Source: Stenotrophomonas maltophilia (GTDB taxonomy: Bacteria > Pseudomonadota > Gammaproteobacteria > Xanthomonadales > Xanthomonadaceae). Taken from it: a DNA stretch of 64,000 bases. The notes beneath the pieces were generated by a model, which ran no database searches, was not told the DNA's origin, and worked only from the letters and a program-made list of their open reading frames with translations. Location of the stretch: contig DGLB01000074.1 in assembly GCA_002387845.1 (NCBI GenBank), forward strand, positions 52,081 through 116,080, in the 5' to 3' direction. This document shows positions 1 to 64,000 of this stretch, piece after piece. Positions within the stretch are counted from its first letter, which is position 1. Each line of letters opens with the position of its first letter. The position numbers and the translations under genes were made by a program.

Positions 1-1301
1 GGCAGCGCGTCCTTGGCGGCTTCGTGCTGGGCGCGCTGGCCGGCTGGCTGCTGGGTCCGGCCGCTGAAACCTGGTTTGGTCCGCTCGGCGACCTGTACGT
101 CACCCTGATCAAGATGATCGCGGTGCCGCTGGTGTTCTTCGCGGTCATCAACGCGATCTCCTCGCTGCACGGGCAGAAGTCGGTGGCGGCCCTGGGGGGG
201 CGCACCTTCCTGTGGTTCATCGGCACCGCCGCACTGGCGGTGTGCGTGGGCCTGGCGGTGGGTACGGTCATGCAGCCGGGCACGGGCAACCTCAGCCTGA
301 GCATGGACCACGGCTACACCCCGCGCGAAGTGCCCAGCGTGGTCAAGGTGGTCATGGACGTGGTGCCGTCCAACGTGTTCTATGCACTGAGTGGCATCGG
401 CACGCGGGTCAATGCCGCGGGTGAGACCGTGCTTGCGGCGGGCCGGGGGTCGATCCTGCCGGTGATCTTCTTTGCCGGTCTGATCGGCTTCGCCATGGTC
501 AAACTCGGCGACAAGGTCGCCGAAGCGCGCAAGCTGACCGGGCAGATGAGCGAGATCATGATCCAGATCACCCGCTTCGTGCTGGAGGTGACCCCGCTGG
601 GTACCTTCGGCCTGATCGCAGGGCTGGTCGGCAGCTATGGGTTCGAGAAGCTGCTGCCGCTGGGCAATTTCGTGCTGGCGCTGTACATCGCCTGTGCCCT
701 GCACATCGTGGTGGTGTACGGCAGCCTGTTGCTGGCGCATGGGCTGAATCCGCTGAAGTTCTTCCGCGGCGCGTCGCCGGGCATGCAGGTCGCCTTTGTC
801 AGTTCGTCCAGCTTCGCCGCAATGCCGGTGGCGATGCGCTCGATCACCCACAACCTGGGCGTGAACAAGGACTACGCCTCGTTCGCGGTGCCGCTGGGTG
901 CCAGCATCAAAATGGACGGGTGCGGTGCGATCTACCCCGCGCTGTGCGCGGTGTTCATCGCCCAGTACACCGGCGTGCCGCTCACCCCGGAACAGTATGT
1001 AGTGGTGCTGATCGCCTCGGTGCTGGGCAGCTTCGGCACGGCTGGCGTGCCGGGCACGGCCGTGGTGATGGCCACGGTGGTGCTGAGCGCGGCCAACCTG
1101 CCGCTGGAGACCATTGGGTACCTGTATGCCATCGACCGCATCCTCGACATGATGCGCACGATGACGAACGTGACCGGCCAGATGCTGGTGCCGGTGCTGG
1201 TGGCCAAGGAAACCGGGCTGCTGGACCAGCAGGTGTACGACAACCCGTCCACCAACCCGGGGGTGGATGAAGCGCCACCGGAGCCGCGTTCCGGCAGCTG
1301 A
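1..1301 (+). CDS. Dicarboxylate/amino acid:cation symporter (DAACS family, GltP/DctA-like); 5' end outside window
   Basis: Open frame runs to base 1 with no stop. Conserved DAACS helices are present (LIKMIAVPLVFFAVINAISSL, SSSFAAMPVAMRS, GVPGTAVVMATVVL). The family N-terminus is missing, so the gene starts upstream of the window. Confidence 0.8.
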   Translation, partial: QRVLGGFVLGALAGWLLGPAAETWFGPLGDLYVTLIKMIAVPLVFFAVINAISSLHGQKSVAALGGRTFLWFIGTAALAVCVGLAVGTVMQPGTGNLSLSMDHGYTPREVPSVVKVVMDVVPSNVFYALSGIGTRVNAAGETVLAAGRGSILPVIFFAGLIGFAMVKLGDKVAEARKLTGQMSEIMIQITRFVLEVTPLGTFGLIAGLVGSYGFEKLLPLGNFVLALYIACALHIVVVYGSLLLAHGLNPLKFFRGASPGMQVAFVSSSSFAAMPVAMRSITHNLGVNKDYASFAVPLGASIKMDGCGAIYPALCAVFIAQYTGVPLTPEQYVVVLIASVLGSFGTAGVPGTAVVMATVVLSAANLPLETIGYLYAIDRILDMMRTMTNVTGQMLVPVLVAKETGLLDQQVYDNPSTNPGVDEAPPEPRSGS

Positions 1302-1315
1302 CTGCGTGCTGTAAC

Positions 1316-1365
1316 AGGTGTATCGCCGGGTGTAACAGCCGTGATACACCCGGCGTTAAACCGTT
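1316..1365 (+). terminator. Hairpin after the symporter gene (CGCCGGGTGT-12nt-ACACCCGGCG followed by a T-rich tract)
   Basis: 10-bp perfect inverted repeat at 1324-1333/1346-1355, followed by ttaaaccgttgttatc. Confidence 0.3.
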
Positions 1366-1467
1366 GTTATCAAGGCATCAGCACCTCGCCTGCCCGTGTT
1401 CAGCCGCTGTGAAGACGGCGCGCGGTGTAACACCGCTGTTGCGCTGAGTGTCACGCGCTTGCGCCCA

Positions 1468-1483
1468 AACGCCTGCAATTGCA
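1468..1483. promoter_or_regulatory. Perfect 16-bp palindrome GCCTGCAATTGCAGGC immediately upstream of the candidate fap sigma-54 promoter
   Basis: Read directly from the sequence. It lies 14 nt upstream of the -24 element, a position suited to a repressor or IHF-like site. Confidence 0.3.
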
Positions 1484-1494
1484 GGCCTTCGGGA

Positions 1495-1512
1495 CTTGGC
1501 ACGAATGCTGCT
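1495..1512 (+). promoter_or_regulatory. Candidate sigma-54 (-24/-12) promoter for the fap operon
   Basis: TGGCACG-AATG-CTGCT matches the TGGCACG-N4-TTGCW consensus at 11/12 positions. The -12 GC lies about 34 nt upstream of the fapA start codon (1545), with RBS GGGAGA at 1534-1539. A sigma-54 EBP is encoded immediately downstream of the operon. Confidence 0.45.
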
Positions 1513-1544
1513 CTACCTCTCCCGCATGGTTTCGGGAGATCGCG

Positions 1545-2087
1545 ATGGACAGCGTTGCCGTACGAAGCAGAACCGCACGAAATGCCGCCTGGCTGCTGGC
1601 TCTGGCGGTGTTGCTGCCGATGGCCGCGCAGGCCTCGGGCGCACGCACCGGGGTCAAGGCGCAGCCGGGTGAGATCGTCCTGCTGCGCGATGTCTCGGCG
1701 CGGCCTGCGTACCGGCCCGCACCGCCCGGGGTCGCACTGATTGCCGACCCCTCGCCGAATCGCGAAGTGTCTGCCGCCCTGGGAACGTCTGGCGGCATGG
1801 ACGAACTGGGGGATGAAGATTTCGCCTCGATGGGGTCCAACACCGGCGCGGGCACGACGGGGCACTCGCAGACCACCGTGGAACGGGTCACCGGCGGCAC
1901 GGTCAACGCCACGCTGGGCAACATCACCGAGAACGGGGTGCTTTCCGGCAGCGGGCTGACCAAGACCATGAGCACCCCGATGAGCGCTGTTGGCAACGCC
2001 ACGCGCGGCATCGGCGATACCGTTCGCGGCGCGTTGTCGCAGTTCCCGATGGGCACCGGCCAGCCTGCAGGTGGGCCCGGCAAATGA
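1545..2087 (+). CDS. fapA: Secreted protein at the fapA position of the Fap amyloid operon (signal peptide; weak curlin-like GN(A/I)T motifs)
   Basis: ATG at 1545 preceded by GGGAGA. Signal peptide AWLLALAVLLPMAAQASG. The stop overlaps the fapB start (ATGA at 2084-2087). The assignment is positional: the sequence is not clearly FapA-like and carries NATLGNITENG / VGNATRGIG motifs resembling FapB/C repeats. Confidence 0.45.
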   Translation: MDSVAVRSRTARNAAWLLALAVLLPMAAQASGARTGVKAQPGEIVLLRDVSARPAYRPAPPGVALIADPSPNREVSAALGTSGGMDELGDEDFASMGSNTGAGTTGHSQTTVERVTGGTVNATLGNITENGVLSGSGLTKTMSTPMSAVGNATRGIGDTVRGALSQFPMGTGQPAGGPGK

Positions 2088-2716
2088 ATCGCACTGTCGC
2101 CTTCCTTGTCGTGGCCGCACTGCTGCCACTGTCTGCCGCCGCGCAGCAGGCAGACGACTACGCGGCGATGTTGAGCTATCTCAACCACAGCCGCATTGAC
2201 GGCAATGCGCTGCGCAATGCCGACGGCGCGATCACCGTGAACATGGTGTCCGGCGATCTCAACCAGCAGGCCAATCTGCTGGGTATGGCCAGCGGCGAAA
2301 CATCGGCCATCAACATCAGCGCGCGGCAGCGCCTGGCGGGCAACCGGGTCACCGGTTCGGGTCCGCTGGACGCCAGCGCCAGCATCGGCGGCCAGGCTCT
2401 GAACGGAGCCACCGGCGTTGCCATGATCAATCAGGCCAGCGGCATCGGCAACGCGACGGTCAACGTCGTGACAGCCACGCTGGCGCAACAGGGCATACGC
2501 GAGTCCGACGACGAGGCCCTCGCGGCTTCGGGGGCACTTGCGTCAGCAGGGGGGCAGGACCTCGCCAACAGCCGCAAAGCGGCTGGTACCCGCAGCGTCG
2601 CCGTGGAGGACACGGCATTGCGGGGCTTTGACGGCGTGCTGCAACTCAATCAGATCGCGGGTTCTGGCAACGCCACCGCCAACCAGCTTGGCATCTCCGT
2701 GCAGTCCACCCCGTGA
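2084..2716 (+). CDS. fapB: FapB-like amyloid nucleator subunit (secreted; curlin/Fap repeats)
   Basis: Signal peptide MNRTVAFLVVAALLPLSAAAQQ. Repeats INISARQ..GN, INQASGIGNATVNVVTA, QIAGSGNATANQLGIS fit the Fap/curlin Q/N-G-x-G-N-x-A pattern. Size (210 aa) and position match fapB. Confidence 0.65.
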   Translation: MNRTVAFLVVAALLPLSAAAQQADDYAAMLSYLNHSRIDGNALRNADGAITVNMVSGDLNQQANLLGMASGETSAINISARQRLAGNRVTGSGPLDASASIGGQALNGATGVAMINQASGIGNATVNVVTATLAQQGIRESDDEALAASGALASAGGQDLANSRKAAGTRSVAVEDTALRGFDGVLQLNQIAGSGNATANQLGISVQSTP

Positions 2717-2760
2717 GTTGTTTCACCCACCCGATAGTCCGTGATGAGAGAGAGGGCACC

Positions 2761-4197
2761 ATGAATACCACGATGAAAAGGACCGTACTGGCGCTGGCCG
2801 TCGCCGTTGCTTCTGCGTCGGTAGCCGCAAACCCCCGCCACAATGGACCGGATATCGATACCCGTATCGATACCCATATCGACACTGACATCCATACCGA
2901 TATCGACACCAACATCGATACCGATATCGATACCGACATCGATACCAAGATCCGCAACGAATGGGATTCGCGGACCAAGATCCGCAACACCAGCACCACC
3001 AACACCAGCAGCAACACCAGCACCGACACCCGCACCGTGAACCATTCGCGGCAGGTAACGGTGAACGAGAACGTACAGAAGAACAGCAACATCCAGGCCG
3101 ACGAGCGCAAGGAAAAGAACAACCACGGCGTCGACGTGAACCTGGAATCGGACCTGCAGGTTGGTGCTGATGTGCAGTTCCGCGGCCGTCCCACCGTGTC
3201 GGGTGACCTGGAAGTCGATTCGGCGGCCATCGCCATCATCGACAACCGCCAGTCGGTCACCAACAACCACGGTGACAACGAACTGCTCGAGAACAATTCC
3301 TCGATCAGCGAGAACGTCGCCCAGGGAGCGTCCGGCAACCTCGGCTTCAACACCGCCGCCGGTGACAACAACGCGCAGGACAATGCGGCCTCGCTGTCCG
3401 CCGCGGATGCCTCGTTCACCTTCGGCATGTCCGATGCCCAGGTCTACGTGAACCAGTACGGTGCCGGCAACCAGACCTGGAATGACGGCGTGGTCAACAA
3501 CTCCAGCATCAGCGGCAACGCCTTCCGCAACGCGACCGGCAACATCGGCGTGAACAGCGCGGCCGGCAACAACAACGAGCAGAAGAACGCGCTGGCCGCT
3601 TCGGTGTCCACCGCCCGCATGGCCACGGCGAGCATCAGCTCCAACCAGGTCTCCACGGGTAACAGCGTGTCCAACGAAGGCTACGTCAAGCGCATGCAGG
3701 ACACCACCGAAGTCACCCTGCGTGGCACGGTGCGCGGCGGTACCGCTGCCATCGGCGTCGGCGGTTATCGCGGCAGCGGCAACGCCTACCAGTCGTCCAA
3801 CTTCTATGCGGACAGCTGGGAAGGCGAGCGTCACACCGGTGGCGATTCGACCGGGCATATCGACTATGACAACCAGTCGCAGGGTGCGGTGCAGAACCCG
3901 AACCGTCCGGGCGTCGGCGGTCTGGGCTTCGACACCGAAGAAGAAGGCGTGCTGGCCTTCGGCGAAGTCGGCTATGCCGATCTGCGCGCAAGCCTGAGCG
4001 GCACGGTGCAGACCACGCGCTGGGTGGTTGAGCGTGCGGAAAACAACGCCTCGCTGTCCGGTGATGCGTTCCGCAATGCCAGCGGCAACATCGGTGTGAA
4101 CGTCGCGGCCGGCACCGGCAACCTGCAGGCCAACAGCCTGGCACTGGCCGTGGCCCAGCCGTCCACCGGCACCCCGGGTGGCGGTGGCGGCGAGTAA
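2761..4197 (+). CDS. fapC: FapC-like major functional-amyloid subunit with an N-terminal (x-I-D-T)n tandem repeat and a T/N/S-rich linker
   Basis: RBS GAGAGAGGG before ATG 2761. Signal peptide MNTTMKRTVLALAVAVASASVAA. Three imperfect repeats (SISENVAQGASGNLGFNTAAGDNNAQDNAASLSAADAS; SISGNAFRNATGNIGVNSAAGNNNEQKNALAAS; SLSGDAFRNASGNIGVNVAAGTGNLQANSLALAV) match the known FapC R1-R3 motif GN(I/V)GVNVAAGxxNQQxN. Ends in a Gly-rich tail. Confidence 0.75.
   Translation: MNTTMKRTVLALAVAVASASVAANPRHNGPDIDTRIDTHIDTDIHTDIDTNIDTDIDTDIDTKIRNEWDSRTKIRNTSTTNTSSNTSTDTRTVNHSRQVTVNENVQKNSNIQADERKEKNNHGVDVNLESDLQVGADVQFRGRPTVSGDLEVDSAAIAIIDNRQSVTNNHGDNELLENNSSISENVAQGASGNLGFNTAAGDNNAQDNAASLSAADASFTFGMSDAQVYVNQYGAGNQTWNDGVVNNSSISGNAFRNATGNIGVNSAAGNNNEQKNALAASVSTARMATASISSNQVSTGNSVSNEGYVKRMQDTTEVTLRGTVRGGTAAIGVGGYRGSGNAYQSSNFYADSWEGERHTGGDSTGHIDYDNQSQGAVQNPNRPGVGGLGFDTEEEGVLAFGEVGYADLRASLSGTVQTTRWVVERAENNASLSGDAFRNASGNIGVNVAAGTGNLQANSLALAVAQPSTGTPGGGGGE
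2851..2958 (+). repeat. In-frame 12-bp tandem repeat (about 9 units; gatatcgatacc family) encoding DIDT/RIDT/HIDT/DIHT/NIDT/KIRN inside fapC
   Basis: Eight to nine consecutive 12-nt units read directly: gatatcgatacc cgtatcgatacc catatcgacact gacatccatacc gatatcgacacc aacatcgatacc gatatcgatacc gacatcgatacc aagatccgcaac. Confidence 0.85.
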
Positions 4198-4334
4198 GCC
4201 TGTCCGTTTTCGCAAGCAACACGCGTTGAGCGCAACAAACCCGGTCATCCGCCAATGGCCGGGCTCCCCGGGAGCCCCTGTTCCATCCTCCCCCTTTGGG
4301 GCAGGGGCTCCTTCCTTTTCCTGGAGCCACGCCG

Positions 4335-5030
4335 ATGTCGTTCTGCCGTCTGCTCTGCGCGGTACTGCTGTTGCTGCCGATTGCTCGCCTGCATGCGGGT
4401 GACGTCGCCTTCAGTGGAGTACTGCCCAATGGCGCCCTGTTTAACCAGCAGGTGGAAAGCATGCAGGAGCGGAAATTCCGCAACCTGGTGCGGCAGCACA
4501 CCGACTACAGCTGCGGCGCGGCCGCCCTGGCCACCATCCTGCGTTACGCCTACAACCTGGAGGCGAACGAGGCCACCGTGATCGAGGGCATGATGGGGGT
4601 CTCCGACCCGGAGCTGGTGCATCAGCGCGGTTTCTCGTTGCTGGACATCAAGCGCTATGTCGAATCGCTGGGCATGCGGGGACGTGGCTACCGCGTCAAC
4701 GAAGAGCGCCTGCGTTCGCTGCGGGTGCCGGGCCTGGTCCTGATGGATGTGCGCGGTTTCCGCCACTTCGTCGTGCTCAAGCAGGTCCGTGGCGATGTGG
4801 TGGACCTGGCCGATCCGATTCTGGGCAACCGCAGCATCACGCTTGACGAATTTCTGCAGTCATGGCCGTCCCGCGCCGTGTTCATCGTGATCGGTAGCGA
4901 TTTCAATCGCAACACGGTGTTGCTGCAGCCTGGCGAACGCCCCAGTGCGCGTTCGCTGTACGCCCGGCAGGGGCCGATCACCGAAGCGGAACTGGTGGAT
5001 TTCGGCTTTACCCACGCCGACCTGCTTTAG
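4335..5030 (+). CDS. fapD: FapD-like C39-family cysteine peptidase (periplasmic, signal peptide)
   Basis: C39 peptidase core YSCGAAALATILRYAY (catalytic Cys), with H in RHFVVLK. 231 aa with an N-terminal signal peptide, matching Pseudomonas FapD in size and operon position. Confidence 0.8.
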   Translation: MSFCRLLCAVLLLLPIARLHAGDVAFSGVLPNGALFNQQVESMQERKFRNLVRQHTDYSCGAAALATILRYAYNLEANEATVIEGMMGVSDPELVHQRGFSLLDIKRYVESLGMRGRGYRVNEERLRSLRVPGLVLMDVRGFRHFVVLKQVRGDVVDLADPILGNRSITLDEFLQSWPSRAVFIVIGSDFNRNTVLLQPGERPSARSLYARQGPITEAELVDFGFTHADLL

Positions 5031-5038
5031 GAGGCATC

Positions 5039-5824
5039 ATGAACATCACCCCATGGACGCGAAGTGCGGTATTGCTGGCCCTGCTGGGCATGCTACCGGC
5101 CTACGCCGCCGACGCCCCGGCCACAGACGGGCAACGCAAGGCGGGCAAGGGACTGAGCGAGATTCCCGATCCCGAGCTGAACCTGATGCGCGGCCGTTAC
5201 ACCGTGAATGGCAACAGCGTGGCCTGGTTCGGCGTCACCATGATTTCGCAGTGGCAGGCCGGCACACAGGCCGCCGAAAGTGCGCTCACACTCGGCATGG
5301 ACTTCACCCACAGCGCGACGGCACCGAAAGTCAGCTTCACCCCCAGTGTCACCGTGACCGCGGCCGATGCGCCGCTGCCGGCCACACCGGGCCGCAGCGT
5401 GGAATCGGCCGGGCTGCAGAACGTGGCCGGTGTGACCCAAGCCATCCAGGTGGCCGGCGACAACAACGTGGCCAGCAACAGCACCCAGCTCACCGTGCGT
5501 GAGGGCAGTGCGCCGACCGGGCAGGCCACGTCCGCCGCGCCTGCGGCGACGGCACAGCACGGCGGCGTCAGCGCCGTGGCACAGATGGAGGGCAACAACG
5601 CCCAGGTGCAGCTGCAGATCGAAGGCGTCGGTGCGGTCCAGCAATGGATCCGCAACGGCAGCGTCGGCCAGACCATCGCGCTGAGCAGCGACGGCCAGGC
5701 GGTCAGCAACCGCATGCAGATCGAACTGGTGCGGCAGACCCTGGCAAGCAATGCGCCGTTGAGCCAGAACGTGGCGCAGGCCATGAACTTGGTGCGCGGC
5801 ATTGGCATGGGACCCGGTCAGTAA
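5039..5824 (+). CDS. fapE: FapE-like secreted Fap accessory/minor fibre protein
   Basis: Strong RBS AGGAGG 6 nt before the ATG. Signal peptide MNITPWTRSAVLLALLGMLPAYA. 261 aa, located between the C39 peptidase and the FapF-like barrel as in fap operons. Confidence 0.6.
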   Translation: MNITPWTRSAVLLALLGMLPAYAADAPATDGQRKAGKGLSEIPDPELNLMRGRYTVNGNSVAWFGVTMISQWQAGTQAAESALTLGMDFTHSATAPKVSFTPSVTVTAADAPLPATPGRSVESAGLQNVAGVTQAIQVAGDNNVASNSTQLTVREGSAPTGQATSAAPAATAQHGGVSAVAQMEGNNAQVQLQIEGVGAVQQWIRNGSVGQTIALSSDGQAVSNRMQIELVRQTLASNAPLSQNVAQAMNLVRGIGMGPGQ

Positions 5825-5866
5825 CCGGCCGGGTGGGGGGCGTCACCACAACCGTGGAACAAGGCA

Positions 5867-7165
5867 ATGCACACTTACCGCATGACTCCGCTGGCGCTGG
5901 CGGCGCTGGCGCTGATCCTCTCTGCCGGTGCACAGGCGCAGACCGCACCGGCCGATGAGGCCGACATCAAGGCGTTGGCCCAGCAGCTGGAAACACTGAA
6001 GGCCAACTACGCACAGGAAGTACGCCGCCTGCGCGAACTGGACATGCAGGTGCAGGCCATGCAGGCGCGCCTGTCCGGCAAGACCGGTCCGGCCACCGGT
6101 GCGGCCGCACCACCGCCGCCGGCCGTTGCGGCGGCGACCGCGCCGCCCAGCGGCGAAGGATATGCCAGCACGGCTGCCGAAGCGCAGCAGGCCCAACAGG
6201 CGTCCAAGCGCAGCGTGGACGACGTGAAGCAGCAGACCGCCACCTTGTTCACGCGTCGCTTCACGCTGGAAAACAGCCTGAGCTACGCACGCTATGACCG
6301 CAAGCAGGTGACGTTGAACGGCTTCCTGGCGTTGGACGCCATTTTCCTCGGCAACATCGCCATCGAAAACGTCGAATCGGACACGTTGACCTACAACCTG
6401 GCCGCGCGCTGGGGCGTGACGCCTCGCATGACGCTGAACCTGGACGTGCCGTATCTGGCGCGCAAGACGGTGTTCCAGAAGGGCGGTGCCGGTGGTTCGG
6501 CTGCGGCCATTGCACAGGAAGAAACGACCGGCAACGGGCTGGGTGACATCAGCCTGAGCGGCAACTTCCGTTTGAACCAGGAGAAAGGGCGCTGGCCGGA
6601 AACCGTGCTCAACGTCGGTGTGACCGCGCCGACCGGGCAGGAGCCTTACGGCGTGGACTGGAAAGTACTGGAGCGCGACGAGGACGACTTCATCCGTTTC
6701 GCCGTGCCGGGCGACCAGCCCACCGGCAACGGCGTGTGGCAGGCCAGCCTGGGCCTGTCGGCAGTGAAAACGGCGGATCCGGCGATCCTGTTCGCCAACG
6801 TCGGCTACATCCATTCCTTCGAACGCAGTTTCGACGACCTGGATGGCAATCCGGACACGGTGAACCCGGGTGACGTGAAGCTGGGCGGCTCGATCTACTT
6901 CGGTGCCGGCGTGGCGTTCGCGTTCAACGAGCGCACCAGCCTCAGCATGTCCTTCAGCGACAAGCTCAGCAGCCGCGCTTCCACCCGGTACAAGGGCGGG
7001 CAATGGGTCAAAGTGATCGGCAGTGACGCCAATGCAGCCACGCTGAATCTGGGCATCACCTACGCGCTCAACCGCAACACCACGCTGGTGAGTCAGCTGG
7101 GGATCGGGCTGACGCCGGATGCGCCGGACTTCACGCTTGCCTTCAGAATTCCGTACATGCTCTGA
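5867..7165 (+). CDS. fapF: FapF-like outer-membrane amyloid secretion channel (N-terminal coiled coil + Ala/Pro linker + beta-barrel)
   Basis: Signal peptide. Heptad coiled coil DIKALAQQLETLKANYAQEVRRLRELDMQVQAMQARL. Linker PATGAAAPPPPAVAAATAPP. Alternating-hydrophobic beta-strands ending in an aromatic C-terminus (RIPYML). 432 aa, matching FapF architecture. Confidence 0.75.
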   Translation: MHTYRMTPLALAALALILSAGAQAQTAPADEADIKALAQQLETLKANYAQEVRRLRELDMQVQAMQARLSGKTGPATGAAAPPPPAVAAATAPPSGEGYASTAAEAQQAQQASKRSVDDVKQQTATLFTRRFTLENSLSYARYDRKQVTLNGFLALDAIFLGNIAIENVESDTLTYNLAARWGVTPRMTLNLDVPYLARKTVFQKGGAGGSAAAIAQEETTGNGLGDISLSGNFRLNQEKGRWPETVLNVGVTAPTGQEPYGVDWKVLERDEDDFIRFAVPGDQPTGNGVWQASLGLSAVKTADPAILFANVGYIHSFERSFDDLDGNPDTVNPGDVKLGGSIYFGAGVAFAFNERTSLSMSFSDKLSSRASTRYKGGQWVKVIGSDANAATLNLGITYALNRNTTLVSQLGIGLTPDAPDFTLAFRIPYML

Positions 7166-7256
7166 GGCGCTTCTTCGCTTCGGGGTCATGCGCTACCGGT
7201 CGTTGTTTGTTTCAGTGCCGTCGTCTGTCGACCGACGCTACCGTTCGCACGCCGCG

Positions 7257-7282
7257 CGTAGTGACACGCCATGCGTGTCACC
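7257..7282. repeat. REP-type palindrome GTAGTGACACGCCATGCGTGTCAC between convergent fapF and the EBP gene
   Basis: Perfect hairpin TGACACGC-CAT-GCGTGTCA. The same family recurs at 34451, 38659, 58174, 61268 and 61309. Confidence 0.8.
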
Positions 7283-7361
7283 GGTACTCCATCAGCACGC
7301 CAAATCGCGCACAGCAGCCAGGCAACGCCCGGCGACAGGGAAAACCCGCACTTCCAGGCTG

Positions 7362-8699
7362 TCAGCGCAGTTCGGGCAGGGCGAGCTGGTGTTTGCGGCA
7401 GAGGCGGTAGACGGTGACCCGCGAGACCTGCATGGTGCGGGCGCAGGCGGTGATGTTGAAGTCGTTCTGGCGCAGCGCACGCAGCAGGGCATCGCGCTCG
7501 GCGGCCTGGCGTGCGTCATGCAGCAGGCGCTGCGGCACCTCGATGCCTTCCGGCTCTAGTTCCAGGTCGGCCACCGTGATCAGTTCCGCTTCGCTCACGA
7601 TGGCCGCGCGCTGCACGCGGTTCAGCAGTTCACGTACGTTGCCCGGCCAGCGGAACTGCTGCATCGCCTGCAGCGCCTCGCCGCTGAAACCCCGCGCACG
7701 GGTGACGTGGCGCTGGCGGAAGCTGGCCAGGAAGTGCTCGGCCAGCAGGATGATGTCGCTTCCACGGTCGCGCAGCGCCGGCAACGGCAGGCGCAGCACG
7801 TTCAAACGGTAGAACAGGTCGCGGCGGAACTGTCCGCGTTCCACCGCCTGTTCCAGGTCCACGTGCGTGGCCGCGATCACCCGTACGTCCACCGCCAGCG
7901 GCTGGTTGCTGCCCACCCGCTCGATGGTGCCTTCCTGCAGTACCCGCAGCAGATTGGTCTGCGCGTCCAGTGGCAGGTCGCCGATCTCGTCCAGGAACAC
8001 CGTGCCGCCGCTCGCCGTTTCAAACAGACCCAGCCGGCGACTGGCGGCACCCGTGAAGGCACCACGCTCGTGGCCGAACAGTTCCGATTGCACCAGCGCC
8101 GCCGGGATCGCCCCGCAGTTCACCGCCAGGAAGGGGCGCGCATGCCGGGACGACAGCGCGTGCAGCGCGTGCGCCGCCAGCTCCTTGCCCGTTCCGGTTT
8201 CGCCGGTGACCAGCACCGGCAGTTCCACCGGCGCAAACTTGCGCAGTGCGGCGCGGGTGACCTGCAGCGCCGGACTTTCGCCGATCAGGGCCTGCGCGCC
8301 TGAGGGCGGCTGCAGATGTTGTTCAGCGCCCAGTTCCTGCAGCCGCTGCACCAGGCGGGAAACGTCCAGCGGTGCGCTGAAGGTTTCCGTGCAGCAGGCC
8401 AGCAGGGGCTGCCACTGCGGATGCACCGCCGCCGCACCCGGTGGCAGGATCGCCAGCACGCGCAGGTGGCGGTGCTGGTCCAGCACCGCCTGCAGATGGG
8501 GCAGGTGAGGGGGAGCCACGCTGCGCAGGTCCAGCAGCCCGACCACCAGGTCGTTGCCGCGCATGCCGATCGCCACGGCACCATCGGTCGCCACACCGCG
8601 CACCCGCCAGCCTGCGGCCGCCAGGGCCGTGCGCTCTGCTGCCAGGGGTTGCCCAAACCAGATCACACACCGGGCTGGAATTTCAGGGACTGCCGCCAT
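7362..8699 (-). CDS. Sigma-54-dependent Fis-family transcriptional activator (enhancer-binding protein) with an atypical N-terminal domain
   Basis: AAA+ sigma-54 interaction domain (VLVTGETGTGKELAAHALH, GAFTGA, sensor RDLFYRLNVLRLPLPALRDR) and C-terminal Fis-type HTH (NITACARTMQVSRVTVYRLCRKHQL). RBS GAAGG before the start. Confidence 0.85.
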   Translation of the reverse strand: MAAVPEIPARCVIWFGQPLAAERTALAAAGWRVRGVATDGAVAIGMRGNDLVVGLLDLRSVAPPHLPHLQAVLDQHRHLRVLAILPPGAAAVHPQWQPLLACCTETFSAPLDVSRLVQRLQELGAEQHLQPPSGAQALIGESPALQVTRAALRKFAPVELPVLVTGETGTGKELAAHALHALSSRHARPFLAVNCGAIPAALVQSELFGHERGAFTGAASRRLGLFETASGGTVFLDEIGDLPLDAQTNLLRVLQEGTIERVGSNQPLAVDVRVIAATHVDLEQAVERGQFRRDLFYRLNVLRLPLPALRDRGSDIILLAEHFLASFRQRHVTRARGFSGEALQAMQQFRWPGNVRELLNRVQRAAIVSEAELITVADLELEPEGIEVPQRLLHDARQAAERDALLRALRQNDFNITACARTMQVSRVTVYRLCRKHQLALPELR

Positions 8700-8855
8700 G
8701 CGTCACCTTCACGGAAAGGTATCCGGGCGGAGTCTCCTGCTCAGCGCTACCCGGCGTGCCGCCCCACGCCGGAGTCCACCACCGGGCCATGGGAGGGCAG
8801 GGTGGGTTGTGAAAAGAACAACGCGGGTTCAACCCGCCAACGGCCATGCGGCAGG

Positions 8856-8890
8856 CAACGAAAAAGGCCGCTGCGATGCAGCGGCCTTCA
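8856..8890 (-). terminator. Rho-independent terminator downstream of the NlpC/P60 gene (minus strand)
   Basis: Stem GGCCGCTGC-gat-GCAGCGGCC, followed on the minus strand by TTTTTCGTT. Confidence 0.6.
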
Positions 8891-8916
8891 GGATTCAGGT
8901 GCGAAGCAAACGCCGG

Positions 8917-9753
8917 TCAGAGTTCGACCCGGCGGGCCTGCATGAACTTGCCGCCCCAGTAGCCGGTGATCAGGCTGTCGACGCGGACGTCCTTGCCGGT
9001 GCTCGGGGCATGCAGGAAGCGGCCTTCACCCACATAGATGCCGACGTGGTCGACCCGGCCCTTGCGGCCGAAGAAGACCAGGTCGCCTGCGGCCAGGGCG
9101 TTGCGGTCGTTGATCAGCTGGGCTTCGCCATCACGGGCCATTTCGCGCGACACGCGCGGCAACTCGATGCCCAGCGCGGTGCGGAACACATAGCCGACCA
9201 GGCCGCTGCAGTCGAAGCCGCTGTCCGGCGAGGTGCCGCCCCAGCGATACGGCGTGCCCAGCAGGGTCATGGCGCGGCGGAGCAGGGACTGGACCTTGCC
9301 GTTCTCGGCCGGGTCGGCGGCCACGATGGTGCCGTTGGACGCGTCGTAGTTCGCCAGCAGGCGGCTCAGGTCACCGGCGACCATCGCCGAGCGGTCCATG
9401 AGCGGAATGGTGTCATTGGCTGCCAGGTGCGGCAGCAGCGCGGCCAGGGTGGCGCTGGCGGCCGCATCGGTCTTGCTGCGGACCGGTGCCTCAGCCTTGG
9501 GCTTGGCAACGGCGGGAACCTCGGTGGCCGGCGTGGCCGGGATCGCAACTGCCTCCGGCGTGGCCGTCGGAGCGGTCTGGGCCCAGGCCGGAACACTGGC
9601 CAGGCAGAGGGCGAAAGCGAGAAGAGCGGGGCGGGCGATACGCCGTGGGGTGGCGGTCTGGCCTTGGCACGTCAAGTCGGCTGTCGTCACGCGGCGGTCA
9701 CTGAATAAAAACGATGGGTGATGATGCCGTGGAAAGCGTGTGATTAGGTACAA
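8917..9753 (-). CDS. NlpC/P60 (C40) family cell-wall peptidase, secreted
   Basis: YRWGGTSPDSGFDCSGLVGYVF ... DHVGIYVGEGRFLHAPSTG motifs (Cys-His catalytic residues of C40 peptidases). The start codon is uncertain; the signal peptide LLAFALCLASVPAWA lies downstream of the first Met. Confidence 0.75.
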   Translation of the reverse strand: MYLITRFPRHHHPSFLFSDRRVTTADLTCQGQTATPRRIARPALLAFALCLASVPAWAQTAPTATPEAVAIPATPATEVPAVAKPKAEAPVRSKTDAAASATLAALLPHLAANDTIPLMDRSAMVAGDLSRLLANYDASNGTIVAADPAENGKVQSLLRRAMTLLGTPYRWGGTSPDSGFDCSGLVGYVFRTALGIELPRVSREMARDGEAQLINDRNALAAGDLVFFGRKGRVDHVGIYVGEGRFLHAPSTGKDVRVDSLITGYWGGKFMQARRVEL

Positions 9754-9821
9754 ATTTCGTTAAATTTTCGTTTAACTAGGCGTGATGCTTGTCACACTTT
9801 GCGACCTTTCCCCTGTTCAGC

Positions 9822-10361
9822 TTAGTGCAGAACGCGTTTCGCGCCAGTGTAGTGGTCCTTCCAGTAGCTGCCGCCCAGCGAGTCCAGGCGGACCGTGCCA
9901 CCGGTGCTGGGGGCGTGCACGAAGCGCCCTTCGCCCACGTAGATACCCACATGGAAGACATTGCCGCGGTTGCCGAAGAACACCAGGTCGCCAGCCGCCA
10001 GGCGCTGGGGATCGATCTTCGGGCCTTGCACGGCGGCGAGGTCACGCGAGGTGCGGGGCAGTTTCAGGTCGACCATCTCGCGGTAGACGTAGGTCACCAG
10101 CCCACTGCAGTCGAACCCGGATTCGGGGGTGTTGCCGCCGTAGCGGTAGGGTGTGCCGACCAGACCGATGGCGCGCATCAGCACGGCGTTGGCGGCCTGC
10201 GGGTTGTTCGGGGTCACCGTGGGCCAGACCTGGGTCGAGCTCGGCGGTGCGGAAGGGCGGGCGGTTTTTCCGCCGCCACAGGCGGTCAGCAGGGCCAGAA
10301 CGGCAATCAGCGCCAGATGGGCTGGCAGGCGGGTCAAGCGCGAAACTGGCGTCAGCAGCAT
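9822..10361 (-). CDS. NlpC/P60 (C40) family lipoprotein peptidase (paralog of the preceding gene)
   Basis: Lipobox LALLTAC. YRYGGNTPESGFDCSGLVTYVY ... FHVGIYVGEGRFVHAPSTG. Start chosen at MLLTPVS (10361); the ORF could extend to 10424. Confidence 0.75.
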   Translation of the reverse strand: MLLTPVSRLTRLPAHLALIAVLALLTACGGGKTARPSAPPSSTQVWPTVTPNNPQAANAVLMRAIGLVGTPYRYGGNTPESGFDCSGLVTYVYREMVDLKLPRTSRDLAAVQGPKIDPQRLAAGDLVFFGNRGNVFHVGIYVGEGRFVHAPSTGGTVRLDSLGGSYWKDHYTGAKRVLH

Positions 10362-10470
10362 GATGTCCGGATAATGCGCGGCCTTGGAAGTCGCCATGAT
10401 GGCGGCGTAACCGGCGGGCGACAACCCGTCCCACCCGTCTGCCCCGGCAGCCCCAGCACAAGAGTTCCGT

Positions 10471-10950
10471 ATGAAGATCGCAAAAGACAGTGTCGTCCGC
10501 TTCCATTACACCGTGGCCGAACAGGGCCAGGACCCGATCGAAAGCTCGAAGGACCGTGAGCCGCTGGCGATCCTGATCGGCCATGGCAACATCATTCCGG
10601 GCCTGGAAAACGCCATGATGGACCAGGAAGCCGGTGCCAGCTTCGAGGTTGACGTCAAGGCCGCTGACGCCTACGGCGAGCGCCGCGAAGGCCTGACCCA
10701 GCGCGTGCCGAAGAAGCACTTCGGCAATGCCAAGCTGGTCCCGGGCCAGCAGGTCGTGCTGCAGACCAATTTCGGTCCGCGCGCGGTCACCGTTGAAAAG
10801 GTCGGCATGAGCGTGGTCGACGTTGACCTGAACCACCCGATGGCCGGCAAGGACCTGCACTTCTCGGTGGAGATCGTGGACGTGCGCGAAGCCCAGGCTG
10901 AAGAGCTGGAGCACGGCCACGTGCACGGCGACGGCGGTCACCAGCACTAA
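10471..10950 (+). CDS. slyD: FKBP-type peptidyl-prolyl cis-trans isomerase SlyD with His-rich metal-binding tail
   Basis: MKIAKDSVVRFHYT...ILIGHGNIIPGLENAMMDQEAG (FKBP fold with IF insertion). C-terminus HGHVHGDGGHQH. Confidence 0.85.
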   Translation: MKIAKDSVVRFHYTVAEQGQDPIESSKDREPLAILIGHGNIIPGLENAMMDQEAGASFEVDVKAADAYGERREGLTQRVPKKHFGNAKLVPGQQVVLQTNFGPRAVTVEKVGMSVVDVDLNHPMAGKDLHFSVEIVDVREAQAEELEHGHVHGDGGHQH

Positions 10951-10958
10951 GCCGATGC

Positions 10959-11083
10959 TGCCGGGCAAGCCCGGCACTACGGTGGGTTGCTGAATGTAGA
11001 GCCGGGCTTGCCCGGCTGCTTTCTGAATGTAGAGCCGGGCTTGCCCGGCTGCTTTTCGGGTTGCCGGGCAAGCCCGGCACTAC
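10959..11083. repeat. Cluster of four SMAG-type REP palindromes (two minus-orientation copies flanking two direct plus-orientation copies)
   Basis: tgccgggcaagcccggcactac (10959-10980), tgtagagccgggcttgcccggctg (10995-11018 and 11028-11051), ttgccgggcaagcccggcactac (11061-11083). These match the GTAG-containing palindromes characteristic of Stenotrophomonas maltophilia. Confidence 0.85.
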
Positions 11084-11106
11084 CCGCCCCGGTCCCCGAG
11101 AGCCCT

Positions 11107-12339
11107 GTGAACCCAGTAGCTTCTCCCCTGCAGCCGGTTGCCGTCGGCGACCGCATCGAGGTCATCGACATCCTGCGCGGGGTGGCCCTGCTGGGCATCC
11201 TGTTGATGAACATGGAGGCGCTGAGCGGTCCGCTGGACCTGGCCTTCACCGGTATCGACCCGCACTGGCAAGGCGCTGACCGCTGGGCGGACGCATTGAT
11301 CTATGTGCTGGTGCAGGGCAAGTTCTTCACCCTGTTCTCGCTGCTGTTCGGTGCCGGCTTCGCGATCATGGCGCAGCGCGCCGACGCAGCGCGGCGTGAC
11401 TTCACTCCGTTCTATCTGCGCCGCAGCGCCGGTCTGCTGCTGATCGGGCTGTGCCATGCCCTGCTGGTGTGGTCTGGCGACATCCTGGTGCTGTACGCGC
11501 TGATGTCGTTGCCGCTGCTCGCGTTCCGCGAGGCACCGCCCCGCTGGCTGCCCGCGATGGGGGTGCTCACCTATCTGTTTGCATCCGTACTGATGGTCGG
11601 CATGGGCCTGCTGGTCGGCATCGCCGCGCAGGCGGATCCGGCCGCCAGCGCCATGGCCGACGCCGCCGCCGCCGGGCAACGGGCAATCGAACTGCAGCGA
11701 CAGGCGTACGCACACGGCAGTTGGACTGACGCGCTGCTGCAACGTGCGCACGACCTGCGGGTCAACCTGGGCGGCATGCTGGTGGTGGGGCCGGAGGTGC
11801 TGGGCATGTTCCTGATCGGGGCCGGGTTTGCCCGCAGCGGCGCGCTCACAACCCCCGAACGGTTTCCGCGCCTGTACGGCTGCCTGCGCTGGGGCGCCTG
11901 GCCGGCAGGGCTGGTGCTGATGATCATCAGCGCGTGCTGGGTGCCGTACGTCGCCCCGGGTACGTTCACCCCGGCCAGTGGATTCGCCTACGCCCTGTCA
12001 TCGGTAGCGTCACTGCTGATGTGCCTGGGCTACCTGGCGTGGATCGTGCATGCACGCGCGCATCTGCACTGGCTGGCACCGATGGGACGCATGGCGCTCA
12101 CCCAGTACATTGTGCAGTCGCTGGTGGGCACCTGGGTGTTTTACGGCTACGGGCTGGGGGCATTCGAAAGCCTGCCACGGCTGTGGCAGATTCCTTTCGC
12201 ACTGGGGTTGTTCGCGCTGCAGGTGCTGTTCGCACACGCCTGGCTGCGGCATTTCCGTTTCGGTCCGTTGGAATGGGTATGGCGTGGGATGACCTATGGG
12301 CGCTGGCCGCCGTTGCGTCGCACCGCTGGCACGCACTGA
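11107..12339 (+). CDS. DUF418/DUF1624-family polytopic membrane protein (YeiB-like)
   Basis: IDILRGVALLGILLMNMEALSGP...LFGAGFAIMAQR resembles DUF418/heparan N-acetyltransferase-like membrane proteins. Start inferred as GTG 11107, after the REP cluster (GAGAG upstream). The longer ORF from 10987 would be translated through the repeats. Confidence 0.55.
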   Translation: MNPVASPLQPVAVGDRIEVIDILRGVALLGILLMNMEALSGPLDLAFTGIDPHWQGADRWADALIYVLVQGKFFTLFSLLFGAGFAIMAQRADAARRDFTPFYLRRSAGLLLIGLCHALLVWSGDILVLYALMSLPLLAFREAPPRWLPAMGVLTYLFASVLMVGMGLLVGIAAQADPAASAMADAAAAGQRAIELQRQAYAHGSWTDALLQRAHDLRVNLGGMLVVGPEVLGMFLIGAGFARSGALTTPERFPRLYGCLRWGAWPAGLVLMIISACWVPYVAPGTFTPASGFAYALSSVASLLMCLGYLAWIVHARAHLHWLAPMGRMALTQYIVQSLVGTWVFYGYGLGAFESLPRLWQIPFALGLFALQVLFAHAWLRHFRFGPLEWVWRGMTYGRWPPLRRTAGTH

Positions 12340-12411
12340 TGCACACACTCACGCCGGGCGTGCCCCGACCCATGGCATGCTGCCCGCGCCATTTCTGGTT
12401 GGATCTGTTCG

Positions 12412-13767
12412 ATGAGCATGCAATACGACTATGACCTGATCGTGCTGGGCGGCGGCTCCGGTGGTCTTGCCGCCGCGTTCCGCGCCGCCCAGCATGGCTG
12501 CCGCGTGGCCATCCTCGAGCCCGGCGAACTCGGCGGCACCTGCGTCAACGTGGGCTGCGTACCGAAGAAGGCGATGTGGCTGGCGGCCGATCTCTCCGAG
12601 CGGATCGGGCTGGCAGCGGCGCTGGGGTTCGAGGTGCCGGCTCGTCCTGCGCTGGACTGGAAGGAACTGGTGGTGCACCGGCAGGCGTACATCGCCAACA
12701 TCCACACCAGTTACCTCAAGCGCCTCAACGACAATGGCGTGGTCCGCGTGCCGCGTAAAGGCCGCCTGATCGACGCGCACACCGTGGAGTGCAGCGACGG
12801 CATCCGCATCAGCGGCGCGCACATTCTGATCGCCACCGGTGCGCATCCGCAGCGTCCGGACATTCCTGGCGCCGAGCTCGGCAAGGTATCGGACGATTTC
12901 TTCCATCTGTGCAGCGCGCCGGAACAGGTGGCGATTGTCGGCGGTGGTTACATCGCGGTGGAACTGGCCGGCCTGCTGCAGGCGCTGGGCAGCCGGGTGA
13001 CGTTGCTGGTCCGGGGCGACCGTCTGCTCGAGCGCTTCGATGCCGAACTGACCGCGCAGCTGGCCGACAACCTGTGCCACCAGGGCGTCAAGGTGCATTT
13101 CAATTACCGTCTGCGTGAACTGCGCCGTGACGGCGACGCAGTGGTCGCGTATGGCCACGACGGCCCAGGCGATGGCCGTTTCGACGAGGTGTTCTTCGCG
13201 ACCGGTCGCCGTGGCAACAGTGCCGGCCTGGGGCTGGAAGCGTTGGGCGTCGTGGTCGGCGACAAGGGCGAGGTCGACGTCGATGCCTGGCAGACCACCG
13301 CCGTGCCCAGCGTGCACGCAGTGGGCGATATTGCCGGCAAGGTCGGGTTGACCCCGGTGGCCATTGCCGCTGCGCGCAAGCTGATGGACCGGCTGTTCGG
13401 CGGCCAGCCGCACGCGAAAATGGATTACGAGAACGTGGCCAGCGTGGTGTTCTCGCATCCGGCGCTGGGCGCGGTCGGGCTGACCGAGGAAGAGGCGCGT
13501 GCGCGCTTTGATGATGTCCGCGTGTACCGCAGCAACTTCCGCCCGATGCTCCAGGCCTTGGCCAACGGCAGTCAGCGCAGCCTGTTCAAGCTGGTCTGCG
13601 CCGGCCCGGATGAGCGCGTGGTCGGCGTCCATCTGCTCGGTGACGGAGCCGACGAAATCCTGCAGGGGTTCGCCGTGGCGGTGAAGATGGGGGCCACCAA
13701 ATCGTGCTTCGACGATACCGTGGCCATCCATCCGACGAGTGCGGAAGAAGTCGTGTTGATGCGATGA
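12412..13767 (+). CDS. gor: Glutathione-disulfide reductase
   Basis: MSMQYDYDLIVLGGGSGG...GGTCVNVGCVPKK redox-active disulfide motif. Full-length class I pyridine nucleotide-disulfide oxidoreductase. C-terminal HPT.EE motif. Confidence 0.85.
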   Translation: MSMQYDYDLIVLGGGSGGLAAAFRAAQHGCRVAILEPGELGGTCVNVGCVPKKAMWLAADLSERIGLAAALGFEVPARPALDWKELVVHRQAYIANIHTSYLKRLNDNGVVRVPRKGRLIDAHTVECSDGIRISGAHILIATGAHPQRPDIPGAELGKVSDDFFHLCSAPEQVAIVGGGYIAVELAGLLQALGSRVTLLVRGDRLLERFDAELTAQLADNLCHQGVKVHFNYRLRELRRDGDAVVAYGHDGPGDGRFDEVFFATGRRGNSAGLGLEALGVVVGDKGEVDVDAWQTTAVPSVHAVGDIAGKVGLTPVAIAAARKLMDRLFGGQPHAKMDYENVASVVFSHPALGAVGLTEEEARARFDDVRVYRSNFRPMLQALANGSQRSLFKLVCAGPDERVVGVHLLGDGADEILQGFAVAVKMGATKSCFDDTVAIHPTSAEEVVLMR

Positions 13768-14672
13768 CCCCGGTCGCCACTTCCTCTCCCCGCATTGCGG
13801 CCTCCGGCATCGCCCTGGCGGCCATCGGCGCGATCACCGCGTCCGGCAAGGCGGTGATCGTCAAACTTGGCTACCGCCAGGGCGTGGACGCGACCACGCT
13901 GCTGGCGCTGCGCATGCTGATGGCGTTTCCGCTGTTCGCGCTGCTGGCGGTGTGGTCGGCGCGCCGCGCCACGGCGCTGTCCTGGGCCGATCGTGGCCGC
14001 GTGCTGTGGTTGGGCTTTACCGGTTACTACCTGTCCAGCCTGCTGGATTTCCAGGGGCTGCAGTACATCAGCGTGACCCTGGAACGACTGATCCTGTATC
14101 TCAATCCGACCCTGGTGCTGCTGATCAGCCTGGTGCTGCTGAAGAAGAAGCCCGGGCGCTGGCAGGTGGCGGCGCTGGTGCTCAGTTATCTGGGCGTGCT
14201 GCTGGCCTTTGGCCACGACCTGCAGCTGGAGGGCGGGCGCATCCTGCTGGGCAGCGCACTGGTGTTCGGCAGCGCGCTGAGTTACGCGCTTTACCTGTTC
14301 GGCAGTGGGCAGGTGGTGGCGCGCATCGGGGCCATCCGCCTGACCGCCTATGCCAGCTGCGTGGCCTGTGTGCTGTGCGTGCTGCATTTTGCCGTGCTGC
14401 ATCCGCTGCCCGCGCTGTTGCAGGCCCCGGTGCCGGTGTACTGGCTGTCGTTGATCAACGCGACGGTCTGCACCGTGCTGCCGGTGGCGGCGATCATGCT
14501 GGCGGTGAAGCGCATCGGCTCGTCGTTGGCCGCGCAGGTCGGTATGCTCGGCCCGGTATCCACCATCGTGATGAGTCTATGGCTGCTCGACGAACCCATG
14601 GGCCCCTGGCAGATTCTGGGGACCGCGCTGGTGCTGGTCGGCGTACTGCTGGTCAGCCGCGCACGCGCGTGA
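13764..14672 (+). CDS. DMT-superfamily (EamA-like) transporter
   Basis: Ten predicted TM helices with two EamA-like halves. Start ATG overlaps the gor stop (ATGA at 13764-13767). Confidence 0.7.
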   Translation: MTPVATSSPRIAASGIALAAIGAITASGKAVIVKLGYRQGVDATTLLALRMLMAFPLFALLAVWSARRATALSWADRGRVLWLGFTGYYLSSLLDFQGLQYISVTLERLILYLNPTLVLLISLVLLKKKPGRWQVAALVLSYLGVLLAFGHDLQLEGGRILLGSALVFGSALSYALYLFGSGQVVARIGAIRLTAYASCVACVLCVLHFAVLHPLPALLQAPVPVYWLSLINATVCTVLPVAAIMLAVKRIGSSLAAQVGMLGPVSTIVMSLWLLDEPMGPWQILGTALVLVGVLLVSRARA

Positions 14673-15034
14673 AGCCGACTGCCGCGGCTGAAGAGGACAC
14701 CGCCGCCCAGGCCCGCGAGCGCATTCTGGCGGTGATCCGCGCCATCCCGCGCGGGCAGGTGATGGGCTACGGCCAGGTTGCGGCGAAGGCCGGCCTGCCC
14801 GGGCGTGCACGGCTGACTGCGCGCGTGCTGGGCATGAATGACGACCCCGAACTGCCCTGGCATCGGGTGCTGCGTTCGGACGGGCGCATCGCCATGCCGG
14901 AGGGCTCGCGCGGCTGGCGCGAGCAGAACCAGCGGCTGCGGGCCGAAGGTGTGGTGATGGAGGGCGGGCGGGTCAAGCACATGCCACGTGGTGGCGGAGA
15001 TGACCTGGATGCGGCGGTGTGGGGGCCGGGTTGA
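14669..15034 (+). CDS. Alkyltransferase-like (ATL) protein: MGMT-family DNA-binding domain with Trp in place of the acceptor Cys
   Basis: GQVMGYGQVAAKAGLPGRARLTARVLGMN...LPWHRVLRSDGRI matches the Ogt/Ada C-terminal domain but has PWHRV instead of PCHRV. GTG start overlaps the EamA stop (GTGA). Confidence 0.6.
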   Translation: MKPTAAAEEDTAAQARERILAVIRAIPRGQVMGYGQVAAKAGLPGRARLTARVLGMNDDPELPWHRVLRSDGRIAMPEGSRGWREQNQRLRAEGVVMEGGRVKHMPRGGGDDLDAAVWGPG

Positions 15035-15040
15035 GCGATT

Positions 15041-15745
15041 ATGATGGGGGCGGTTCCAAAGGATGCCTCCATGTTTCCGCGACTGCCCACTGTCACCAAG
15101 GCCCTGCTGATCGCCAACGCGGTGCTGTTCCTGCTGCAGCAGCCGTTCCTGCTCGGCTACGGCACGTTCGAGCCGTTCATGCTGCAGCCGCTGCGCAGCT
15201 TCGACCCGTTCTCGCCCGGCGGTAACTTCCAGCCCTGGCAGTTGCTGACCTACGGGTTCCTGCACGGCAACCTGATGCACCTGCTGTTCAACATGCTGGC
15301 GCTCTTCATGTTCGGTTCGCCGCTGGAACAGACCTGGGGCGAGAAGCGCTTTCTGATTTTCTACCTGGTCTGCGTGGCGGGCGCCGGCCTGTGTCAGCTG
15401 GCGGTCGGCGCGATGATGGTCGACCCGGCTCCGGTGCTGGGTGCCTCGGGGGGTGTGTTTGGTCTGTTGTTGGCGTACGGCATGCTGTTCCCGAACCAGC
15501 GGGTGATGCTGCTGTTCCCGCCGATTCCGATGAAGGCGCGCACCTTCGTGATCGTGATCGGCCTGACCGAACTGGTGTTTGGCGCGACCAGCTGGCAGCC
15601 GGGCATCGCGCATTTCGCGCATCTGGGCGGCATGCTGTTCGGCTGGCTGCTGATCCGTTACTGGCGCGGGCAGCCGCCGTTCACGCGCCGACCGCCGGGC
15701 GGCGGGCCGCCGAAGCGGCCGAACCATCTGCGCAGCGTCAAGTGA
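15041..15745 (+). CDS. Rhomboid-family intramembrane serine protease
   Basis: GFLHGNLMHLLFNMLALFMFG, GASGGVFGLLLAY (catalytic Ser), AHFAHLGGMLFGWL (catalytic His). The start may be the downstream Met at 15071. Confidence 0.8.
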   Translation: MMGAVPKDASMFPRLPTVTKALLIANAVLFLLQQPFLLGYGTFEPFMLQPLRSFDPFSPGGNFQPWQLLTYGFLHGNLMHLLFNMLALFMFGSPLEQTWGEKRFLIFYLVCVAGAGLCQLAVGAMMVDPAPVLGASGGVFGLLLAYGMLFPNQRVMLLFPPIPMKARTFVIVIGLTELVFGATSWQPGIAHFAHLGGMLFGWLLIRYWRGQPPFTRRPPGGGPPKRPNHLRSVK

Positions 15746-15810
15746 GCTGATACTCGAAATGGGCACCCTGTGGTGCCCATTTCTTTGTCGAACATGAACA
15801 ACGGACCTTC

Positions 15811-17466
15811 ATGAAGATTCTCATCCTGGGTGGCTACGGCGTTTTCGGAGGCCGCCTGGCGCGGCTGCTCGCAGACCTCAACGGGCTCGAACTGCTGGTC
15901 TGCGGGCGCAATCTTTCCGCCGCCGAAGCCTTTTGTGCGTCCTATGTGGGGGGCCCCCACGTGCGCCCGCTTCGCATCGAACGCGCCAGCATCGCCACCG
16001 CGCTCGACCGCGAGCGCCCGGACCTGGTCGTGGACGCCTCCGGGCCGTTCCAGGACTATGGCGACAACGGCTACAGCGTCATTGAAGCCTGCATTGCCGC
16101 ACGCATCGATTACCTTGACTTCGCCGACGCCGCCGATTTCGTCTTTGGTGTTTCGCGGTTCGATGCTGCCGCCAAAGCCGCGGGCATCTTCGTACTCTCG
16201 GGCGTCAGCAGCTTCCCGGTCCTTACCGCCGCGGTACTGCGCGAGATGGCGAAGACCATGGAGGTGGGTTCGGTCGAGGGCGGCATTGCGCCGTCTCCCT
16301 ATGCCGGCATCGGCCTGAACGTCATGCGCGCGGTGGTCGGCTACGCCGGTTCGCCGGTGAAGCTGCAGCGCGACGGCCGCGCGGGGCAGGGTATCGGGCT
16401 GGCCGAAAGCCGGCGCTTCACCGTCGCCGTACCGGGCCGCCTGCCGCTGCGCAACCTGCACTTCTCGCTGGTGGATGTGCCCGATCTGCAGGTGCTGCCG
16501 CCAGAGCATCCCACCCTGACCGACATCTGGATGGGCGCGGGGCCGGTGCCGGAGGTTCTGCACCGGGTGCTGAATCTGCTGGCCAAGGCGCGTGCACGCT
16601 TCCATCTGCCGTCGCTGGAGCCGCTGTCGCCGCTGTTCTACCGGGTGTTGAACCTGATGAAGTTCGGCGAGCACCGCGGCGGCATGTATGTCCGTGCACG
16701 CGGCCAACATGCAGGTACGCCGGTGGAACTGAGCTGGCATCTGCTGGCTGAGGGCGATGACGGTCCGTACATTCCGTCAATGGCCATCGAGGCGGTGATC
16801 CGCAAGCTGGTGGGCGGTGAGCATCCCGCCGATGGTGCGCGGCCGGCCACGCACGCGCTGGAGCTGGCGGACTACGAAGCGTTGTTTGCGGGCCGTTCGA
16901 TCCACACCGGTTTCCGCCGCGAGCAGCCGGACGCCTCGCTGTATCCGCAGCTGCTGGGCAGCGCGTTCGGTGTGCTGCCGCCGCAGGTGCAGGCGCTGCA
17001 CCGTGGCAGCGAGGCGCGGCGCTGGAGTGGACGAGCGGATATCCGACGCGGCACGGGACTCATGGCGCGCGCCATCGCGGCGCTGATCGGATTTCCGAAG
17101 GCGGGAACGGATGTGCCGGTCAGCGTGGCGTTCACGCCGGAGCAGGGCGGGGAGCGATGGACACGCGATTTCGGAGGCCGGCGGTTCTCGTCATGGCAGC
17201 GGCGTGGACGCGGGCGCAGCGAGTACCTGCTGGTGGAGCGGTTCGGGGTGATGGACGTGGCGTTGGCGCTGGTGGTGGAGGGCGAACGGTTGCATCTGGT
17301 GCCGCGTCGCTGGTTCCTGCTCGGTGTGCCGATGCCGGGTTTCCTGTTGCCGCGCGGCACCACCTTTGAAACCGAGACCGAGGGCAAGTTCGTGTTCGAA
17401 GTGGAGATTGCCGCGCCGTTGATCGGTTTGATCGTCGGCTACCGCGGACAGTTGCTTCCTGCGTAG
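15811..17466 (+). CDS. Saccharopine dehydrogenase-like NAD(P)-binding protein fused to a DUF4166-like C-terminal domain
   Basis: MKILILGGYGVFGGRLARLL Rossmann motif. Long C-terminal extension as in Sacchrp_dh_NADP + DUF4166 proteins. Confidence 0.6.
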   Translation: MKILILGGYGVFGGRLARLLADLNGLELLVCGRNLSAAEAFCASYVGGPHVRPLRIERASIATALDRERPDLVVDASGPFQDYGDNGYSVIEACIAARIDYLDFADAADFVFGVSRFDAAAKAAGIFVLSGVSSFPVLTAAVLREMAKTMEVGSVEGGIAPSPYAGIGLNVMRAVVGYAGSPVKLQRDGRAGQGIGLAESRRFTVAVPGRLPLRNLHFSLVDVPDLQVLPPEHPTLTDIWMGAGPVPEVLHRVLNLLAKARARFHLPSLEPLSPLFYRVLNLMKFGEHRGGMYVRARGQHAGTPVELSWHLLAEGDDGPYIPSMAIEAVIRKLVGGEHPADGARPATHALELADYEALFAGRSIHTGFRREQPDASLYPQLLGSAFGVLPPQVQALHRGSEARRWSGRADIRRGTGLMARAIAALIGFPKAGTDVPVSVAFTPEQGGERWTRDFGGRRFSSWQRRGRGRSEYLLVERFGVMDVALALVVEGERLHLVPRRWFLLGVPMPGFLLPRGTTFETETEGKFVFEVEIAAPLIGLIVGYRGQLLPA

Positions 17467-17507
17467 ACAATCAAACAAAAAGGGCACCCGAAGGTGCCCT
17501 TTGTCGG

Positions 17508-19523
17508 TCAACGCCAGATCTTGATCTGGTCGTTGTCCACCCGCTGCATCGGCTGGCCCGGCTTGCAGGTGAACGTGGCTCCGAACGCCGGCAGGTTGCT
17601 CAGCGGCCCATTGGTGCGCCAGCGACCCGGTGCGCGGATGTCGCTGGTCAGGCGCTGCGCGGCCTCGTTCGGCGACAGCTGCTGCGGCCACAGCGCCGCC
17701 CAGGCGCGGAAGAAGCCCTGCTGCTGGGCCGGCTTGGCCTTCGGCTCCTGCGCCAGGTATGCGGCCCAGGCCAGCTCCACACCGGCGATGTCGGCCAGGT
17801 TTTCTTCCTGGGTGAGCGAACCATTCACCTTGGCCCCCTTCACGCCGGGGAAGTCATAGGCGCTGTACTGCGCGGCGACGCGGCTGCCGAGCAGGGTCCA
17901 GGCGGTCTTGTCGGCTGGCGTCCACCAGCTGCGCAGTTCGCCCTTGGCATCCACCAGGGCACCCTTGGCATCGACGGCACGGTTCAGTTCGTGCGCGACC
18001 AGTGCACCGAAACTGCCGAACTTGTCGGCGGCATCGGCCTTGGCGTTGAACACCGGGCCCTGCAGCGCGGCGGCCGTGACGATCAGGCGGTTCTGGGCGA
18101 TGTCGTAGGCCAGCGACGGCTGCTGCGGCAGCACGTCCCAGCGGCGGTCAGCGTTGCCCTTGCCGATCCGCTTCATTTCCTCGCGATGGCGCCAAGTGGA
18201 GGCGATCAGCATGTTGCCGCCGAAGCTGCCACGGCCCATCGGCTGCACGCTGTAGTCCAGGTCGCGCAGCGGCGTGCCGATCTCGATCTTCAGCGCGGCC
18301 AGCTTGGCCTGCGCCTCGCTCTTGGCTTCGGCACTCAGCCAACTGCTGTTCTTGACCGCGTCGATCTGCACCTCGCGCACCTTGTCGACGATCCAGGCCG
18401 CCTGGCGGCGGTCTTCGGCGGACAGATGACGGGCGGCGTATTCACGGCCGACCATCGGGCCGGCGGCCACGTTGATGGCGTTGAGCACCTGCTCCCAGCG
18501 CGCCGGGGCCAGGGTTTCGCCACGGATCACGCGGCCGCGGAACTCAAACTCCGCATCGCGGTAGGCCTTGGACAGGTACGGGGCCATCGCATCGCCCACG
18601 CGCCAGCGCAGGTAGGACTTCCACTGGTCCGGCTTGATCCGGGTGACCATGCCGTCCAGCGCCTTGAACAGGTTCGGGTCGGCCAGCGAGACCAGGTCGT
18701 CGTTGACGCCCTGCACCTTCAGGAACGCATCCAGCTGCAGGTTCTTGTAGCGGCTGTTGAGGTCCTTGGTGGAGATCGGCGCGTAGTTGTTGAACGGGTT
18801 GTTGATCCCGGCCAGCGACTGCGCGTTGCGCGCCAGTTCGGTTTCCAGCGCGATCACCGCCTGTGCTTCAGCATCCAGCTTGGCCGTCGGGGTGCCGGTC
18901 AGGGCCAGGATCTGCTTGACGTAGTTGCGGTAGCGGCCCATCAGCGCCACCGTGTCGGCGTCAGTGCGGGTATAGAAGGCCGGGTCCGGAAGACCCATGC
19001 CACCCTGCATGAAGTAGCCGATATGACGATCCAGCGCCTTCAGGTCCACGTCCGGGGCGAAGTTGAAGGCCACCGGAATGCCGACCTGGTGCAGGGCGGC
19101 GATCGAGGCCGGCACGTCCTTGGCCTTCTTGATGGCGTTGATGCGGTCCAGCAGCGGGGCGATCGGATTGGAGCCGTCGGCTTCCACCGCCGCTTCATCC
19201 AGGCCGCTGGCCCAGAAATCACCCAGCAGCTTCTGGGTGTTGCCCTGCGGCGCCTTCATCGCCGCGTCCAGCAGTTCACGCTGCTGCAGGCGGGTGCGGT
19301 CGGCCAGCTGGCCCAGCGCGGTGGTCGCGCCGGTCTGCGGCACCGGGTTGGCCTTCAGCCAGCCAGCGTTGGTGGCATCGTAGAAGTCAGTGCACTGTGC
19401 GCTGGCGGCCGGGGTACGGGCGGCCTTCTTCTTCGGCGCGGCGGAGGCATCGGTGATCACCAGGGACGCCAGCCCCAGACCCAGGGCAATGGCAAGCGGA
19501 CGAAGGTTGGGCATGCGAAACAA
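17508..19523 (-). CDS. M13-family (neprilysin/PepO-like) metallopeptidase homolog with degenerate zinc site (HELNR instead of HExxH; NAYY replaced by LAYD)
   Basis: Collinear with the adjacent canonical M13 enzyme. Has signal peptide and retains ENLADIAG (third zinc-ligand region). The HExxH second His is Arg (VAHELNRAVD). Confidence 0.7.
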   Translation of the reverse strand: MFRMPNLRPLAIALGLGLASLVITDASAAPKKKAARTPAASAQCTDFYDATNAGWLKANPVPQTGATTALGQLADRTRLQQRELLDAAMKAPQGNTQKLLGDFWASGLDEAAVEADGSNPIAPLLDRINAIKKAKDVPASIAALHQVGIPVAFNFAPDVDLKALDRHIGYFMQGGMGLPDPAFYTRTDADTVALMGRYRNYVKQILALTGTPTAKLDAEAQAVIALETELARNAQSLAGINNPFNNYAPISTKDLNSRYKNLQLDAFLKVQGVNDDLVSLADPNLFKALDGMVTRIKPDQWKSYLRWRVGDAMAPYLSKAYRDAEFEFRGRVIRGETLAPARWEQVLNAINVAAGPMVGREYAARHLSAEDRRQAAWIVDKVREVQIDAVKNSSWLSAEAKSEAQAKLAALKIEIGTPLRDLDYSVQPMGRGSFGGNMLIASTWRHREEMKRIGKGNADRRWDVLPQQPSLAYDIAQNRLIVTAAALQGPVFNAKADAADKFGSFGALVAHELNRAVDAKGALVDAKGELRSWWTPADKTAWTLLGSRVAAQYSAYDFPGVKGAKVNGSLTQEENLADIAGVELAWAAYLAQEPKAKPAQQQGFFRAWAALWPQQLSPNEAAQRLTSDIRAPGRWRTNGPLSNLPAFGATFTCKPGQPMQRVDNDQIKIWR

Positions 19524-19584
19524 ATCCGGTCGGATTGAAGACCGCAGAACTATACCAAGCCCGCATGAAAAGGCGGCATCGGCC

Positions 19585-19614
19585 CAAATACAAAGGCCCG
19601 GGAATCCCGGGCCT
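19585..19614 (-). terminator. Rho-independent terminator between the two M13 genes (for the upstream, canonical M13 gene)
   Basis: GGCCCGGG-aat-CCCGGGCC stem, followed on the minus strand by TTTGTATTTGGG. Confidence 0.6.
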
Positions 19615-19640
19615 CTGCATTCATACAGACCTGAAAGCGC

Positions 19641-21755
19641 TTACCAGATCACAACCTGTTGGTCGCCGGTGCGCACCATCGGCGCGCCGGGCTTGCACTC
19701 GAACGCGGCGGCGAAGGCCGGCAGGTTCGACGGCGCGCCCATCGCGCGGAACTGCGCCGGGGCGTGCGGGTCGGTGGCCAGGCGGACCTTGGCGTTTTCC
19801 GGGGTGTACTTGGTACGCCACACCGTCGCCCAGTTGAAGAAGAAGCGCTGGTCACGGCTGAAGCCGTCGACCTTGGCGTCTTCCTTGCCGGCCGACGCCT
19901 TCTGCAGCGCGTCGTAGGCGGTGGCCAGGCCACCCAGGTCGGCGATGTTTTCGCCCAGGGTCAGCTTGCCGTTGACCGCCTGCTCGCCCACCTTGTAACC
20001 GTCGAACTGCTTGACCAGCTTGCCGGTCAGGCCGCTGAAGTTCTTGGTGTCGGCGTCGGTCCACCAGTTCTCGAAGTTGCCGGTCGGCCCGAAGCGGCTG
20101 CCCTGGTCATCGTAACCGTGGGTCATTTCGTGGCCGATCACCGCGCCGATGCCGCCGTAGTTCAGCGCGTCGTCGGCCTTCGGGTCGAAGAACGGCGGCT
20201 GCAGGATGGCGGCCGGGAACACGATCTCGTTCTGCAGCGGGTTGTAGTACGCGTTCACCGTCTGCGGGGTCATGCCCCACTCGGTCTTGTCGACCGGCTT
20301 GCCGATCTTGGACAGGGCGAACTTGTAGTTGAACTCGTTGGCGGCGCGCACGTTGCCGAAGTAGCTGTCGCGCTGGGTGCTCAGGCCGCTCCAGTCACGC
20401 CACTTGTCCGGGTAACCGATCTTCGGGGTGAAGGTTTCCCACTTGGCAATCGCCTTGGCCTTGGTCTCGTCGCTCATCCAGGTCAGGCCCTGGATACGCT
20501 CCTTGAGCGAGGCGGCCAGGTTCTTGACCAGCTCTTCCATCTTGGCCTTGGATTCGGGCGAGAAGGCGACCTTCACGTACAGCTGGCCGAACGCTTCGCC
20601 GGCGTCGTTCTCGATGGTGCCCAGCACGCGCTTCCAGCGCGGCTTCTGTTCCTTCTGGCCGTTCAGGGTCTTGCCGTAGAAGTTGTAGCTCTCATCGGCG
20701 AAGGCATCGGCCAGGTACGGCGAGGCCGCGTCCACAGTGTGGAAGCGCAGGTAGGAACGCCACACCGACGGGTCGGTGTCGCCCAGCGCCTTGCTCACTT
20801 CCTGGTGGAAGGTCGGAATGGCGAGCGAGAACTTCTCCGGCGCGGCGATGCCCTGGGCCTTGAAGAACTCGGTCCAGCTGAAGTTCGGGGTCAGCTTGTC
20901 GGCGTCGGCCACGCTGACCGGGTTGTAGTACAGCGAGACGTCGCGCGAAAGCTGCTCGCTGGACTTGGAGGCCTTGGCCAGGCGGGTTTCGAACTTCACC
21001 ACGTCCGCCGCCTGCTTGGCAGCGTCGGCCGCGGCCACGCCGGACAGTTCCAGCACCTTGGCCACGTGGGCCTCATAGGCCTTGAGCTTGTCGGCGTTCT
21101 TGGCGTCGGTGTAGTAGGTGGTGTCCGGCAGGCCCAGGCCGCCCTGGCTGGCGTAGGCGATGTTCTGCGAGGAGTTCTTGAAGTCCGCTTCCGGGCCGAA
21201 GCCGAACAGCACGTTCTGGCCCTTGGCCGCGGAGCTGCGCAGGTAGTCGGCGATTGCCTCCTTGCTCTGCAGACCGTCGATGGCGGTCAGGTCGGCCTTG
21301 ATCGGCTCGATGCCCTGCGCGTTGATCTTGGCCTCGTCCATGCCGGTGGCCCAGAAGTCGCCGACGATCTTTTCGATGCCGGTCGGGTTCTTCACCGCGG
21401 CCACCTGTTCGGCCAGCTGGTGCTGCACGGCGACCGAGCGCTCGTCCAGAATGGTGAACGCGCCCCAGCTGGTGCGGTCGCCCGGAATTTCATTGGCGGC
21501 CAGCCACTTGCTGTTCACGTAATCGCCGAACGCGGTGCAGGCGTCCAGGTTCTTGTCCAGGTCGGACGGGTGGAAGGCGTTGTAGGCCGGCAGCTTGGCT
21601 TCGTCCAGCTTGAACGCGGTTTCCGCCGGGGCGGCCGTCGGCGTGGCGGTGGAGGCCGCGCTGTCCGTAGCCGGGGTGTCAGTCTTGCCGCAGCCGACCA
21701 GCGCGGCCGAAACGGCCAGGGTCAGCAGGACGATCTTGGGAGTGCGTGCGATCAC
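19641..21755 (-). CDS. M13-family zinc metallopeptidase lipoprotein (endothelin-converting enzyme/PepO-like), canonical active site
   Basis: VIGHEMTHGYDDQG (HExxH), ENIADLGG, NAYYNP. Lipobox LVGC. Start assigned to GTG 21755, preceded by GGAGG with an 8-nt spacer; the 1179-aa ORF upstream extension is non-coding. Confidence 0.8.
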   Translation of the reverse strand: MIARTPKIVLLTLAVSAALVGCGKTDTPATDSAASTATPTAAPAETAFKLDEAKLPAYNAFHPSDLDKNLDACTAFGDYVNSKWLAANEIPGDRTSWGAFTILDERSVAVQHQLAEQVAAVKNPTGIEKIVGDFWATGMDEAKINAQGIEPIKADLTAIDGLQSKEAIADYLRSSAAKGQNVLFGFGPEADFKNSSQNIAYASQGGLGLPDTTYYTDAKNADKLKAYEAHVAKVLELSGVAAADAAKQAADVVKFETRLAKASKSSEQLSRDVSLYYNPVSVADADKLTPNFSWTEFFKAQGIAAPEKFSLAIPTFHQEVSKALGDTDPSVWRSYLRFHTVDAASPYLADAFADESYNFYGKTLNGQKEQKPRWKRVLGTIENDAGEAFGQLYVKVAFSPESKAKMEELVKNLAASLKERIQGLTWMSDETKAKAIAKWETFTPKIGYPDKWRDWSGLSTQRDSYFGNVRAANEFNYKFALSKIGKPVDKTEWGMTPQTVNAYYNPLQNEIVFPAAILQPPFFDPKADDALNYGGIGAVIGHEMTHGYDDQGSRFGPTGNFENWWTDADTKNFSGLTGKLVKQFDGYKVGEQAVNGKLTLGENIADLGGLATAYDALQKASAGKEDAKVDGFSRDQRFFFNWATVWRTKYTPENAKVRLATDPHAPAQFRAMGAPSNLPAFAAAFECKPGAPMVRTGDQQVVIW

Positions 21756-21935
21756 GTAGTTGGCCTCCAGGCCGAAGATGCGTGCATGGGTTGCTCCTTG
21801 GCGGAGCGTGGGGCAGACGATACGCCGCTGGCCCGGCCTGCAAGGGTGTCGAAGGTCATGGGCGAAGGCAAGCGGCGGCATGTGAACGCGGCGCGCGGGG
21901 CGACAGCTGCGGCCCGGGCGGTGTATACAGCCACA

Positions 21936-23531
21936 ATGAGCAAAGCCACGACGGGTGTGTGGGACGCGGTCATCATCGGCGGCGGGCATAACGGCCTGGT
22001 CTGCGCGGCCTACCTGGCCCGGGCAGGAAAGCGCGTATTGGTGCTGGAGCGCCGTGGCGTGGTCGGCGGGGCGGCGGTGACCGAGGAGTTCCACCCTGGT
22101 TTCCGCAATTCGGTGGCCTCTTATACGGTGTCGCTGCTGCAGCCCAAGGTCATTGCCGACCTGGACCTGGCCGTGCATGGGTTGCGCGTGGTTCCGCGCC
22201 GGATCAACAACTTCCTGCCGCTGGAGGGAGATTACCTGCTGGCAGGTCCGGGGCAGACCGCGGCGCAGGTTGCGCGTTTCTCCGCGCGTGATGCGGCCCG
22301 GCTGCCGGTGTTCGAGCAGCGCCTGGAGGCCTTTGCCGATGTGCTGCGCGATACCGCGCTGCAGCCCCCTCCGAACGTGGGCGAGGGCAGTTGGCTGCGG
22401 CAGCTGCCCGAGTTGTGGCGGGCGGGGCAGCTGGGTCGCCGCCTGCACGGCCTGGAGCCGGCGCTGCGGCAGGAACTGCTGGATCTGTTCACCATCTCCG
22501 CGTCGGAGTATCTGGACCGGTGGTTTGACAGTGAGCCGATCAAGGCGCTGTTCGGGTTTGATGGCATCGTCGGCAACTACGCCAGCCCGCATGCACCGGG
22601 CACGGCGTATGTACTGCTGCATCACGCCTTTGGCGAAAGCAACGGGGTGAAAGGGGCATGGGGTCATGCCATTGGTGGCATGGGCGCGATCACCCAGGCA
22701 ATGGCGCGCGCTGCAGAGGCCGCCGGCGCGCAGATTCGTGTGACTGCCGGGGTACGTCGCGTGCGGGTCGAGCAGGGGCATGCGGTGGGCGTGGAAACCG
22801 AAGCCGGCGAGCTGATCCGTGCACGCGCGGTGGTGGCCAACGTCAATCCCAAGCTGCTTTACGAACGCCTGCTGGCACCGGAACACGTGCCGCCCGCTAC
22901 CCGTGAACGCATGGCCAACTGGCGCTGTGCCTCCGGCACCTTCCGGATGAACGTGGCGCTGTCGGCGCTGCCCGATTTCACGGTGCTGCCAGGCGCGGGC
23001 GACCATCTCACCGCCGGCATCATCATCGCGCCCACGCTGGCCTACATGGACCGTGCTTACAGCGATGCACGCGAATACGGTTGGTCGCGCGCACCGATTG
23101 TGGAAATGCTGATTCCCAGCACGCTGGACGACTCGCTCGCTCCGCCCGGGCAGCATGTCGCCAGCCTGTTCTGCCAGCACGTCGCACCGGTGCTGTCAGG
23201 TGGGCGCAGCTGGGATGACCATCGCGAGGAGGTGGCGGACCTGATGATCGCCACGGTGGAGCAGCACGCGCCCGGTTTCAGCCAGCTGGTGCTCGGACGG
23301 CAGGTGTTGAGCCCGCTGGATCTGGAGCGTACGTTCGGGCTGATCGGCGGCGACATCTTCCACGGCGCACTCAGCCTCAACCAGTTGTTCAGTGCACGGC
23401 CGATGCTGGGGCAGGCGGACTATCGTGGGGCGCTGCCGGGGTTGTATCTGTGTGGTTCGGGCACGCACCCGGGCGGCGGCGTAACCGGGGCACCCGGGCA
23501 CAATGCGGCGCGGGTGATCCTGGCGGATTGA
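21936..23531 (+). CDS. FAD/NAD(P)-dependent oxidoreductase, phytoene-desaturase (CrtI)-like
   Basis: MSKATTGVWDAVIIGGGHNGLVCAAYLARAG dinucleotide-binding motif. About 530 aa, typical of CrtI-family amine oxidase-like proteins. The upstream part of the 1290-aa ORF is antisense to the M13 gene and is rejected. Confidence 0.7.
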   Translation: MSKATTGVWDAVIIGGGHNGLVCAAYLARAGKRVLVLERRGVVGGAAVTEEFHPGFRNSVASYTVSLLQPKVIADLDLAVHGLRVVPRRINNFLPLEGDYLLAGPGQTAAQVARFSARDAARLPVFEQRLEAFADVLRDTALQPPPNVGEGSWLRQLPELWRAGQLGRRLHGLEPALRQELLDLFTISASEYLDRWFDSEPIKALFGFDGIVGNYASPHAPGTAYVLLHHAFGESNGVKGAWGHAIGGMGAITQAMARAAEAAGAQIRVTAGVRRVRVEQGHAVGVETEAGELIRARAVVANVNPKLLYERLLAPEHVPPATRERMANWRCASGTFRMNVALSALPDFTVLPGAGDHLTAGIIIAPTLAYMDRAYSDAREYGWSRAPIVEMLIPSTLDDSLAPPGQHVASLFCQHVAPVLSGGRSWDDHREEVADLMIATVEQHAPGFSQLVLGRQVLSPLDLERTFGLIGGDIFHGALSLNQLFSARPMLGQADYRGALPGLYLCGSGTHPGGGVTGAPGHNAARVILAD

Positions 23532-23537
23532 TGCGGT

Positions 23538-23605
23538 GTGGACGCGCATGGCGCGTCCACACGCGGTGCATGAGAAGACGGTGGCACGCACGCGGCGTGC
23601 CACCG
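23538..23605. repeat. Two REP-like hairpins (GTGGACGCGC-atg-GCGCGTCCAC and GGTGGCACGC-acg-CGGCGTGCCACC) between convergent genes; likely a bidirectional terminator
   Basis: Perfect inverted repeats read directly from the sequence. Confidence 0.6.
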
Positions 23606-23615
23606 GTTCAATCTC

Positions 23616-25649
23616 CTACAACCCGCCGCCACCACACCCCTTGGTGAGGTAATCATCAATCAGCTTCAACTGGTCACCCATGATCGCCCGCGTCCATGCC
23701 GGCCCATGTGCGTAATCGGCGATGGCGTGATACTCCACCGGCTGGCCGGAGTTCTTGGCCTTGGCCACGAACCATTCCGACTGTTCGATCGGCACGGTAC
23801 GGTCGCGATCACCGTGATAGACCATCAACGGAATCTTCATCTCACCGGCCTTGTCCAGCGGATTCAGGCCGTCGACCGTCTTGGCCTGCGCCTGGCGGAA
23901 GAACGGGTTGGTGTAGAACCGCGACCAGATCTTCTTGATGTCGGACACGCCGGCACCGGCAATCGCGCACTTGTACAGGCCGTTCGGGCGCACCGAGGCG
24001 GCGAAGGCCGAATAGCCACCGTAGGAGAAGCCGAACATGGCGATATGGCCGGGCTGGGCGATCTTCTGATCGATCATCCACTTGGCACCATCATCCTTGT
24101 CGTCCTGCATCTTCTGGCCCCACTCGGCGTCGCCCGCCATCCACAGCTTCCGGCTCCAATCCGCCGAGCCACGGAACTGCGGACGCAATACCGCCATGCA
24201 GCGCGAGGCCATCAGCGGCACCCACATCGAGCCGTCGAAGTCCATGCCGTCTCGTGCCCACGGGCCACCATGCGGATGCACGACCGCCTTCCACGGGCCG
24301 GCCCCGCACAGTTCGGTGTTCGGGGTGGTCAGGAAGGCGGGAATGTCCAGGCCATCGCGGGCCTTGTAGTACACCAGCTTGGTATCACCCAGCGCGGCTG
24401 GGTCGATCTGCGGGTAGGACTTGGCCAGCAGCTCCAGCTTGCCGTCCTTGAGCAGGTAGTACTCCGGCGCATTGGCCGGACCGGAAACCGCCAGCACGAA
24501 GGTTTTGAAGTCGGCGCTGTAATCGAGTACGCGCACCGACTTGCCGGTGTCCGCCTGGGTGGTGGCCTGCTGACCGGTTGCCGGGTCCACCAGGGTCACG
24601 GCGCTGGACTGGATCCCCAATGCCTGGCGAACGCCTTGGTTCAGCCCCTTCATGGCCGGGTGGGTCCACTCGACCTCGTTCTCACGCGGGCCGCTGTAGC
24701 CCACGCCGAGCAGCGCACCGAACGGCACGCCTTCGACACCCTTGTAATGGTTCACGTATACCGAGCCGGCATTGAAGAACTTGTGCTCGTACAGCACTTC
24801 CTTCTGCTTGCGGGCGGCGATGTCGTATTCGTAGATGACGGTCTTGTCGCGACCGACATTGCTCTGGATGAACGCAATGTTCGGGTCATCGGCAAAGCCG
24901 ACCACCTGGCTGATATCGCGGTCTTTCACGTGCGAGCGGAAGTGCTCTTCCCAGGCATTGGTGGCCGGGTTGCGGAACTCCGTGGAGACATACGCACCGA
25001 CGCTGTCCACGTCTTGGCGCAGGCGTGCGCGCAGTTCGCTGTTGAGGTCGGTGAGATAGCCGGCCACGCGCTCTTCGGTCTTCTGGATGCGCTGGGAGGT
25101 GAAGCTGCGCAGGTTGACCTTGTAGACGTCGCCCGAGTTGCTGCCAGCGCCGTTGATCACCAGGATGTGGTCGGGGTCGTTGGGCAGCGTGTCCAGCACG
25201 GTGGCGTTGGAAAGCGCCTGCTCCAGTTCTTCACTGCGGCTGGTGGCACGCGGAACGCTGATCGGTTCCTTCCACTGCTTGCCTTCGGTGTCGGTGATGA
25301 AGAACTTGCTGATGAAGGTCTTGTTGACCCGGTCGGTGCGCAGGTCGTACGGCTGCCACAAGGTGACGGCCAGCAGCCCGTTCTTGATGAAACGGACACT
25401 CTGGAACTTCATGCGGCCCGCACCAATGGTGGTGGGGGCGGCGGAAAGGTCGGCGGTCTTCCAGACCAGGATGACCCGTTCTTCACCGCGGGCCTGCAGG
25501 CCGGCGATCTGGGTGCCGTCGGGCGACACGGAAAGGCTGGAGAGGGCCGGGAATGCGGCCAGCTGCTCGATCGTGGGCACTGCCGGCTTGGCGTTGAGCT
25601 GCAGCGGCGCAGCCACGGCCAGCGCGGCTAACAGAAGGTATTGCTTCAT
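23616..25649 (-). CDS. S9-family serine peptidase (prolyl oligopeptidase/dipeptidyl aminopeptidase-like) with N-terminal beta-propeller, secreted
   Basis: Catalytic serine nucleophile motif GFSYGGY, Asp in HGDRDRTVP, His in YAHG. Signal peptide MKQYLLLAALAVAAPLQLNA. Start placed at 25649. Confidence 0.8.
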   Translation of the reverse strand: MKQYLLLAALAVAAPLQLNAKPAVPTIEQLAAFPALSSLSVSPDGTQIAGLQARGEERVILVWKTADLSAAPTTIGAGRMKFQSVRFIKNGLLAVTLWQPYDLRTDRVNKTFISKFFITDTEGKQWKEPISVPRATSRSEELEQALSNATVLDTLPNDPDHILVINGAGSNSGDVYKVNLRSFTSQRIQKTEERVAGYLTDLNSELRARLRQDVDSVGAYVSTEFRNPATNAWEEHFRSHVKDRDISQVVGFADDPNIAFIQSNVGRDKTVIYEYDIAARKQKEVLYEHKFFNAGSVYVNHYKGVEGVPFGALLGVGYSGPRENEVEWTHPAMKGLNQGVRQALGIQSSAVTLVDPATGQQATTQADTGKSVRVLDYSADFKTFVLAVSGPANAPEYYLLKDGKLELLAKSYPQIDPAALGDTKLVYYKARDGLDIPAFLTTPNTELCGAGPWKAVVHPHGGPWARDGMDFDGSMWVPLMASRCMAVLRPQFRGSADWSRKLWMAGDAEWGQKMQDDKDDGAKWMIDQKIAQPGHIAMFGFSYGGYSAFAASVRPNGLYKCAIAGAGVSDIKKIWSRFYTNPFFRQAQAKTVDGLNPLDKAGEMKIPLMVYHGDRDRTVPIEQSEWFVAKAKNSGQPVEYHAIADYAHGPAWTRAIMGDQLKLIDDYLTKGCGGGGL

Positions 25650-25745
25650 GCGACGTCTCACTGTGTCCATGCAATGGGAGGGCAGGCCTGTGCGCTGCCC
25701 AAAACGCAGCCGCCGCCCCGAAGGGCGGCGGCCGGTGACGCAGGC

Positions 25746-28688
25746 TTAGAACTTCTTGCTGAGGTTCACGAAGAACGTACGGCCGAAGTAGTCATAGCCA
25801 CTGTACAGCGGGGAGTTGCCGATGGTGTTGTACACGCCGGCCCCCGGGCTGATGGTCGGCGGTTCCTTGTCGGCGAAGTTGCGCACGCCGGCGGTGGCCT
25901 GCCACTTGTCGGCGGTGTACTGCACCGAGAAGTCCTGGGTGATGTAGTTCGGCACGGCCAGGTCGTACGCCGAGGTTGCGGGATCTTCCTCGTAGTACGC
26001 ATAGCTGGACATGTCGTCCACCCAGTTCAGACCATAACGAACGCGCCATTCCTTGAACTTGTAGCTCAGGTCCAGCTGGCCGGTGAACTTCGGGTTGTTG
26101 ATCAGACCATTGGAATCGACCAGCGGATCATCCTCGAACACCTTGCCGGACTGCTCCAGGAAGCGCGAGATCTGGATGTTGGTGCGGAACTCGCCCGGAC
26201 CAATGTCACGCACGTAGCGGGTGGTGAAGTCCAGGCCGCGCACCTTGTCGGTGGCCAGGTTGGCGTAGCCATTCTGGACGGTCAGGGTGTTGTTGGCAGC
26301 GCGGCTGATCAGGCGGCAGACACCGTTGTTGGCGGCGAAATCACCGGTGGTGCCGTTGTAGCAGGTGCTGAGGATGTAGGCGGCACCCATCTGCGCCACG
26401 CCGTTCTCCACTTCGATGTCGTAGTAGTCGACGGCGAAGGAGAGGTCACCGAAGCCGCTGCCGAACTCCGGCTGGACCACCATGCCGATGGTCTTGGCGG
26501 TCGAGGTCTCAGCCTTCAGGTTGGCGCCGACCAGGCCACCACCGATCGAATCCACGCGCACCGAGTTGGTGGCGGTGAAGCTGGTCGGCAGGCCTTCGGA
26601 GGCACAGTTGATGTAGCGCGGGGTGGTCGGGTTGCGCGAGCCGTAGTTGTTGCAGGGATCGCTCGACGCGGCCAGGAAGCCGCTGGTGGCACCCAGGTAC
26701 TGTTCGAACAGGGCCGGGGCACGGTACGAGGTGCCGTACGACGCACGGAACGACAGCCACTTCACCGGGGTCCACAGGCCACCGATCTTGTAGGTGGTGT
26801 CATCGCCGTAGGACTTGTAGTCGGTGTAGCGGGCCGACGCGTTGAAGGTCAGCTCTTCGGCGGCGGTGACGCCCGACAGCAGCGGCAGTTCGATTTCGCC
26901 GTAGGCTTCCCACACCGAGTCGCTGCCGCGGGTCGGATCGGAGCTGGTCAGGCTGTACAGGTTGCGACTGATCGAATTCGGATTGGGCGTATCGTCGATC
27001 TTGGCCTTGCGATACTCGATACCGAAGGCACCGGCAGCGGTGCCGCCCGGCATGTCGAACAGCGGGCCGTTGACGTTCAGGTTGGCGGTCGATTCCTTGT
27101 ACGTCGTGTTGCCGGTGACCGGCGTGTAGACGAAGTTCTTCCAGGCCACCGGCAGGTTGCCGGCCAGGGTCTGCGCGTTGAGCATCGGTGCGGCGACGCA
27201 GCCGTTGGACGGATCGACGCAGCTGAAGCCGCCCGCGCCGTCGGAGACCACGTTCAGGCTCTGGGCCAGACGGTTGGTCAGGAAGCTGTTGAAGGTGTAG
27301 TCCGCGTCCGAATCAGCGTGGCTGACCATGAAGTCATAGTTCCACTCCGAACCCAGCGAACCACGAACGCCGGCGGTCGCGCGGAAGAAGTCCACGGTCT
27401 GCTTGCTGCGATCATTGCCGAAACCAATGAAGGTACGGGCAGCGACGTTTTGACCGTTGGTGGTTTCACTCGGCAGCGCGAAGGCCGGCAGGTTCGACAG
27501 GTTGCCCAGCAGCGGGTTGCCCACCGAGTAGTCATACGACAGCTGGCGGTAGCCGGTCTGGGTGGACTTGCGCTTGTTGCCCAGGAACTCGTAGTAGAAC
27601 TCGGCATCGCCCATCACGCCGAGGTCCACGCCACCCTGGAAGAACAGGGTGTGGGTTTCGGCCGGCGAAACCAGCGATTCCTTCAGCAGGCCCGGGTCGA
27701 AGGTGTCGCGGTCGTAGTAGCCGACAGCCTCATAGCCCGGCAGACGGCCGGTGGTGACGGCCGGGTTCGGGCGCCAGCGGTTTGCGCCGCCGAAGGTCGC
27801 CGTACCCAGGGTGTTGATGGTCACACCGCCGGAATCCAGGGTGAAGCACTTGGACTTGCCGGTGGTCGGGTCGATGTAGTCACCGCTGCCGAAGTAGTTG
27901 CCCACGTCCATGTCGCGCAGGCGGTCCATCGGGCAGCTGGCCCAGCCACGGTCGCCGACGGTCATTTCGTTGCGGCGGTAGTTTTCGTACGAACCGGAGA
28001 AGTGCGAACGCTCACCGGTGTTGCCGAAGACCAGCGAGTAGCGGGTTTCGTCGCCGCCACCGCTTTCGGTGGCGTTGTGCTGGAACTCGACTTCCACGCC
28101 GTCGACGTTCTTGCGGGTGATGATGTTCACCACGCCGGCCACGGCGTCGGAGCCGTAGATGGACGATGCGCCGTCCTTCAGGATTTCAACGCGGTCGACC
28201 ATCGCGCTGGGCAGCACGTTCAGGTCGGCCGAGCCGACCGAACCTCGCGAACCGGCCGGTGCGACGCGGCGGCCATTCAGCAGGATCAGGGTACGGGTGG
28301 CACCCAGGCCGCGCAGCGACAGGGTGTTGGCACCCGGGCCGCCATTGGTGACGTAGCCGCCGAAGGAGTTGTTGATCTGCGAGCTGCCGGCGGTGACGCT
28401 GTTGCTCTGCAGGGCAGAGGCCGTGGAGTTGAAGCCGGCCAGCGTGGTTTCTTCGCGGGTCACGACCTGCACCGGCGAGACCGAGTTGAACACGTCACGG
28501 CTGATGCGCGAGCCGGTGACGGTGACGGTGCCCAGGTCGGTGGCCTTCTTCTTGGCGGCTGCCTCTTCCTTCGTTTCGGTCGAGGTGGTGCTGTCCTGGG
28601 CGAACACGGGTGCCGAAGCGGCGAACACCATGGCGGTGGCCAGGGCGAAGCTCAGCGGATTACGGCTGAGCGACTTGCGATTGATCAT
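25746..28688 (-). CDS. TonB-dependent outer-membrane receptor
   Basis: Signal peptide. TonB box-like DLGTVTVTGSR. Plug motifs (VQVVTREE; LRGLGATRTLILLNGRR). About 900-aa barrel ending in the C-terminal aromatic residue (…LSKKF). Confidence 0.85.
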   Translation of the reverse strand: MINRKSLSRNPLSFALATAMVFAASAPVFAQDSTTSTETKEEAAAKKKATDLGTVTVTGSRISRDVFNSVSPVQVVTREETTLAGFNSTASALQSNSVTAGSSQINNSFGGYVTNGGPGANTLSLRGLGATRTLILLNGRRVAPAGSRGSVGSADLNVLPSAMVDRVEILKDGASSIYGSDAVAGVVNIITRKNVDGVEVEFQHNATESGGGDETRYSLVFGNTGERSHFSGSYENYRRNEMTVGDRGWASCPMDRLRDMDVGNYFGSGDYIDPTTGKSKCFTLDSGGVTINTLGTATFGGANRWRPNPAVTTGRLPGYEAVGYYDRDTFDPGLLKESLVSPAETHTLFFQGGVDLGVMGDAEFYYEFLGNKRKSTQTGYRQLSYDYSVGNPLLGNLSNLPAFALPSETTNGQNVAARTFIGFGNDRSKQTVDFFRATAGVRGSLGSEWNYDFMVSHADSDADYTFNSFLTNRLAQSLNVVSDGAGGFSCVDPSNGCVAAPMLNAQTLAGNLPVAWKNFVYTPVTGNTTYKESTANLNVNGPLFDMPGGTAAGAFGIEYRKAKIDDTPNPNSISRNLYSLTSSDPTRGSDSVWEAYGEIELPLLSGVTAAEELTFNASARYTDYKSYGDDTTYKIGGLWTPVKWLSFRASYGTSYRAPALFEQYLGATSGFLAASSDPCNNYGSRNPTTPRYINCASEGLPTSFTATNSVRVDSIGGGLVGANLKAETSTAKTIGMVVQPEFGSGFGDLSFAVDYYDIEVENGVAQMGAAYILSTCYNGTTGDFAANNGVCRLISRAANNTLTVQNGYANLATDKVRGLDFTTRYVRDIGPGEFRTNIQISRFLEQSGKVFEDDPLVDSNGLINNPKFTGQLDLSYKFKEWRVRYGLNWVDDMSSYAYYEEDPATSAYDLAVPNYITQDFSVQYTADKWQATAGVRNFADKEPPTISPGAGVYNTIGNSPLYSGYDYFGRTFFVNLSKKF

Positions 28689-29220
28689 GAATGGATCCCC
28701 TTGGAACGAACGTTTGCGTAAAACACCGGCGACAGTGACCAGCAGGCGTCTCCGTGTGCCCTCGGATCAGGTGTTGGCGTTGTTTTGCCCCCTGCATCAC
28801 CAGCTTTACGAGCTGATGACTTGAAGTTAACACAGGCTTAACGCGGCCTGTCAACTGTTCATCAAGAAGTCATAAAAACAAGATACGCAAAGCGAATCTT
28901 TCGTTCTCATTTGACGTGTAATGCATTGAGCTAAAAGGAAAAAATGATGGTTTCAATTGGAACGATCAAAATCCAAACTGTGACGTATGCACGCTTTTTC
29001 AGTTGGCCGGGCGCGCCCCTGTGTTGCGTTGCAGGTCGGATTTGACGCCCAAGACAACCCTAGGACAGCGCGGGACATCGACGTGCGGAAGTGGGCAAAG
29101 CGGGTGACGGCTGAATGCGCGACCTGGATTGCCGCGTTCCATCCCCGGCGGGTAGCTGGAGGCAGGGCCGGGATGGGCAGCCCTGTATAGTGGCGGGCTT
29201 TCCCGTTCTGCTTTTCCGGA

Positions 29221-30087
29221 GTGCCCGCAGTGAGTGCCAGCCCCTCTCGACGTCCCCATGCCAGCCAGGTGCAGAAGGGCCTCAGCCCGCATCCGCGCGT
29301 TCGCAACGTGATCGCGGTGGGCTCGGGCAAGGGCGGGGTGGGCAAGTCCACCACGGCGGTGAACCTGGCCGTGGCCCTGGCCAAGCTGGGCGCGCGCGTG
29401 GGCCTGCTCGATGCCGACATCTACGGCCCCAGCGTGCCGACCATGCTGGGCCTGAGCGGCCGTCCGGAAAGCCCCGACAACAAGTCGATCGAACCGCTGC
29501 GCGCGTTCGGCGTGGAAACCATGTCGATCGGCTATCTGATTGAAGACGAAACGCCGATGATCTGGCGCGGTCCGATGGCCACTTCGGCCATGACCCAGTT
29601 CTTCAACGACACCCTGTGGGACGACCTGGATTACCTGCTGATCGACCTGCCGCCGGGTACCGGCGACATCCAGCTCACCCTGACCCAGAAAATCCCGTTG
29701 GCCGGCGCGGTCATCGTCACCACGCCGCAGGACATCGCCACGCTGGATGCGAAGAAGGCGCTGAAGATGTTCGAGAAGGTCGAGGTGCCGGTGCTGGGCA
29801 TCGTCGAGAACATGGCCGTGCACACCTGCAGCAACTGCGGCCAGGTCGAGCACCTGTTCGGCGACGGCGGCGGCCAGCGCATGGCCGCGCAGTACGGCGT
29901 GCCGCTGCTGGGCTCGCTGCCGCTGGACATCGGCATCCGCGAGCAGGGCGATGTCGGCACGCCGATCGTCGCCGCTGCGCCGGAATCCCCTGCGGCCAAG
30001 GCCTATCTGGCCGCCGCCGAGCGCCTGGTCGAGGAAATGGGCAAGCGTCCGCGCGCCAGCATCCCGATCCTGTCCCAGCTGCTTTGA
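29221..30087 (+). CDS. apbC: Mrp/ApbC-family iron-sulfur cluster carrier ATPase
   Basis: [25 protein letters not shown] deviant Walker A, and CxxC (CSNCGQ). The exact start (GTG 29221 or 29230) is uncertain. Confidence 0.8.
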
Positions 30088-30128
30088 ACCGCTTAGAATC
30101 CTTGCCTCAACGCACCCAGGACCCCCCG

Positions 30129-30701
30129 ATGAGCATCAAGAGTGACCGCTGGATCCGCCGCATGTCCGAACAGCACGGCATGATCGAGCCGTTCGAGCCC
30201 GGCCAGGTCAAGCAGGCCAACGGCCAGCGCATCGTCAGCTACGGCACCTCCAGTTACGGCTACGACGTGCGCTGCTCGCGCGAGTTCAAGGTGTTCACCA
30301 ACATCAACTCCACCATCGTCGACCCCAAGCATTTCGACAGTGGCAGCTTCGTCGACATCACCGCCGACGAATGCATCATTCCGCCCAACAGCTTCGCGCT
30401 GGCGCGCACCGTGGAGTACTTCCGCATTCCGCGCGACACCCTGGTGGTGTGCCTGGGCAAGAGCACCTACGCGCGTTGCGGCATCATCGTCAACGTGACC
30501 CCGCTGGAACCGGAGTGGGAAGGCCACGTCACCCTGGAGTTCAGCAACACCACGCCGCTGCCGGCGCGCATCTACGCCAACGAAGGCGTGGCCCAGATGC
30601 TGTTCTTCCAGGCGGCTGCCGATGACGTCTGCGAAACCTCGTACAAGGACCGCGGCGGCAAATACCAGGGCCAGACCGGCGTCACCCTGCCGCGCACGTA
30701 G
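30129..30701 (+). CDS. dcd: dCTP deaminase
   Basis: [12 protein letters not shown]...[13 protein letters not shown]...[10 protein letters not shown], near-identical in layout to enterobacterial Dcd. Stop TAG lies inside a SMAG repeat. Confidence 0.9.
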
Positions 30702-30719
30702 TGCCGGGCTTGCCCGGCA
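30698..30719. repeat. SMAG REP palindrome (GTAGTGCCGGGCTTGCCCGGCA)
   Basis: Read directly from the sequence. Overlaps the dcd stop codon. Confidence 0.8.
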
Positions 30720-30737
30720 ACAACCCCCTGAAACAAA

Positions 30738-30764
30738 AATGCCGGCCCTCAGGCCGGCATTTTC
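30738..30764. terminator. Bidirectional rho-independent terminator (A-tract, GCCGGCC-ctca-GGCCGGC, T-tract)
   Basis: aaaaatGCCGGCCctcaGGCCGGCatttt lies between convergent dcd and a small minus-strand gene. Confidence 0.75.
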
Positions 30765-30777
30765 ACGTTTGCGGGAT

Positions 30778-30935
30778 CATTTCCCGCGACCGAACAACAT
30801 CGCCACGCCCACCGCCACCAGGCCCACCGGCCACCAGGTCAGGAACAGCCGGGACAGATTCAACTGGGTCCAGCCCAGGTTGCTGGCCAGCATGAACAGG
30901 CCGATCAGGATCAACAGGATGGCAGCGACAAGATT
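30778..30935 (-). CDS. Small (52 aa) two-helix membrane protein, not in the ORF track (<60 aa)
   Basis: Translation MRFNLVAAILLILIGLFMLASNLGWTQLNLSRLFLTWWPVGLVAVGVAMLFGRGK: two hydrophobic helices. Bounded by the terminator and the HIT gene. Confidence 0.45.
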
Positions 30936-30960
30936 GAAACGCATGGGATGTGGTCTGGAC

Positions 30961-31383
30961 TCAGGGCTGGGGCGAATATCCTAGCCGTTCCTTCCAGTAC
31001 GCGACACGTTCGGTCAGCACATCCGGGTCGAACCGGTGCGCCTGCCCGTGGCCCCAGACCGGCGCAGGCCAGGCCGGGTCGCCCTGGTGGCGGCCAATCA
31101 CGTGGAAGTGCAGCTGGCGTACGATGTTGCCCAGCGAGCCGATGTTGATCTTCTCGACCCCGTCGGTGCCCTTGAGCGCCTTGCAGGCCCGGTTCAATTC
31201 GGTGCGCAGCTTGTCCTGCTGCTCGCCGTCCAGCTCGATCCACTCGGTGATATCCGCCAGACGCGGCACCAGGATCAACCACGGGTACCGCTCGTCATTC
31301 ATCAACCGCACTTGCGACAACGGGCCTTCGTCTACCAGCACACTGTCGGTGGCCAGGCGGGAATCCAGTTCAAACTCGCTCAT
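30961..31383 (-). CDS. HIT-family (histidine triad) nucleotide hydrolase
   Basis: HIT motif QLHFHVIGR (HxHxHxx), 140 aa. Confidence 0.8.
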   Translation of the reverse strand: MSEFELDSRLATDSVLVDEGPLSQVRLMNDERYPWLILVPRLADITEWIELDGEQQDKLRTELNRACKALKGTDGVEKINIGSLGNIVRQLHFHVIGRHQGDPAWPAPVWGHGQAHRFDPDVLTERVAYWKERLGYSPQP

Positions 31384-32057
31384 CCAAGATGCTCCGAAAA
31401 GAAGTCAAGGGTGCGTTGCAGCGCCAGGGCGGCGCTGTCTGGATCATACGCGTGTCCGACGCTCCGGTTGAAGGCATGGTCGGCCGGGTACACATAGGTG
31501 GCCATCTGCGGCAGCTTCTCGCGGTGGGCCTGCACGGCCTCCGGCGGGATGCTGGCGTCCTGCGCGCCGAAGTGGAAGATCACCGGGGCCTTGGGCGTTT
31601 CATCCAGGAACTTCACGTTGCGCGCCCCGTAATAGCTCACTGACGGCAGGGCCAGGCGCAGTGCGGAGAGCAGGGCGATGCTGCCGCCCCAGCAGTAGCC
31701 CACCGTGCCGACCTTGCCGGCCGGGGCCAGCTTCGAGGCCGCTGCGCGCACGATCTCCAGCGGTTTTTCCACCCCCAGCGCATCGACCAGCGCCTTGCCC
31801 TGGGTGACGCCTTCGGCATCGTAGGGCAGCACCAGCGGCTCCGCCGTGTTCGCGCCTTCCTCGTTGAGATCGAAGAACGACGGGGCCAGCACCGCATAGC
31901 CCTGCTCGGCAAATCCTTCGGCCACCTCGCGGATATGCGGGTTGGCTCCAAAAATCTCCTGGATGATCACCAGCCCCCCGCGCGGCTTGCCCTCCGGCAG
32001 TGCCTGCCAGGCCCGGACAGGACCGTAATGCGTATCCAGCGTGACCCACTCACCCAT
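31380..32057 (-). CDS. Dienelactone hydrolase-family alpha/beta hydrolase
   Basis: GYCWGGSIAL nucleophile elbow. DLH-like length. Start overlaps the HIT gene by 4 nt. Confidence 0.75.
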   Translation of the reverse strand: MGEWVTLDTHYGPVRAWQALPEGKPRGGLVIIQEIFGANPHIREVAEGFAEQGYAVLAPSFFDLNEEGANTAEPLVLPYDAEGVTQGKALVDALGVEKPLEIVRAAASKLAPAGKVGTVGYCWGGSIALLSALRLALPSVSYYGARNVKFLDETPKAPVIFHFGAQDASIPPEAVQAHREKLPQMATYVYPADHAFNRSVGHAYDPDSAALALQRTLDFFSEHLG

Positions 32058-32274
32058 TGCCGTACTCCTGATGGTTCAGGCGTTCATTATCGGCTGTGCG
32101 AGGGTTATCGGGATGTAAGTGAACATGCGTGATCTGGCCGGATTCTTCGCCTTGCCTGCCATCCTGTTCATGGCAGTGCCTGTTGGGCCGGTATACTGGC
32201 GGCCTTTCAGGCCCCGGCCCCCAGGTCTGCCTGCCCTCCCGGCAGCGGCCCAGGCCCCCAGAGTCCCGCGATCC

Positions 32275-33642
32275 ATGTCCCAGCTGAACCCCAAAGTCGG
32301 CTTCGTCAGCCTTGGCTGCCCGAAGGCCCTTGTCGATTCCGAGCGCATCCTCACCCAGTTGCGGGCCGAGGGCTACGACATCGTGCCCTCCTATGACTCG
32401 GCCGACGTGGTCGTGGTCAACACCTGTGGCTTCATCGATTCGGCCGTGACCGAGTCGCTGGACGCCATTGGCGAGGCGATGAACGAGAACGGCAAGGTCA
32501 TCGTCACCGGCTGCCTGGGCAAGCGCCCGGAGGAGATCCGCAAGGCCTACCCGGACGTGCTGGCCGTCTCAGGTCCGCAGGACTACCAGAGCGTGATGGA
32601 GGCGGTGCACGCCGCGTTGCCGCCCAAGCATGACCCGTTCGTGGACCTGGTCCCGGACTACGGGATCAAGCTGACCCCGCGCCATTACGCTTACCTGAAG
32701 ATTTCCGAAGGCTGCAACCACCATTGCAGCTTCTGCATCATTCCGTCGATGCGCGGCAAGCTGGTCTCGCGCCCCGTGGACGACGTGCTGCGCGAAGCCG
32801 AACGGCTGGTGCGTGGCGGCGTCAAGGAACTGCTGGTGGTGTCGCAGGACACCTCGGCCTACGGCGTGGATGTGAAGTACGCCGAGCGCATGTGGCGTGA
32901 CAAGGCCTACCAGACCCGGATGAAGTCGCTGTGCGAGGGCTTGTCCGAACTGGATGCCTGGACCCGCATGCACTACGTCTACCCGTACCCGCACGTGGAC
33001 GACGTGGTGCCGCTGATGGCGGAAAACCGCATCCTGCCGTACCTGGACATTCCATTCCAGCACGCCAGCCCGCGCATCCTGAAGCTGATGAAGCGGCCGG
33101 GTGCGGTCGACAAGACGCTGGAGCGCGTGCAGCGCTGGCGCCAACTGTGCCCGGACATCACCGTGCGCTCGACCTTCATTGTCGGCTTCCCGGGTGAAAC
33201 CGAGGCCGAGTTTGAAGAGCTGCTGTCGTTCCTGGACGAAGCGCAGCTGGATCGTGTGGGGGCGTTTGCCTACTCGCCGGTTACCGGTGCGACGGCCAAC
33301 GACCTGCCCGGCGCGGTCCCGGACGAGGTCAAACAGGAGCGCCTAGCCCGCTTCATGGCCCGCCAGGCGGAAATCTCCGCCGCGCGGCTGGAAGCCAAGA
33401 TCGGCACCGTGCAGCAGTGTCTGGTCGATGCCATTGAAGACGGTATCGCGGTGGCGCGCTCCAAGGCTGACGCCCCGGAAATCGACGGCCTGGTGCACAT
33501 CCAGAACGCCGACGAGGCACGCCTGCGGGTGGGCCAGTTCGTCAATGTCGAAATCACCGAGAGCGACGAGCACGACCTCTATGGCGACGCGCTGATCGAG
33601 GACGCCCCGGCGCGCAAGCTCCTCGACCTCAAGGTGCTGTGA
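32275..33642 (+). CDS. rimO: Ribosomal protein S12 methylthiotransferase RimO
   Basis: [23 protein letters not shown] (MTTase N-terminus), radical-SAM [13 protein letters not shown]-terminus. Start 32275, not the upstream ORF extension. Confidence 0.85.
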
Positions 33643-34454
33643 CCACGGCGGCGGCCGATGCCGGCGGCGTGCGCCGCCGGTTCGTTGCGCCGCTGCGAGC
33701 CGAGGTGGCGGCGGTCACGTTCGACCACCCCTTGTTCGCGCAGGTCGCCGGTTTCCGGGATCTGCTGACAGGTCCCGAGTGGCCATCCGTGTCAATGCTG
33801 GACCGGCGTCTGGCATTGGACGGCAAGCGCCTGGCCGAACAGACCGATGTGCTGCTTGCCGATGGCCTTCACTACGAATCGCGCATTGCGCGCGGCCTGA
33901 TTGCCACCCGTGCGCAGAACTGGCACGACCTGTTCAACGCGCTGGTCTGGGCGCGCTACCCCGCGCTCAAGCAGGCACTCAACGCGCAGCAGTGTCGGCA
34001 TGTGGATGTGCAGGGGAGCCAGCGCAATCGCGCGCAGGCCGCGCTGACCCAGTTCGATGAATTCGGCGTGGTGGTGCGAGTGCGTGATCCTGCGCTGCTG
34101 CAGGCGTGGGATGCGCATGACTGGGAAACACTGTTTGTCGCGCATGCCAACGCATGGGGGGATGGGCGCATCGCCGTCGCTGCTGTGTTTGGGCATGCAC
34201 TGATGGAGCAGGCGCTGCTGCCGAAGCGGTTGCTGGTGGGGAAATGTCTGGTGGTGCGGGGTGATGATGACGCGCAGGCGGTTGTGACGGTGGCGGCGGA
34301 GATTGCCGCAGGCCGCGTGCTGTGCGACCCGTTGGAGCTGCGGCCGTTGCCGTTGATGGGCGTGCCGGGCTGGTGGTGGCGTCAGGATGCGCGGTTCTAT
34401 GCGGATACGGGTTACTTCCGGCCCCTGCGTGAGGGCCGTGCATACCCAACGTAG
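33639..34454 (+). CDS. Conserved hypothetical protein (DUF3025-like), translationally coupled to rimO
   Basis: Start overlaps the rimO stop (GTGA). No recognisable catalytic motif. Domain family assigned from memory only. Confidence 0.4.
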
Positions 34455-34475
34455 TGACGCGCCATGCGCGTCATA
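34451..34475. repeat. REP-type palindrome GTAGTGACGCGCCATGCGCGTCA
   Basis: Same family as 7257; read directly. Confidence 0.75.
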
Positions 34476-34485
34476 GCGGTGCTGG

Positions 34486-34989
34486 CTACCCCGCGTAATC
34501 CACCGCCAGAATCGCAAACCCGGTGCGCCCACTCGGCAGCTCCACTTCAAACTCATCATCCACGCGCTTCTTCAACAATGCCCGCGCCAGCGGTGAATCA
34601 ATGCTGATCCAGCCGGCACCGGCATCGGTCTCATCCGGCCCGACGATGCGATAGCGCGAGGTGTCTCCGCTGTCGACATTCTCCAGCTCCACCCAGGCCC
34701 CGAAGAACACCGCCTGCGGATCGGTCGGCACGGTATCCACCACCCGCAGCGACTCCAGTCGCTTGGTCAGGTAGCGCACCCGGCGATCGATCTCGCCCAG
34801 CTGCTTCTTGCGATAGGTGTATTCGGCATTCTCCGAGCGGTCGCCCTCGGCCGCAGCGGCGGCCAGCGCCTTCACCACCTCCGGCCGCTTCACCCGCCAC
34901 AGTTCATCCAGCTCGCTTTTCAGGCGCTGATGCCCCTGTGCGGTGATCAGTGCCGTGCTCTTTTCGCCGGGTGGACGCCAACGTGACAT
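34486..34989 (-). CDS. greB: Transcription elongation factor GreB
   Basis: [37 protein letters not shown] ... [13 protein letters not shown] closely tracks E. coli GreB. Confidence 0.85.
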
Positions 34990-36500
34990 CAGCGCTTGCC
35001 GCCAAAAATGCTGCCCAGGATGCCGCGCACGATCTGGTTACCCAGCTTGGTGCCCACCGTGCGGGTGGTCTGTTTGGCCATGGTTTCGATCATGCCCTGG
35101 CGGCGCTTGGTGCCAAAGATCGCGTCCTTGATCGACTGGCCGAAGCCACCGTCCTGCGCCTCGTCCTGCTCGCGCGTGCGTGCCTTGGGCGCATCGGCCT
35201 GCTGCACGGCTTTCTCCGCACGCTGTGCCAGCAGCTCGGCCGCCGATTCGCGGTTCACTGCGGTGTCATAGCGGGTACCCACGGGGCTGCCGGCACGCAC
35301 CTGGGCGCGCTCAGCCTCGGTGATCGCGCCCATGCGGCAGCGTGGCGGCGCGATCCGGGTCTGCTGCACCGGTGAGGGAATGCCCTTGTCCTGCAAGGTG
35401 GAGACCAATGCTTCGCCGGTGCCCAGCTGCGACAGGGTGGCCACTACATCCAGTTTGGGATTCGGCACGAAGGTCTCGGCGGCGATCTTCACCGCCTTCT
35501 GGTCGCGCGGCGTAAAGGCGCGCAACGCATGCTGCACCCGGTTGCCAAGCTGGCCGAGGATGTTGGCCGGTACGTCATCCGGGAACTGCGAACAGAAGTA
35601 CACGCCCACGCCCTTGGAGCGGATCAGCCGCACCACCTGCTCGATGCGCTGCACCAGGGCGGGCGGGGCGTCGTCGAACAGCAGGTGCGCTTCGTCGAAG
35701 ATGAAGACCAGCTTGGGCTTTTCCAGGTCCCCGACTTCCGGCAGCGTTTCAAACAGTTCCGACAGCAGCCAGAGCAGGAAGGTCGAATACAGCCGCGGCT
35801 TCAGCACCAGCTGGTCGGCGGCCAGGATGCCGATCACCCCGCGCCCGTCGTGGTTGACCCGCATCAGGTCAGCCAACTCCAGCGCCGGCTCGCCGAAGAA
35901 CGATTCGCCGCCGTCCTGCGACAGGCGCAGCAGGGCGCGCTGGATCGCCGCCACGGTCTGCGCGCTGACCAGGCCGTACTCGGTGGAGATGTCCTTGCGC
36001 TCATCGGCCACCACGCCCAGCAGGGCGCGCAGGTCGTCCAGGTCGAGCAGCAGCAGGCCGCGGTCGTCGGCCAGCTTGAACACGATGTCGAGCACGCCGG
36101 CCTGGGTGTCGTTGAGCTCCAGGATGCGCGCCAGCAGGGTCGGGCCCATTTCGCTGACGGTGGTGCGCACCGGATGGCCCAGCTTGCCGTACAGGTCCCA
36201 GAAGATCGCCGGGCTGCCGGCCGGGGCGTAGTCGCTCACGCCGATCTCCTGCGCGCGCTGCAGCAGCTTTTCGCCACCGGCTCCTGGCACGGCCAGGCCG
36301 GAGACATCGCCCTTCACATCGGCCAGGAACACCGGCACCCCGATCCGTGAAAAGCCTTCTGCCAGGGTCATCAGGGTCACGGTCTTGCCGGTGCCGGTGG
36401 CTCCGGCCACCAGCCCGTGGCGGTTGCCCAGCGCGGGTTGCAGGGTGACGGCGATATCGTCGGTGACGCCTTTGCCAAGCAGGATCGGGTCCATGGTCAA
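34989..36500 (-). CDS. HerA-like/DUF853 P-loop ATPase (YjgR family)
   Basis: Walker A GATGTGKT. About 500 aa, organisation typical of YjgR/DUF853 proteins. Confidence 0.65.
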
Positions 36501-36616
36501 CTCGCTGTGGTCGGGCAGGTGAATGGGGAAATTCTAAACGCCGGAAGGCGGTCGGCGCGTGACCGGGTTGCCCGGATGCAAGCCGCGCGGCTACTCTGCC
36601 TGCTCATTCGTTCACA

Positions 36617-38230
36617 GTGCCAAAGATGCCCGTTCCTGTCCTGTCTGTCCGTGGTTGGCCGCTGCTGGCATTGGCTGCTCTGTTCACCGTTGCGCCGCAG
36701 GCGCAGGCCCAGCGCGTCTCGGCGCGTGACAAGGTCAAGATCGAGGCGCTGGACCAGCGCATGGCCGCTGCCGAAAAACGCTATGCCGATGCCCAGGTGC
36801 TGGTGGCCAATGCCGATCCCAAGGGGCGCAACGAAAGCGATGCCGCGCTGGAGGACATGGAGGACGTGGTCAGCGACTGCGTGGCGCAGAAGGGCTGCCA
36901 GGTCAGCAACCTGCTCACCACCTACAAGCGCCTGCTGAAGAACAACGCTGACGCCAGCGGTGAAGAAGAGCAGGAAATCGCCGGCAATGGCCCGGCGCTG
37001 CTGGAGGCCGACCCGGACCATATCGGCCCGCTGGCGGCTGACGTGCCCGAGGCCGCCCGTGCCGCCGCGCTGCTCAACGACAAGCGCCACGCGTTCGACA
37101 ACATGGTCGAGTACAACCCGGCGGTGCAGGCCGGTATCCGCCGCTGGCTGACCGACATGCGCCCGGCGTTGCTGACCAGCTATGAGAACTATCAGAACCT
37201 GCGTTCGGTCATGTGGCCCGAATGGGAGAAGCGCGGCCTGCCCGAGGCCCTGCTGTTCGGCATCATGGCCAAGGAGTCCAACGGCCGCGTCCATGCCTCC
37301 TCGCGGGCTGGCGCGGCGGGACTGATGCAGTTCATGCCGGCCACCGGCCGTCGTTTCGGCCTGGGCCCGGACGGCACCGGTTTCGACACCCGCTTCGACG
37401 CGCGCAGTGCCGCTGAAGCCAGTGCCACCTATCTCAACGAGCGCATGCGCGAGCTCAACAACAGCGTCGAGCTGTCGCTGGCTGGCTACAACGGCGGCGA
37501 AGGCCGCGCCGTGCGTGTGTACCGGCAGAATCCGGGGCAGGGCTTCTGGGTGGACAGCGTGTACAACCAGTTCCCGGCCGAAACCAAGGACTATGTGCCG
37601 ATGGTGATCGCCGCGGCCTGGATCTACCTGCACCCGCAGCAGTACGGGGTGGAGTTCCCGAAGATCAGCGCGCAGCCGGCCACGCTGCGCCTGGCCAAGT
37701 CGACCACCATCTACGAGCTGACCATCTGCCTGGGCAGTGCCGGCACCCGTGACGGCTACATGCGCGTGCTGCGCAACCTCAACCCGCGCTACGAGGCCGA
37801 CGGCTGGATTCCGGCCGGCACGATCATCAATGCCACCACCCGCATTGCCGGCCTGTACAACCGCTACTGCGTGTCCGGCCCGCGCGCCGACCTGGCCCGT
37901 ACCCTGATCACCGCCGACCTCAATGCCGCCATCGTGCGTCCGAACGCGGCCAGCTACACCGGCAACGTCGCGGTGGGCAGCGTGGTGCCGGTGGCCGGCG
38001 TGGAAGCCGCAGCGGCGGCCACCGCGCCCAGTGCGCCGGTGGCCGTAGCGGCCAAGCCCAAGCCCAAGCCGGTGCGCAGCGTGAAGGTCGGCAAGGGCGA
38101 CACCCTGGGGCGGATTTCCGACAAGTACAGCTGCGATCTGCGCGAGCTGGCGCGGGCCAACGGGCTCAAGGCCCCCGGTTATGCCCTGCGCCAGGGGCAG
38201 TCGTTGAAACTGCAGGGATGCGGGAAGTAA
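36617..38230 (+). CDS. Membrane-bound lytic murein transglycosylase (MltD-like: SLT domain + C-terminal LysM)
   Basis: Signal peptide. SLT motif FGIMAKESNGRVHASSRAGAAGLMQFMP and AGYNGGEGR. LysM VKVGKGDTLGRISDKYSCDLRELARANGL. Confidence 0.8.
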   Translation: MPKMPVPVLSVRGWPLLALAALFTVAPQAQAQRVSARDKVKIEALDQRMAAAEKRYADAQVLVANADPKGRNESDAALEDMEDVVSDCVAQKGCQVSNLLTTYKRLLKNNADASGEEEQEIAGNGPALLEADPDHIGPLAADVPEAARAAALLNDKRHAFDNMVEYNPAVQAGIRRWLTDMRPALLTSYENYQNLRSVMWPEWEKRGLPEALLFGIMAKESNGRVHASSRAGAAGLMQFMPATGRRFGLGPDGTGFDTRFDARSAAEASATYLNERMRELNNSVELSLAGYNGGEGRAVRVYRQNPGQGFWVDSVYNQFPAETKDYVPMVIAAAWIYLHPQQYGVEFPKISAQPATLRLAKSTTIYELTICLGSAGTRDGYMRVLRNLNPRYEADGWIPAGTIINATTRIAGLYNRYCVSGPRADLARTLITADLNAAIVRPNAASYTGNVAVGSVVPVAGVEAAAAATAPSAPVAVAAKPKPKPVRSVKVGKGDTLGRISDKYSCDLRELARANGLKAPGYALRQGQSLKLQGCGK

Positions 38231-38276
38231 CCCGGAACCTGTTAGGCTCGCCGCCATTGAAACGCTCATTTAAGGA

Positions 38277-38645
38277 ATGACGATGGATATCACCGCCATC
38301 AACGAGATGTTCGCCAACATCCGCGAGAACACGGATTGGGACCTGCAGGGCAAGCTGGTCTGGGGCTATTTCTTCGTCAACACCACCCCGGAGCCGCTGC
38401 AGGGGCTGGCCGAGGTTCTCGAAGAACAGGGCTACACCGTGGTGGAGCTGTTCGAGCCGGAGCTGGAAGAGGGGGAGGCCCCGTACCACGTGTTGCACGT
38501 GGAAAAGATCGAGGTCCACACCGCCGAGTCGCTGGACCAGCGCAACCATGCGTTGCAGGCGCTGGCCGAAGCCAATGGCGTCGAGGATTACGACGGCATG
38601 GATGTGGGCCCGGTCGAGTTCGCGCACGGTGGCGACGACGCCTGA
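38277..38645 (+). CDS. rraB: RraB-family protein (regulator of RNase E activity B, YjgD-like)
   Basis: 122 aa, acidic. Conserved WxLxxxxxF core (WDLQGKLVWGYFF) and EELG.TV.E layout of RraB. Confidence 0.6.
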   Translation: MTMDITAINEMFANIRENTDWDLQGKLVWGYFFVNTTPEPLQGLAEVLEEQGYTVVELFEPELEEGEAPYHVLHVEKIEVHTAESLDQRNHALQALAEANGVEDYDGMDVGPVEFAHGGDDA

Positions 38646-38658
38646 TTCCGTGGGTCAA

Positions 38659-38679
38659 GGGACACGCATGGCGTGTCCC
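38659..38679. repeat. REP-type palindrome GGGACACGCATGGCGTGTCCC
   Basis: Read directly from the sequence. Confidence 0.7.
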
Positions 38680-38686
38680 TGCGGCA

Positions 38687-39532
38687 TTACGAACGCAACG
38701 TCGCCAGCGCCTCACCCAGGCGCACTGCCTGTTCCGCACCCAACCCCGGCGCAAACTCCGCCACCCCCGGCGGCAGCAGCACGATCACGGTTGACCCGTA
38801 GTTGAAGCGCGCCATCTCGGCAAAGCGCTCCAGGGTAATGCCCTTGCCCCGGTAGTCCTTGCGGGTGATGCGGTCGCCATAGGCCGGAATCTCCTCGCCG
38901 CTCCACACCGTCTCCACCCCCGACACCAGCAGCGCACCGACCATCACCTGCACCATCGGTCCGAAGTCGGTGTCGAAGTGGCACACCAGGCGCTCGTTGC
39001 GCGCGAACAGCGCCGGCACCGTGTTCACAGCCGCCGGGCCCACGCTGAACAGCCGCCCCGGCACATGCACGGTCTCGACCAGGGTGCCGGTCCACGGCAT
39101 GTGCACGCGGTGGTAGTCCTTCGGCGACAGGTACACCGTGGCGAACAACCCGTTCCGGTATACCTCGGCGGCAGCGTCGTCGCCCAGCAACTGGGCGGCG
39201 GTGAACGACTGGCCCTTGGCCTGGAAGATCACCCCGTCCTGGATCGGTCCCAGCTGGCTGATGCGGCCGTCGGCCGGCATCAGCAGGCTGCGCGGGTTGG
39301 GGTCGGCCACGCGCGCGCCCGGCTTCAGTGCGCGGGTGAAGAACTGGTTGAAGGTCGGGTAGCTGCGTGGGTCCGGGTTGGCCGCCTCGGCCAGGTTCAC
39401 CCCGAACTTTTCGGTGACGGTGTCGATCAGCCAGCGCGACATCCGCGGGTTGCTGGAATACGCCAGCCGGCGCGCCATCGACGACAGCAGGCGGTGCGGC
39501 AGGACGTAGGTCAGCTTGGTGGTCAGGCTCAT
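38687..39532 (-). CDS. psd: Phosphatidylserine decarboxylase proenzyme
   Basis: Full-length Psd with the autocatalytic cleavage motif GST near the C-terminus ([10 protein letters not shown]). Confidence 0.8.
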
Positions 39533-40179
39533 GGTGCGGTTTTCTCGGTCAGCAGCTGCAGGTCGCGGGCAATGGCCTGCGCCTGGAAGGGCGGGCGGAT
39601 CAGGCCGGCCAGCTTGCCGTCCGGGTCCAGGACGGCCAGGCTGGCCGAATGCTCCAGGGTGTAATCCTGGGGGTTTTCATCGAAGTGCCTGCCTTCCACT
39701 TTCTGGAAGACGAAGCCCAGCGACGTGGCAAAACGCTCCAGCGAAGGCACGTCGGCGGTGGCTGCCAGGGTGTCCTTGTGGAAGGCGTGGGCGTACTCGC
39801 CCAGTCGCGCCGGGGTGTCGCGCTCCGGGTCGACCGACACGAACAGCACCCGCGGGCGCAGGCTTTCCGGCTGGCTCTCCCAGCTTTTCTGGGCCCGGGC
39901 CAGGTCCGCCAGAGTGGTTGGGCACACGTCCGGGCAGAAGGTGAAACCCAGGAACACCAGGGTCCAGTGACCCTTCAGCTCGCCGGGAATCAGCCGGGTG
40001 CCATCGGACTGGCTCAGGTTGAAGTCCGGCAGCGGGCGCGGCTGCGGGTAGAAGGTGATGGATTCGGTGGCGGGGTGGTTGGCCGCCGGCGTCGGCGCGA
40101 ACACCTTCTGCGCCGTCACCAGGCCCAGCCCGGCGGCCAGCGCGATGATCAGGATGATGCCTGTGGTGCGGTTGAACAT
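39529..40179 (-). CDS. SCO1/SenC-family copper chaperone (thioredoxin fold)
   Basis: N-terminal TM anchor. CxxxC motif FTFCPDVCP. Conserved His in [15 protein letters not shown]. Start assigned at MFNRTTG (40179). Confidence 0.8.
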
Positions 40180-40312
40180 GGACGGCCCGTTCCCGGAGTG
40201 GTCCACCATCATAGGGGAGGGCTCCGGCCCCGCCCAGCCGTTTCGCCTGCAACGGATGCTCCAGCCCCGTACAGCGCCTATAATCGGGGGCCACATTGTC
40301 TGTTGCCTTGCC

Positions 40313-41242
40313 ATGACTGCCGATACGGCCGCCGAACTTCACACGATCATCGACCTGATCCGCTACGGCACCAGCCGTTTCAACGCCGCCGGGCTGACCT
40401 TCGGGCACAGCTACGACAACGCCCTGGACGAGGCCACCCAGCTGGTCCTGCACAGCCTGCACCTGCCGCACGACCTCGGCCCGGCCTATGGCCAGGCCCG
40501 CGTCACCCGCGACGAGAAGCTGCAGGTGCTGGAGCTGTTCCAGCGCCGCATCGATGAACGCATTCCGGCGGCCTATCTCACCGGTGAAGCCTGGTTCGCC
40601 GGCCTCAGTTTCAAGAGCGACACCCGCGCGCTGGTGCCGCGCTCGCCGATCGCCGAGCTGATCGAGTCCGGTTTCGAACCGTGGCTGGCCGGTCGCGACG
40701 TGCATCGTGCGCTGGACCTGTGCACCGGTTCGGGCTGCATCGCCATTGCCATGGGCCACTACTACCCGAACTGGGAAGTGGACGGCGTCGACCTCAGCGA
40801 CGACGCGCTGTCGCTGGCCGAAGAGAACAAGGAGCGCCTGCAGGCGCACAACGTGACCCTGCTCAAGTCGGACCTGTTCAACGGCCTCACCGGCCGTCAC
40901 TACGACCTGATCGTCACCAATCCGCCGTACGTCACCAATGACGAGACCGACGCGCTGCCGCAGGAATACTCCTACGAACCCGAAATGGGCCTGCGTGCTG
41001 GCGACGACGGCCTCGACCTGGTGCTGAAGATCCTGCGTGACGCGCCGCTGCACCTCAGCGAAGACGGCCTGCTGATCTGCGAAGTGGGCGAGTCCGAGCA
41101 GCACCTGATCAAGCTGCTGCCGGAAGTGGACTTTGCCTGGGTGGAGTTCAAGGTCGGCCAGATGGGCATCTTCGCGGTCGAATGCCGCGAGCTCATCGCG
41201 CACAGCGCCCGCATCACCGAACTGGCGGCGCAGCGGCCGTGA
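40313..41242 (+). CDS. prmB: 50S ribosomal protein L3 glutamine N5-methyltransferase PrmB
   Basis: SAM motif [17 protein letters not shown] motif (IVTNPPYV), PrmB-type N-terminal domain. The gene sits immediately upstream of aroC. Confidence 0.8.
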
Positions 41243-42342
41243 GTTCCAATACCTTCGGCAAGCTTCTGTCGGTCACCACCTTCGGCGAATCGCACGGTCC
41301 GGCGATCGGCTGCGTGGTCGATGGCTGCCCGCCGGGGCTGGAACTGAGCGCCGACGAGTTCGCCCACGACCTGCAGCGGCGTGCCACCGGCAAGAGCCGG
41401 CACACCTCGGCGCGCCGCGAGGCCGATGAGGTCGAGATCCTCTCGGGCGTGTACGAAGGCCGCACCACCGGCACGCCCATCGCGCTGCTGATCCGCAACA
41501 CCGACCAGCGCAGCAAGGATTACAGCAACATCGCCCAGCAGTTCCGCCCGGGCCATGCGGATTACAGCTACTGGCAGAAGTACGGCATCCGCGATCCGCG
41601 CGGTGGCGGTCGCTCGTCCGCGCGCGAAACCACCATGCGCGTGGCGGCCGGCGTCATCGCCAAGAAGTGGCTGGCGCAGCGCTACGGGGTGACCGTGCGC
41701 GGCTACCTGTCGCAGCTGGGCGAAATCACGCCCACCGGCCATGACTGGTCGGCGGTGGAGGACAACCCGTTCTTCTGGCCCGTGGCCGAGCAGGTGCCGG
41801 CGCTGGAAAGCTACATGGACGCGCTGCGCAAGTCCGGCGACTCGGTCGGTGCGCGCGTCAACGTGGTGGCCGATGGCGTCCCGCCGGGCTGGGGTGAACC
41901 CATCTACGGCAAGCTGGATGGCGAACTGGCGGCCGCGCTGATGAGCATCAACGCGGTCAAGGGCGTGGAAATCGGCGATGGCTTTGCCAGTGCCGCGCAG
42001 AAGGGCACCGAACACCGTGACCTGATCACGCCGGAAGGTTTCGCCAGCAATCACGCCGGCGGCATTCTCGGCGGCATTTCCACCGGCCAGCAGGTCACCG
42101 CCTCGATCGTGCTCAAGCCCACGTCCAGCCTGCGCCTGCCCGGCGCGACGGTGGACGCCACCGGTGCCGCCGTGGATGTCATCACCACCGGTCGTCACGA
42201 CCCCTGCGTGGGCATCCGCGCCACCCCCATCGCTGAGGCGATGATGGCGCTGGTGCTTATGGACCAGGCGCTGCGCCATCGCGCCCAGTGCGGCGACGTC
42301 GGCGACATCACCCCGCGCATTCCGGGCAGCATCGATGGCTGA
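41239..42342 (+). CDS. aroC: Chorismate synthase
   Basis: N-terminus [26 protein letters not shown] and the overall sequence track AroC. GTG start overlaps the prmB stop. Confidence 0.9.
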
Positions 42343-43408
42343 CACGCGTCCCAGGGTATGGGTCAGCCAGCCGCTGTTCGATGACGTCATCGAACAGCTC
42401 GGGCAGCATTTCGACCTGACTGTGACTGACGACGTTACCCGTTACACCCCGGACATGCTGGCCGAACGGCTGGCCGGGGTGGATGGAGCGCTGATCACCC
42501 TCAACGAACGCATCGGTGCGCCGGAAATCGCGGGTGCACCGCAGCTGCGCGCCATCGCGAACGTCGGCGTGGGCTACAACAACCTGGATATCGACGCGCT
42601 CAGCGCGGCCGGCATCCTCGCCAGCAATACCCCTGATGTCCTCACCGAGACCACTGCCGATCTCGGCTTTGCGCTGCTGATGGCGACGGCCCGGCGCATC
42701 ACCGAGTCCGAGCGCTGGCTGCGGGACGGGCAGTGGGGGCAGTGGTCGTTCCAGACCATGCTGGGGGCCGACATCCATGGCAGCACGCTGGGCATCCTGG
42801 GCATGGGCCGTATCGGCCAGGGCATTGCCCGCCGCGGCGCGCTCGGTTTTGGCATGCGTGTGCTGTATCACAACCGCTCGCGCCTGCCGCAGGCCACCGA
42901 GGCCGAGGTCGGCGCGCAGTATGTCGACCTGGACACGTTGCTGGCCGAAGTCGATCACTTGGTCCTGGTGCTGCCGTACAGCGCCAGCTCGCATCACATC
43001 ATCAATGCCGCCGCGCTGGCGAAGATGAAGCCAACCGCGACGCTGGTGAACATCGCCCGCGGCGGCATCGTCGACGAACTCGCACTGGCCGATGCGCTGG
43101 CCCACGGGCGTCTTGCCGCGGCCGGTCTGGACGTGTTCGAAGGCGAGCCGACGGTACGCCCGGAGCTGCTGGCACTGCGCAACATCGTGCTGACCCCGCA
43201 TATCGGCAGTGCCAGCCAGGCCACCCGCCGCGCCATGGTGCAGCTGGCGGTGGACAACCTGACCGCCGCGCTGGGGCAGGGGCCACGCGCTGGCAATCCG
43301 CCAAGCGCACTCAACGCCGACGCCGTGGCCGCCGTGAAAGCCGGCGGCGCTGCCGTGGGCGGCAAAAAAGACGACAAACGACTGGGAACCTCCGCGGCCA
43401 ATACGTGA
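42335..43408 (+). CDS. D-isomer-specific 2-hydroxyacid dehydrogenase (glyoxylate/hydroxypyruvate reductase-like)
   Basis: NAD-binding [15 protein letters not shown], and catalytic RGGIVDE...H residues. Confidence 0.8.
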
Positions 43409-43468
43409 GGTTCCCCGAACCCAGCCCGCTGTGCGTTTCTTTTGTCTAAAACCTATCGAGAAATCCCC

Positions 43469-44494
<1,026 letters not shown>

Positions 44495-44542
44495 TGCAAC
44501 GCCACGCCCTGCGTGGCTGGAATCGTCCGGAATCGCTATATT

Positions 44543-46513
44543 GCCGGCATGAAGAAACGAGTTCCGGGCGCGAAGCGCCCGCTCAAGGTGGTATCCACCC
44601 TGCTGCTGGCCCTGGCCAGCAGCTCGGCCATGGCTCTGGGCCTGGGCGACATCCGCGTGCTGTCCAAGCCCGGCCAGCCGCTGCTGGCTGAAATTCCGAT
44701 CATTTCCGCCGACCCGTCCGAGCTGGAGAACCTGCGCGTGGCGCTGGCGTCGCCGGTCACCTTTGCCCGGGTCGGCCTGGACCGGCCCACCGGTCTGGTC
44801 AGCGAACTGCAGTTCGAACTTACCCGCAACACCCAGGGCCGCGCCGTGGTCCGGGTCAGCAGCCAGGCCCCGGTCACCACGCCGTCGCTGAACTTCTTGA
44901 TTGAGGCCGACTGGGGGCAGGGACGCCTGGTGCGCGAGTACTCCGCGCTGGTGGATGCCCCCGACAGTGCGGTGGCCGTCGCCGAGCCGGAAATCGTGGC
45001 CCCGGCGGGGGCGATGTCCAATGCCATCGTGCGCGAACCCGAACCGGCGCCGCCGGTGGCCGAGCCACAGGTCGCCGAATCGCAGCCGGCCGAAGCCACC
45101 CCGTCGCGTACCACGCCGGTACCGGCCCGCAACGCGGCACCGGCACGCGCGCCGGCACCGGCGCGACCTGCGCCCGCGCCGGTCGCCGCTGCCGATGGCA
45201 GCATCACCGTGCGTCGCGGCCAGACCCTGTCCGAAATCGCGGCCGGTGTCGCCCGCGAGCGTGGGCTCAGCCGCGACCAGGCCATGATCGCGCTGCTGCG
45301 CGCCAATCCCGAAGCGTTCATTCGTGGCAACGTGAACCTGCTCAAGCAGGGCGCGGTGCTGCGTACCGCCGATGCCGCCTCGGCACCGCCCGTGGATGCG
45401 GCCGAAGCGGCGGCCATGGTGCGCGAGCACACCGCACAGTGGCGCCAGGCCCGTTCGGCCATCCCACAGCCGGCGGCCACGGGTGTGGCCAACGCGCCAG
45501 CCAGCACCCCGGCCAACGCAGCCGGCGCAGCACCGGCTGCGGCACCGGCAAGCGCAGGCGGGCGTCTGGAAATCGCCCCCGCCGTCGCGGCCACCGACCA
45601 TAACGCAGGGACAATCACCGGCACCGCCGCCGGCAGTGAGGGTGACATGCTGGGCAACGAACAACTGCAGCAGGCCAAGGAAGACGTGGCCACCCGCGAT
45701 GCGGAAATCCAGGAGCTGCGCGGCCGCGTGGCCGAGCTGGAGAAACTGCAGAAGCAGCAGGAAGCGCTGATCAGCATGAAGGACAGTGACCTCGCCGCGG
45801 CCCAGCAGCGCCTGGCGGACGCCCCGGCGGCCCGCGAGGGCGGCGGTGGAGGCTGGTACTGGCTGGGGCTGGGCGTGCTGCTGGTGGTGGTGGCCGGCTG
45901 GGCGCTGGCGCGTCGTCGCAAGCCCTCACCGCTGCCGCCGCTGCGCCGCGATGGTTTCGATGCCGCCTCACTGGCCGCTGCCGTACCGGCAGCCGGCTAC
46001 GTCGATGAGCTGGCCACGCAGGAACGCGCGGACCAGGAGCAGGCCGACCAGGACGCCGAGCTGGCCTACGATTCGGCCGAATACGACAGCACCGCCGATC
46101 AGGTGGCCGCCGAAGTGGCCCGTCGCGAACCGGTGTTCGCGCTGGAGCCGCAGCCCGGGCAGGGCGACAGCGTGGCAGACGCGCAGGATCATGACCATGT
46201 GGTGGTCCCGGCGCATGCCTGGAATGCGGCCGCGCAACCCTCCTACCGGGGCGTTTTCGAGTTCCCCGAGGAACCGGTCGCGCCTGTCGTGGTGCAGGCC
46301 CCGGTCGAACCGACCCCGGTTGCGCCGGCCAGCGAGCCGGTGGCCGCTGCGGAACCGCTGGGCACGCCGGGCCGCGAGCGGCTGGAGCTGGCCATCGCCT
46401 ATCTCGACCTGGGTGATGCCGACACCGCACGCGCGCTGCTGCAGGAAGTGGCCGCCGCCGGCGACATCCACAGCCAGATCCAGGCACGCGAGCTGTTGGC
46501 CCGCCTGCCGTGA
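44543..46513 (+). CDS. fimV: FimV/HubP-family peptidoglycan-binding pilus/polar scaffold protein (LysM + long acidic/Ala-Pro region + C-terminal TPR-like motif)
   Basis: Signal peptide. LysM-like ITVRRGQTLSEIAAGV. TM segment WYWLGLGVLLVVVAGWALA. Conserved C-terminal LELAIAYLDLGDADTARALLQEV. asd-fimV-truA synteny. Confidence 0.8.
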   Translation, partial: AGMKKRVPGAKRPLKVVSTLLLALASSSAMALGLGDIRVLSKPGQPLLAEIPIISADPSELENLRVALASPVTFARVGLDRPTGLVSELQFELTRNTQGRAVVRVSSQAPVTTPSLNFLIEADWGQGRLVREYSALVDAPDSAVAVAEPEIVAPAGAMSNAIVREPEPAPPVAEPQVAESQPAEATPSRTTPVPARNAAPARAPAPARPAPAPVAAADGSITVRRGQTLSEIAAGVARERGLSRDQAMIALLRANPEAFIRGNVNLLKQGAVLRTADAASAPPVDAAEAAAMVREHTAQWRQARSAIPQPAATGVANAPASTPANAAGAAPAAAPASAGGRLEIAPAVAATDHNAGTITGTAAGSEGDMLGNEQLQQAKEDVATRDAEIQELRGRVAELEKLQKQQEALISMKDSDLAAAQQRLADAPAAREGGGGGWYWLGLGVLLVVVAGWALARRRKPSPLPPLRRDGFDAASLAAAVPAAGYVDELATQERADQEQADQDAELAYDSAEYDSTADQVAAEVARREPVFALEPQPGQGDSVADAQDHDHVVVPAHAWNAAAQPSYRGVFEFPEEPVAPVVVQAPVEPTPVAPASEPVAAAEPLGTPGRERLELAIAYLDLGDADTARALLQEVAAAGDIHSQIQARELLARLP

Positions 46514-46530
46514 CACAGACGTAATCGAGG

Positions 46531-47310
46531 TTGACCATGCGCTACGCACTGGGCGTGGAGTACGACGGCAGTGAGTACAAGGGCTGGCAGCAGCTGGGTG
46601 AAAGCGGATGTCCCAGCGTGCAGGCCAGCCTGCAGGAGGCGCTGTCCTCGGTGGCCGATGCCCCGATCCAGGTCACCTGCGCCGGGCGCACCGACGCTGG
46701 CGTGCATGGCGAGTGCCAAGTGGTGCATTTCGACACCGACGCGGTGCGCGACCCGCGGGGCTGGACCCTGGGCACGACGACCCGGCTGCCGCGTTCGATC
46801 GCAGTGCGCTGGTGCGTGCCGGTCGCCGATGACTTCCATGCCCGGTTCTCGGCGCGGGCACGCCGCTACCGCTACCGCCTGCTGAACCGCCAGGTGCGAC
46901 CGGCCCTGTACCGCCAGACCCTCAGCTGGGAGCGCCGGCCGTTGGACGCCGGCCGCATGCACGAGGCGGGGCAGGCGTTGTTGGGCGAAAACGACTTCAG
47001 CGCCTTCCGCAGCGTGCAGTGCGAGGCCCTGCATGCCCGGCGTGAGCTGCAGGCGATCAGCGTGACCCGGCAGGGCGAGGTGATCGAGGTCTGCGTTCAG
47101 GCCAATGCATTTCTTCATCACATGGTGCGCAATATTGTCGGCTCATTGATTCTGATCGGTTGTGGGGAACAACCGGTGTCATGGATGGCCGAGCTGCTAG
47201 CAGGCCAGGACCGTACCGTGGCCGGCCCCACTGCACCGCCGCAGGGTCTTGTCTTTGTTGGCCCGTTGTATCCCGACAACTGGCACCTGCCTGCCGAGGT
47301 TACGTTATGA
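46531..47310 (+). CDS. truA: tRNA pseudouridine(38-40) synthase TruA
   Basis: [10 protein letters not shown]...[11 protein letters not shown] catalytic Asp motif. Confidence 0.9.
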
Positions 47311-47963
47311 GCCGCTCCTACTACCGCACCCGCATCAAGTTCTGCGGCATGACCCGTGCCGGCGACGTACGCCTGGCCGGCGAGCTGGGTGTGGACGCCG
47401 TGGGTTTCATTTTTGCCCGTGAAAGCAAGCGCCGGGTGGCCCCGGCCGAAGCCCGCGCCATGCGCCAGGCGATCGCGCCGATGGTCGACGTGGTGGCCCT
47501 GTTCCGCGACAACAGCAAGGAAGAAGTGCGCGAGGTCCTGCGCACCGTACGTCCGACCCTGCTGCAGTTCCATGGCGGTGAGGACGAAGCGTTCTGCCGC
47601 AGCTTCAACATGCCCTACCTGAAGGCGGTGGCCATGGGCGGGCGCGAAGAGGTCAACGCGCGCCAGCTGCAGCTGCGCTACCCGAGCGCCGCCGGTTTCC
47701 TGTTCGACAGTCATGCCCCTGGCGGCGGGGGGGGCACCGGCGTGACCTTCGACTGGACCCGTCTGCCGACCGGCCTGCATCGTCCGTTCCTGCTGGCCGG
47801 CGGCATCACTCCGGACAACGTGTTTGACGCCATCGTCGCCACCCTGCCGTGGGGCGTGGATGTCTCCAGCGGCATCGAGACCGAGCCCGGCATCAAGGAC
47901 GGCTACAAGATGCGCAAGTTCGTGGAGGAAGTCCGCCGCGCGGATTGCCACGAGGCGGATTAG
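47307..47963 (+). CDS. trpF: N-(5'-phosphoribosyl)anthranilate isomerase TrpF
   Basis: [13 protein letters not shown]...AVGFIF TIM-barrel TrpF motifs. Start ATG overlaps the truA stop (ATGA). Confidence 0.85.
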
Positions 47964-47978
47964 CGCCGTCCCTTGACC

Positions 47979-48002
47979 GTAGAGCCGGGCTCTGCCCGGC
48001 TG
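47979..48002. repeat. SMAG REP palindrome (GTAGAGCCGGGCTCTGCCCGGCTG)
   Basis: Read directly from the sequence; immediately downstream of trpF. Confidence 0.8.
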
Positions 48003-48088
48003 CGCTTCGCGCAATCCCGCATTCACACACAGGGTCAGAAACCCCCTATGTGCGCCATCGTCAATTTCACGTAGCATCAACGGAACAA

Positions 48089-48110
48089 GGGAATGCCGGA
48101 GCGCATTCCC
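48089..48110. promoter_or_regulatory. Inverted repeat GGGAATGC-cggag-GCATTCCC about 50 nt upstream of the yqiJ-like gene (candidate operator)
   Basis: Perfect 8-bp arms read directly. Located in the only sizeable intergenic region preceding the 10-kb operon. Confidence 0.25.
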
Positions 48111-48159
48111 AGGGACGCCGCAGGGGGAAACCGCGGCATCGATGCAAGGAAGTTGTGAA

Positions 48160-48840
48160 ATGGCGGAATTTCTCAATGTCGCGCTGACATTCCCCACGTT
48201 GCCTTACAGCATCGTGTTGGCATTTGCCATGGTCTATTGGCTGCTGGCTGCCTGTGGCGTGGTCGACGACGGCTTTGCCACCGACGGTATCGACCTGGGC
48301 GGCGGCGAGGAGGGTCTGCACGGCATCTCCGGCATGTTCTCGCGCCTGGGCCTGGGCGGCGCACCGGTGATGCTGGTGATCGCGCTGCTGGCCTTCTTCG
48401 GCTGGACCGGCACCTACCTCACCCATCTGTTCCTGCTGCAGCCGCTGCCGGTCCCGCTGCGCTGGGCGGCTGGCAGTGCCGTGGCACTGCTGGCGCTGGT
48501 GCCGGCGGTACCGGTCACCGCGTTGATCCTGCGCCCGGTCCGGCGCCTGCTGCTGCGTCTGCGCGCGGTCCCACAGACGTCACTGCTCGGGCGCATCGGC
48601 GTGGTCGCGTCGCCGCAGGTCACCGCCAGCTCCGGCTACGCCACCGTTGACGACGGCGGAGCCGGGCTGATTCTGCAGGTCCGCCTGCCCGAAGGGCACA
48701 CCTTGCCACGCGGGTCACGGGTCGTGCTGATCGACTACGTGGCCGAACACAACCATTACCGGGTCGCTGGCGAAGACAGCCACCCTGCGCTTTCGTTCCA
48801 AGACAGCCTGATTGCGGGCGACAAGGAGATCCATCGATGA
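48160..48840 (+). CDS. YqiJ/DUF1449-like inner-membrane protein with C-terminal NfeD-type OB-fold domain (flotillin partner)
   Basis: RBS AAGGAAG 7 nt upstream. Membrane helices, then a beta-rich C-terminal segment (GRIGVVASPQVTASSGYATVDDGGAGLILQVRLPEG...GSRVVLIDYV) typical of NfeD short forms. The stop overlaps the flotillin start. Confidence 0.65.
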   Translation: MAEFLNVALTFPTLPYSIVLAFAMVYWLLAACGVVDDGFATDGIDLGGGEEGLHGISGMFSRLGLGGAPVMLVIALLAFFGWTGTYLTHLFLLQPLPVPLRWAAGSAVALLALVPAVPVTALILRPVRRLLLRLRAVPQTSLLGRIGVVASPQVTASSGYATVDDGGAGLILQVRLPEGHTLPRGSRVVLIDYVAEHNHYRVAGEDSHPALSFQDSLIAGDKEIHR

Positions 48841-50855
48841 GTGTTGCTGCCATGGCCCCGTTCCTGATTGGCGTGGGCGTACTGATTGTCCTGCTGCTCG
48901 GTCTTGCCGGCCTGTTCAAGGCGTTCTACCGCAAGGTGGACCAGGGCGTCGCGCTGATCGTCAACGACATGAGCTCCCAGCCCAAGGTGCACTTCACCGG
49001 TGCATTGATCATCCCGGTGCTGTACCGCGCCGAGCTGATGCGGATCAGCCTGATCACCCTGCAGATCGACCGTCGTGGCAAGGAAGGCCTGATCTGCCGC
49101 GACAACATGCGCGCCGATATCGCCGTGGCGTTCTACCTGCGCGTCAATGAAACCCAGGCAGATGTGCTGCGCGTGGCCAAGGCCATCGGTGCCGACCGCG
49201 CCTCGGACAAGCACGCGGTGGACGAGCTGTTCAACGCCAAATTCTCCGAAGCGCTGAAGACCGTTGGCAAGAAGTTCGAGTTCACCGAGCTGTTCGAGAA
49301 GCGCCAGGAGTTCCGCGACGAGATCATCGCGGTGATCGGCAACGATCTCAACGGCTACGCGCTGGAAGACGTGGCCATCGACTACCTGGAGCAGACCCCG
49401 AAGCTGCTGCTGGACCAGAACAACATTCTCGATGCCCAGGGCATCCGCAAGATCACCGAGCTCACCGCTGCGCAGAACGTGGTCACCAACGAGCTGGAAC
49501 AGAACGAAAAGCTGGCCATCACCAAGAAGAACGTCGAGGCACGCGAAGCGCTGCTGGCGCTGGAGCGCCAGCAGGCCGAAGCCGAAGCCCGGCAGAAGCG
49601 CGAGATTGAAACCATCCAGGCCCGCGAACAGGCCGAAACCGCCAAGGTGCAGGAAGAGCAGCGCCAGCTGGCCGAGCATGCCCGCATCGAAGCGCAGGAG
49701 CTGATCGACATCCGCGAGCAGAACCGCCTGCGCGAAGTGGAAGTGGCCGAGCAGAACCGTCAGCGTGCCGTCGCCATCGAGGCCGAGCGCGTGGAACGTG
49801 CGCGCCAGCTGGAGCAGGTCACCACCGAGCGCGAAGTGCAGCTGCAGGGGGTTGAACGCGACAAGGTGGTCGAGTCCGGCAAGATGGACGTGGCCAACAT
49901 CACCCGCGAGCGCATCGCCATCGACAAGACCGTGGCCCAGGAAGAAGAGCGTATCAAGGAAGTGCGCGAGGTTTCCGAAGCCGACCGCCAGAAGCAGGTG
50001 CTGATCCTGGAAGCCGAAGCCAAGGCCCAGGAACTGCTGGTGCGCCAGGTCAAGGAAGCGCAGGCCGCCGAAACCTCGGCCAAGCACCGCGCGGTCGAGA
50101 TCACCACCCTGGCCCAGGCCGAGCACGAAGCCGCCGGCAAGCAGGCCGAGGCCAAGCGCCTGCTCGCCGACGGTACCCGTGCCGAACAGGCCGCCCCGGG
50201 CCTGGCCGAAGCGCAGGTGCGCGAAGCCTCGGCGCTGGCCATCGAGAAGGTCGGTATCGCCGAAGCCCGCGTGATCGAGGCCAAGGCCGACGCCACCCTC
50301 AAGCAGGGCACCAACGACGCTCGCGTGCTGGCTGAAACCCTGCAGGCCCAGGCCCAGGGTGAAGAGCAGATGGGCCGTGCCCGTGCTACCGCGACCGAGT
50401 CGGTCGGCGGTGCCGAAGCCGGTGTGGTGCAGAAGAAGCTGCTGGCCGAAGCCGAAGGCCTGGTCCGCAAGTTCGAGGCGATCGCCTCGCTCAGCGACAG
50501 CGCCCGCGGCCATGAAGAGTTCCGCATGATGCTCGACAACAGCCTCAAGCAGGCCCTGGCGTCGATCGAAGCCGGCAAGGAAGTCTCGCGCGAGAACGCC
50601 GGTGTCATCGCCAGCGCGCTGCGCAACGCGGATATCGACCTGGTCGGCGGCGACGGCGGCATGTTCGAGAACCTGATCAAGGCCGTCTCGCTGGGCAAGT
50701 CGATCGAAGGCCTGGCCGGCAAGAGCCCGATCGTCCAGGACCTGATGCAGCGTTACCTGGGCGTGACCGCGCGCGAAGAAGCACCGCGCCAGATCGCCGA
50801 CGAGCACACCGCCACCGCCGACACGGTGTCGGCCACCGTCGTCGACGCGCGCTGA
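48837..50855 (+). CDS. Flotillin/SPFH (band 7) family protein, YqiK-like, with long C-terminal E/A/R/Q coiled coil
   Basis: N-terminal TM helix. SPFH core (ALIVNDMSSQPKVHFTGALIIPVLYRAELMRISLITLQIDRRGKEGLICRDNMRADIAVAFYLRV). About 350 aa of heptad-rich EA repeats. Confidence 0.8.
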   Translation: MSVAAMAPFLIGVGVLIVLLLGLAGLFKAFYRKVDQGVALIVNDMSSQPKVHFTGALIIPVLYRAELMRISLITLQIDRRGKEGLICRDNMRADIAVAFYLRVNETQADVLRVAKAIGADRASDKHAVDELFNAKFSEALKTVGKKFEFTELFEKRQEFRDEIIAVIGNDLNGYALEDVAIDYLEQTPKLLLDQNNILDAQGIRKITELTAAQNVVTNELEQNEKLAITKKNVEAREALLALERQQAEAEARQKREIETIQAREQAETAKVQEEQRQLAEHARIEAQELIDIREQNRLREVEVAEQNRQRAVAIEAERVERARQLEQVTTEREVQLQGVERDKVVESGKMDVANITRERIAIDKTVAQEEERIKEVREVSEADRQKQVLILEAEAKAQELLVRQVKEAQAAETSAKHRAVEITTLAQAEHEAAGKQAEAKRLLADGTRAEQAAPGLAEAQVREASALAIEKVGIAEARVIEAKADATLKQGTNDARVLAETLQAQAQGEEQMGRARATATESVGGAEAGVVQKKLLAEAEGLVRKFEAIASLSDSARGHEEFRMMLDNSLKQALASIEAGKEVSRENAGVIASALRNADIDLVGGDGGMFENLIKAVSLGKSIEGLAGKSPIVQDLMQRYLGVTAREEAPRQIADEHTATADTVSATVVDAR

Positions 50856-50876
50856 GCGGGGCAGAGCCCGCTCTAC
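50856..50876. repeat. SMAG-like palindrome (minus orientation: GTAGAGCGGGCTCTGCCCCGC) downstream of the flotillin gene
   Basis: Read directly from the sequence. Confidence 0.6.
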
Positions 50877-50929
50877 ATTTCCACCGGCCGGTACCTCCGG
50901 CCGGTGTACCGTGAGCCGGAAGGAAGCTG

Positions 50930-53900
50930 ATGTCTGATACCGACCCCCGTCCCGACCCGTCGTCGGCGGAAGCCACTACCACCGTCGATCAGGCGGTTGC
51001 CCAGGGCGGAGCCTATGAAGTCCTGCGTCGTCGCCTGGGCGAGCAGGGCACGCGCCTGCGCGGTTTGGCCGATGCGCTCAACCGCCAGCGTCTGGTGGAA
51101 TTCGGGGACAGCCGGCTGGAGGTCATTGGCCGCTTCCGCATCCGCAGCGAAAACAACTGTGTAGGCCGGGACATCGTGCAGGTCGGACCGGACCTGCTGC
51201 TGTTCGGCTACAACGTCTACCTGGGGCTGAAGACCCAGACCCGGGTCGAGGACGTATTCGGCCTGTACCGGCTGGTGCAGTCGGGCGAGGGCTACGACGT
51301 GGTGCCGGTCGATGCCAAGGGCAGCTTCCTGGCCCAGGCCGGCTTCGTGCATGACTTCAGTGAGCTCTACGCCTACTACAAGCATGCGCGCCTGCTGCAG
51401 CTGATCAAGGTCGGTGACAAGCTGCTGGCGTCGTTCCAGATCGGCGAGCGCAGCAGTGACGTACGTGTGTTCCGCTGGGCGGTCTCGCGCGAGGGCGAGC
51501 TGACCTATCTGGATGCGCGCGGCGAGCGTGACATCGCGCTGCCGCCGCCGTTCGATTTTGAGTGGACCCGTGCCACCCGCGACATGGCGGTCAGCGGGCG
51601 TCATTCACATCTGAATATTCTGGACACCCTGTTCGTCGAGACCACCGGTGGCGATCTCACCATCAAGGTCGAGAACAACACCGAAAGCGGGCAGGGCATC
51701 TACAGCGAGCCGGTGGACGACAGCACCCAGTCGCTGGACGACGCCCAGTTCGATTTCGTCCGAGTCGGCTCATTGGTGCTGCTGAAGGTGCTGCCGTACC
51801 GCGAAACGGTATGGCGTGGCTTGATCTACAACACGTTGACCGGCGCGATCGTGCGCAATGACGCCATCGTGCAGGCCTGCGTGCAGCTGCCGGAAGACCA
51901 CGGCATCATCTTCCCCGGTGGCTATTACCTGCAGAGCGGCGAGCACAAAGCCTTCGACGCTTCGATGCAGGGCATGCAGTTCAAACGCGCGATCCGCTCG
52001 CCCAATGGCGAGGACGTGCTGTACATCTTCTATGAGCGCGAAGGTGGGCGCTCGGCGCTGTTCGTCTACAACACCATCCAGCGCGTGCTGCAGAACCCGG
52101 TGTTCGGCCACGGCTATGCCTTCATGCACGACGGGCGCATGGTGCTGTTCCACGCCGAAGGCACCGAGCCGACCCGCATCCACCCGATGCAGGTCTGGCA
52201 GACCCCGTTCAGCAGCGACGAATTTGCCGCCAGCCGGCCACCCGGCAACACCTTCATGGGCCGCATCGGCAACGCCGAGCTGGTTCGCGGCATTTCCAAC
52301 CTGTTCGACCTCGCCCGGACCATCGAAGGCCAGGACGTTTCGGTGCAGCGCTACCAGCGCCTGGTGCAGGATACCCGGCGCATGTTCGACGCCCACCACT
52401 GGCTCGACGATGCCAGCTGTGACGGCGCGGCCGGCCTGCTGCGCGAGATCAGCGCCACCGGCGAGTCGGTGCTGGACGAGTACGAAAAGGTCCAGAGCAT
52501 CCGCCAGCAGTCCGCCCAGGCCATGGCCCAGGCGCAGTCCAGCCAGAAGGCCCTGCTGGCGCGGTTGCAGCCGGAGAACTGGACCGGGGTGCAGGCCTTT
52601 GTCGAGGCGCTCAACGCGATTTCCACCCAGCGCGGTCATCTGCTGACCATCCGCGACTATCGTTACATCGATACGGATGTGATCGACGCGATGACCACCG
52701 CGTTGCAGGAAGCGCACGACCGCGTCGGTGCTGCCACCGGCCAGTTCCTCGCCGACGAGCGCGCACTGGCTCCGCTGGGCGAGCGCCTGCAGGCGCTCGA
52801 TGAAGCCGCGCAGCAGGCGGAAAGCGCGCGCGTGCTGGATGAACAGCTGGCCGGAATGCGCGGCATGGCCGCCGACCTGGACATGCTGTCCGCGCTCATG
52901 GCCGGGCTGAAAGTGGACGATGCCACCGCGCGTACCCGCGTAGTGGAAGCCATTTCCGCCGTTTACGCGCGCCTCAACCAGAGCCGGGTGCGTGCCGAGC
53001 AGCGACGCCGCACGCTGGGTTCCGCCGAGGCGGTGGCGCAGTTCGCCGCCCAGTTCGCGCTGTTCTCGCAGTCCATCACCAGTGCACTGGGCATGGCCAC
53101 CGACCCCGAGCGGGCGGATGAACAGATGTCGCGCCTGCTGGTGCAGCTGGAAGAACTGGAAAGCCAGTTCGGCGAGCACGAGCAGTTTCTGGGTGACATC
53201 CTGGCCAAGCGCGAAGAGCTGATCGAAGCCTTCGAGACCCACAAGCAGGCGCTGCTGGATGAACGCCAGCGTAAGGCGCGCTCGGTGCTCGATGCGGCCA
53301 CCCGCATCCTGGATGGCCTGGCCAAACGTACCGAGCGCTTTGCCAGCGCCGACGAGCTCAACGCGTTCTTCGCCGGCGACCCGCTGGTGCTCAAGCTGCG
53401 CGAGTTGGCCGAGCGGCTGCGTGAGCTGCGCGACAGCGTCAAGGCGGACGACGTCGAGGCGCGCCTGAAGGGCGTACGCGATCAGGCGGTGCGTGCGCTG
53501 CGCGACCGCAGCGATCTGTTCGAAGCGGGCGGCAACGTGGTGCGGCTGGGCCCGCGCCATCGCTTCAGCGTCAATACCCAGGCGCTGGACTTGACCCTGC
53601 TGCCACGCGGCGACGAGCTCGCCATCCACCTGACCGGCACCGACTTCCTGGAAGCGCTGCACGATCCGGAGCTGGCCGAGCTGAAGGCCTATTGGCAGTT
53701 GGGACTGGATTCGGAATCGGCGCAGCTGTATCGCGCCGAATACCTGGCCGGCAGCCTGCTGCTGGCCGCGATGGAAGCACGCGATGGTCTCGATCTGGCG
53801 GCTCTGCAGCATGCCGCTGCCGAGCCGGATGCGCTGGAGAAGATCGTCCGTGACTTTGCCGCACCGCGCTACCGCGAAGGCTATGAACGTGGCATCCATG

Positions 53901-56320
53901 ACCACGACGCCAGTCTGATCCTGCACGCGCTGCTGCCATTGCAGCAGGCCGCCGGCACGCTGCAGCATGCGCCACGCGCACGCGCGCTGGCCCTGCTGTT
54001 CTGGGCCGCGCAGCAGCGCCGCGAAGACGTGGCGCAGTGGTCTGCGCGTCAGGCCGGGGCCGATGCCATCGCCCGCCTGTTTGGTTCCAGCGAAGGTCAG
54101 CAGGCCCTGCTGGCCGAGATGACCACCGCATTGGATGCGTTCGTGCAGGAGCGCCAGCTGCCGTTCCAGACCGAAGATGCGCAGGCGTCGGCCGCCTATC
54201 TGGCTGCCGAACTCAGTGTCGGCGAGCCCGTTTTCAGCACCAGCCGCTACGCGCAGGCCCTGCTCGAAGCACTGACCCAGCATCTGCAGTCGGCCGGCCA
54301 GCGCGAAGCCTTCGACCGTGCCCTGCAACGCGAGCAGGACGGCCTTGCCGCGCGCTGGAAACTGGCGGGTCAATGGCTACGCGCACTGTGCCAGCTGCCG
54401 GCCTACGCCACGTACGCCGGCTACGCCGATGAGGCGGCAGCACTGCTGCTGGTGTCGCGTGCGCTGCGCACGCGTGGCAGCGAGGTCGCCCTGCAGGTAC
54501 AGGTGCAGGGGCTGCTGGGCGAGCACGCGCGCATCCAGCAGGGTCACCTCACCCTGTCGCTGGATGACTTCCTGGCACGCCTGCGCACCCACCTGCAGCA
54601 GTTCGTGCCGGCCTTCCATGCCTACCAGGGCGTGCGCCAGCGCATCATCGTGCGCGAGCGCGACGCCTTGCGCCTGTCAGAGTTCAAGGCCCGCCCGCTA
54701 TCCTCGTTCGTGCGCAACAAGCTGATCAACGACGTCTACCTGGGCGTGATCGGTGACAACCTGGCCAAGCAGATGGGCACGGTCGGCGAGAACAAACGCA
54801 GCGACCTGATGGGCCTGCTGATGATGATCTCGCCGCCGGGCTACGGCAAAACCACGTTGATGGAATACGTGGCGCACCGGCTGGGCCTGGTCTTCATGAA
54901 GATCAACGGCCCGGCGCTGGGCCACGAGGTGCGCTCGCTGGACCCGGCGCAGGCTCCCGATGCCACCTCGCGGCAGGAGCTGGAAAAGCTCAACCTGGCG
55001 CTGGAGATGGGCAACAACACCATGCTGTATGTCGACGACATCCAGCATACCCATCCCGAGTTCCTGCAGAAATTCATCTCGCTCTGCGACGGCACCCGCC
55101 GTATCGAGGGCGTGTGGCGCGGGCGCACCCGTACCTACGACATGCGCGGCAAGAAATTCTGCGTGGTGATGGCCGGCAACCCGTACACCGAGTCCGGCGA
55201 GGTGTTCAAGATTCCGGACATGCTCGCCAACCGCGCCGACATCTACAACCTGGGCGACGTGCTGGGTGGCATGGAAGAGGCCTTCACCCTGAGCTATATC
55301 GAAAACAGCCTGACCTCCAACGCGGTGCTGGCCCCGCTGGCGACGCGTGACATGGCGGATCTGTACCTGCTGGTCGACCGCGCGATGGGCAAGGAGGTCT
55401 CCACCAATGCGCTCAGCCACGCCTACAGCGGCGCCGAGATCAACGAGATCGTCGCGACCCTGCAACGCATGCTGCGCGTGCGTGACGTGGTCTACCGGGT
55501 CAACCAGCAATACATCGCCAGCGCCGCACAGGACGACCGCTACCGCACCGAGCCGCCGTTCCGGCTGCAGGGCAGCTACCGCAACATGAACAAACTGGCC
55601 GAGAAGATCTCGCCGGTGATGAACGAGGCCGAGCTGCAGCAGCTGGTCTCCGACCACTATCTCGGCGAAGCGCAGCTGCTGACCACCGGTGCTGAAGAGA
55701 ACCTGCTCAAGCTGGGCGAACTGCGTGGCGTCCTGGGCGAGGATGAGCTGCAGCGCTGGGCGCAGATCAAGCGCGACTTCCTGCGCAACAAGGCCATGGG
55801 GGCAGGCGATGCCGATGTCGGCGGTCGCGTGGTGGCGCAGCTGGCCGACATCGCCAGTGCGCTGCAGAGCAGTGCCGACGCCGCACCGCTGAATGCAGCG
55901 GACCCCGCACCGTGGCCCGCATTGCTTGCCGCATTGGAGCGCCTGGTTCCGGTGCCGGCACCGGCCACACCTGTGGTTGCGGCGGAGTTCGCTCCTGTCG
56001 ACACCGGCGTGCCGCACCCCCCACCGCTGCCGGCCGCCGAGCCGATTGCCCAAGGGTTGCAGGAAGGGCTGGCCCCGCTGCTGCAACTGCTGGGCCAGGC
56101 CAATGCGCAGCAGGCGCGCACCGGTGAAACCCTGGCCTTGCTGGCCAGCTGGGTGCGCGAACAGATGGAGCGCGGCCCGGCCGCACCGCCACGCCCGCGC
56201 GCACGCCGCGCCAGCACGCCGCAGGAGCGTGCGCTCGACGAGGCACTGATGCGTCACTTCTACGGTGAATCCACCCTGCCGCCGCGGTGGACCGGCGCTG
56301 CGGATGATGCGCCGGCATGA
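50930..56320 (+). CDS. Giant (1796 aa) uncharacterised protein: unknown N-terminal domains, extended central helical/coiled-coil region, C-terminal MoxR/AAA_5-like ATPase domain
   Basis: RBS GGAAG. Walker A ISPPGYGKTTLMEY, Walker B NTMLYVDDIQH, sensor-1-like VVMAGNPYTESGEVFKIPDMLANRADIY (compare MoxR ATQNP...LPEAQLDRF). Central A/L/E/Q/R-rich helical region. Stop overlaps the next start (ATGA). Confidence 0.7.
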   Translation: MSDTDPRPDPSSAEATTTVDQAVAQGGAYEVLRRRLGEQGTRLRGLADALNRQRLVEFGDSRLEVIGRFRIRSENNCVGRDIVQVGPDLLLFGYNVYLGLKTQTRVEDVFGLYRLVQSGEGYDVVPVDAKGSFLAQAGFVHDFSELYAYYKHARLLQLIKVGDKLLASFQIGERSSDVRVFRWAVSREGELTYLDARGERDIALPPPFDFEWTRATRDMAVSGRHSHLNILDTLFVETTGGDLTIKVENNTESGQGIYSEPVDDSTQSLDDAQFDFVRVGSLVLLKVLPYRETVWRGLIYNTLTGAIVRNDAIVQACVQLPEDHGIIFPGGYYLQSGEHKAFDASMQGMQFKRAIRSPNGEDVLYIFYEREGGRSALFVYNTIQRVLQNPVFGHGYAFMHDGRMVLFHAEGTEPTRIHPMQVWQTPFSSDEFAASRPPGNTFMGRIGNAELVRGISNLFDLARTIEGQDVSVQRYQRLVQDTRRMFDAHHWLDDASCDGAAGLLREISATGESVLDEYEKVQSIRQQSAQAMAQAQSSQKALLARLQPENWTGVQAFVEALNAISTQRGHLLTIRDYRYIDTDVIDAMTTALQEAHDRVGAATGQFLADERALAPLGERLQALDEAAQQAESARVLDEQLAGMRGMAADLDMLSALMAGLKVDDATARTRVVEAISAVYARLNQSRVRAEQRRRTLGSAEAVAQFAAQFALFSQSITSALGMATDPERADEQMSRLLVQLEELESQFGEHEQFLGDILAKREELIEAFETHKQALLDERQRKARSVLDAATRILDGLAKRTERFASADELNAFFAGDPLVLKLRELAERLRELRDSVKADDVEARLKGVRDQAVRALRDRSDLFEAGGNVVRLGPRHRFSVNTQALDLTLLPRGDELAIHLTGTDFLEALHDPELAELKAYWQLGLDSESAQLYRAEYLAGSLLLAAMEARDGLDLAALQHAAAEPDALEKIVRDFAAPRYREGYERGIHDHDASLILHALLPLQQAAGTLQHAPRARALALLFWAAQQRREDVAQWSARQAGADAIARLFGSSEGQQALLAEMTTALDAFVQERQLPFQTEDAQASAAYLAAELSVGEPVFSTSRYAQALLEALTQHLQSAGQREAFDRALQREQDGLAARWKLAGQWLRALCQLPAYATYAGYADEAAALLLVSRALRTRGSEVALQVQVQGLLGEHARIQQGHLTLSLDDFLARLRTHLQQFVPAFHAYQGVRQRIIVRERDALRLSEFKARPLSSFVRNKLINDVYLGVIGDNLAKQMGTVGENKRSDLMGLLMMISPPGYGKTTLMEYVAHRLGLVFMKINGPALGHEVRSLDPAQAPDATSRQELEKLNLALEMGNNTMLYVDDIQHTHPEFLQKFISLCDGTRRIEGVWRGRTRTYDMRGKKFCVVMAGNPYTESGEVFKIPDMLANRADIYNLGDVLGGMEEAFTLSYIENSLTSNAVLAPLATRDMADLYLLVDRAMGKEVSTNALSHAYSGAEINEIVATLQRMLRVRDVVYRVNQQYIASAAQDDRYRTEPPFRLQGSYRNMNKLAEKISPVMNEAELQQLVSDHYLGEAQLLTTGAEENLLKLGELRGVLGEDELQRWAQIKRDFLRNKAMGAGDADVGGRVVAQLADIASALQSSADAAPLNAADPAPWPALLAALERLVPVPAPATPVVAAEFAPVDTGVPHPPPLPAAEPIAQGLQEGLAPLLQLLGQANAQQARTGETLALLASWVREQMERGPAAPPRPRARRASTPQERALDEALMRHFYGESTLPPRWTGAADDAPA

Positions 56321-57021
56321 TGCGTGGCTGGCCCGTGCCGGTGCCTGTGGCAACCGACGCACTCGGACTGTCACGCTACGGCGCGTCGTTGCTCGATGCG
56401 CTGGGGCAGGGGGCGACGCCGCCGGTCGGGCATGACCCTGCGGCGGCACGCCTGCTCGCGGTGCTGGCACAGCTGGGCGCGGTGGTGCAGGCTGCCAACC
56501 CTGCCGCGGCGCGACGTCGTGTCAGCTGGTGGGGACGTCTGCTCGGGCGCGATGTCGAACAGGAGCTGGAGGCGCACGACAGCCAGTCACGGCTGGGTGT
56601 GCTGCTGGTACAGGCCGATGCGGCCGTGCGGGGCGTCGCCGCGCAGCTGGCACAGCAGGCGGCGGCGCAGGAACGCGCCATTGATGCCGCTATGATCCTT
56701 GAAGCCTGGGCCGATGCCGGACACGCGCAACTGGCCGCGTTGGCTCCGCCTTTGCAGGATGTATTGGCGCAGCGATTGGACCATCTGCGCCGGCTGGCCG
56801 CGCTGCAGCAGGTCGAGGCGGGGCAGTGGCAGCTGCTGCGCGAACAGAACGCAGCGCTGCTGGCCCGCAGTCAGCGCATTACCGAGACCCTGCTGCCGGC
56901 ATGGCAGCAGACCGTGCTGACGCGTCGGGCCGCCGACCAGCAGCAGCGCGACCAGCAGGCCACGCAGCTGCTGGCGCAGATCAGCGCCGAGGTCGCCTCG
57001 GCGCAGGCTAGACTGGACTGA
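56317..57021 (+). CDS. Hypothetical helical protein (234 aa, Ala/Gln/Leu-rich), translationally coupled to the giant ATPase gene
   Basis: ATGA overlap at 56317-56320. No recognisable motif. Predicted amphipathic helices. Confidence 0.5.
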   Translation: MMRGWPVPVPVATDALGLSRYGASLLDALGQGATPPVGHDPAAARLLAVLAQLGAVVQAANPAAARRRVSWWGRLLGRDVEQELEAHDSQSRLGVLLVQADAAVRGVAAQLAQQAAAQERAIDAAMILEAWADAGHAQLAALAPPLQDVLAQRLDHLRRLAALQQVEAGQWQLLREQNAALLARSQRITETLLPAWQQTVLTRRAADQQQRDQQATQLLAQISAEVASAQARLD

Positions 57022-57062
57022 CCCGTGTATTTCATTGCCGCCCCTTTCAAGGAGACTTCGCC

Positions 57063-58163
57063 ATGACCCAGGACACGCCGAACAGCTCGGCCCTTGCCGT
57101 GGCCGCGCCCACGGTGGATGACGCCACCTTGAAGGCACTCGGTCTGGTCCAGGACGACCTGCCGCGGATCGCCGAGATCGGGCGCAGCCTCGAAGACATC
57201 CGCCCGGGCAACCTGCAGGTGTTCGGGCGTGACGCAGCGGCCAAGACCGCAGCGTTTTCCAGCCAGCTGCTGGACCAGGTGCGCAATCGGGACCTGGATG
57301 CCAGCGGTGAGAAGCTGGGCGAAGTGGTACGCATCGCGCGCACGTTGAATCTGGACGGTCTCACCCAGCGCTCGAAGGTGCCGGTGATTGGCGGCCTGAT
57401 CGACAAGCTGCGTGCGTCCAAGGGCGAGCTGGTGCAGAAGTTCAGCGACACCAACCGGCAGATCGAGCAGCTGCTCGGCGACGTTGGCAGCCAGCAGGCG
57501 CTGATGGGCCAGCGGGTCGGCGAGTTCGACCGCATGCACGAGATCGTGCGCGAAGAGCGCCACGCACTGGGCCTGCATATCGCCGCCGGCAAGCAGCGTC
57601 TGGGCGAGCTTCGCGCGGAACAACAGGCATCGGTAGGCAACGACGACCCGCAGGTGCGCATCCGCCAGGGCGAACTGGACAACGCGATCCGCCTGCTCGA
57701 CAAGCGGGTCGGTGACCTGGTGGTGATGCAGCATGCGGCCGACCAGTCGCTGCCGATGATCCGCCTGATCCAGGCCAACGCGATCCAGCTGATCGAGAAG
57801 TTCAACACCGTCCGCGACATCACCATTCCGTCGTGGAAACGGCAGTTTGCGATCCAGCTCAGCCTGAGCGAGCAGAAAAGCGCGGTGGAACTCTCCAACG
57901 CGATTGATGACGCGACCAATGACCTGATGCGCCGCAACGCGGACCTGATGCGGCAGACCTCGGTGGAAACCGCCAAGGCCAACCAACGCGCCGTGATTGA
58001 CGTGGCCACCCTGCGCCATGCCCACGACCAGTTGATCGCCACGGTGGAAGAGGTGCGCACCATCCATCGCGAAGGCATGCAGCAGCGCCAGCAGGCGGAA
58101 GTCGAACTCGCGCGCCTGCGCGAAGAGGTGCAGGCCAGGCTGGCCGCGCCAACGGCTGCCTGA
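57063..58163 (+). CDS. TelA/KlaA (toxic anion resistance)-family protein
   Basis: RBS AAGGAG. About 366 aa, helical. Layout and motifs (LDLDGLT, QALMGQRVGEFDRMHEIV, DLVVMQHAADQSLPMIRLIQANAIQLIEKFN) resemble TelA/YaaN-family proteins. Family assignment from memory, moderate. Confidence 0.55.
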   Translation: MTQDTPNSSALAVAAPTVDDATLKALGLVQDDLPRIAEIGRSLEDIRPGNLQVFGRDAAAKTAAFSSQLLDQVRNRDLDASGEKLGEVVRIARTLNLDGLTQRSKVPVIGGLIDKLRASKGELVQKFSDTNRQIEQLLGDVGSQQALMGQRVGEFDRMHEIVREERHALGLHIAAGKQRLGELRAEQQASVGNDDPQVRIRQGELDNAIRLLDKRVGDLVVMQHAADQSLPMIRLIQANAIQLIEKFNTVRDITIPSWKRQFAIQLSLSEQKSAVELSNAIDDATNDLMRRNADLMRQTSVETAKANQRAVIDVATLRHAHDQLIATVEEVRTIHREGMQQRQQAEVELARLREEVQARLAAPTAA

Positions 58164-58173
58164 TCATGATTAG

Positions 58174-58200
58174 GGGGTGACACGCATGGCGTGTCACCCG
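58174..58200. repeat. REP-type palindrome GGGGGTGACACGCATGGCGTGTCACCC between convergent telA-like and LysR genes
   Basis: Read directly from the sequence; a likely bidirectional terminator. Confidence 0.75.
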
Positions 58201-58206
58201 CCGCCA

Positions 58207-59094
58207 TCACCTCAACTGCGCACTCAACCACTCCGCCAATACCTCCACCCGCGCATCCGCCACACCCTCCGGTGTCGCCAACACCCAGAACCCGCCGGTC
58301 GCCCCAAACCCCCACGGGGCCAGCAACCTTCCGGCCGCCAACTCATCAGCCACCAGCGGCTCCGGCGCAATCGCCACGCCCAGCCCGGCAACGGCCGCCT
58401 CCAGCAGGTAGTACAGATGGTCAAAGCCGGTGCCCATCACCAGCTGCGCCGGCTCCAACCCATGCGACAGCGCCCAGTCCGGCCAGGCCTGCGGGCGCGA
58501 CGTCGTATGCAGTAACGGCTCGCCCCGCAGCACCGAAGGCGGATGCCCACGCAGCCGCGCCGACGCCGGATGCTGCGGACTGACCACCACGCCCACCCGT
58601 TCCGGTGCCAACTCGCGTACCCGCCACCCCGGCGGCCAAGGTGCATGCGCCAGCAGCAACACCGCATCCAGGTTCTGCTGATCCGCCGTGAAGCTGCCGT
58701 CCTGCGCCGACCAGTGCAGCGGCAGCTGTGGCAGGTCGGCCTGCAGTTGCTGCAGGCGGGGAATCATCCAACGCGCCAGGATGCTGCCGCTGCAGCCCAG
58801 CACCAGTGCTTCCGGCCGCTGCCGGCGCTGCAGCCCGGTCACCGCCTCGCGGATCTGACCGAAGGCACCCGCGCAGGCCGCCTGCAGGGTCTCGCCGGCG
58901 GCGGTCAGGCGCAGGCCGCGACCGGCGCGCTCGAACAGCGCGAAGCCCAGATGCTCCTCCAGCAGCCGCAGCTGCCGGCTGATCGCACCGTGGGTCACAT
59001 GCAGCTCCTGCGCGGCACGCCCGACACCGCCCAGCCGGGCCGTGGCCTCGAAGCTGCGCAGGGCATTCAGCGAGGGCAGGGGGGTGTCACTCAT
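58207..59094 (-). CDS. LysR-family transcriptional regulator divergent from trpBA (TrpI-like activator)
   Basis: N-terminal HTH LNALRSFEATARLGGVGRAAQELHVTHGAISRQLRLLE. Divergent arrangement with trpB, as for Pseudomonas trpI-trpBA. Confidence 0.75.
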   Translation of the reverse strand: MSDTPLPSLNALRSFEATARLGGVGRAAQELHVTHGAISRQLRLLEEHLGFALFERAGRGLRLTAAGETLQAACAGAFGQIREAVTGLQRRQRPEALVLGCSGSILARWMIPRLQQLQADLPQLPLHWSAQDGSFTADQQNLDAVLLLAHAPWPPGWRVRELAPERVGVVVSPQHPASARLRGHPPSVLRGEPLLHTTSRPQAWPDWALSHGLEPAQLVMGTGFDHLYYLLEAAVAGLGVAIAPEPLVADELAAGRLLAPWGFGATGGFWVLATPEGVADARVEVLAEWLSAQLR

Positions 59095-59189
59095 GTGAGT
59101 TTTCCTGACGGGTTCGGCCAGATAATATCGATATTCCGGTCAGGATGTGTGCGTTAGAGTGAAGCCCTGTCTCTACCGGCTGTCGCGTC

Positions 59190-60413
<1,224 letters not shown>

Positions 60414-60455
60414 CCGCCCGCCGCGCATTTGAACTGACCCTGGAACGCGCCTGAC

Positions 60456-61262
60456 ATGTCCGTTGACCGTATTGATGCCTGCTTTGCCCGCCTGCGCGCC
60501 AGTGGCCGCAAGGCACTGATTCCGTTCATCACCGCCGGTGACCCCGGGCTCGAGGCGACCGTGCCGGTGATGCATGCGCTGGCTGCGGCCGGTGCCGATG
60601 TGATCGAGCTCGGCGTGCCGTTCTCCGACCCGATGGCCGATGGCCCCACCATCCAGCGCAGCTCCGAGCGTGCGCTGGCACGCGGGGCAGGGCTGAGCTA
60701 TGTGCTGGAAACGGTGCGCGACTTCCGCCGCGAGGATGCGACCACGCCGGTAGTGTTGATGGGTTACCTGAATCCGATCGAGATCCGTGGCACCGAGCGT
60801 TTCGCCCGGGATGCGATCGACGCCGGCGTGGATGGCGTGTTGCTGGTGGACCTGCCGCCGGAAGAAGCGGAAGAGACCCTGGCGATCTTCGAGCAGGCCG
60901 GGCTGGCGTTGATCCTGCTGGCCTCGCCGACGACCGCCGATGCGCGTCTGGACAAGCTCTCGGCCATGGCGCGTGGCTATCTGTACTACGTGAGCTTTGC
61001 GGGCGTGACCGGTGCCTCTGATCGCCTCGACAGCGACGCCGCCAGTGCCCGGCTGCGTGACCTGCGCGGTCGCTCGTCGGTGCCGGTGGTGGCTGGCTTT
61101 GGCATCAAGGACGCGGCCAGTGCGGCGGCGATGGCGAAGGAGGCCGACGGTGTGGTGGTGGGCAGCGCACTGGTGGCGGCGCTGGCGGAGGCGGACGGTT
61201 CAGATGCCGCAGCGGCGGTGGCGAAGGCGTTCCTCGCGCCCCTGCGCAAGGCCCTGGACTGA
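60456..61262 (+). CDS. trpA: Tryptophan synthase alpha chain
   Basis: ALIPFITAGDP...ELGVPFSDPMADGPTIQ canonical TrpA motifs. Confidence 0.9.
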   Translation: MSVDRIDACFARLRASGRKALIPFITAGDPGLEATVPVMHALAAAGADVIELGVPFSDPMADGPTIQRSSERALARGAGLSYVLETVRDFRREDATTPVVLMGYLNPIEIRGTERFARDAIDAGVDGVLLVDLPPEEAEETLAIFEQAGLALILLASPTTADARLDKLSAMARGYLYYVSFAGVTGASDRLDSDAASARLRDLRGRSSVPVVAGFGIKDAASAAAMAKEADGVVVGSALVAALAEADGSDAAAAVAKAFLAPLRKALD

Positions 61263-61267
61263 CCAGC

Positions 61268-61334
61268 CGTAGTGACACGCCATGCGTGTCATTACCGGGC
61301 AATCGGGGCGTAGTGACACGCCATGCGTGTCATC
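61268..61334. repeat. Two direct copies of REP palindrome CGTAGTGACACGCCATGCGTGTCAT, 41 bp apart
   Basis: 61268-61293 and 61309-61334, read directly; downstream of trpA. Confidence 0.8.
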
Positions 61335-61516
61335 GCGGTCCCAAACAGGGTCGAAGCCACGCAGGGGCGTGGCTCTACAGCGATCCATGGCATCCCGTCC
61401 GACGAGTTTCACGCTCCCTCCACACGCCCCCGTAGGGATCCCGGCCCCACGGCGGGTGAGCTAGACTGTCCGCCTTTGCGGCCTTCGGGCCGCCCTGAAT
61501 GGACGTATCAACAAGC

Positions 61517-62392
61517 ATGAGTTGGCTGACCAAACTGATGCCGTCGGGCATCCGCACCGACAATGTTCCCAGCAAGAAGCGCAGTGTCCCCGAGGGCCTG
61601 TGGGAAAAGTGCAGCAACTGCAACAGCGCGCTGTACGGCCCGGAGCTGGAAGAAAACCTGGAGGTCTGCCCGAAGTGCGGCCACCACATGGCGATCCGCG
61701 CCCGCGCGCGCCTGGCCGCGCTGTTCGACGCTGACAGCACCTCCGAAATCGCTGCCCGCCTGGGGCCGACCGACCTTCTGAAGTTCAAGGACCAGAAGAA
61801 GTACGGTGAGCGCATCAAGGCCTCGCAGAAGAACACCGGCGAATATGACGCGCTGATCGCGATGCAGGGCCTGCTCAAGGGCCGTCCGCTGGTGGCGTCG
61901 GCGTTCGACTTTGCCTTCATGGGCGGGTCGATGGGCTCGGTGGTCGGCGAACGGTTCTCGCTGGCCGCTGAAAAAGCGCTGGAAATCGGTGCACCTTACG
62001 TGTGCTTCTCCGCCAGCGGCGGCGCGCGCATGCAGGAAGGCCTGTTCTCGCTGATGCAGATGGCGAAGACCTCGGCCGCGCTGGGTCGCCTGCGCGACGC
62101 TGGCCTGCCGTACATCTCGGTGCTCACCCATCCGACCACCGGTGGTGTATCGGCGTCGTTTGCGATGCTGGGCGACATCAACATCGCCGAGCCGCAGGCC
62201 CTGATCGGCTTCGCCGGTCCGCGCGTGATCGAGCAGACCGTGCGTGAAAAGCTGCCGGAAGGCTTCCAGCGTTCGGAGTTCCTGCTGGAGCACGGCGCGA
62301 TCGACCAGATCTGCGACCGGCGCGAAATGCGCGATCGTCTGGCCGATCTGCTGGCCATGCTGGGTCGCCAGTCGCCGGCGGACGCTGCCTGA
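61517..62392 (+). CDS. accD: Acetyl-CoA carboxylase carboxyltransferase beta subunit
   Basis: MSWLTKL...[26 protein letters not shown] zinc ribbon, and GGSMG carboxyltransferase motif. Start at MSWLTKL by analogy with E. coli AccD. Confidence 0.85.
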
Positions 62393-63759
62393 TGGGGGCG
62401 CGCAAGTATTTCGGCACCGACGGCATCCGCGGTCGGGTTGGCCAGGGCGTGATCTCGGCCGATTTCGTCTTGCGCCTGGGCAATGCGCTGGGCCGCGTGC
62501 TGACCGAGCGCAACGGTCACCGTCCGGGCCACCGCCCGGTGGTGGTGATCGGCAAGGACACGCGCATTTCCGGCTATATGTTCGAGGCAGCGCTGGAAGC
62601 CGGTCTGGTGGCTGCGGGTGCCGACGTGCAGCTGCTGGGCCCGATGCCGACCCCGGCGGTGGCGTTCCTGACCCGCACCCTGGGTGCGGACGCAGGCATT
62701 GTGATCAGCGCGTCGCACAACCCGCACTACGACAACGGCATCAAGTTCTTCTCCGCCGATGGCGAAAAGCTGGACGATGCGACCGAGCTGGCGCTGGAAG
62801 CGGCGCTGGACAGCGAGTTCACCACGGCCGAATCGGACCGCCTCGGCAAGGCGGCGCGCGCGCGCGATGCGGTGGGCCGTTACATCGAATTCTGCAAGGC
62901 CAGCGTGCCGCGCAAATTCGACCTGCGCGGGCTGAAGATCGTGCTCGACTGCGCGCACGGTGCGACGTATCACATCGCGCCACTGCTGTTCCGTGAACTG
63001 GGTGCGGACGTCACTGCGATTGGTGCCGAACCCAACGGCGTGAACATCAATGACGGCGTGGGGTCGATGCACATCGACAACCTGGCGGCGAAGGTGCGCG
63101 AGGTGGGTGCAGACCTGGGCATCGCGTTCGACGGCGACGGCGACCGCGTGCTGATGGCCGACGACCAGGGCAACCCGGTTGACGGCGACGACCTGCTGTA
63201 TGTGCTGGCCGCCTCCTGGCAGCGCAATGGTCGTCTGCGCGGCCCGGTGGTGGGTACGTTGATGACCAACTTCGGCCTGGAGCAGGCGCTGGAGCGTCTG
63301 GGCCTGCCGTTCGTGCGCAGCAACGTGGGCGACCGCTACGTGCACCAGGCACTGGTGGAAGGCGGCGGCGTGCTGGGCGGCGAAGCGTCTGGCCACCTGC
63401 TGTGCCTGGACCGTGCCACCACGGGCGACGCCATCGTCAGCGCGCTGCAGGTGCTGGAAGTGCTGCGTCGCGAGGGCACGACCCTGCGCGCTGCATTGAC
63501 CGACGTCACCAAGGTGCCGCAGAAGACGGTCAACGTGCGTTTGGCGGGCGTCTCGGCCAAGGCCATCGTGCAGTCCGAGGGCGTGCAGTCGGCACTGGCC
63601 GACGCGCAGCAGGCGGTCAAGGGCCGCGGCCGCGCCTTCCTGCGTCCGTCCGGCACCGAGCCGGTGGTCCGCGTGACCGTCGAGGCCGACAGCGCCGAGC
63701 TGATGCAGGCCACGCTGGACAGCCTGTCCGGCGCGGTAAAAGCGGCCGCCGCGGCCTGA
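62392..63759 (+). CDS. glmM: Phosphoglucosamine mutase
   Basis: YFGTDGIRG, active-site [21 protein letters not shown] metal-binding loop. Start ATG overlaps the accD stop. Confidence 0.9.
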
Positions 63760-63769
63760 CCCGAAGAAC

Positions 63770-63792
63770 CCGGCTCCGGCCGGGTTTTTCGT
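63770..63792 (+). terminator. Rho-independent terminator after glmM
   Basis: CCCGGC-tccg-GCCGGG stem followed by TTTTTCGTTT. Confidence 0.7.
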
Positions 63793-64000
63793 TTGGAGGG
63801 TGCGATTGCACGATCTACGTATCGGCGGGCGTTGCCCGGCTGCTGTTGGATTTGTGCGAACAACCCTCGGTTCACTGCTTTGCTGGCTTGGCGGCTCGGG
63901 ACGGGCGTTCCGGGGGACGCTGCAAGAACGTCCATGTAAGCTCGGTCGCCGCATCCATGCGGCTCACGCCCCCTCCAGCCCCCCCCCTCCCGCCATCGAC

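Follow-up and report, generated by a model that had tools for sequence, protein, structure and literature searches.

Sequence comparison indicates that the fapA-F amyloid operon of this Stenotrophomonas locus is very probably run from a sigma-54 promoter at 1497-1512 and activated by the enhancer-binding protein encoded at 7362-8699, the counterpart of Pseudomonas BrfA. The control predicted for fap in Stenotrophomonas is the known RpoN/BrfA circuit and not a new kind of regulation. In P. fluorescens PF07, RpoN and the adjacent convergent activator BrfA drive fapA-E (Guo 2022, PMC9207406; Guo 2024), the evidence being 5'-RACE and rpoN and brfA deletion mutants (PMC9207406), and in strain UK4 fap is RpoN-dependent and down-regulated in an rpoN mutant (PMC8202526). 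The initial annotation of this DNA had proposed control of fap by RpoN and an enhancer-binding protein, a proposal strongly supported by comparison through motif conservation, gene linkage and a shared palindrome. It had also called such a link not established for fap operons, but the link had already been shown in PF07 (Guo 2022, 2024).

The window, the whole 64-kb stretch of DNA that was analysed, carries fapA-F at 1545-7165, as confirmed by the NCBIfam Fap models, with all scores below the Pseudomonas-tuned cut-offs. The operon, its promoter and the activator gene are as follows.

1497-1512, + strand: predicted sigma-54 (-24/-12) promoter TGGCACGAATGCTGCT (motif and conservation in 75/75 loci)
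1518-1539, + strand: inverted repeat TCTCCCG-N8-CGGGAGA (inverted-repeat search and RNA folding)
1545-2087, + strand: fapA (NCBIfam chaperone_FapA, E 6e-8)
2084-2716, + strand: fapB (NCBIfam FapB, E 1e-23)
2713-4197, + strand: fapC, 494 aa (NCBIfam FapC, E 3e-50, residues 161-480)
4296-5030, + strand: fapD, C39 peptidase, start codon uncertain (NCBIfam C39_FapD, E 1e-75; Pfam Peptidase_C39)
5039-5824, + strand: fapE (NCBIfam FapE, E 3e-23)
5867-7165, + strand: fapF, outer-membrane amyloid transporter (NCBIfam FapF, E 1e-114; PDB FapF 5O65, E 4e-78)
7362-8699, - strand: BrfA-type sigma-54 enhancer-binding protein, 445 aa (Pfam domains and homology)

The start of fapA, ATGGACAGC, is conserved across loci, and the long N-terminal part of FapC falls outside the Pseudomonas model. 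The 3' arm of the inverted repeat at 1518-1539 is the ribosome-binding site of fapA (GGGAGA, 1534-1539), and this repeat folds with a mean z of -1.4 in the 55 loci of convergent arrangement, versus 0.0 in the control zone.

The promoter TGGCACGAATGCTGCT has one mismatch to TGGCAC-N5-TTGCW, and its GG (1498-1499) and GC (1510-1511) doublets are exactly 10 nt apart, as in sigma-54 promoters. It is intergenic and oriented towards fapA, with 34 nt from the GC doublet to the ATG at 1545, and the usual distance from the -12 element would place the transcription start at about 1520-1525. At up to one mismatch the motif occurs four times in the window against 3.3 expected, which is the chance level, and the other three matches are within long ORFs; the promoter is significant because of its position and conservation, not because of the motif count. 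The comparison sample comprised 80 Stenotrophomonas fap loci, 75 of which include the fapA upstream region, and TGGCA[CT]G-N4-NTGC is present in every one of these 75. In nearly all of them a match of at least 8/11 precedes the fapA start by 34-51 nt; in two the distance is 74 and 92 nt, and the score is at least 9/11 in all loci except one. By column, TGGCACG and TGC are 90-100% conserved, compared with 30-70% for the spacer and flanks. The TGGCACG-N4-CTGCT motif that had been proposed before fapA as a candidate promoter is confirmed in the sequence.

The activator gene adjoins fap in 74/80 Stenotrophomonas loci, convergently in 55 and divergently in 19, and the remaining six loci are truncated on the flank that would carry it. 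The window has the convergent arrangement, with the gene 196 nt past fapF. Because the gene is adjacent to fap in both arrangements, its linkage to fap has survived rearrangement, and linkage to the NlpC/P60 genes has not. One further feature lies on the other side of the gene.

8823-8882, - strand: two hairpins resembling terminators, between the activator gene and the NlpC/P60 gene upstream of it

These hairpins suggest that the activator gene is transcribed as a separate unit. The chance-level frequency of the motif in the window, together with the position of the activator gene after two NlpC/P60 genes on the same strand, would also be compatible with a nonfunctional -24/-12 match, fap being transcribed from a sigma-70 or other promoter and the activator serving other genes such as NlpC/P60. 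This alternative is highly improbable. All 75 loci have the motif, and its distance from fapA is fixed; a search for a sigma-70-like promoter in the fapA upstream region (1250-1600) found none; in the 19 divergent loci the activator gene keeps company with fap and not with NlpC/P60; the hairpins separate it from NlpC/P60; an 18-bp upstream palindrome, described below, occurs exclusively in front of fapA; and there is the experimental precedent of Pseudomonas (PMC8202526, PMC9207406).

The activator consists of a VpsR-type receiver-like domain (residues ~1-125), an AAA+ domain with GAFTGA (138-382) and HTH_8 (400-432), and its Pfam matches are Sigma54_activat (PF00158, E 2e-69), AAA_lid_14 and HTH_8. 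Walker A (GETGTGKE), Walker B (FLDEIGD) and the sigma-54-contacting GAFTGA loop, HERGAFTGAASRR in translation, are all intact. Over residues 25-439 it shares 46-47% identity (330 bits, E 6e-114) with a fap-linked protein of the P. fluorescens group. The reference was not the PF07 sequence itself but the 441-aa product of the gene that occupies the brfA position in the loci of this group. That protein is encoded convergently after fapF, and the brfA ORF, at the same position, is 1,326 bp (441 codons and a stop; PMC9207406). The enhancer-binding protein that had been annotated here is therefore confirmed, but the N-terminal domain, described as atypical and non-canonical, is the Pfam VpsR domain PF20161 and not an unknown fold, and is atypical just in being a degenerate receiver. 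All 13 of 13 N-terminal domains from both genera match Pfam VpsR, and a profile of Stenotrophomonas and Pseudomonas domains matches the VpsR receiver domain 7Y19 at E 1.8e-11. Between the two genera these domains are 18-22% identical in multiple alignment, or 31% over 94 residues in pairwise alignment (E 4e-4); with identity this low, the signal sensed could differ from that of BrfA. Neither genus shows variation at R47 and D50, which form an RxxD motif and may serve as a lead to c-di-GMP binding.

Upstream of the promoter there are two candidate activating sites, a longer repeat and a short palindrome.

1317-1362, no strand: longer inverted repeat with 21-nt arms enclosing the distal site (inverted-repeat search, 86% complementary)
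1331-1348, no strand: predicted distal upstream activating sequence, 18-bp palindrome TGTAACAGCCGTGATACA of the form TGTNNCA-N4-TGNNACA (conserved motif)
1426-1443, no strand: predicted proximal upstream activating site (half-site TGTAACA at 1426-1432 conserved, second half degenerate)
1471-1486, no strand: perfect 16-bp palindrome GCCTGCAATTGCAGGC (strain-specific)

The distal palindrome reads TGTAACA-N4-TGATACA and is the sole perfect match to TGTNNCA-N4-TGNNACA in the window, where 0.02 are expected. In nearly all Stenotrophomonas fap loci it is found at -152 to -167 from TGGCAC. Perfect matches are confined to the region upstream of fapA in both genera, with 58/58 in the Stenotrophomonas loci (1.52 Mb), 84/84 in the Pseudomonas loci (1.18 Mb) and none elsewhere in either; in Pseudomonas the motif occurs twice (-81; -128 to -163) upstream of CGGCAC-N5-CTGCT. 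Most Stenotrophomonas loci have the proximal half-site TGTAACA at -69/-70 from TGGCAC. Measured from the predicted transcription start of the window, the distal site is centred at about -183 and the proximal one at about -88, and the two centres are 95 bp or ~9 helical turns apart; counted from the -24 element, the sites lie at about -166 and -71. As far as position goes, both fall within the ~80-200 nt from the promoter expected of upstream sites. The longer repeat begins 16 nt past the stop codon of the gene upstream, which encodes a dicarboxylate symporter, and, as RNA, folds with -30.7 kcal/mol (z -4.0); it may also be a terminator hairpin for that gene. Judged by conservation, the candidate enhancer-like elements are 1331-1348 and 1426-1432 and not the 16-bp palindrome.

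The perfect 16-bp palindrome that had been noticed just upstream of the promoter, GCCTGCAATTGCAGGC, is real. It occurs a single time in the window and ends 10 nt ahead of the -24 element. As a regulatory binding region it finds no backing in conservation, since the arms GCCTGC-N4-GCAGGC recur at the same place in just one of 80 related loci, that of the closest relative, L003. Being perfect and immediately upstream of the promoter, it might be taken for the binding site of the neighbouring enhancer-binding protein. This is most unlikely, as it is nearer to the -24 element than is usual for enhancer sites, its arms are kept by L003 alone even though the recognition helix region of the activator is well conserved, and the other, strongly conserved palindrome is present farther upstream in both genera. 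Alternatively, it may be a separate element: an operator of another regulator overlapping the promoter, a hairpin that blocks transcription running on from the symporter gene, or a DNA-bending substitute for an IHF site. Many convergent-arrangement relatives have GC-rich inverted repeats with differing arm sequences in this slot, which roughly matches that of an IHF-consensus site in 50/60 Pseudomonas loci, a site absent from the Stenotrophomonas lineage; and as RNA 1471-1486 folds with -19.5 kcal/mol. However, the zone folds no better than shuffles (mean z -0.2 across loci; z -1.8 in the window), the palindrome lacks a T-run and was not called as a terminator, the divergent loci have no clear repeat in the slot, and a chance, lineage-specific palindrome would account for it as well. 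A separate element is possible, though unlikely.

In the preferred mechanism, RpoN holoenzyme on the -24/-12 promoter at 1497-1512 would transcribe fapA-F. The activator would most likely bind, via its C-terminal Fis-type helix-turn-helix, the 1331-1348 palindrome and the weaker site from 1426, and would then loop to the promoter-bound holoenzyme, where ATP hydrolysis and the GAFTGA loop would open the promoter. As with BrfA, the activator would probably be switched on by c-di-GMP, sensed by the VpsR-type N-terminal domain, and this input would tie the making of the amyloid matrix to the biofilm signal. BrfA was later reported, in Guo 2024 (Microbiol Res 287:127864) as cited by Ru et al. 2026 (PMC13101488), to be a c-di-GMP-sensing enhancer-binding protein. 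The RpoN/BrfA switch for Fap amyloid would thereby extend beyond Pseudomonas. In Stenotrophomonas, and with it in the S. maltophilia group of opportunistic pathogens, the switch would belong to the fap locus by ancestry and be tightly linked to it. Precise candidate sites for amyloid-dependent biofilm control are the promoter (1497-1512), the palindrome proposed as enhancer (1331-1348) and the half-site (1426-1432), and binding work belongs at the conserved upstream sites, away from the 16-bp palindrome.

The arrangement resembles the BrfA-RpoN system of PF07 in having a -24/-12 promoter before fapA, an activator gene convergent just after fapF, TGTNNCA-N4-TGNNACA palindromes upstream of the promoter, and an activator in which a VpsR-type N-terminal domain is followed by AAA+ with GAFTGA and HTH_8. 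There are also differences. The host order is Xanthomonadales/Lysobacterales instead of Pseudomonadales, and the S. maltophilia group has the activator gene divergent from fapA. The -24 element is TGGCAC, whereas most Pseudomonas loci have CGGCAC; one strong and one weak upstream site (~-166, ~-71) stand in place of two strong ones (-81, -128 to -163); and the IHF-consensus site of the 50/60 Pseudomonas promoters has no equivalent here. At the phospho-acceptor position the Stenotrophomonas proteins have Asp (D57), in contrast to the Arg of Pseudomonas BrfA. Furthermore, the Stenotrophomonas host has two RpoN paralogs; for S. maltophilia these are RpoN1 and RpoN2 (bioRxiv 10.64898/2026.02.02.703240). 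Because D57 is kept along with the RxxD pair common to both genera, the Stenotrophomonas protein might combine two inputs, c-di-GMP and phosphorylation by an unlinked kinase; it may also be selective for RpoN1 or RpoN2, and the palindrome could add an operator or insulator. This extended reading is doubtful, but if true the Stenotrophomonas circuit is wired otherwise than that of Pseudomonas BrfA, and an operator or insulator role of the strain-specific palindrome abutting the -24 element could be a feature not present in Pseudomonas.

The activator also shares features with VpsR of Vibrio cholerae (PDB 7V2B, 7Y19), a c-di-GMP-dependent activator of biofilm matrix, namely the N-terminal receiver-like domain, the three-domain layout, the Asp at the receiver position and the role, here predicted, as a regulator of biofilm matrix. 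VpsR is without the sigma-54-contact residues and works with sigma-70 RNA polymerase (PMC6158489), whereas the activator here has intact GAFTGA and Walker motifs and a target with a -24/-12 promoter. A VpsR-type, sigma-70-dependent activator was rejected on account of these intact motifs, the likeness to VpsR being confined to the N-terminal domain. With FleQ of Pseudomonas aeruginosa, a c-di-GMP-binding enhancer-binding protein, the activator has in common the AAA+ sigma-54 activator core (251 bits) and a part, putative for the activator here, in the biofilm/motility switch, but the N-terminal domain is different. The c-di-GMP contacts of FleQ are presumably the Arg of LFRS and the Arg-Asn after Walker A, and at these positions in the alignment the activator here has GAQA and His-Ala. 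The regulation of matrix genes by FleQ does not involve RpoN (PMC9207406).

The sigma-54 promoter at 1497-1512 and the sigma-54 enhancer-binding protein encoded next to the operon (the activator, of the BrfA type) very probably drive expression of the amyloid operon fapA-F in the window organism. The features of the region are as follows.

Features of the fap region
24-1301, + strand: dicarboxylate symporter gene
1302-1544: intergenic region, 243 nt
1545-7165, + strand: fapA-F, by NCBIfam Fap models
7362-8699, - strand: sigma-54 activator gene, 445 aa, convergent to fap
8917-9753, - strand: ORF 5' of the activator gene and co-oriented with it, NlpC/P60 by Pfam
10042-10977, - strand: ORF 5' of the activator gene and co-oriented with it, no family matched

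All six Fap proteins match NCBIfam Fap models, with scores under cut-offs that are tuned on Pseudomonas, and comparison of FapF with the solved barrel of its Pseudomonas counterpart gives an E value of 4e-78. Close homologs are found in Stenotrophomonas, at 98% for the activator and 96% for FapF, which places the window in this genus. FapC (2713-4197) has 494 residues, about twice the length of FapC from P. fluorescens PF07 (251 aa, 756-bp ORF); the FapC model covers residues 161-480 only, leaving the N-terminal 160 residues outside the match.

The -24/-12 element TGGCACGAATGCTGCT occupies 1497-1512, 34 nt upstream of the fapA start codon, as the initial annotation had proposed; its GG doublet is at 1498-1499 and its GC doublet at 1510-1511. 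The motif alone is not significant, as four matches to the consensus with at most one mismatch occur in the window against 3.3 expected, and the case for the promoter therefore stands on position and conservation. The other three one-mismatch matches (46703-46718 and 56082-56097 on the - strand, 56741-56756 on the + strand) all fall within long ORFs and are probably chance matches. Searching a single genome from each species with a FapF alignment, to which Pseudomonas UK4 FapF contributed, yielded 430 relatives; the analysis took the 80 best, all of them Stenotrophomonas-type loci, the other ~350 being Burkholderia, Aeromonas and others. Of these Stenotrophomonas loci, 75 extend upstream of fapA, and every one has TGGCA[CT]G-N4-NTGC[TG], nearly always 34-51 nt upstream of the fapA start, and in two loci 74 and 92 nt upstream of it. 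In the motif-anchored alignment TGGCACG and TGC are 90-100% conserved, versus 30-70% for the 4-nt spacer and flanks. A simple scan of 1250-1600 found neither a sigma-70-like promoter nor an intrinsic terminator.

An ortholog of the activator (59-97% identity) adjoins fap in 74 of the 80 Stenotrophomonas loci, and in the remaining six the sequence ends on the side where the gene would sit. The gene is convergent and 3' of fapF, like that of the window, in 55 loci, and divergent, directly upstream of fapA, in 19 S. maltophilia-group loci (L031-L033, L035, L037, L041, L043, L046, L047, L050-L052, L056-L058, L065, L071, L075 and L082; activator at ~4040-5410 on the - strand, fapA from ~5800). The divergent loci lack both the symporter gene and the NlpC/P60 neighbours. 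Since the activator stays beside fap in both arrangements and the NlpC/P60 neighbours do not accompany it in the divergent one, its association is with fap rather than with the genes on its other side. Between the NlpC/P60 ORF and the activator gene of the window lie two terminator-like hairpins. Complete Stenotrophomonas-type fap loci also occur in records labelled Bacillus subtilis SK7B5 and Nocardiopsis yanglingensis A18 (L017, JAHREJ010000021.1, and L032, JBJNRH010000003.1; FapF identity 84% and 76%). P0030 and P0164 belong with these oddly labelled records, and one FapF is labelled Flavobacterium sp. MXW15; the three labels probably reflect contaminated or mislabelled assemblies.

The activator claimed as the convergent downstream neighbour is present and carries the Walker A (GETGTGKE) and Walker B (FLDEIGD) motifs, a Fis-type HTH and an intact GAFTGA loop. 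Its Pseudomonas counterpart was sought in metagenomes, from which the solved UK4 FapF sequence, used as query, retrieved 80 fap loci of the P. fluorescens group. Wherever enough sequence 3' of fapF is available, a convergent activator gene always follows fapF directly, and its product is 46-47% identical to the window protein over residues 25-439. One such protein has 441 aa (330 bits, E 6e-114 against the window protein), a size matched by the 1,326-bp brfA ORF of PF07 (PMC9207406).

The N-terminal regulatory domain had been described as atypical and non-canonical; it is indeed degenerate, but it can be assigned to a family. Pfam PF20161 (VpsR domain) is matched by 13/13 N-terminal domains tested from both genera, and a profile of these domains matches the VpsR receiver domain 7Y19 with an E value of 1.8e-11, the next matches being ordinary receiver domains (PhoP, NtrC) at ~0.006. 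On these matches the domain is classed as a degenerate, VpsR-type receiver. The window and Pseudomonas N-terminal domains alone are collinear (pairwise E 4e-4 over 94 residues), with 18-22% identity across genera in the multiple alignment. G30, W31, R47 and D50 are invariant in the fap-linked activators of both genera, and the RxxD motif formed by R47 and D50 is a lead for a putative c-di-GMP site. The LFRS motif of FleQ and the Arg-Asn after its Walker A are presumably its c-di-GMP contacts; the window activator differs from FleQ in having GAQA and His-Ala at the aligned positions. Stenotrophomonas, like VpsR, retains Asp (D57) at the phospho-acceptor position, which is occupied by Arg in Pseudomonas BrfA; the genes next to the window activator gene do not include a histidine kinase. 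VpsR lacks the sigma-54 contact residues and works with sigma-70 polymerase (PMC6158489), whereas the window activator keeps GAFTGA.

Anchored Stenotrophomonas alignments show a conserved TGTAACA ~70 nt upstream of TGGCAC, and Pseudomonas fapA promoters carry TGTNTCA-N4-TGAAACA palindromes. The 18-bp pattern TGTNNCA-N4-TGNNACA was scored across the window and both sets of loci. Its sole perfect match in the 64-kb window is TGTAACAGCCGTGATACA at 1331-1348, with 0.02 expected. Nearly all Stenotrophomonas loci, of either gene arrangement, carry a match between -152 and -167 relative to TGGCAC, together with a weaker site beginning TGTAACA at -69/-70 (1426 in the window). Pseudomonas loci have a pair of sites upstream of CGGCAC-N5-CTGCT, one at -81 and the other at -128 to -163. 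All perfect matches (58/58 in 1.52 Mb of Stenotrophomonas loci, 84/84 in 1.18 Mb of Pseudomonas loci) fall in the 260 nt that precede the fapA -24 element, and none lies outside this zone in either set. The HTH recognition-helix region is alike in the two genera (SRVTVYRLCRKH versus SRPTFYRLLHKH). As binding sites for the activator, these palindromes are the leading candidates. In the window the two site centres are 95 bp (~9 helical turns) apart, near -183 and -88 relative to the predicted transcription start. In the divergent loci the promoter and both sites lie in the intergenic region common to the activator gene and fapA, which would allow autoregulation of the activator. The distal palindrome is nested in a longer inverted repeat (1317-1362, 21-nt arms, -30.7 kcal/mol, z -4.0), which begins 16 nt beyond the stop codon of the symporter gene and might also serve as the terminator of that gene.

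The perfect 16-bp palindrome noted just upstream of the promoter, GCCTGCAATTGCAGGC, is present at 1471-1486; it is not the enhancer, and placing the enhancer there was mistaken, the conserved palindromes standing further upstream. Its arms, GCCTGC-N4-GCAGGC, are kept only by the nearest relative among the Stenotrophomonas loci compared, although some GC-rich inverted repeat occupies its place in many relatives. It could act as an operator, a read-through stop or a bend. It occurs once in the window and is not a repeated extragenic element, and folding against shuffles gives a mean z of -0.2 across loci, so that a conserved hairpin is rejected as a general feature. A reverse-strand sigma-54 promoter through its TTGCA was also rejected, no GG lying at the required distance. 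In roughly this slot an IHF-consensus site occurs in 50/60 Pseudomonas loci versus 5/75 in Stenotrophomonas; the site has been lost from most Stenotrophomonas promoters. In Pseudomonas the site (CAA-N4-TTGAWW, plus strand) is flanked by the proximal palindrome and the -24 element, lies in an AT-rich tract and precedes CGGCAC by ~28-40 nt. The window has two one-mismatch IHF sites, at -140 and -129 from TGGCAC, which are not conserved.

In the proposed mechanism, RpoN holoenzyme would bind 1497-1512, the activator bound at 1331-1348 and 1426-1443 would reach it by looping, and ATP hydrolysis by the activator would open the fapA promoter. S. maltophilia has two RpoN paralogs. The activating signal would probably be c-di-GMP by analogy with BrfA, which is reported to be a c-di-GMP-sensing enhancer-binding protein (Guo 2024, Microbiol Res 287:127864, as relayed by PMC13101488 and a 2026 SBW25 preprint); for Stenotrophomonas itself this signal is about as likely as not. 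Promoter conservation, gene linkage and BrfA homology bear out the substance of the RpoN/activator control initially suggested. Its description as not established for fap operons is out of date, since work on Pseudomonas rpoN and BrfA precedes it; fapABCDEF is down-regulated in an rpoN mutant of P. fluorescens UK4 (PMC8202526), and in P. fluorescens PF07 experiments showed that fapA-E expression is driven by RpoN together with the convergently encoded BrfA (Guo 2022, PMC9207406). A literature search found no published account of fap regulation in Stenotrophomonas, which adds another instance of a circuit already known for Pseudomonas.

The fapA leader contains an inverted repeat, TCTCCCG-N8-CGGGAGA (1518-1539), whose 3' arm is the fapA ribosome-binding site. 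Individual sequences fold mildly better than shuffles (mean z -1.4 across loci); RNAalifold gives no consensus structure, and counts of the named structure are no better than in slid controls. As the predicted sigma-54 start falls within the 5' arm, the ribosome-binding site could be masked in read-through transcripts from upstream and not in sigma-54 transcripts.

Follow-up and report, generated by a model that had tools for sequence, protein, structure and literature searches.

A Fap-type functional amyloid operon and the linked gene of its probable sigma-54 activator in a Stenotrophomonas genome

Gene content and conservation of the locus

The window, i.e., the whole 64-kb stretch of DNA analyzed, carries six intact open reading frames on the same strand at positions 1545-7165 (+), corresponding to fapA, fapB, fapC, fapD, fapE and fapF, with intergenic spacers of -4, 44, 137, 8 and 42 nt, respectively (Table 1). 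Their lengths were reproduced by an independent gene call on an identical contig; alternative starts exist for fapC (GTG at 2713, giving 494 aa) and fapD (TTG at 4296, giving 244 aa). In a profile search the six deduced proteins matched the six NCBIfam models FapA-FapF in operon order, and inspection of the translations revealed Sec-like signal peptides ending in AxA-type sites on all six N-termini. The curated equivalog cutoffs were reached by none of the six proteins (e.g., FapF 384 vs. 700 and FapC 172 vs. 195). These cutoffs appear to be tuned to Pseudomonas orthologues, so that scores below them do not amount to exclusion from the wider Fap family, and since identities of 17-39% have been reported for Fap outside Pseudomonadales (PMC3792158), we read the proteins as members of this wider family despite their scores.

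Gene order fapABCDEF is kept in all ~77 loci with enough flanking sequence, which come from Stenotrophomonas and Lysobacter-group species. Protein identity is 50-97% across these ~77 species-level genomes and 27-47% to Pseudomonas-like fap loci, the latter in keeping with the divergence noted for Fap beyond Pseudomonadales (PMC3792158). With six Fap models matched in order and the gene order retained in related loci, the arrangement is far beyond chance. The earlier note on this DNA had proposed a Fap-type operon in a Stenotrophomonas-like genome and suggested searching the six proteins with profile models; the reading frames, the ordered matches (though each under its cutoff) and the similarity of FapF and FapC to solved structures agree with the first proposal, and relatives that are nearly all Stenotrophomonas agree with the second. 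The functional unit extends beyond positions 1545-7165, taking in the sigma-54 promoter and candidate activator sites ahead of fapA and the BrfA-like activator gene that follows fapF.

Table 1. Features of the fap locus (positions within the window)
Feature	Position	Strand	Description
Distal candidate activator-binding array	1310-1348	+	TGTAACA 1310, TGTATCG 1319, TGTAACA 1331, TGATACA 1342
Proximal candidate activator-binding site	1426-1443	+	TGTAACA-CCGC-TGTTGCG, ~70 nt 5' of the -24 element
Sigma-54 (-24/-12) promoter	1497-1512	+	TGGCACGAATGCTGCT; GG 1498-1499, GC 1510-1511
fapA	1545-2087	+	180 aa, secreted, Gly/Thr-rich; NCBIfam chaperone_FapA 6e-8, and position
fapB	2084-2716	+	210 aa, three repeats; NCBIfam FapB 1.2e-23; precomputed PF27129 FapBC
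fapC	2761-4197	+	478 aa; NCBIfam FapC 3e-50; PF27129; PDB 9U4U/9NQD
12-nt tandem DNA repeat, eight copies	2851-2946	+	Inside fapC; Tandem Repeats Finder, period 12
Two-hairpin RNA element	4240-4332	+	fapC-fapD spacer; 3' end at the fapD Shine-Dalgarno sequence
fapD	4335-5030	+	231 aa; Pfam Peptidase_C39 7e-19; NCBIfam C39_FapD 1e-75
fapE	5039-5824	+	261 aa, secreted; NCBIfam FapE 3e-23
fapF	5867-7165	+	432 aa; NCBIfam FapF 1e-114 (residues 18-431); PDB 5O65
BrfA-like sigma-54 enhancer-binding protein gene	7362-8699	-	445 aa; Pfam Sigma54_activat 2e-69, VpsR 3.5e-5, HTH_8 2e-5

Predicted products of the operon

FapC, the predicted major amyloid subunit, consists of a signal peptide, an N-terminal extension of ~120 aa, repeat R1, linker L1, repeat R2, linker L2 (~115 aa), repeat R3 and a Gly-rich C-terminus. 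Its three repeats are SGNLGFNTAAGDNNAQDN, TGNIGVNSAAGNNNEQKN and SGNIGVNVAAGTGNLQAN; the motif GN(I/V)GVNxAAGxxNxQxN that the earlier note assigned to all of them is exact in repeats 2 and 3 and approximate in repeat 1, where L/F replaces I/V. R1, R2 and R3 align to the FapC chains of the solved fibrils 9U4U/9NQD (E 4e-17; residues 153-310 and 427-464), and in the alignment of relatives they are the most conserved parts of the protein and retain the Asn/Gln/Gly ladder positions of the fibril core. L2 varies little within the genus. The N-terminal extension is hypervariable and Thr/Asn/Asp-rich, and a 12-nt repeat encodes its (D/x)IDT tetrapeptide array, the copy number of which varies among close relatives, while many species are without the array. 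The AlphaFold model of FapC is too uncertain to be of use (mean pLDDT 46). The three repeats leave about half of the mature protein uncovered, and NCBI and UniRef label FapC orthologues "adhesin".

FapB, a predicted minor or nucleator amyloid subunit, and FapE, a predicted accessory or minor fibre component, are 32-38% and 27-32% identical, respectively, to their Pseudomonas-like counterparts (tblastn), and the FapE match spans model positions 28-238 of 247. FapA is probably a disordered periplasmic chaperone, a role consistent with where its gene lies, with its signal peptide and with its Gly/Thr-rich composition. As tblastn gave no match to FapA in the Pseudomonas-like loci, this assignment is made from a weak profile match (33 bits, cutoff 110) together with synteny, the position of fapA being kept in 76 related loci. 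The description of three consecutive secreted proteins with Q/N-rich repeats given earlier was loose for FapA, which is secreted and has no clear repeats, while the 261-aa secreted protein noted in the same place is recovered as FapE.

FapD is a predicted periplasmic C39 cysteine peptidase. Aligned with the peptidase domain of PCAT1, it places Cys (DYSCGAA), His (RHFVVL) and Asp (LADP) at the catalytic positions; the peptide YSCGAAALATIL, quoted earlier as that of a C39 peptidase with a signal peptide, is indeed found in FapD. FapF, a predicted outer-membrane secretion channel, covers positions 10-419 of the 420 in its model and matches the solved FapF barrel over residues 115-431 (PDB 5O65, 3.8e-78). 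It is built of a signal peptide, a heptad-patterned helix, an Ala/Pro linker, a plug region and a beta-barrel with PTG motifs (APTGQEP and QPTGNGVW, read from the sequence), and the barrel match, heptad pattern and linker confirm the architecture expected earlier for the 432-aa protein.

Candidate regulatory elements of the operon

The gene convergent with the operon encodes an enhancer-binding protein (EBP) with a VpsR-type receiver-like N-domain, an AAA+ domain with GAFTGA and a Fis-type HTH; ERGAFTGA and Walker A motifs are present. FleQ-type EBPs use an Arg-Asn pair after Walker A for c-di-GMP binding. Since this position is His-Ala in the present protein (KELAAHALH), c-di-GMP is only a putative ligand. 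Along its full length, the EBP is 47% identical (6e-114, 427 aa) to a 441-aa reverse gene product encoded directly 3' of fapF in Pseudomonas-like loci, which equals brfA of P. fluorescens in size and position (PMC9207406). Linkage of the EBP gene to fap holds in 77 of 81 loci and extends to S. maltophilia-type loci, in which the gene has relocated to the upstream side of fap in divergent orientation. In P. fluorescens, fap transcription is RpoN- and BrfA-dependent and c-di-GMP-responsive (PMC9207406; PMC13101488), and the EBP described here is the probable sigma-54 activator of fap.

The -24/-12 promoter sits 33 nt ahead of the fapA ATG, and TGGCACGNNNNYTGCW was matched once in the window, at this promoter. 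TTGGCA[CT]G-N4-xTGC precedes fapA in 76 of 77 related loci, and no sigma-70-like site was found within 1250-8900. The fapA promoter of P. fluorescens is an RpoN-dependent -24/-12 element (PMC9207406). The promoter sequence is TTGGCACG-N4-CTGCT in Stenotrophomonas and CGGCACGGCTTCTGCT in the Pseudomonas-like loci. Upstream of the promoter, TGTAACA is the top conserved 7-mer, at fixed offsets in 67 of 76 loci, and it occurs in the window as three copies only (1310, 1331 and 1426). Related loci share the distal consensus TGTATCA-N5-TGTAACA-N4-TGATACA; in 49 loci the proximal site (consensus TGTAACAcc...GTtgC) recurs at a constant offset of -68 to -70. We infer that these TGTAACA/TGTATCA heptamers are candidate sites for activator binding.

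The fapC-fapD spacer is predicted to fold into two hairpins (MFE -48.9 kcal/mol, z -4.6). In the spacer alignment, 96% of cells are paired, against at most 58% with the partners slid, and compensatory changes occur at 7 pairs. A search with the covariance model recovered the element once in the window (87.5 bits) and, among 77 relatives, a single time per locus in 76; every match fell in the fapC-fapD spacer, a place where Pseudomonas-like loci gave none. A U-rich tract follows the hairpin in this clade only, and it is doubtful that the hairpin serves most species, which are devoid of the tract, as a classical intrinsic terminator. The conservation of gene order, promoter, heptamers and hairpin at 50-97% protein identity, together with the compensatory RNA changes, points to purifying selection.

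Interpretation and comparison with known systems

We consider it highly likely, with a probability of about 0.88, that the locus is a complete and intact Fap system of a Stenotrophomonas species that works together with the neighbouring regulator gene. The direct observations are of homology, of gene order and of the conservation of motifs and RNA pairing, and each of the following steps in regulation, secretion and fibrillation is proposed for this organism from them. The BrfA-like EBP, by analogy responding to c-di-GMP, would bind the TGTAACA/TGTATCA heptamers ~70 and ~165 nt 5' of the -24/-12 promoter and activate sigma-54 RNA polymerase for transcription of fapABCDEF. All six products would be exported by Sec; in the periplasm, FapA would hold the subunits unfolded, and their secretion would need the C39 peptidase FapD. 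FapB, FapC and FapE would then leave through the trimeric FapF barrel. Once extracellular, FapC would stack its three imperfect Asn/Gln/Gly/Ala-rich repeats into a Greek-key beta-solenoid and form amyloid fibres, to which FapB would contribute as a nucleator or a minor subunit and FapE as a minor component, yielding a biofilm matrix scaffold. The fibre surface would be decorated by two parts of FapC, namely its long linker L2 and the N-terminal extension rich in Thr, Asn and Asp. The double hairpin would most likely set the output of fapABC above that of fapDEF, by partial termination or by stabilization of the transcript 3' end.

Among the other readings, the least improbable, and still unlikely, is that the FapC homologue, delivered by Fap export, works chiefly as an adhesin, either secreted or at the surface, with its N-terminal extension and L2 as the functional parts and no amyloid fibres formed. 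The orthologue names and the share of mature FapC outside the repeats, together with the conservation of L2 in the genus, speak for it. However, "adhesin" is an automatic name, the three repeats are the most conserved segments and their ladder aligns to the fibril core, Pseudomonas FapC with an L2 of 103-259 residues still fibrillates (PMC12392863), and adhesion and amyloid formation can coexist. That the operon might be a silent or decaying remnant with coincidental flanking motifs is very improbable: the profile scores under the curated cutoffs could be read in this way, but all seven reading frames (six fap genes and the EBP gene) are intact, and gene order, promoter, heptamers and hairpin are kept across ~77 species-level genomes with compensatory RNA changes. 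A Fil-type putative pilus system, comprising a FilB C39 peptidase and a FilC outer-membrane protein, is scarcely credible. Although FapD and FapF also matched the pilus_FilB (1.3e-33) and pilus_FilC (1.6e-22) models, the Fap models scored far higher (254 vs. 117 bits for FapD and 384 vs. 80 bits for FapF), FapA, FapB, FapC and FapE matched Fap models only, and the repeats of FapC match fibril structures already solved for this protein.

A Fap system being thus the preferred reading, the locus is a genuine representative of a known system with minor lineage-specific features. Stenotrophomonas fap operons have already been listed (Dueholm et al., 2013, PMC3792158; Rouse et al., 2018, PMC6173800; PMC12246864). 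For fap clusters at large, a 2025 GTDB survey gives a total of 1172 (PMC12392863). The novelty claimed at first for Stenotrophomonas Fap is thus to be withdrawn, fapABCDEF having been catalogued there since 2013 (PMC3792158), and the find is correct but ordinary; the limited library of literature searched yielded no experimental study of it. Tentatively, and at odds below even, we suggest that the Stenotrophomonas/Lysobacter Fap has gained two undescribed layers, the fapC-fapD two-hairpin cis-regulatory RNA and the hypervariable N-terminal FapC module. If so, the RNA could be an attenuator, a transcript stabilizer or a protein-binding site setting the ratio of subunits to machinery, and the repeat number of the Thr/Asn/Asp-rich module, with its (D/N)(I/V/L)(D/N)T arrays, could shift by slippage of the 12-nt DNA repeat, giving each strain a fibre surface of different charge that is possibly cation-binding or adhesive. 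These are small, concrete hypotheses on stoichiometry control and fibre-surface tuning.

Stenotrophomonas comprises both plant-associated strains and multidrug-resistant opportunists, and their biofilm matrix is poorly defined. A conserved Fap system, controlled by a sigma-54 activator that probably responds to c-di-GMP, could plausibly serve as matrix scaffold and as a target against biofilms, an idea already published. Public annotation overlooks the system, naming FapC an "adhesin", and none of the six proteins reaches its NCBIfam cutoff. Direct tests of the regulator, its promoter and the candidate binding sites have now become possible.

The genus and the fapABCDEF organization equal those of Stenotrophomonas/Xanthomonadales operons that Dueholm et al. 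(2013; PMC3792158) described from genome sequences, and the available parts of PMC3792158, PMC6173800 and PMC12246864 contain neither a linked EBP, sigma-54 promoter, heptamers, spacer RNA or N-terminal extension nor Stenotrophomonas experiments. Intra-operon stem-loops are known to set subunit stoichiometry through internal terminators or selective RNA processing and stabilization (e.g., PMC9045158, PMC4423207); the element found here likewise lies between highly needed structural and less needed machinery genes, the suggested likeness being positional. Compared with the P. fluorescens PF07 BrfA/RpoN system, both have a reverse Fis-type activator gene (~441-445 aa) directly after fapF and a -24/-12 promoter ahead of fapA, whereas S. 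maltophilia-type genomes place the activator gene upstream and divergent.

With Pseudomonas fap (P. aeruginosa PAO1, P. fluorescens and Pseudomonas sp. UK4), the locus shares six genes in identical order, a C39 FapD with an intact triad and a FapF with coiled coil, linker and barrel homologous to 5O65, but the proteins are only 27-47% identical and under the equivalog cutoffs. FapA is longer (180 aa vs. a 146-position model) and barely recognizable. Both FapC proteins have three imperfect repeats; L1 (~30 residues) and L2 (~115 residues) compare with a published L2 range of 35-259 residues in Pseudomonas (PMC12392863), and the extra N-terminal extension lies outside the NCBIfam FapC model and the solved chains. 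The overall logic is analogous to that of curli, although no sequence homology between components was detected.

Curli (csgBAC/csgDEFG) of Enterobacteria rely on a major and a nucleating repeat subunit, a chaperone that prevents aggregation in the periplasm, an outer-membrane channel of their own and nucleation-precipitation outside the cell. They are encoded by two divergent operons under sigma-S/CsgD, whereas Fap is encoded by one sigma-54 operon.

Identification and distribution of the fap operon

All six plus-strand open reading frames that the earlier note had read as a complete operon for a functional amyloid of the Pseudomonas type (Fap) were found, and the genes called on a public contig of 100% identity have the same six lengths (table). 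The intergenic distances from fapA to fapF are, in order, -4, 44, 137, 8 and 42 nt, and the translations, judged by eye, all begin with a basic n-region followed by a hydrophobic core and an AxA-like site. The six proteins matched the NCBIfam Fap models in operon order, each with a score below the curated equivalog cutoff. These cutoffs are read as tuned to Pseudomonas, because other orders have a published identity to Pseudomonas of 17-39% (PMC3792158), the window proteins share 27-47% identity with Pseudomonas-like loci in tblastn searches, and no tblastn match to these loci was found for FapA.

Features of the fap region in window coordinates
Feature	Position	Strand	Details
SDF-family dicarboxylate/amino-acid:cation symporter	24-1301	+	upstream flank; Pfam 8e-108
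Distal array	1310-1348		TGTAACA with TGTATCG and TGATACA; consensus TGTATCA-N5-TGTAACA-N4-TGATACA
Proximal site	1426-1443		consensus TGTAACA-N4-cGTTGC
-24/-12 element	1496-1512		TTGGCACGAATGCTGCT; fapA ATG 33 nt downstream
fapA	1545-2087	+	180 aa; NCBIfam E 6e-8
fapB	2084-2716	+	210 aa; NCBIfam E 1.2e-23
fapC	2761-4197	+	478 aa (494 aa from in-frame GTG at 2713); NCBIfam E 3e-50
12-nt tandem DNA repeat	2851-2946		8 copies inside fapC; encodes (D/x)IDT array
Covariance-model match	4240-4332		87.5 bits
fapD	4335-5030	+	231 aa (244 aa from TTG at 4296); NCBIfam E 1.1e-75
fapE	5039-5824	+	261 aa; NCBIfam E 3.2e-23
fapF	5867-7165	+	432 aa; NCBIfam E 1.1e-114
Sigma-54 enhancer-binding protein (EBP) gene	7362-8699	-	445 aa; convergent with fapF
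Lipoprotein 1, putative NlpC/P60-like	8917-9753	-	DCSGLV motif only
Lipoprotein 2, putative NlpC/P60-like	9822-10424	-	DCSGLV motif only

The local copy of Pfam recognised C39 alone among the six proteins, with no match for FapA, FapB, FapC or FapE, and PF27129 (FapBC) was obtained on FapB and FapC solely via precomputed annotations; the identification therefore relied on NCBIfam and on sequence matches to the PDB. Residues 115-431 of FapF matched the FapF barrel 5O65 (E 3.8e-78), and residues 153-310 and 427-464 of FapC matched the fibril subunits 9U4U and 9NQD (E ~4e-17), while a PDB relative of FapB was absent at E up to 0.1. The C39 motif quoted in the earlier note, YSCGAAALATIL, was located in FapD, whose Cys, His and Asp aligned with their catalytic counterparts in the C39 domain of PCAT1, and the triple repeat of FapC was recovered with the cores SGNLGFNTAAGDNNAQDN, TGNIGVNSAAGNNNEQKN and SGNIGVNVAAGTGNLQAN. 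The ordered models, the structure matches of FapF and FapC, and the aligned FapD residues thus bear out the operon reading. FapC orthologues are named 'adhesin' or 'hypothetical protein' by NCBI and UniRef; given these names and the six sub-cutoff scores, routine annotation leaves Stenotrophomonas Fap unlabelled.

Every FapC relative at 60-94% identity came from a Stenotrophomonas species. The FapF search, with one genome per species, yielded 155 relatives, the best 80 of which were almost all from Stenotrophomonas, with a few from Lysobacter, Novilysobacter and Xanthomonas sp., so that the earlier description of the genome as Stenotrophomonas-like was right. When the window proteins were placed by tblastn, the A-B-C-D-E-F order was present in every related locus of the Stenotrophomonas/Lysobacter group with sufficient flank, and the operon is a genus-wide Stenotrophomonas feature. 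Two records with other titles, JAHREJ010000021.1 (Bacillus subtilis) and JBJNRH010000003.1 (Nocardiopsis yanglingensis), carry Stenotrophomonas-type fap with FapF 84 and 76% identical, respectively; these assemblies (loci L014 and L029) are probably contaminated or mislabelled.

The finding is therefore real and correctly interpreted, but the system is already catalogued within the genus: fapABCDEF was detected by HMMs in Stenotrophomonas maltophilia and other Xanthomonadales (Dueholm et al., 2013; PMC3792158), which was repeated later (Rouse et al., 2018; PMC6173800), and Fap genes of S. rhizophila and S. maltophilia are mentioned in a 2025 study (PMC12246864). In a GTDB survey, a structural paper of the same year found 1172 fap clusters (PMC12392863). 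What appears to stand of the novelty claimed earlier is its experimental part, as no experimental test of the Stenotrophomonas Fap system was found in the searchable literature.

A linked sigma-54 activator gene and its candidate sites

Beyond the interval covered by the earlier note lies a gene encoding a BrfA-like EBP. Its N-domain is receiver-like and of the VpsR type, its AAA+ domain contains the Walker A and GAFTGA motifs, and its HTH is Fis-type. In P. fluorescens PF07, brfA is a reverse gene adjoining fapF downstream, with a 1326-bp ORF, and fap transcription needs both brfA and RpoN (PMC9207406); BrfA senses c-di-GMP (PMC13101488). The window EBP gene is likewise reverse-oriented after fapF. 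In each of the Pseudomonas-like loci, retrieved from metagenomes with the UK4 FapF sequence, a reverse EBP gene directly follows fapF; in one of them (L083) it measures exactly 1326 nt (441 aa), and its product shares 47% identity with the window EBP over 427 residues, N-terminal domain included (E 6e-114).

Linkage of fap and EBP was found in 77 of the 81 Stenotrophomonas-group loci, in most of them with the EBP gene convergent after fapF. In 13 mostly S. maltophilia-type loci (L028, L029, L035, L036, L039, L042, L043, L047, L048, L054, L059, L063 and L070) the EBP gene instead precedes fapA, on the other strand and divergent. In most related loci, synteny with fap extends to the symporter and lipoprotein 1; the 13 have neither the upstream symporter nor the downstream NlpC/P60-like neighbours; the fap-EBP module has therefore moved as a unit. 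Linkage that outlasts rearrangement argues for functional coupling, and the EBP probably belongs to the fap system.

The near-consensus -24/-12 element upstream of fapA is the single occurrence of its core pattern within the 64-kb window, and the sigma-54 promoter motif precedes fapA in 76 of the 77 related loci; a strict regular expression captured 46 of the 77, the remaining loci having the same motif with G replacing T after TGC. Within 1250-8900, the search for sigma-70-like promoters gave none. The heptamer TGTAACA occurs three times in the whole window, always upstream (1310, 1331 and 1426). Among the 7-mers of the 260 nt preceding the promoter it shows the highest conservation (67/76 loci), with fixed positions around -69 and around -152 to -165. 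Because such positions are typical for enhancer-binding proteins, we propose, by inference, the TGTAACA arrays as candidate EBP binding sites. Where Pseudomonas-like loci have a promoter-like match, GTTACA stands ~140-160 nt upstream of it in about half of the cases, a hint rather than proof of a shared motif.

Under the mechanism with the strongest support, the BrfA-like activator, probably c-di-GMP-responsive, would drive sigma-54 transcription of fapABCDEF. Sec would carry the products across the inner membrane, with FapA and FapD working in the periplasm and FapF exporting FapB, FapC and FapE. The FapC repeats would then stack into amyloid fibres, with the second linker (L2) and the N-terminal extension on the fibre surface.

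FapC architecture and the fapC-fapD spacer

Mature FapC has ~120 N-terminal residues more than the Pseudomonas model or the solved chains. The first ~85 of these are rich in Thr, Asn, Asp and Ser and hypervariable across species, and eight (D/x)IDT tetrapeptides occur among them in this clade; their copy number varies even between relatives at 91-95% identity, and as an array they are missing from many species. Across relatives, 72 to 146 residues separate the start from the conserved ADERKEKNNHG motif. Strong conservation is confined to no single repeat: it covers all three (R1-R3), the first linker (L1) and L2, the last of ~115 residues, which falls inside the 35-259 range of Pseudomonas FapC (PMC12392863). 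An AlphaFold2 model from a 28-sequence alignment had low confidence throughout (mean pLDDT 46, pTM 0.33), lowest in the extension; the first 145 residues stayed below 45. Searched alone against the PDB and Pfam, the extension and L2 gave no credible relative. A resemblance of KIRNEWDSR (residues ~60-68, window 2938-2964) to IRNEWGSR of the influenza M2 ectodomain was attributed to chance and to inflation by the tandem copies of M2e that a chimeric construct in the PDB carries (per-stretch E 3.8-67), and a Nef match from the same search was at noise level.

Three other accounts of the operon are weak. A putative pilus system of the Fil type also comprises a C39 peptidase (FilB) and an outer-membrane protein (FilC), but is rejected on the score gap with respect to the Fap models. 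FapC as a non-amyloid adhesin would agree with the name given to its orthologues; that name is automatic, however, and no part of the protein is better conserved than the repeats. A decaying remnant is opposed by the intact ORFs and by conservation across ~77 species. The reading as a functional amyloid operon is thus retained.

The 137-nt spacer between fapC and fapD folds into two hairpins, of which the second has a 16-bp stem; the MFE is -48.9 kcal/mol (z -4.6), a stability that none of the shuffles attained. Across 22 diverse loci, picked after a crude hairpin scan and thus subject to selection bias, 96% of the cells of the consensus structure were paired, versus 39-58% with slid partners, and compensatory changes occurred at 7 pairs, versus 0-2 in the slid controls, the observed value being reached in 0 of 500 shuffles. 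Because of this bias, a covariance model was built and searched everywhere. It gave one significant match in the 64-kb window and exactly one per locus in 76 of the 77 related loci, always in the spacer and on the coding strand, so that the reading as a dispersed REP-like repeat was rejected. Rfam placed no family in window 1-10000, and the model had no match at the fapC-fapD position in Pseudomonas-like loci. At the fapF/brfA junction of the Pseudomonas-like loci L084-L135 (about 8945-9130, minus strand), weak matches of the model scored 24-33 bits; these are probably generic bidirectional terminator hairpins, not homologues.

A classical intrinsic terminator was considered for the spacer hairpin, but the U-rich tail that follows it is confined to this clade. 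For this reason we favour a role in differential fapABC versus fapDEF output, in which the RNA may act via attenuation or 3'-end stabilisation. The regulatory and structural additions are modest lineage-specific features; the spacer RNA and the variable N-terminus of FapC may form new functional layers, a reading judged less likely than not. In their position, the spacer hairpins resemble stem-loops that have been described inside other operons.

Follow-up and report, generated by a model that had tools for sequence, protein, structure and literature searches.

An in-frame 12-nucleotide tandem repeat of variable copy number in an N-terminal extension of a Stenotrophomonas maltophilia FapC homologue

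In the window analysed here, a 64,000-nucleotide stretch of Stenotrophomonas maltophilia DNA, a short tandem repeat lies near the start of a gene for a putative fibre subunit. What kind of element is this array, does its length differ between strains, and what might it do for the fibre? The gene itself (2761..4197, plus strand; 478 aa) is, by homology, clearly a fapC, although it falls outside the Pseudomonas-centred equivalog: the NCBIfam model NF058558 (AmldFbnFapC) matches aa 145-464 with E=2.6e-50, at a score of 172 bits against an equivalog cut-off of 195. The PDB FapC chains 9u4u and 9nqd also match the protein (E about 4e-17), and three GN[LI]G[FV]N...AAG..N.Q.N motifs, at aa 192, 260 and 442, align to the repeats of the solved UK4 FapC. 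More than 100 Stenotrophomonas homologues were listed; relatives carry a precomputed assignment to Pfam family PF27129, and a Pfam search of the protein itself matched no family. The gene sits between fapB (2084-2716) and fapD (4296-5030), which encodes the C39 peptidase (Pfam Peptidase_C39), within a complete fapABCDEF operon (1479..7165) that also holds fapA (1479-2087, likely true start 1545), fapE (5039-5824) and fapF (5867-7165), all on the plus strand. The six NCBIfam models FapA to FapF match in that order, each under its equivalog cut-off, with E from 9e-8 to 1e-114. Model, structural alignments and operon context therefore bear out the proposal of a FapC-like subunit, and the product is by homology the major subunit of a Fap functional-amyloid fibre, predicted to form amyloid fibrils and to be secreted via FapF. 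Two minus-strand ORFs that overlap fapC (2646-3428 and 2650-4248) were rejected as shadow ORFs of a GC-rich gene; the FapC homology is in the plus frame.

The protein begins with a probable Sec signal peptide, MNTTMKRTVLALAVAVASASVAA (2761..2829, plus strand), which, as read from the sequence, has a basic n-region, a hydrophobic core and small residues at -1/-3 (MNTTMKR-TVLALAVAVASASVAA), with cleavage after VAA or, alternatively, after ASA at aa 19. The array begins 7 residues past the likely cleavage site, which lies between SVAA and NPRH, and falls outside the probable signal peptide. Between the signal peptide and the three-repeat amyloid core lies an N-terminal extension of the mature protein (aa 24-144; 2830..3192, plus strand). 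Its end is marked by the alignments to FapC, which begin at aa 145-153: the HMM match runs from aa 145, and residue 38 of UK4 FapC (mature residue 14) aligns with residue 153 here. In these HMM and PDB alignments, not only the repeat, as originally claimed, but also the whole extension of about 120 residues is missing from Pseudomonas FapC.

Over 2851-2958, the DNA reads GATATCGATACC CGTATCGATACC CATATCGACACT GACATCCATACC GATATCGACACC AACATCGATACC GATATCGATACC GACATCGATACC AAGATCCGCAAC, which translates in the fapC frame as DIDT RIDT HIDT DIHT DIDT NIDT DIDT DIDT KIRN, exactly the peptide series of the original prediction. That prediction had counted nine near-identical units; the unit-by-unit listing and Tandem Repeats Finder (TRF) uphold eight (2851..2946, plus strand), whereas the ninth, KIRN, shares only about 7 of 12 bases with the consensus. 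On 2851-2946, TRF gave a period of 12, 8.0 copies, 77% matches, 0 indels and a score of 115 (129 for an alternative period of 24), and an independent repeat search found the same 12-nt register. The repeat is real and in frame with fapC. When the residues of the N-terminal extension were shuffled 20,000 times, no run of four or more x-[IV]-x-T tetrads appeared; the observed run is 8, and chance is therefore excluded. The array has a GC content of 46%, against 66% for the window, and uses GAT for 8 of its 12 Asp residues, compared with 25 of the 96 elsewhere (p=0.007 by Fisher's test); on the basis of these GAT-rich Asp codons and the low GC, its units share descent from a common DNA unit. The 32 residues encoded carry a net charge of -11. 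The array also contains the overlapping palindromes GATATC and ATCGAT, together with inverted repeats of 80-90%. A DNA hairpin or cruciform was considered as a driver of instability and set aside, as the fold energy is ordinary (z = -1.39; 16 of 200 shuffles as good).

The degenerate ninth unit, AAGATCCGCAAC (2947..2958, plus strand), reads NIRN in almost all relatives and, in every array-bearing homologue, ends the array. It forms part of a T-KIRN-EWDSR-T-KIRN segment (2944..2988, plus strand), recognized by repeat search and by its conservation in relatives as [NK]IRN[DE]WDSRT[KR][IV]RN, in which ACCAAGATCCGCAAC occurs twice as an exact direct repeat of 15 nt, at 2944-2958 and at 2974-2988. 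The Thr/Ser/Asn-rich tract TSTTNTSSNTSTDTRT (2989..3036, plus strand; TRF and alignment columns 117-157) exists as described originally, but it does not follow the array directly: the ten residues EWDSRTKIRN (2959-2988) intervene. This tract is a weak repeat with 6/9/12-nt periodicity (TRF scores 32-59), and its length varies between clades. Where the hypervariable extension meets the FapC core, there is a conserved charged motif, NIQADERKEKNNHGVDVNLE (3088..3147, plus strand); across 38 sequences, 14 of its 20 positions are invariant and another 4 reach at least 90% conservation.

How widespread, then, are the extension and its array? An N-terminal extension is found in all 80 of the Lysobacteraceae FapC loci examined (GTDB). 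It is hypervariable in length and, throughout these loci, Thr or an aliphatic residue (Ile/Val/Leu) alternates strictly with Asn/Asp at a period of two residues. The x-I-D-T tetrads are confined, among the same 80 loci, to one Stenotrophomonas subclade, where they are organized as (D/N)-(I/V/L)-(D/N)-T. From 22 distinct arrays of 5 to 11 units each, we extracted 174 units by a rule that required Thr at position 4; position 1 is N/D in 152 of them, position 2 is I/V/L in 170 and position 3 is D/N in 158. In sister lineages, Asn occupies about half of the acidic positions, and more distant relatives carry a neutral (Thr-Asn)n. Furthermore, His residues lie inside or beside the array, and an H-x-H motif, INH[ILNV]HNV, starts the extension in most relatives. 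A HMMER search with aa 24-144 against 1.84 billion representatives returned FapC fragments and unrelated x-I-x-T-like low-complexity repeats, but no family. A (DIDT)12 query against a collection of 5.8 billion proteins gave one match, probably a spurious 82-aa ORF, a search in which a 48-aa low-complexity query has low power. Literature on FapC from Stenotrophomonas, on cryo-EM of Fap fibrils and on tetrapeptide repeats gave no account of this N-terminal repeat.

Variation in copy number between strains, which the original prediction had raised, is clearly seen when Stenotrophomonas sequences are compared, with whole-unit differences between close relatives in both of the clusters considered. 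In the 90% cluster that contains the protein studied here, arrays have 8, 9 or 10 units; for example, P0132 and P0134 have 10 and 8 units, respectively, and are 97.6% identical downstream. Within this clade the array is fairly stable, as unit numbers agree in pairs whose downstream identity is 97.8% or more. In a sister cluster, arrays of 41, 43, 45 or 51 residues are followed by about 405 residues, downstream of NIRNDWDSRT, that are 100% identical; some length variants derive from short metagenome or Logan contigs, and those of the sister cluster include isolate genomes (P0146 versus P0149; P0151 versus P0155). Array length thus changes far faster than point substitutions accumulate elsewhere in the protein. 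Units 1-6 are orthologous unit for unit across the species of the clade, synonymous quirks included. Changes fall mainly in the 3' part of the array, where it is most homogeneous; gain or loss is limited to units 7-9, where neighbours differ at 1-2 of 12 bases. A metagenome scan with the exact flanks of the array of this clade gave 0 matches, and one for the sister clade gave 7 loci, all repeating known variants. With short units in the coding frame, and a unit number that varies while the flanks stay constant, the array is an ordinary in-frame variable-number tandem repeat (VNTR), that is, a 12-nt minisatellite. The sequence of the protein encoded in the window is that of P0121 in its cluster.

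The original prediction had also proposed that such variation could underlie phase variation, and close relatives do differ in copy number, as would be expected of a contingency locus that switches the fibre rapidly on and off by slipped-strand mispairing. However, as the 12-nt unit is a multiple of three, variation alters length only and never expression; all array variants observed, including those with the 6-nt TN units of relatives, remain in frame and inside the ORF. Furthermore, the array offers no long perfect tract (77% matches between units), units 1-6 can be told apart and are stable and orthologous across species, the same full-length protein is often found on many contigs (for two proteins of the sister clade, for example, on 18 and 16), and single-stranded DNA from the array folds no better than shuffled DNA (z = -1.39). 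On/off switching is already contradicted by these observations, and we regard a contingency locus as extremely unlikely. Antigenic variation through the array may occur.

The reading that we prefer, with a probability of roughly 0.6, is that the array is an in-frame VNTR in a lineage-specific, low-complexity extension of FapC, and a slippage-prone appendage of the disordered coat of the fibre. Units would be gained and lost by replication slippage or by unequal recombination between near-identical neighbours, and the extension would stay on the secreted subunit, assuming its retention in the mature fibre. In cryo-EM of Pseudomonas FapC, the termini and linkers are disordered and form a fuzzy coat, and the N-terminal region leaves the core every three layers (PMC12459412, PMC12392863). 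By analogy with this protruding N-terminus, the extension described here probably stands out from the surface of the fibre as an extended brush that is hydrated and strongly acidic, and the array probably sits in a surface-exposed, flexible tail. The length and charge of the extension would then tune solubility before assembly, spacing, and the binding of cations or matrix. If the extension were instead a periplasmic pro-region (a solubility tag, or an anti-aggregation or FapF-targeting segment), cut for example by FapD around secretion, the repeat would never reach the fibre and its variation would be nearly neutral. The hypervariability is such as relaxed constraint would produce, and the highly conserved charged motif lies exactly at the border between extension and core; moreover, the substrate of FapD is experimentally unestablished and no targeting sequence of FapC is known (PMC6173800). 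Against this, a Gly-Gly site of the type cut by canonical C39 peptidases is absent, and the alternating pattern appears to be selectively maintained. In Pseudomonas, N-terminal peptides of FapC have been detected, and the proposed targets of processing by FapD are FapE and FapF rather than FapC (PMC6173800, PMC12822426). Overall, we consider removal of the extension as a pro-region to be unlikely.

It is similarly improbable, in our judgement, that the array acts as a cation- or pH-responsive amphipathic beta-strand element, with Ile/Thr on one face and Asp/Asn/His on the other, whose acidic face would be neutralized by Ca2+, other metals or low pH so that strands stack along a fibre or zip fibres together. 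This corresponds to the metal-binding beta-strand ladder with paired Asp of the original prediction. What speaks for such an element is the perfect two-residue alternation over 32-44 residues, with an extreme beta-type hydrophobic moment at 180 degrees (2.71 for the array against a mean of 0.48 for the core). This pattern survives substitution, position 2 being only I/V/L/A and position 4 Thr (the latter imposed by the extraction rule), and the His residues within or beside the array, with the H-x-H motif of most relatives, fit the same idea. A review also describes linker regions of Pseudomonas FapC as able to form fibrils by themselves (PMC12822426). However, two AlphaFold2 runs (full length with a 38-sequence alignment, and aa 24-180 with 17 sequences, all from Stenotrophomonas) gave no secondary structure, with pLDDT 27-45 over aa 1-158; mean pLDDT was 44.8 and 49.3, which is low throughout, and a monomer model misses intermolecular or cation-dependent beta structure. 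The beta-rich core was likewise predicted at low confidence. By charge-hydropathy, the array is on the disordered side (its mean hydropathy is 0.41, and the boundary lies at 0.54). In addition, the acidic face is unconserved, being about half Asn in sister lineages and neutral in the (TN)n of more distant ones; a range of 5 to 11 units is not the fixed length that a defined fold needs; and the library-wide search gave unrelated low-complexity tetrad repeats and no family of known structure. Nor does the array match the GGxGxDxUx pattern of RTX-type Ca2+-binding beta-rolls: it contains no Gly, and its period is 4 residues.

Retention of the amphipathic pattern through DNA-level divergence (I/V/L, D/N) nevertheless points to selection for more than a featureless spacer, and its strictness would be compatible with a folded beta-ladder. 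In its boldest form, which we think quite unlikely, the (D/N)-(I/V/L)-(D/N)-T array and its nearby His would constitute a cation- or pH-gated beta module, soluble in the periplasm and, once loaded with metal outside, able to zip or bridge fibres, with unit number setting surface chemistry and mechanics. If this were true, charge repulsion would keep periplasmic FapC soluble, Ca2+ or other metals would bridge fibres and matrix polymers, and the strain-specific unit number would give a functional amyloid a 'length dial' that is tunable by nature.

Fap amyloids serve as scaffolds in biofilms and are candidates for use as biomaterials, and published work centres on Pseudomonas FapC, where variability is ascribed to the linkers. 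In the Lysobacteraceae branch, to which the opportunist S. maltophilia and the plant-associated S. rhizophila belong, there is an additional low-complexity module at the N-terminus, and its repeat number differs between otherwise identical alleles. If displayed on the fibre, as in our preferred reading, this module would provide a natural experiment in the tuning of amyloid surface properties by a disordered coat, as well as a possible marker for typing strains and a site at which engineered insertions are tolerated. Were it cleaved off, no pro-region of a Fap subunit would have been described before it. In both cases, the addition is modest and testable, and not a new kind of system.

Finally, how does the array compare with known systems? 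The closest is Pseudomonas FapC, which shares the fapABCDEF operon, three imperfect GNxGxNxAAGxxNxQxN-type repeats and significant similarity over them, and which, outside these repeats, is disordered and hypervariable in length and makes up the fuzzy coat of the fibre (PMC3792158, PMC12459412, PMC12392863). However, in Pseudomonas FapC the aligned region is preceded by about 13 mature residues, as opposed to about 129 here, and the variability described for Pseudomonas is in linker L2 and not in an N-terminal tandem repeat. UK4 FapC also has C237 and C240, whereas the protein described here is without Cys. In the Ser-Asp (SD) repeats of staphylococcal Clf/Sdr proteins, the unit is a dipeptide, with 6-nt units in 18-nt DNA repeats. 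These too are short, in-frame, acidic repeats of strain-variable number in a secreted surface protein, but they are C-terminal, by the cell-wall anchor, and have neither homology to the array nor its hydrophobic alternation. Their supposed role is that of an extended spacer, and their copy number differs between strains (PMC3324548). The NANP/NVDP and NAAG/NDAG arrays of Plasmodium circumsporozoite proteins likewise consist of 12-nt units in tandem that specify tetrapeptides rich in Asn/Asp; they too belong to a surface protein and are polymorphic in copy number from isolate to isolate (PMC6048912, PMC9611680). Nevertheless, these arrays come from eukaryotes and share no sequence relationship with that of FapC, their Pro or Gly makes them turn-forming rather than beta-patterned, and they are an immunodominant antigen. 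The contingency loci of Neisseria and Haemophilus, which switch expression on and off, consist of perfect tracts of 1-7 nt units, with a unit length not divisible by three or a position in a promoter. Repeat-mediated slippage would be the mutational mechanism common to these loci and the FapC array, but the units of the array are 12 nt long and imperfect, and their gain or loss affects length only.

The open reading frame at 2761-4197 (+) encodes 478 amino acids and, by homology, is a FapC. It matches the NCBIfam model AmldFbnFapC (E = 2.6e-50; 172 bits, under the 195-bit equivalog cut-off) and the solved structures of two chains from Pseudomonas FapC fibrils (9u4u and 9nqd; E about 4e-17), and it carries three GN[LI]G[FV]N repeat motifs (aa 192, 260 and 442), with no Pfam family match. 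It is flanked in canonical order by fapA, fapB, fapD (a C39 peptidase), fapE and fapF. Because the FapC homology is in the plus frame, two overlapping opposite-strand ORFs (2646-3428, 260 aa, and 2650-4248, 532 aa; both -) were rejected as genes and taken for shadow ORFs of GC-rich DNA. About 33 nt 5' of the probable true start of fapA (ATG 1545, MDSVAVRS...) is a sigma-54 -24/-12-like element, TGGCACGAATGCTGCT (1497-1512, +), which departs at one position from TGGCAC-N5-TTGCW; downstream of the operon, a gene at 7362-8699 (-) encodes a sigma-54 activator whose N-terminal domain is of the VpsR type. Together, the element and the adjoining activator gene suggest that the fap operon is under sigma-54 control; counted window-wide, such sites show no excess over chance.

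Within fapC, eight 12-nt units of the GATATCGATACC family lie head-to-tail at 2851-2946 (Tandem Repeats Finder: period 12, 8.0 copies, 77% matches, 0 indels), followed directly by a degenerate ninth unit (2947-2958). Read in the frame of the ATG at 2761, the array encodes DIDT RIDT HIDT DIHT DIDT NIDT DIDT DIDT KIRN, exactly as the original prediction had translated it, and the repeat itself is confirmed. However, the tract TSTTNTSSNTSTDTRT (2989-3036), which had been described as following on from the array, is separated from it by ten residues, EWDSRTKIRN, that had been passed over. This spacer contains the second copy of a 15-nt exact direct repeat, ACCAAGATCCGCAAC (2944-2958 and 2974-2988); both copies, 30 nt apart, encode T-K-I-R-N, and in relatives they are no longer alike (NIRN ... 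RVRN). As a run of at least four x-[IV]-x-T tetrads did not arise in any of 20,000 shuffled versions of the extension, the periodicity is not a by-product of composition. Asp is encoded by GAT in 8 of 12 cases in the array vs 25 of 96 in the rest of fapC and in adjacent genes (p = 0.007), and the GC content is 46% vs 66% for the window; both fit descent of the units from a common unit. An unusually stable single-strand fold arising from palindromic unit content was not found (z = -1.39).

The array belongs to an N-terminal extension (aa 24-144). The FapC HMM match is restricted to residues 145-464, and residue 38 of full-length Pseudomonas UK4 FapC (mature residue 14) pairs with residue 153, so mature Stenotrophomonas FapC would have about 116 additional N-terminal residues. 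The first unit starts 7 residues past the likely signal-peptidase site (between ...ASASVAA and NPRHNGP), and the array thus lies outside the predicted signal peptide. When residues 24-144 were searched with HMMER across the whole library, the only matches were fragments of FapC and unrelated tetrad repeats of low complexity. Among 120 homologues and 80 loci of GTDB species representatives (Stenotrophomonas, Xanthomonas chitinilytica, Luteimonas and one further Lysobacteraceae), all FapC proteins have a common layout: a signal peptide; as a rule, a short conserved stretch, QDNQN.SA.INH.HNV.ETRT; a hypervariable tract where Asn/Asp alternates with Thr or Ile/Val/Leu; a second variable tract, rich in Thr/Asn/Ser; the highly conserved motif NIQADERKEKNNHGVDVNLE; and the conserved core.

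Several other features of these proteins were noted. The motif NIQADERKEKNNHGVDVNLE (3088-3147, aa 110-129) is nearly invariant in 38 Stenotrophomonas FapC sequences and sits exactly at the junction of hypervariable extension and amyloid core; it may act as a signal for recognition, processing or secretion, and no counterpart has been described in Pseudomonas FapC. In most Stenotrophomonas FapC (loci L008-L080; e.g. L009, aa 24-45), the mature chain opens with QDNQN.SA.INH[ILNV]HNV.ETRT, which holds an H-x-H motif with His on alternate positions. Alternating His between aliphatic residues is reminiscent of metal-binding amyloid peptides. The clade of our query has NPRHNGP in place of this segment of about 25 residues. 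Linker L2, between repeats 2 and 3 (3600-4030, aa ~283-425), is well conserved in Stenotrophomonas, with many invariant Gly/Asp/His/Trp, and the low-confidence full-length AlphaFold2 model places two very long beta strands in it (aa 308-342 and 390-424); it may be a folded insert and not a disordered linker. The query has no cysteine; UK4 FapC has C237 and C240 near its C-terminus (bioRxiv 10.1101/2023.03.14.530334), whereas Stenotrophomonas FapC ends PSTG..GGGGE. Finally, Stenotrophomonas-type fapC occurs on large contigs of genome records titled Nocardiopsis yanglingensis (L042, JBJNRH010000003.1) and Bacillus subtilis (L070, JAHREJ010000021.1), assemblies that are probably contaminated or mislabelled.

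The variable tract differs between lineages. S. maltophilia, S. indicatrix and S. lactitubi have a short, degenerate version, and (TN)n predominates in S. terrae, S. nitritireducens, S. panacihumi and their relatives. Among the loci compared, (D/N)-(I/V/L)-(D/N)-T tetrads (5-11 units) occur in one subclade only, comprising the query's clade (L001-L007) and the S. rhizophila/S. bentonitica/S. aracearum group (L008-L020). A set of 174 units, drawn from 22 distinct arrays, has N/D at position 1 in 152, I/V/L at position 2 in 170, D/N at position 3 in 158 and Thr at position 4 in all 174, the last being partly built into the extraction rule. The pattern persists despite codon divergence (ATC, GTx, CTx), which argues for protein-level constraint on a binary polar/beta-branched alternation.

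Copy number is not invariant among relatives. Full-length members of the query's 90% cluster (the query itself is P0121 in the public collection) have 8, 9 or 10 units: P0132 (10) and P0134 (8) are 97.6% identical across the downstream 416 residues, and pairs at least 97.8% identical have equal numbers. In their DNA, units 1-6 correspond as orthologues among species of this clade and share peculiarities such as an ACT Thr codon in unit 3 and DIHT as unit 4; gain and loss are confined to units 7-9, where neighbours differ at 1-2 of 12 bases. The evidence is sharper in the sister cluster, formed by S. rhizophila and S. bentonitica: arrays of 41, 43, 45 or 51 residues differ by whole TN or xIDT units, and proteins with unequal arrays are 100% identical over the ~405 residues that follow the conserved NIRNDWDSRT motif. 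These variants include isolate-genome pairs (P0146 vs P0149, P0151 vs P0155) and recur in seven metagenome loci. Since identical downstream proteins carry unequal arrays, units are gained and lost faster than amino acids are substituted in the rest of fapC. The interpretation offered in the original prediction is partly supported: length variation and absence from Pseudomonas FapC hold, but phase variation does not, as the units are imperfect and all multiples of three bases, and every variant is in frame. Identical full-length proteins recurring on many contigs also speak against a switch.

What the extension does can be approached by analogy. In Pseudomonas FapC fibrils, disordered termini and linkers make a 'fuzzy coat', and once every three layers the N-terminal region juts out of the core (PMC12459412, PMC12392863). 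Most likely, the Stenotrophomonas extension would similarly form an extended, hydrated brush on the fibre surface, strongly acidic in the query's clade, and slippage within the array would change brush length, which may drift or be selected. Cleavage of the extension as a propeptide is a real alternative: the FapD substrate is not established experimentally, no targeting signal of FapC is known, and the conserved NIQADERKEKNNHGVDVNLE stands at the extension border. However, a Gly-Gly site is lacking, and in Pseudomonas the presumed targets of FapD are FapE and FapF.

Alternatively, the array may take up beta structure dependent on cations, pH or assembly, as in the metal-binding ladder proposed originally. 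Its hydrophobic moment at 180 degrees is extreme (2.71 vs a core mean of 0.48); in a strand, Ile and Thr would lie on one face and Asp/Asn/His opposite. Yet two AlphaFold2 runs, both low-confidence overall (full-length, 38 sequences; residues 24-180, 17 sequences), gave the array no secondary structure (pLDDT 27-45), the sole element in the extension being a 5-residue helix just past the array in the shorter run. By charge-hydropathy, too, the array falls among disordered sequences (mean hydropathy 0.41, net charge 0.34 per residue, boundary 0.54). Furthermore, the acidic face is not conserved, with Asn at about half of those positions in sister lineages and neutral (TN)n in distant relatives. 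The ladder is thus without support from these predictions.

Stenotrophomonas fap operons were catalogued earlier by Dueholm et al. 2013 (PMC3792158), in which FapC variability is discussed for linkers only, and hypervariable disordered segments of FapC were known before. Three things appear to be undescribed in the literature searched: the extension at the N-terminus of Lysobacteraceae FapC, the tetrapeptide VNTR that it contains, and the polymorphism in length between strains. Staphylococcal SD repeats and the tetrapeptides of Plasmodium CSP are examples of a well-known kind, the variable in-frame repeat of a secreted or surface protein.

Follow-up and report, generated by a model that had tools for sequence, protein, structure and literature searches.

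In a 64,000-nucleotide stretch of the Stenotrophomonas maltophilia contig DGLB01000074.1 (the window), two M13 genes lie next to each other, and one of them, gene B, is best read as encoding an exported soluble M13-fold pseudopeptidase that is kept by selection. On our reading of the sequences (probability of roughly 0.55), B is a non-catalytic protein, most likely a peptide binder or decoy beside the product of its neighbour, gene A. The clade of B is ancient, selected and widespread, and has gone through a single loss of the substrate-binding Asn followed by a mosaic decay of the remaining catalytic machinery.

The A and B gene pair

Both genes, described as tandem M13 paralogs in the first-pass annotation, were recovered as open reading frames (Table 1), and both match Peptidase_M13_N and Peptidase_M13 over their full length, with E-values of 4e-115 and 8e-70 for A, and 3.7e-85 and 2.5e-41 for B. 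The scores of B (287.1 bits for PF05649 and 142 bits for PF01431) are above the Pfam gathering cut-offs (32 and 24.5 bits, respectively), placing it in family M13. A and B are 33% identical (640 residues aligned). Neither is a lactococcal-type PepO equivalog: for NCBIfam NF052391 (PepO equivalog) A has 361.5 bits and B 187.5 bits, both below the 1000-bit cut-off, a score that says nothing about activity. The intact copy is a lipoprotein with its motifs in place, as claimed; it has the lipobox ALVG↓C22, followed by a linker of ~50 residues, and reads VNAYY, HEMTH..D, ENIADLGG and DPHAP..FR. It had been placed downstream, but with the minus strand coding for both genes, A is upstream of B. HExxHxxD, NAYY, ENIAD and DxHxPxxxR are all found in 71 out of 71 gene A orthologues.

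Table 1. Features of the A and B gene pair, in window positions
Feature	Position	Strand	Details
Gene A	19641..21755	-	704-aa canonical M13 (PepO-like) lipoprotein; all catalytic motifs intact
Terminator between A and B	19585..19622	-	GGCCCGGG-AUU-CCCGGGCC core with A-rich and U-rich extensions; dG -40.1 kcal/mol, z = -5.4
Gene B	17508..19523	-	671-aa predicted M13-fold pseudopeptidase; ORF, Pfam M13_N and M13
Sec-type signal peptide of B	19440..19523	-	residues 1-28, ...TDASA↓AP; read from translation
Lys/Ala/Pro-rich tail of B	19395..19439	-	APKKKAARTPAASAQ; mature N-terminus, directly precedes first fold residue C44
S470-L471-A472-Y473	18105..18116	-	at the canonical N-A-Y-Y strand; alignments to A and TfPepO/Zmp1
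HELNR (H511, E512, R515)	17979..17993	-	in place of HExxH; alignments to A and solved M13 structures
ENLADIAG	17781..17804	-	E574 (third zinc ligand equivalent) and D578 (NEP D650), both retained
R630	17634..17636	-	at the transition-state His (NEP H711) position; alignments to A and M13 structures
Intrinsic terminator of B	17479..17502	-	directly 3' of the B stop; 10-bp stem, 6 G-C pairs, T tract

Gene B starts at a TTG (19523), or equally plausibly at an in-frame ATG (19514). Its signal peptide is indeed a plain one: the translation has a Sec-type layout without a lipobox Cys (predicted cleavage ASA↓AP after residue 28), and the same n/h/c layout is found in B-type proteins from other genera. 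The AF2 model of B (pLDDT 91.8, pTM 0.88; residues 1-33 are disordered) confirms that the fold is kept, as every one of the top 19 Foldseek matches is an M13 structure (best E 2e-41, TM 0.73-0.86), with PepO, Zmp1 and NEP as the top PDB matches. Tails similar to that of B (AAKKKAAPK, AAKKPAKKAK and AQRRRGR) are found in B-types of Lysobacter, Thermomonas, Vulcaniibacterium and Luteimonas.

The two genes are separately terminated, as had been proposed: the intergenic hairpin is followed by a U tract, and a hairpin plus T tract is found in this position in 66 out of 66 Stenotrophomonas regions. An A-type lipoprotein gene followed by a gene for a B-type soluble protein was observed in Stenotrophomonas, Lysobacter, Luteimonas, Vulcaniibacterium, Arenimonas and two further genomes. 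In Thermomonas, neighbours of the B gene encode peptide transporters (PTR2 and OPT) and an S9 peptidase.

Catalytic residues of gene B

The first-pass annotation had suggested that B is a catalytically dead pseudo-peptidase, which is supported as far as sequence data permit: three catalytic residues are gone. When B is aligned with A and with solved M13 structures, the second zinc ligand (H587) is indeed an Arg, R515, but its codon is CGT (17981..17979), not the product of the CAC-to-CGC change that had been suggested. The substrate-binding Asn (NEP N542) is replaced by S470, and Ala543 by Leu (P-S-L-A-Y aligns with V-N-A-Y-Y); the annotated replacement of NAYY by LAYD was thus right about the loss of the Asn and one residue off in its register. 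A third loss had escaped attention: the transition-state motif DxH(A/S)P, with H711 of NEP and H654 of PepS as its His, has become D-I-R630-A-P, while R636 (NEP R717), six residues after R630, is kept. The ENxADxxG region is retained as annotated. Compared with a competent M13 endopeptidase, then, B lacks HExxH, the Asn542 strand and the transition-state His, and has ENxAD.

Such losses are rare elsewhere in the family: in a set of 113 cluster representatives of canonical M13, the second HExxH position is His in 99%, and all five scored catalytic residues (equivalents of H583, E584, H587, E646 and H711) are kept in 110, with at least one absent in three. NEP and PepS lose their activity when the equivalent residues are mutated (PMC4701951, with the papers Devault 1988 and Dion 1993 that it cites). 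On the evidence of its residues, B is predicted to be unable to act as a zinc peptidase.

Conservation within Stenotrophomonas and across the Lysobacteraceae

Orthologues of gene B have an intact ORF at 79 out of 80 genome loci, and their median dN/dS (~0.22) is close to that of intact A (about 0.23-0.24). It had been considered that orthologues might carry HExxH instead; this is not the case, as HExxR is found in 120 out of 120 closest homologues and in 71 out of 71 species-level orthologues from genome loci. In the latter the Arg is encoded by CGT (36), CGC (33), CGA (one) and CGG (one), and the use of four synonymous codons at R515 indicates that selection acts on the amino acid. H511, E512, R515 and E574 are invariant or nearly invariant within Stenotrophomonas (E574 in 69 out of 71 orthologues); the R630 position varies (R in 49, L in 18, M in two and E in two), and R636 is invariant. 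With a conserved defect and purifying selection, B qualifies as a MEROPS-style 'non-peptidase homologue', i.e. an M13 pseudopeptidase.

Gene B belongs to a Lysobacteraceae-wide clade, whose members are nearly always found directly downstream of an intact A-type lipoprotein gene. The clade goes back as far as the family itself, originating in an ancient duplication before the Lysobacteraceae radiation. Only 27 out of 152 representatives (18%) have all five catalytic residues, and 125 lack at least one. Parsimony places a single loss of the N542 equivalent at the base of the clade. The position is A, S, D, L or V across the clade, and no Asn was found there among members with an otherwise intact site. 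The other residues underwent many more presence/absence changes (at least 13 for H583, 5 for E584, 10 for H587, 13 for E646 and 20 for H711), showing that once N542 was gone, constraint was relaxed on the transition-state His, the catalytic Glu and the zinc ligands, which were replaced many times over in independent events. The B lineage retained the fold-stabilising equivalents of D590, D650 and R717 (the D650 equivalent is found in 100% of the clade, the E646 equivalent in only 67%), so that the mosaic decay separates residues required for the M13 fold from those required for the chemistry.

The Arenimonas branch (80 sequences) is the extreme case: 73-77 sequences have Gln at the H583, E584 and E646 positions, the residue aligned with H587 is something other than His in 79, and Phe or Tyr predominates at H711 (His in 19), with D650 and R717 at 100%. 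Together with the count of 27 out of 152, these sequences show that catalysis is, by all appearances, dispensable across the wider B clade. The 27 representatives with HExxH, E646 and H711 could be active, so that the clade may have started out not as a pseudoenzyme but as a variant in specificity. Databases label all B-clade members 'M13 family metallopeptidase' or 'putative endopeptidase', labels that, read as statements of activity, are probably wrong for most of them.

Possible roles and known systems

R515 in Stenotrophomonas probably fills the empty metal site and pairs with the two Glu. If B is a peptide binder or decoy, its closed capsule would still bind oligopeptides, or a ligand akin to them, and leave them uncleaved. 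B could then act as a soluble binder alongside the membrane-tethered active A, a role like that proposed for the secreted inactive Nepl proteins of Drosophila. More tentatively, B-types may be periplasmic or secreted M13 peptide receptors or decoys throughout the Lysobacteraceae, which together with A would control whether a given oligopeptide is degraded or instead spared or imported, the Arg being a metal surrogate that keeps the capsule folded. Two observations speak against these ideas: the peptide-backbone strand (N542/A543) is itself remodelled to P-x-L-A-Y-D, which argues against canonical peptide binding, and the near-invariance of H511, E512, R515 and E574 in Stenotrophomonas means that residual or altered chemistry could be under selection.

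The least improbable of the alternatives, though still doubtful, is that B is a direct partner of A, binding A or the A-substrate complex as a subunit for regulation or scaffolding and tuning the activity or location of A. The A-then-B order is kept across deeply diverged genera, where identity between B orthologues is only 35-60%, there are precedents in a review of pseudopeptidases (PMC11266112), and charges are suggestive: the N-terminal tail of B is polybasic and the linker of A acidic, and the core of B is basic (pI ~9) and that of A acidic (~5.6) in Stenotrophomonas, Lysobacter and Vulcaniibacterium (the Thermomonas B core is also basic, with no A-type gene recovered there to compare). 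But the complementarity is absent in Luteimonas, L081 and L083, the conserved terminator splits A from B in all 66 Stenotrophomonas species, a gene for a 1030-aa TonB-dependent receptor lies between them in four species, and B of Thermomonas HDW16 has no neighbouring A. A single M13 chain is also a complete two-domain capsule that needs no partner, and because the flanking rhomboid and MGMT-like genes are as syntenic as the A-B pair, the adjacency may be merely historical. Somewhat less likely still is a re-purposing of B for a non-peptide, probably anionic, envelope or environmental ligand, with the remodelled and more basic former active-site region as its site. Highly conserved clade-specific changes clustered around the old active-site strand (R460/R461 for T/E, R479 for Glu, P469, L471, D474 and V491) add positive charge, Arg is the commonest substitute for the second HExxH His in the clade (34%), and B has its basic core and Lys-rich tail; yet the Arenimonas branch (consensus) does not conserve R460, R461 and D474, a basic pI of B is not universal, and no candidate ligand or linked pathway genes were found in the B neighbourhoods examined.

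That B is still an active peptidase, through a non-canonical metal site or a metal-independent mechanism, is improbable. H511, E512 and E574 are kept, and 18% of the clade has the full catalytic set, but in B neither the second zinc ligand nor the substrate-binding Asn nor the transition-state His is left, and a single mutation at an equivalent position abolishes activity in characterised M13 enzymes; moreover, sister lineages tolerate the loss of every catalytic residue, and the H711-equivalent position drifts freely within Stenotrophomonas. Finally, we rejected a sequencing or assembly error behind HELNR, or a recently inactivated B that is being lost, as having next to no probability: nothing was found in its favour, all 191 orthologues, which come from independent assemblies, have the Arg, in codons that vary synonymously, and the ORF integrity, the dN/dS and the age of the clade are those of a maintained gene.

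Bacterial pseudoenzymes are far less explored than eukaryotic ones. We found no report of a bacterial M13 pseudopeptidase in the literature, and the only M13 example in a 2024 review of pseudopeptidases is from Drosophila (PMC11266112). The best matches of gene B are the bacterial PepO/Zmp1/PepS-type enzymes (sequence E-values of 2e-75 to 5e-65; structure TM 0.78-0.86), a group of which A is a true member. B shares the two-domain fold and length of TfPepO (9eyg), PgPepO (9fma), Mycobacterium tuberculosis Zmp1 (3zuk/6xly) and Shewanella PepS, as well as the equivalents of D590, E646, D650 and R717; these enzymes all have HExxH, VNAxY and the transition-state His, whereas in B the Asn is gone, as are the His of the transition state and the second of HExxH. 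Gene B occurs in an opportunistic pathogen, beside a PepO-like lipoprotein that is predicted to be active. Since host peptides are degraded by PepO proteins in other pathogens, a modulatory role of B, if it has one, could bear on host interaction.

Envelope metallopeptidase homologues that have no metal site and accompany an active hydrolase are known in other families: the inactive subunits of M16B heterodimers and MPP alpha/beta, and the degenerate LytM (M23) factors EnvC, NlpD and DipM, provide a precedent for regulation or scaffolding (PMC11266112, PMC10336132). B differs from these in fold and family, in that an M13 chain is a self-contained capsule, and in that A and B are separate transcription units. 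The closest parallel is in Drosophila, where 21 inactive, mostly secreted Nepl contrast with seven active Nep, the majority of them membrane-bound (PMC8223033, PMC7822871). Like B, the Nepl proteins (especially Nepl15) and Goe keep the M13 fold, have lost catalytic motifs and are inactive taxon-wide, and the division into mostly soluble inactive copies and membrane-anchored active ones resembles that of B and A (PMC8223033). In Nepl15, for which peptide sequestration has been proposed, zinc ligands are changed to Arg (PMC7822871), as at R515 of B. Goe has lost the catalytic Glu and all three zinc ligands (PMC11266112), but B retains that Glu and two of the ligands; unlike the Nepl proteins, it is in tandem with a lipoprotein paralog, with predicted Sec export in a Gram-negative envelope. 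B groups with the bacterial PepO/Zmp1-type proteins and not with animal M13, unlike metazoan Nepl. Since its nearest relatives (the trees were built without animal sequences) are all bacterial, an origin independent of animal Nepl/Goe is expected. If B is a peptide receptor or decoy, it would be the first pseudoenzyme among bacterial M13 proteins to have a defined role, convergent to the Nep/Nepl system of insects.

Active-site residues and export features of the M13 pair

Two long ORFs of peptidase family M13 lie head-to-tail in the window (G+C content 66%): gene A, encoding an intact PepO-like lipoprotein, and gene B, a paralog that reads HELNR for HExxH. Both are encoded on the minus strand, which puts A upstream of B, the reverse of the order in the first-pass annotation, which had the intact copy downstream. 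Pfam Peptidase_M13_N and Peptidase_M13 together cover each protein from end to end, with scores far over the gathering thresholds. They share 33% identity over 640 residues (BLASTP) and are therefore old paralogs; as each lineage is also separately conserved across the family, a recent tandem duplication was rejected. The B protein is 98–99% identical to copies in genomes labelled Stenotrophomonas sp. PS02289 and S. maltophilia STE2.

Residue equivalences were taken from the BLASTP alignment of B with A and from HMMER alignments to the solved TfPepO and Zmp1 structures, and residue roles were assigned after mutational studies of neprilysin (NEP) and of PepS from Shewanella (PMC4701951, with the references it cites). 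Judged by these alignments, B lacks three residues that are each individually essential in characterised M13 enzymes and that define an active member of the family: the second His of HExxH, the Asn of NAYY and the transition-state His. The last of these losses had been missed in the first-pass annotation, which reported NAYY replaced by LAYD; the loss of the motif stands, but the register was one residue off, as P-S-L-A-Y of B faces V-N-A-Y-Y of A. B belongs to family M13 by homology and fold; the window's genuine PepO/Zmp1-type enzyme is the product of gene A.

Active-site residues in A and B, and their retention among 152 B-clade and 113 canonical M13 cluster representatives
Role	NEP residue	Gene A	Gene B	B clade	Canonical M13
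Substrate-binding Asn	N542	kept	lost, Ser470
Ala543	A543	kept	lost, Leu471
First zinc ligand	H583	kept	kept, H511	85%	98–100%
Catalytic Glu	E584	kept	kept, E512	87%	98–100%
Second zinc ligand	H587	kept	lost, Arg515	49% (Arg 34%)	98–100%
His-orienting Asp	D590	kept	kept, D518	94%	98%
Third zinc ligand	E646	kept	kept, E574	67%	98–100%
Asp650	D650	kept	kept, D578	100%	100%
Transition-state His	H711	kept	lost, Arg630	41%	98–100%
Arg717	R717	kept	kept, R636	100%	100%

An AlphaFold2 model of B, built with a 43-sequence clade alignment (mean pLDDT 91.8, pTM 0.88), predicts an M13 peptidase fold with disorder only in residues 1–33, that is, the signal peptide and a basic tail. The significant Foldseek matches of the model in the PDB are all M13 proteins: TfPepO (9eyg), Zmp1, PgPepO, L. 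rhamnosus PepO, neprilysin and ECE-1. Residues 34–671 are nearer to open-state Zmp1 (6xly, TM 0.86, rmsd 3.1) than to inhibitor-bound closed Zmp1 (3zuk, TM 0.78, rmsd 4.8), and they also superpose better on partly open Zmp1 (7k1v, TM 0.81) and TfPepO than on 3zuk or neprilysin; B could rest in an open state, or this could be a modelling artefact. R515 would fill the former metal site and pair with E512 and E574, a placement supported by Arg being the commonest replacement in the clade and by the zinc ligands of Drosophila Nepl15, which have likewise become Arg (PMC7822871).

Read from the sequence, A starts with MIARTPKIVLLTLAVSAALVG|C, which forms a lipobox, followed by a linker of ~50 residues. 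B carries a Sec-type signal peptide with predicted cleavage after residue 28, between ...TDASA and AP, and would accordingly be exported. A Lys/Ala/Pro-rich tail of 15 residues separates this site from the first fold residue, C44. The tail is disordered in the model and is kept in kind in B-type N-termini of other genera (loci L084–L087); it could be a sorting signal, or it could touch the membrane, LPS or peptidoglycan. The hairpin terminator that had been proposed between A and B is confirmed (dG −40.1 kcal/mol, z = −5.4) and is followed by a U tract, and a hairpin with a T tract is found in all 66 A–B intergenic regions examined, so separate termination of the two genes is a conserved feature. 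A sigma-70 consensus scan of 17200–22100 found no promoter-like site, hence none for B.

Features of the window and of loci from other organisms bearing B-type genes (L numbers)
Feature	Coordinates	Strand	Remarks
Small MGMT-like (DNA_binding_1) gene	14579-15034	+	probably alkyltransferase-like
Rhomboid protease gene	15041-15745	+
DUF4166/saccharopine-dehydrogenase-like gene	15811-17466		between rhomboid/MGMT-like genes and B
Second strong terminator	17502..17479		after B
Gene B	19523..17508	-	671 aa
Arg515 codon of B	17981..17979		CGT
Polybasic tail of B	19395-19439	-	directly after predicted signal-peptide cleavage site
Gene A	21755..19641	-	704 aa
FAD-dependent amine-oxidase-like gene	21936-23531	+	separates S9 peptidase from A
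Exported S9 (prolyl-oligopeptidase family) peptidase	23616-25670	-	684 aa, two genes upstream of A
L007, Oar-like TonB-dependent receptor	2630-5722		1030 aa; N-terminal carboxypeptidase-regulatory-like region and beta-barrel; between A and B
L081			two small genes between A and B
L083, M13 triplet	1564-8040		intact A-type lipoprotein, intact Sec-signal (non-lipoprotein) copy, then B-type
L084 (Lysobacter yananisis), M13 triplet	2239-9016		two intact lipoprotein copies, then B-type
L084, bpX6-bpX5-bpMoxR set	9342-15579		MoxR-associated ternary-system-type; directly downstream of triplet
L085 (Thermomonas sp. HDW16, CP049872.1)	1-9013		B-type without adjacent A-type M13
L086 (Vulcaniibacterium)			A-type lipoprotein, then B-type
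L087 (Luteimonas)			A-type, one gene between, then B-type
L088 (Arenimonas)			A-type, then B-type

Conservation and genomic contexts of gene B

HExxR is found in all 120 of the closest homologues of B (77–91% identity, 90%-identity clusters). Our genome scan yielded 80 loci, essentially all from Stenotrophomonas species, and both genes were extracted intact from 71. In every one of these A precedes B on the same strand, usually with a spacer of 120–500 bp. H511, E512, R515, D518, D578 and R636 are invariant in the 71 B orthologues, against a background of 48% invariant columns, and R515 is encoded by four synonymous codons (CGT in 36, CGC in 33, CGA and CGG in one each). The position equivalent to H711 drifts (49 R, 18 L, two M and two E). 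All 71 A orthologues keep HExxHxxD, NAYY, ENIAD and DxHxPxxxR. Purifying selection on B is as strong as on the active enzyme: the median dN/dS is 0.22 for B vs 0.24 for A (pairwise Nei–Gojobori, 250 species pairs). A sequencing error, which the first-pass annotation had named as one way in which its reading of HELNR might fall, is rejected by the Arg kept in 120/120 homologues and 71/71 loci and by its synonymous codons, and a pseudogene by these together with the low dN/dS. Two contigs titled 'Bacillus subtilis' and 'Nocardiopsis yanglingensis' (L014 and L027) carry 90–91% identical Stenotrophomonas-type B genes and are probably contaminated assemblies.

The triplets at L083 and L084 show that duplication at the M13 locus is repeated and ongoing. 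Three other Stenotrophomonas loci resemble L007 in having a TonB-dependent receptor insert, with some 3.5 kb between A and B. Beside B, on the opposite strand, the window and most loci compared (e.g. L081, L083, L085, L086 and L088) have a rhomboid and an MGMT-like gene; at L084 their place is taken by the bpX6-bpX5-bpMoxR set. Because the flanking genes are conserved and the whole region is syntenic, the adjacency of A and B argues only weakly for a functional link between them. There may be some loose clustering of envelope peptidases in this part of the window.

Mosaic decay of the catalytic site across the B clade

An exhaustive HMMER search over 1.84 billion 50%-identity representatives, followed by a neighbour-joining tree, placed B in a distinct clade, which profile searches with source names show to span the Lysobacteraceae (Lysobacter, Luteimonas, Thermomonas, Vulcaniibacterium, Agrilutibacter, Novilysobacter and Cognatilysobacter, with Arenimonas as the most degenerate branch). 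Common to its members are P-x-(L/I/V)-x-Y where VNAYY would stand and a C-terminus one residue longer (...IWR). Their HExxH is very variable: degenerate states include HELSQ, NQLSH, HQLSR, RELSR, QQMSQ and AQQVAI, and intact HELGH, HELTH and HELSH are also present. All five catalytic residues (H583, E584, H587, E646 and H711) are kept by 27 of 152 B-clade representatives vs 110 of 113 canonical ones, and the clade shows over 55 distinct combinations of residues. The Asn at the N542 position is absent from every B-clade member whose site is otherwise intact.

Losses were counted by Fitch parsimony on a neighbour-joining tree with the catalytic columns masked, rooted on A-type proteins. Presence or absence of N542 needs a single change; the other positions need at least 13 (H583), five (E584), 10 (H587), 13 (E646) and 20 (H711), rough figures in which reversals are also counted. 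The 80 Arenimonas sequences have the site Q-Q-x-x-L, with E646 changed to Gln, D590 gone and H711 mostly Phe; D650 and R717 are still present in 80 out of 80. At the Arenimonas locus L088 the B-type gene still directly follows a 704-aa A-type M13. We interpret the equivalents of D590, D650 and R717 as kept because they hold the fold together. Across genera, identity is 52–77% for A-type and 41–73% for B-type proteins (only about 33–37% between Arenimonas and B); B evolves faster over long time scales. The clade as a whole tolerates loss of every one of the catalytic residues, and the simplest reading is that selection for catalysis ended with the loss of the substrate-binding Asn, when the clade arose or shortly afterwards.

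Possible roles of B and known M13 pseudopeptidases

The first-pass suggestion of a catalytically dead pseudo-peptidase is supported, with the corrections given above to gene order, motif register and the missed loss of the transition-state His. Three catalytic residues are lost, the gene is under purifying selection, and such loss is tolerated clade-wide. B is very probably inactive as a zinc peptidase (we put this at roughly 0.85), and we infer that it is a pseudopeptidase; residual, non-canonical activity is unlikely. It is most likely a soluble binder or decoy, which would capture oligopeptides, or a ligand like them, periplasmically or extracellularly, beside the lipid-tethered active A. 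This is favoured by the retained capsule, by a close parallel with insect Nep/Nepl proteins and by the Thermomonas neighbourhood (L085), where the B-type gene adjoins a PTR2/POT di/tripeptide permease, an OPT oligopeptide transporter and an S9 peptidase, surroundings that fit a peptide-related role.

We rank next a direct regulatory partnership with A, for which the conserved tandem order and the opposite charge of the two cores (pI about 9 for B vs about 5.6 for A in three genera) would argue; but A and B are transcribed separately, their adjacency has exceptions and the M13 capsule is self-sufficient. The B-type core is basic (pI 8.8–9.0) in Stenotrophomonas, Lysobacter, Thermomonas and Vulcaniibacterium and the A-type core acidic (pI 5.4–6.2) where present, a pattern that fails in Luteimonas, L081 and L083. 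Ranked below this, B could bind a new, possibly anionic, ligand, as suggested by conserved, often basic, clade-specific substitutions round the old active-site strand (R460, R461, R479, P469, L471, D474 and V491). PADLOC gave no match for A or B, so no link to a defence system. X-Tfe effectors of the Xanthomonadales X-T4SS can carry M13 domains, but such a link was rejected for B, which has a Sec signal peptide and stops at the M13 C-terminus, with no space for a C-terminal secretion domain.

Open-access papers and preprints yielded no account of a bacterial M13 pseudopeptidase and nothing relevant on M13 proteins of Stenotrophomonas, Lysobacter or Xanthomonas, though automatic flags of the MEROPS kind ('non-peptidase homologue') may already be in place. 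The analysis adds that the defect in B is an ancient, selected, family-wide state, that the decay is mosaic and followed a single loss of the substrate-binding Asn, and that the clade is paired with an active lipoprotein paralog; the hypothesis corrects the annotation of a whole clade and lends itself to clean tests in a tractable pathogen. B is best described as the bacterial form of an already known type and is not conceptually new: insects and nematodes have well-known inactive M13 homologues (Bland et al. 2008, PMC2259306; PMC8223033), and one of these, Gone early, is the sole M13 entry in a 2024 review of pseudopeptidases (PMC11266112). In insects, Nep proteins are membrane-bound and active, whereas Nepl proteins are secreted and inactive, with proposed peptide sequestration (PMC8223033, PMC7822871), in parallel to lipid-tethered A and soluble B; the Arg at the zinc ligands of Nepl15 (PMC7822871) has its counterpart in R515.
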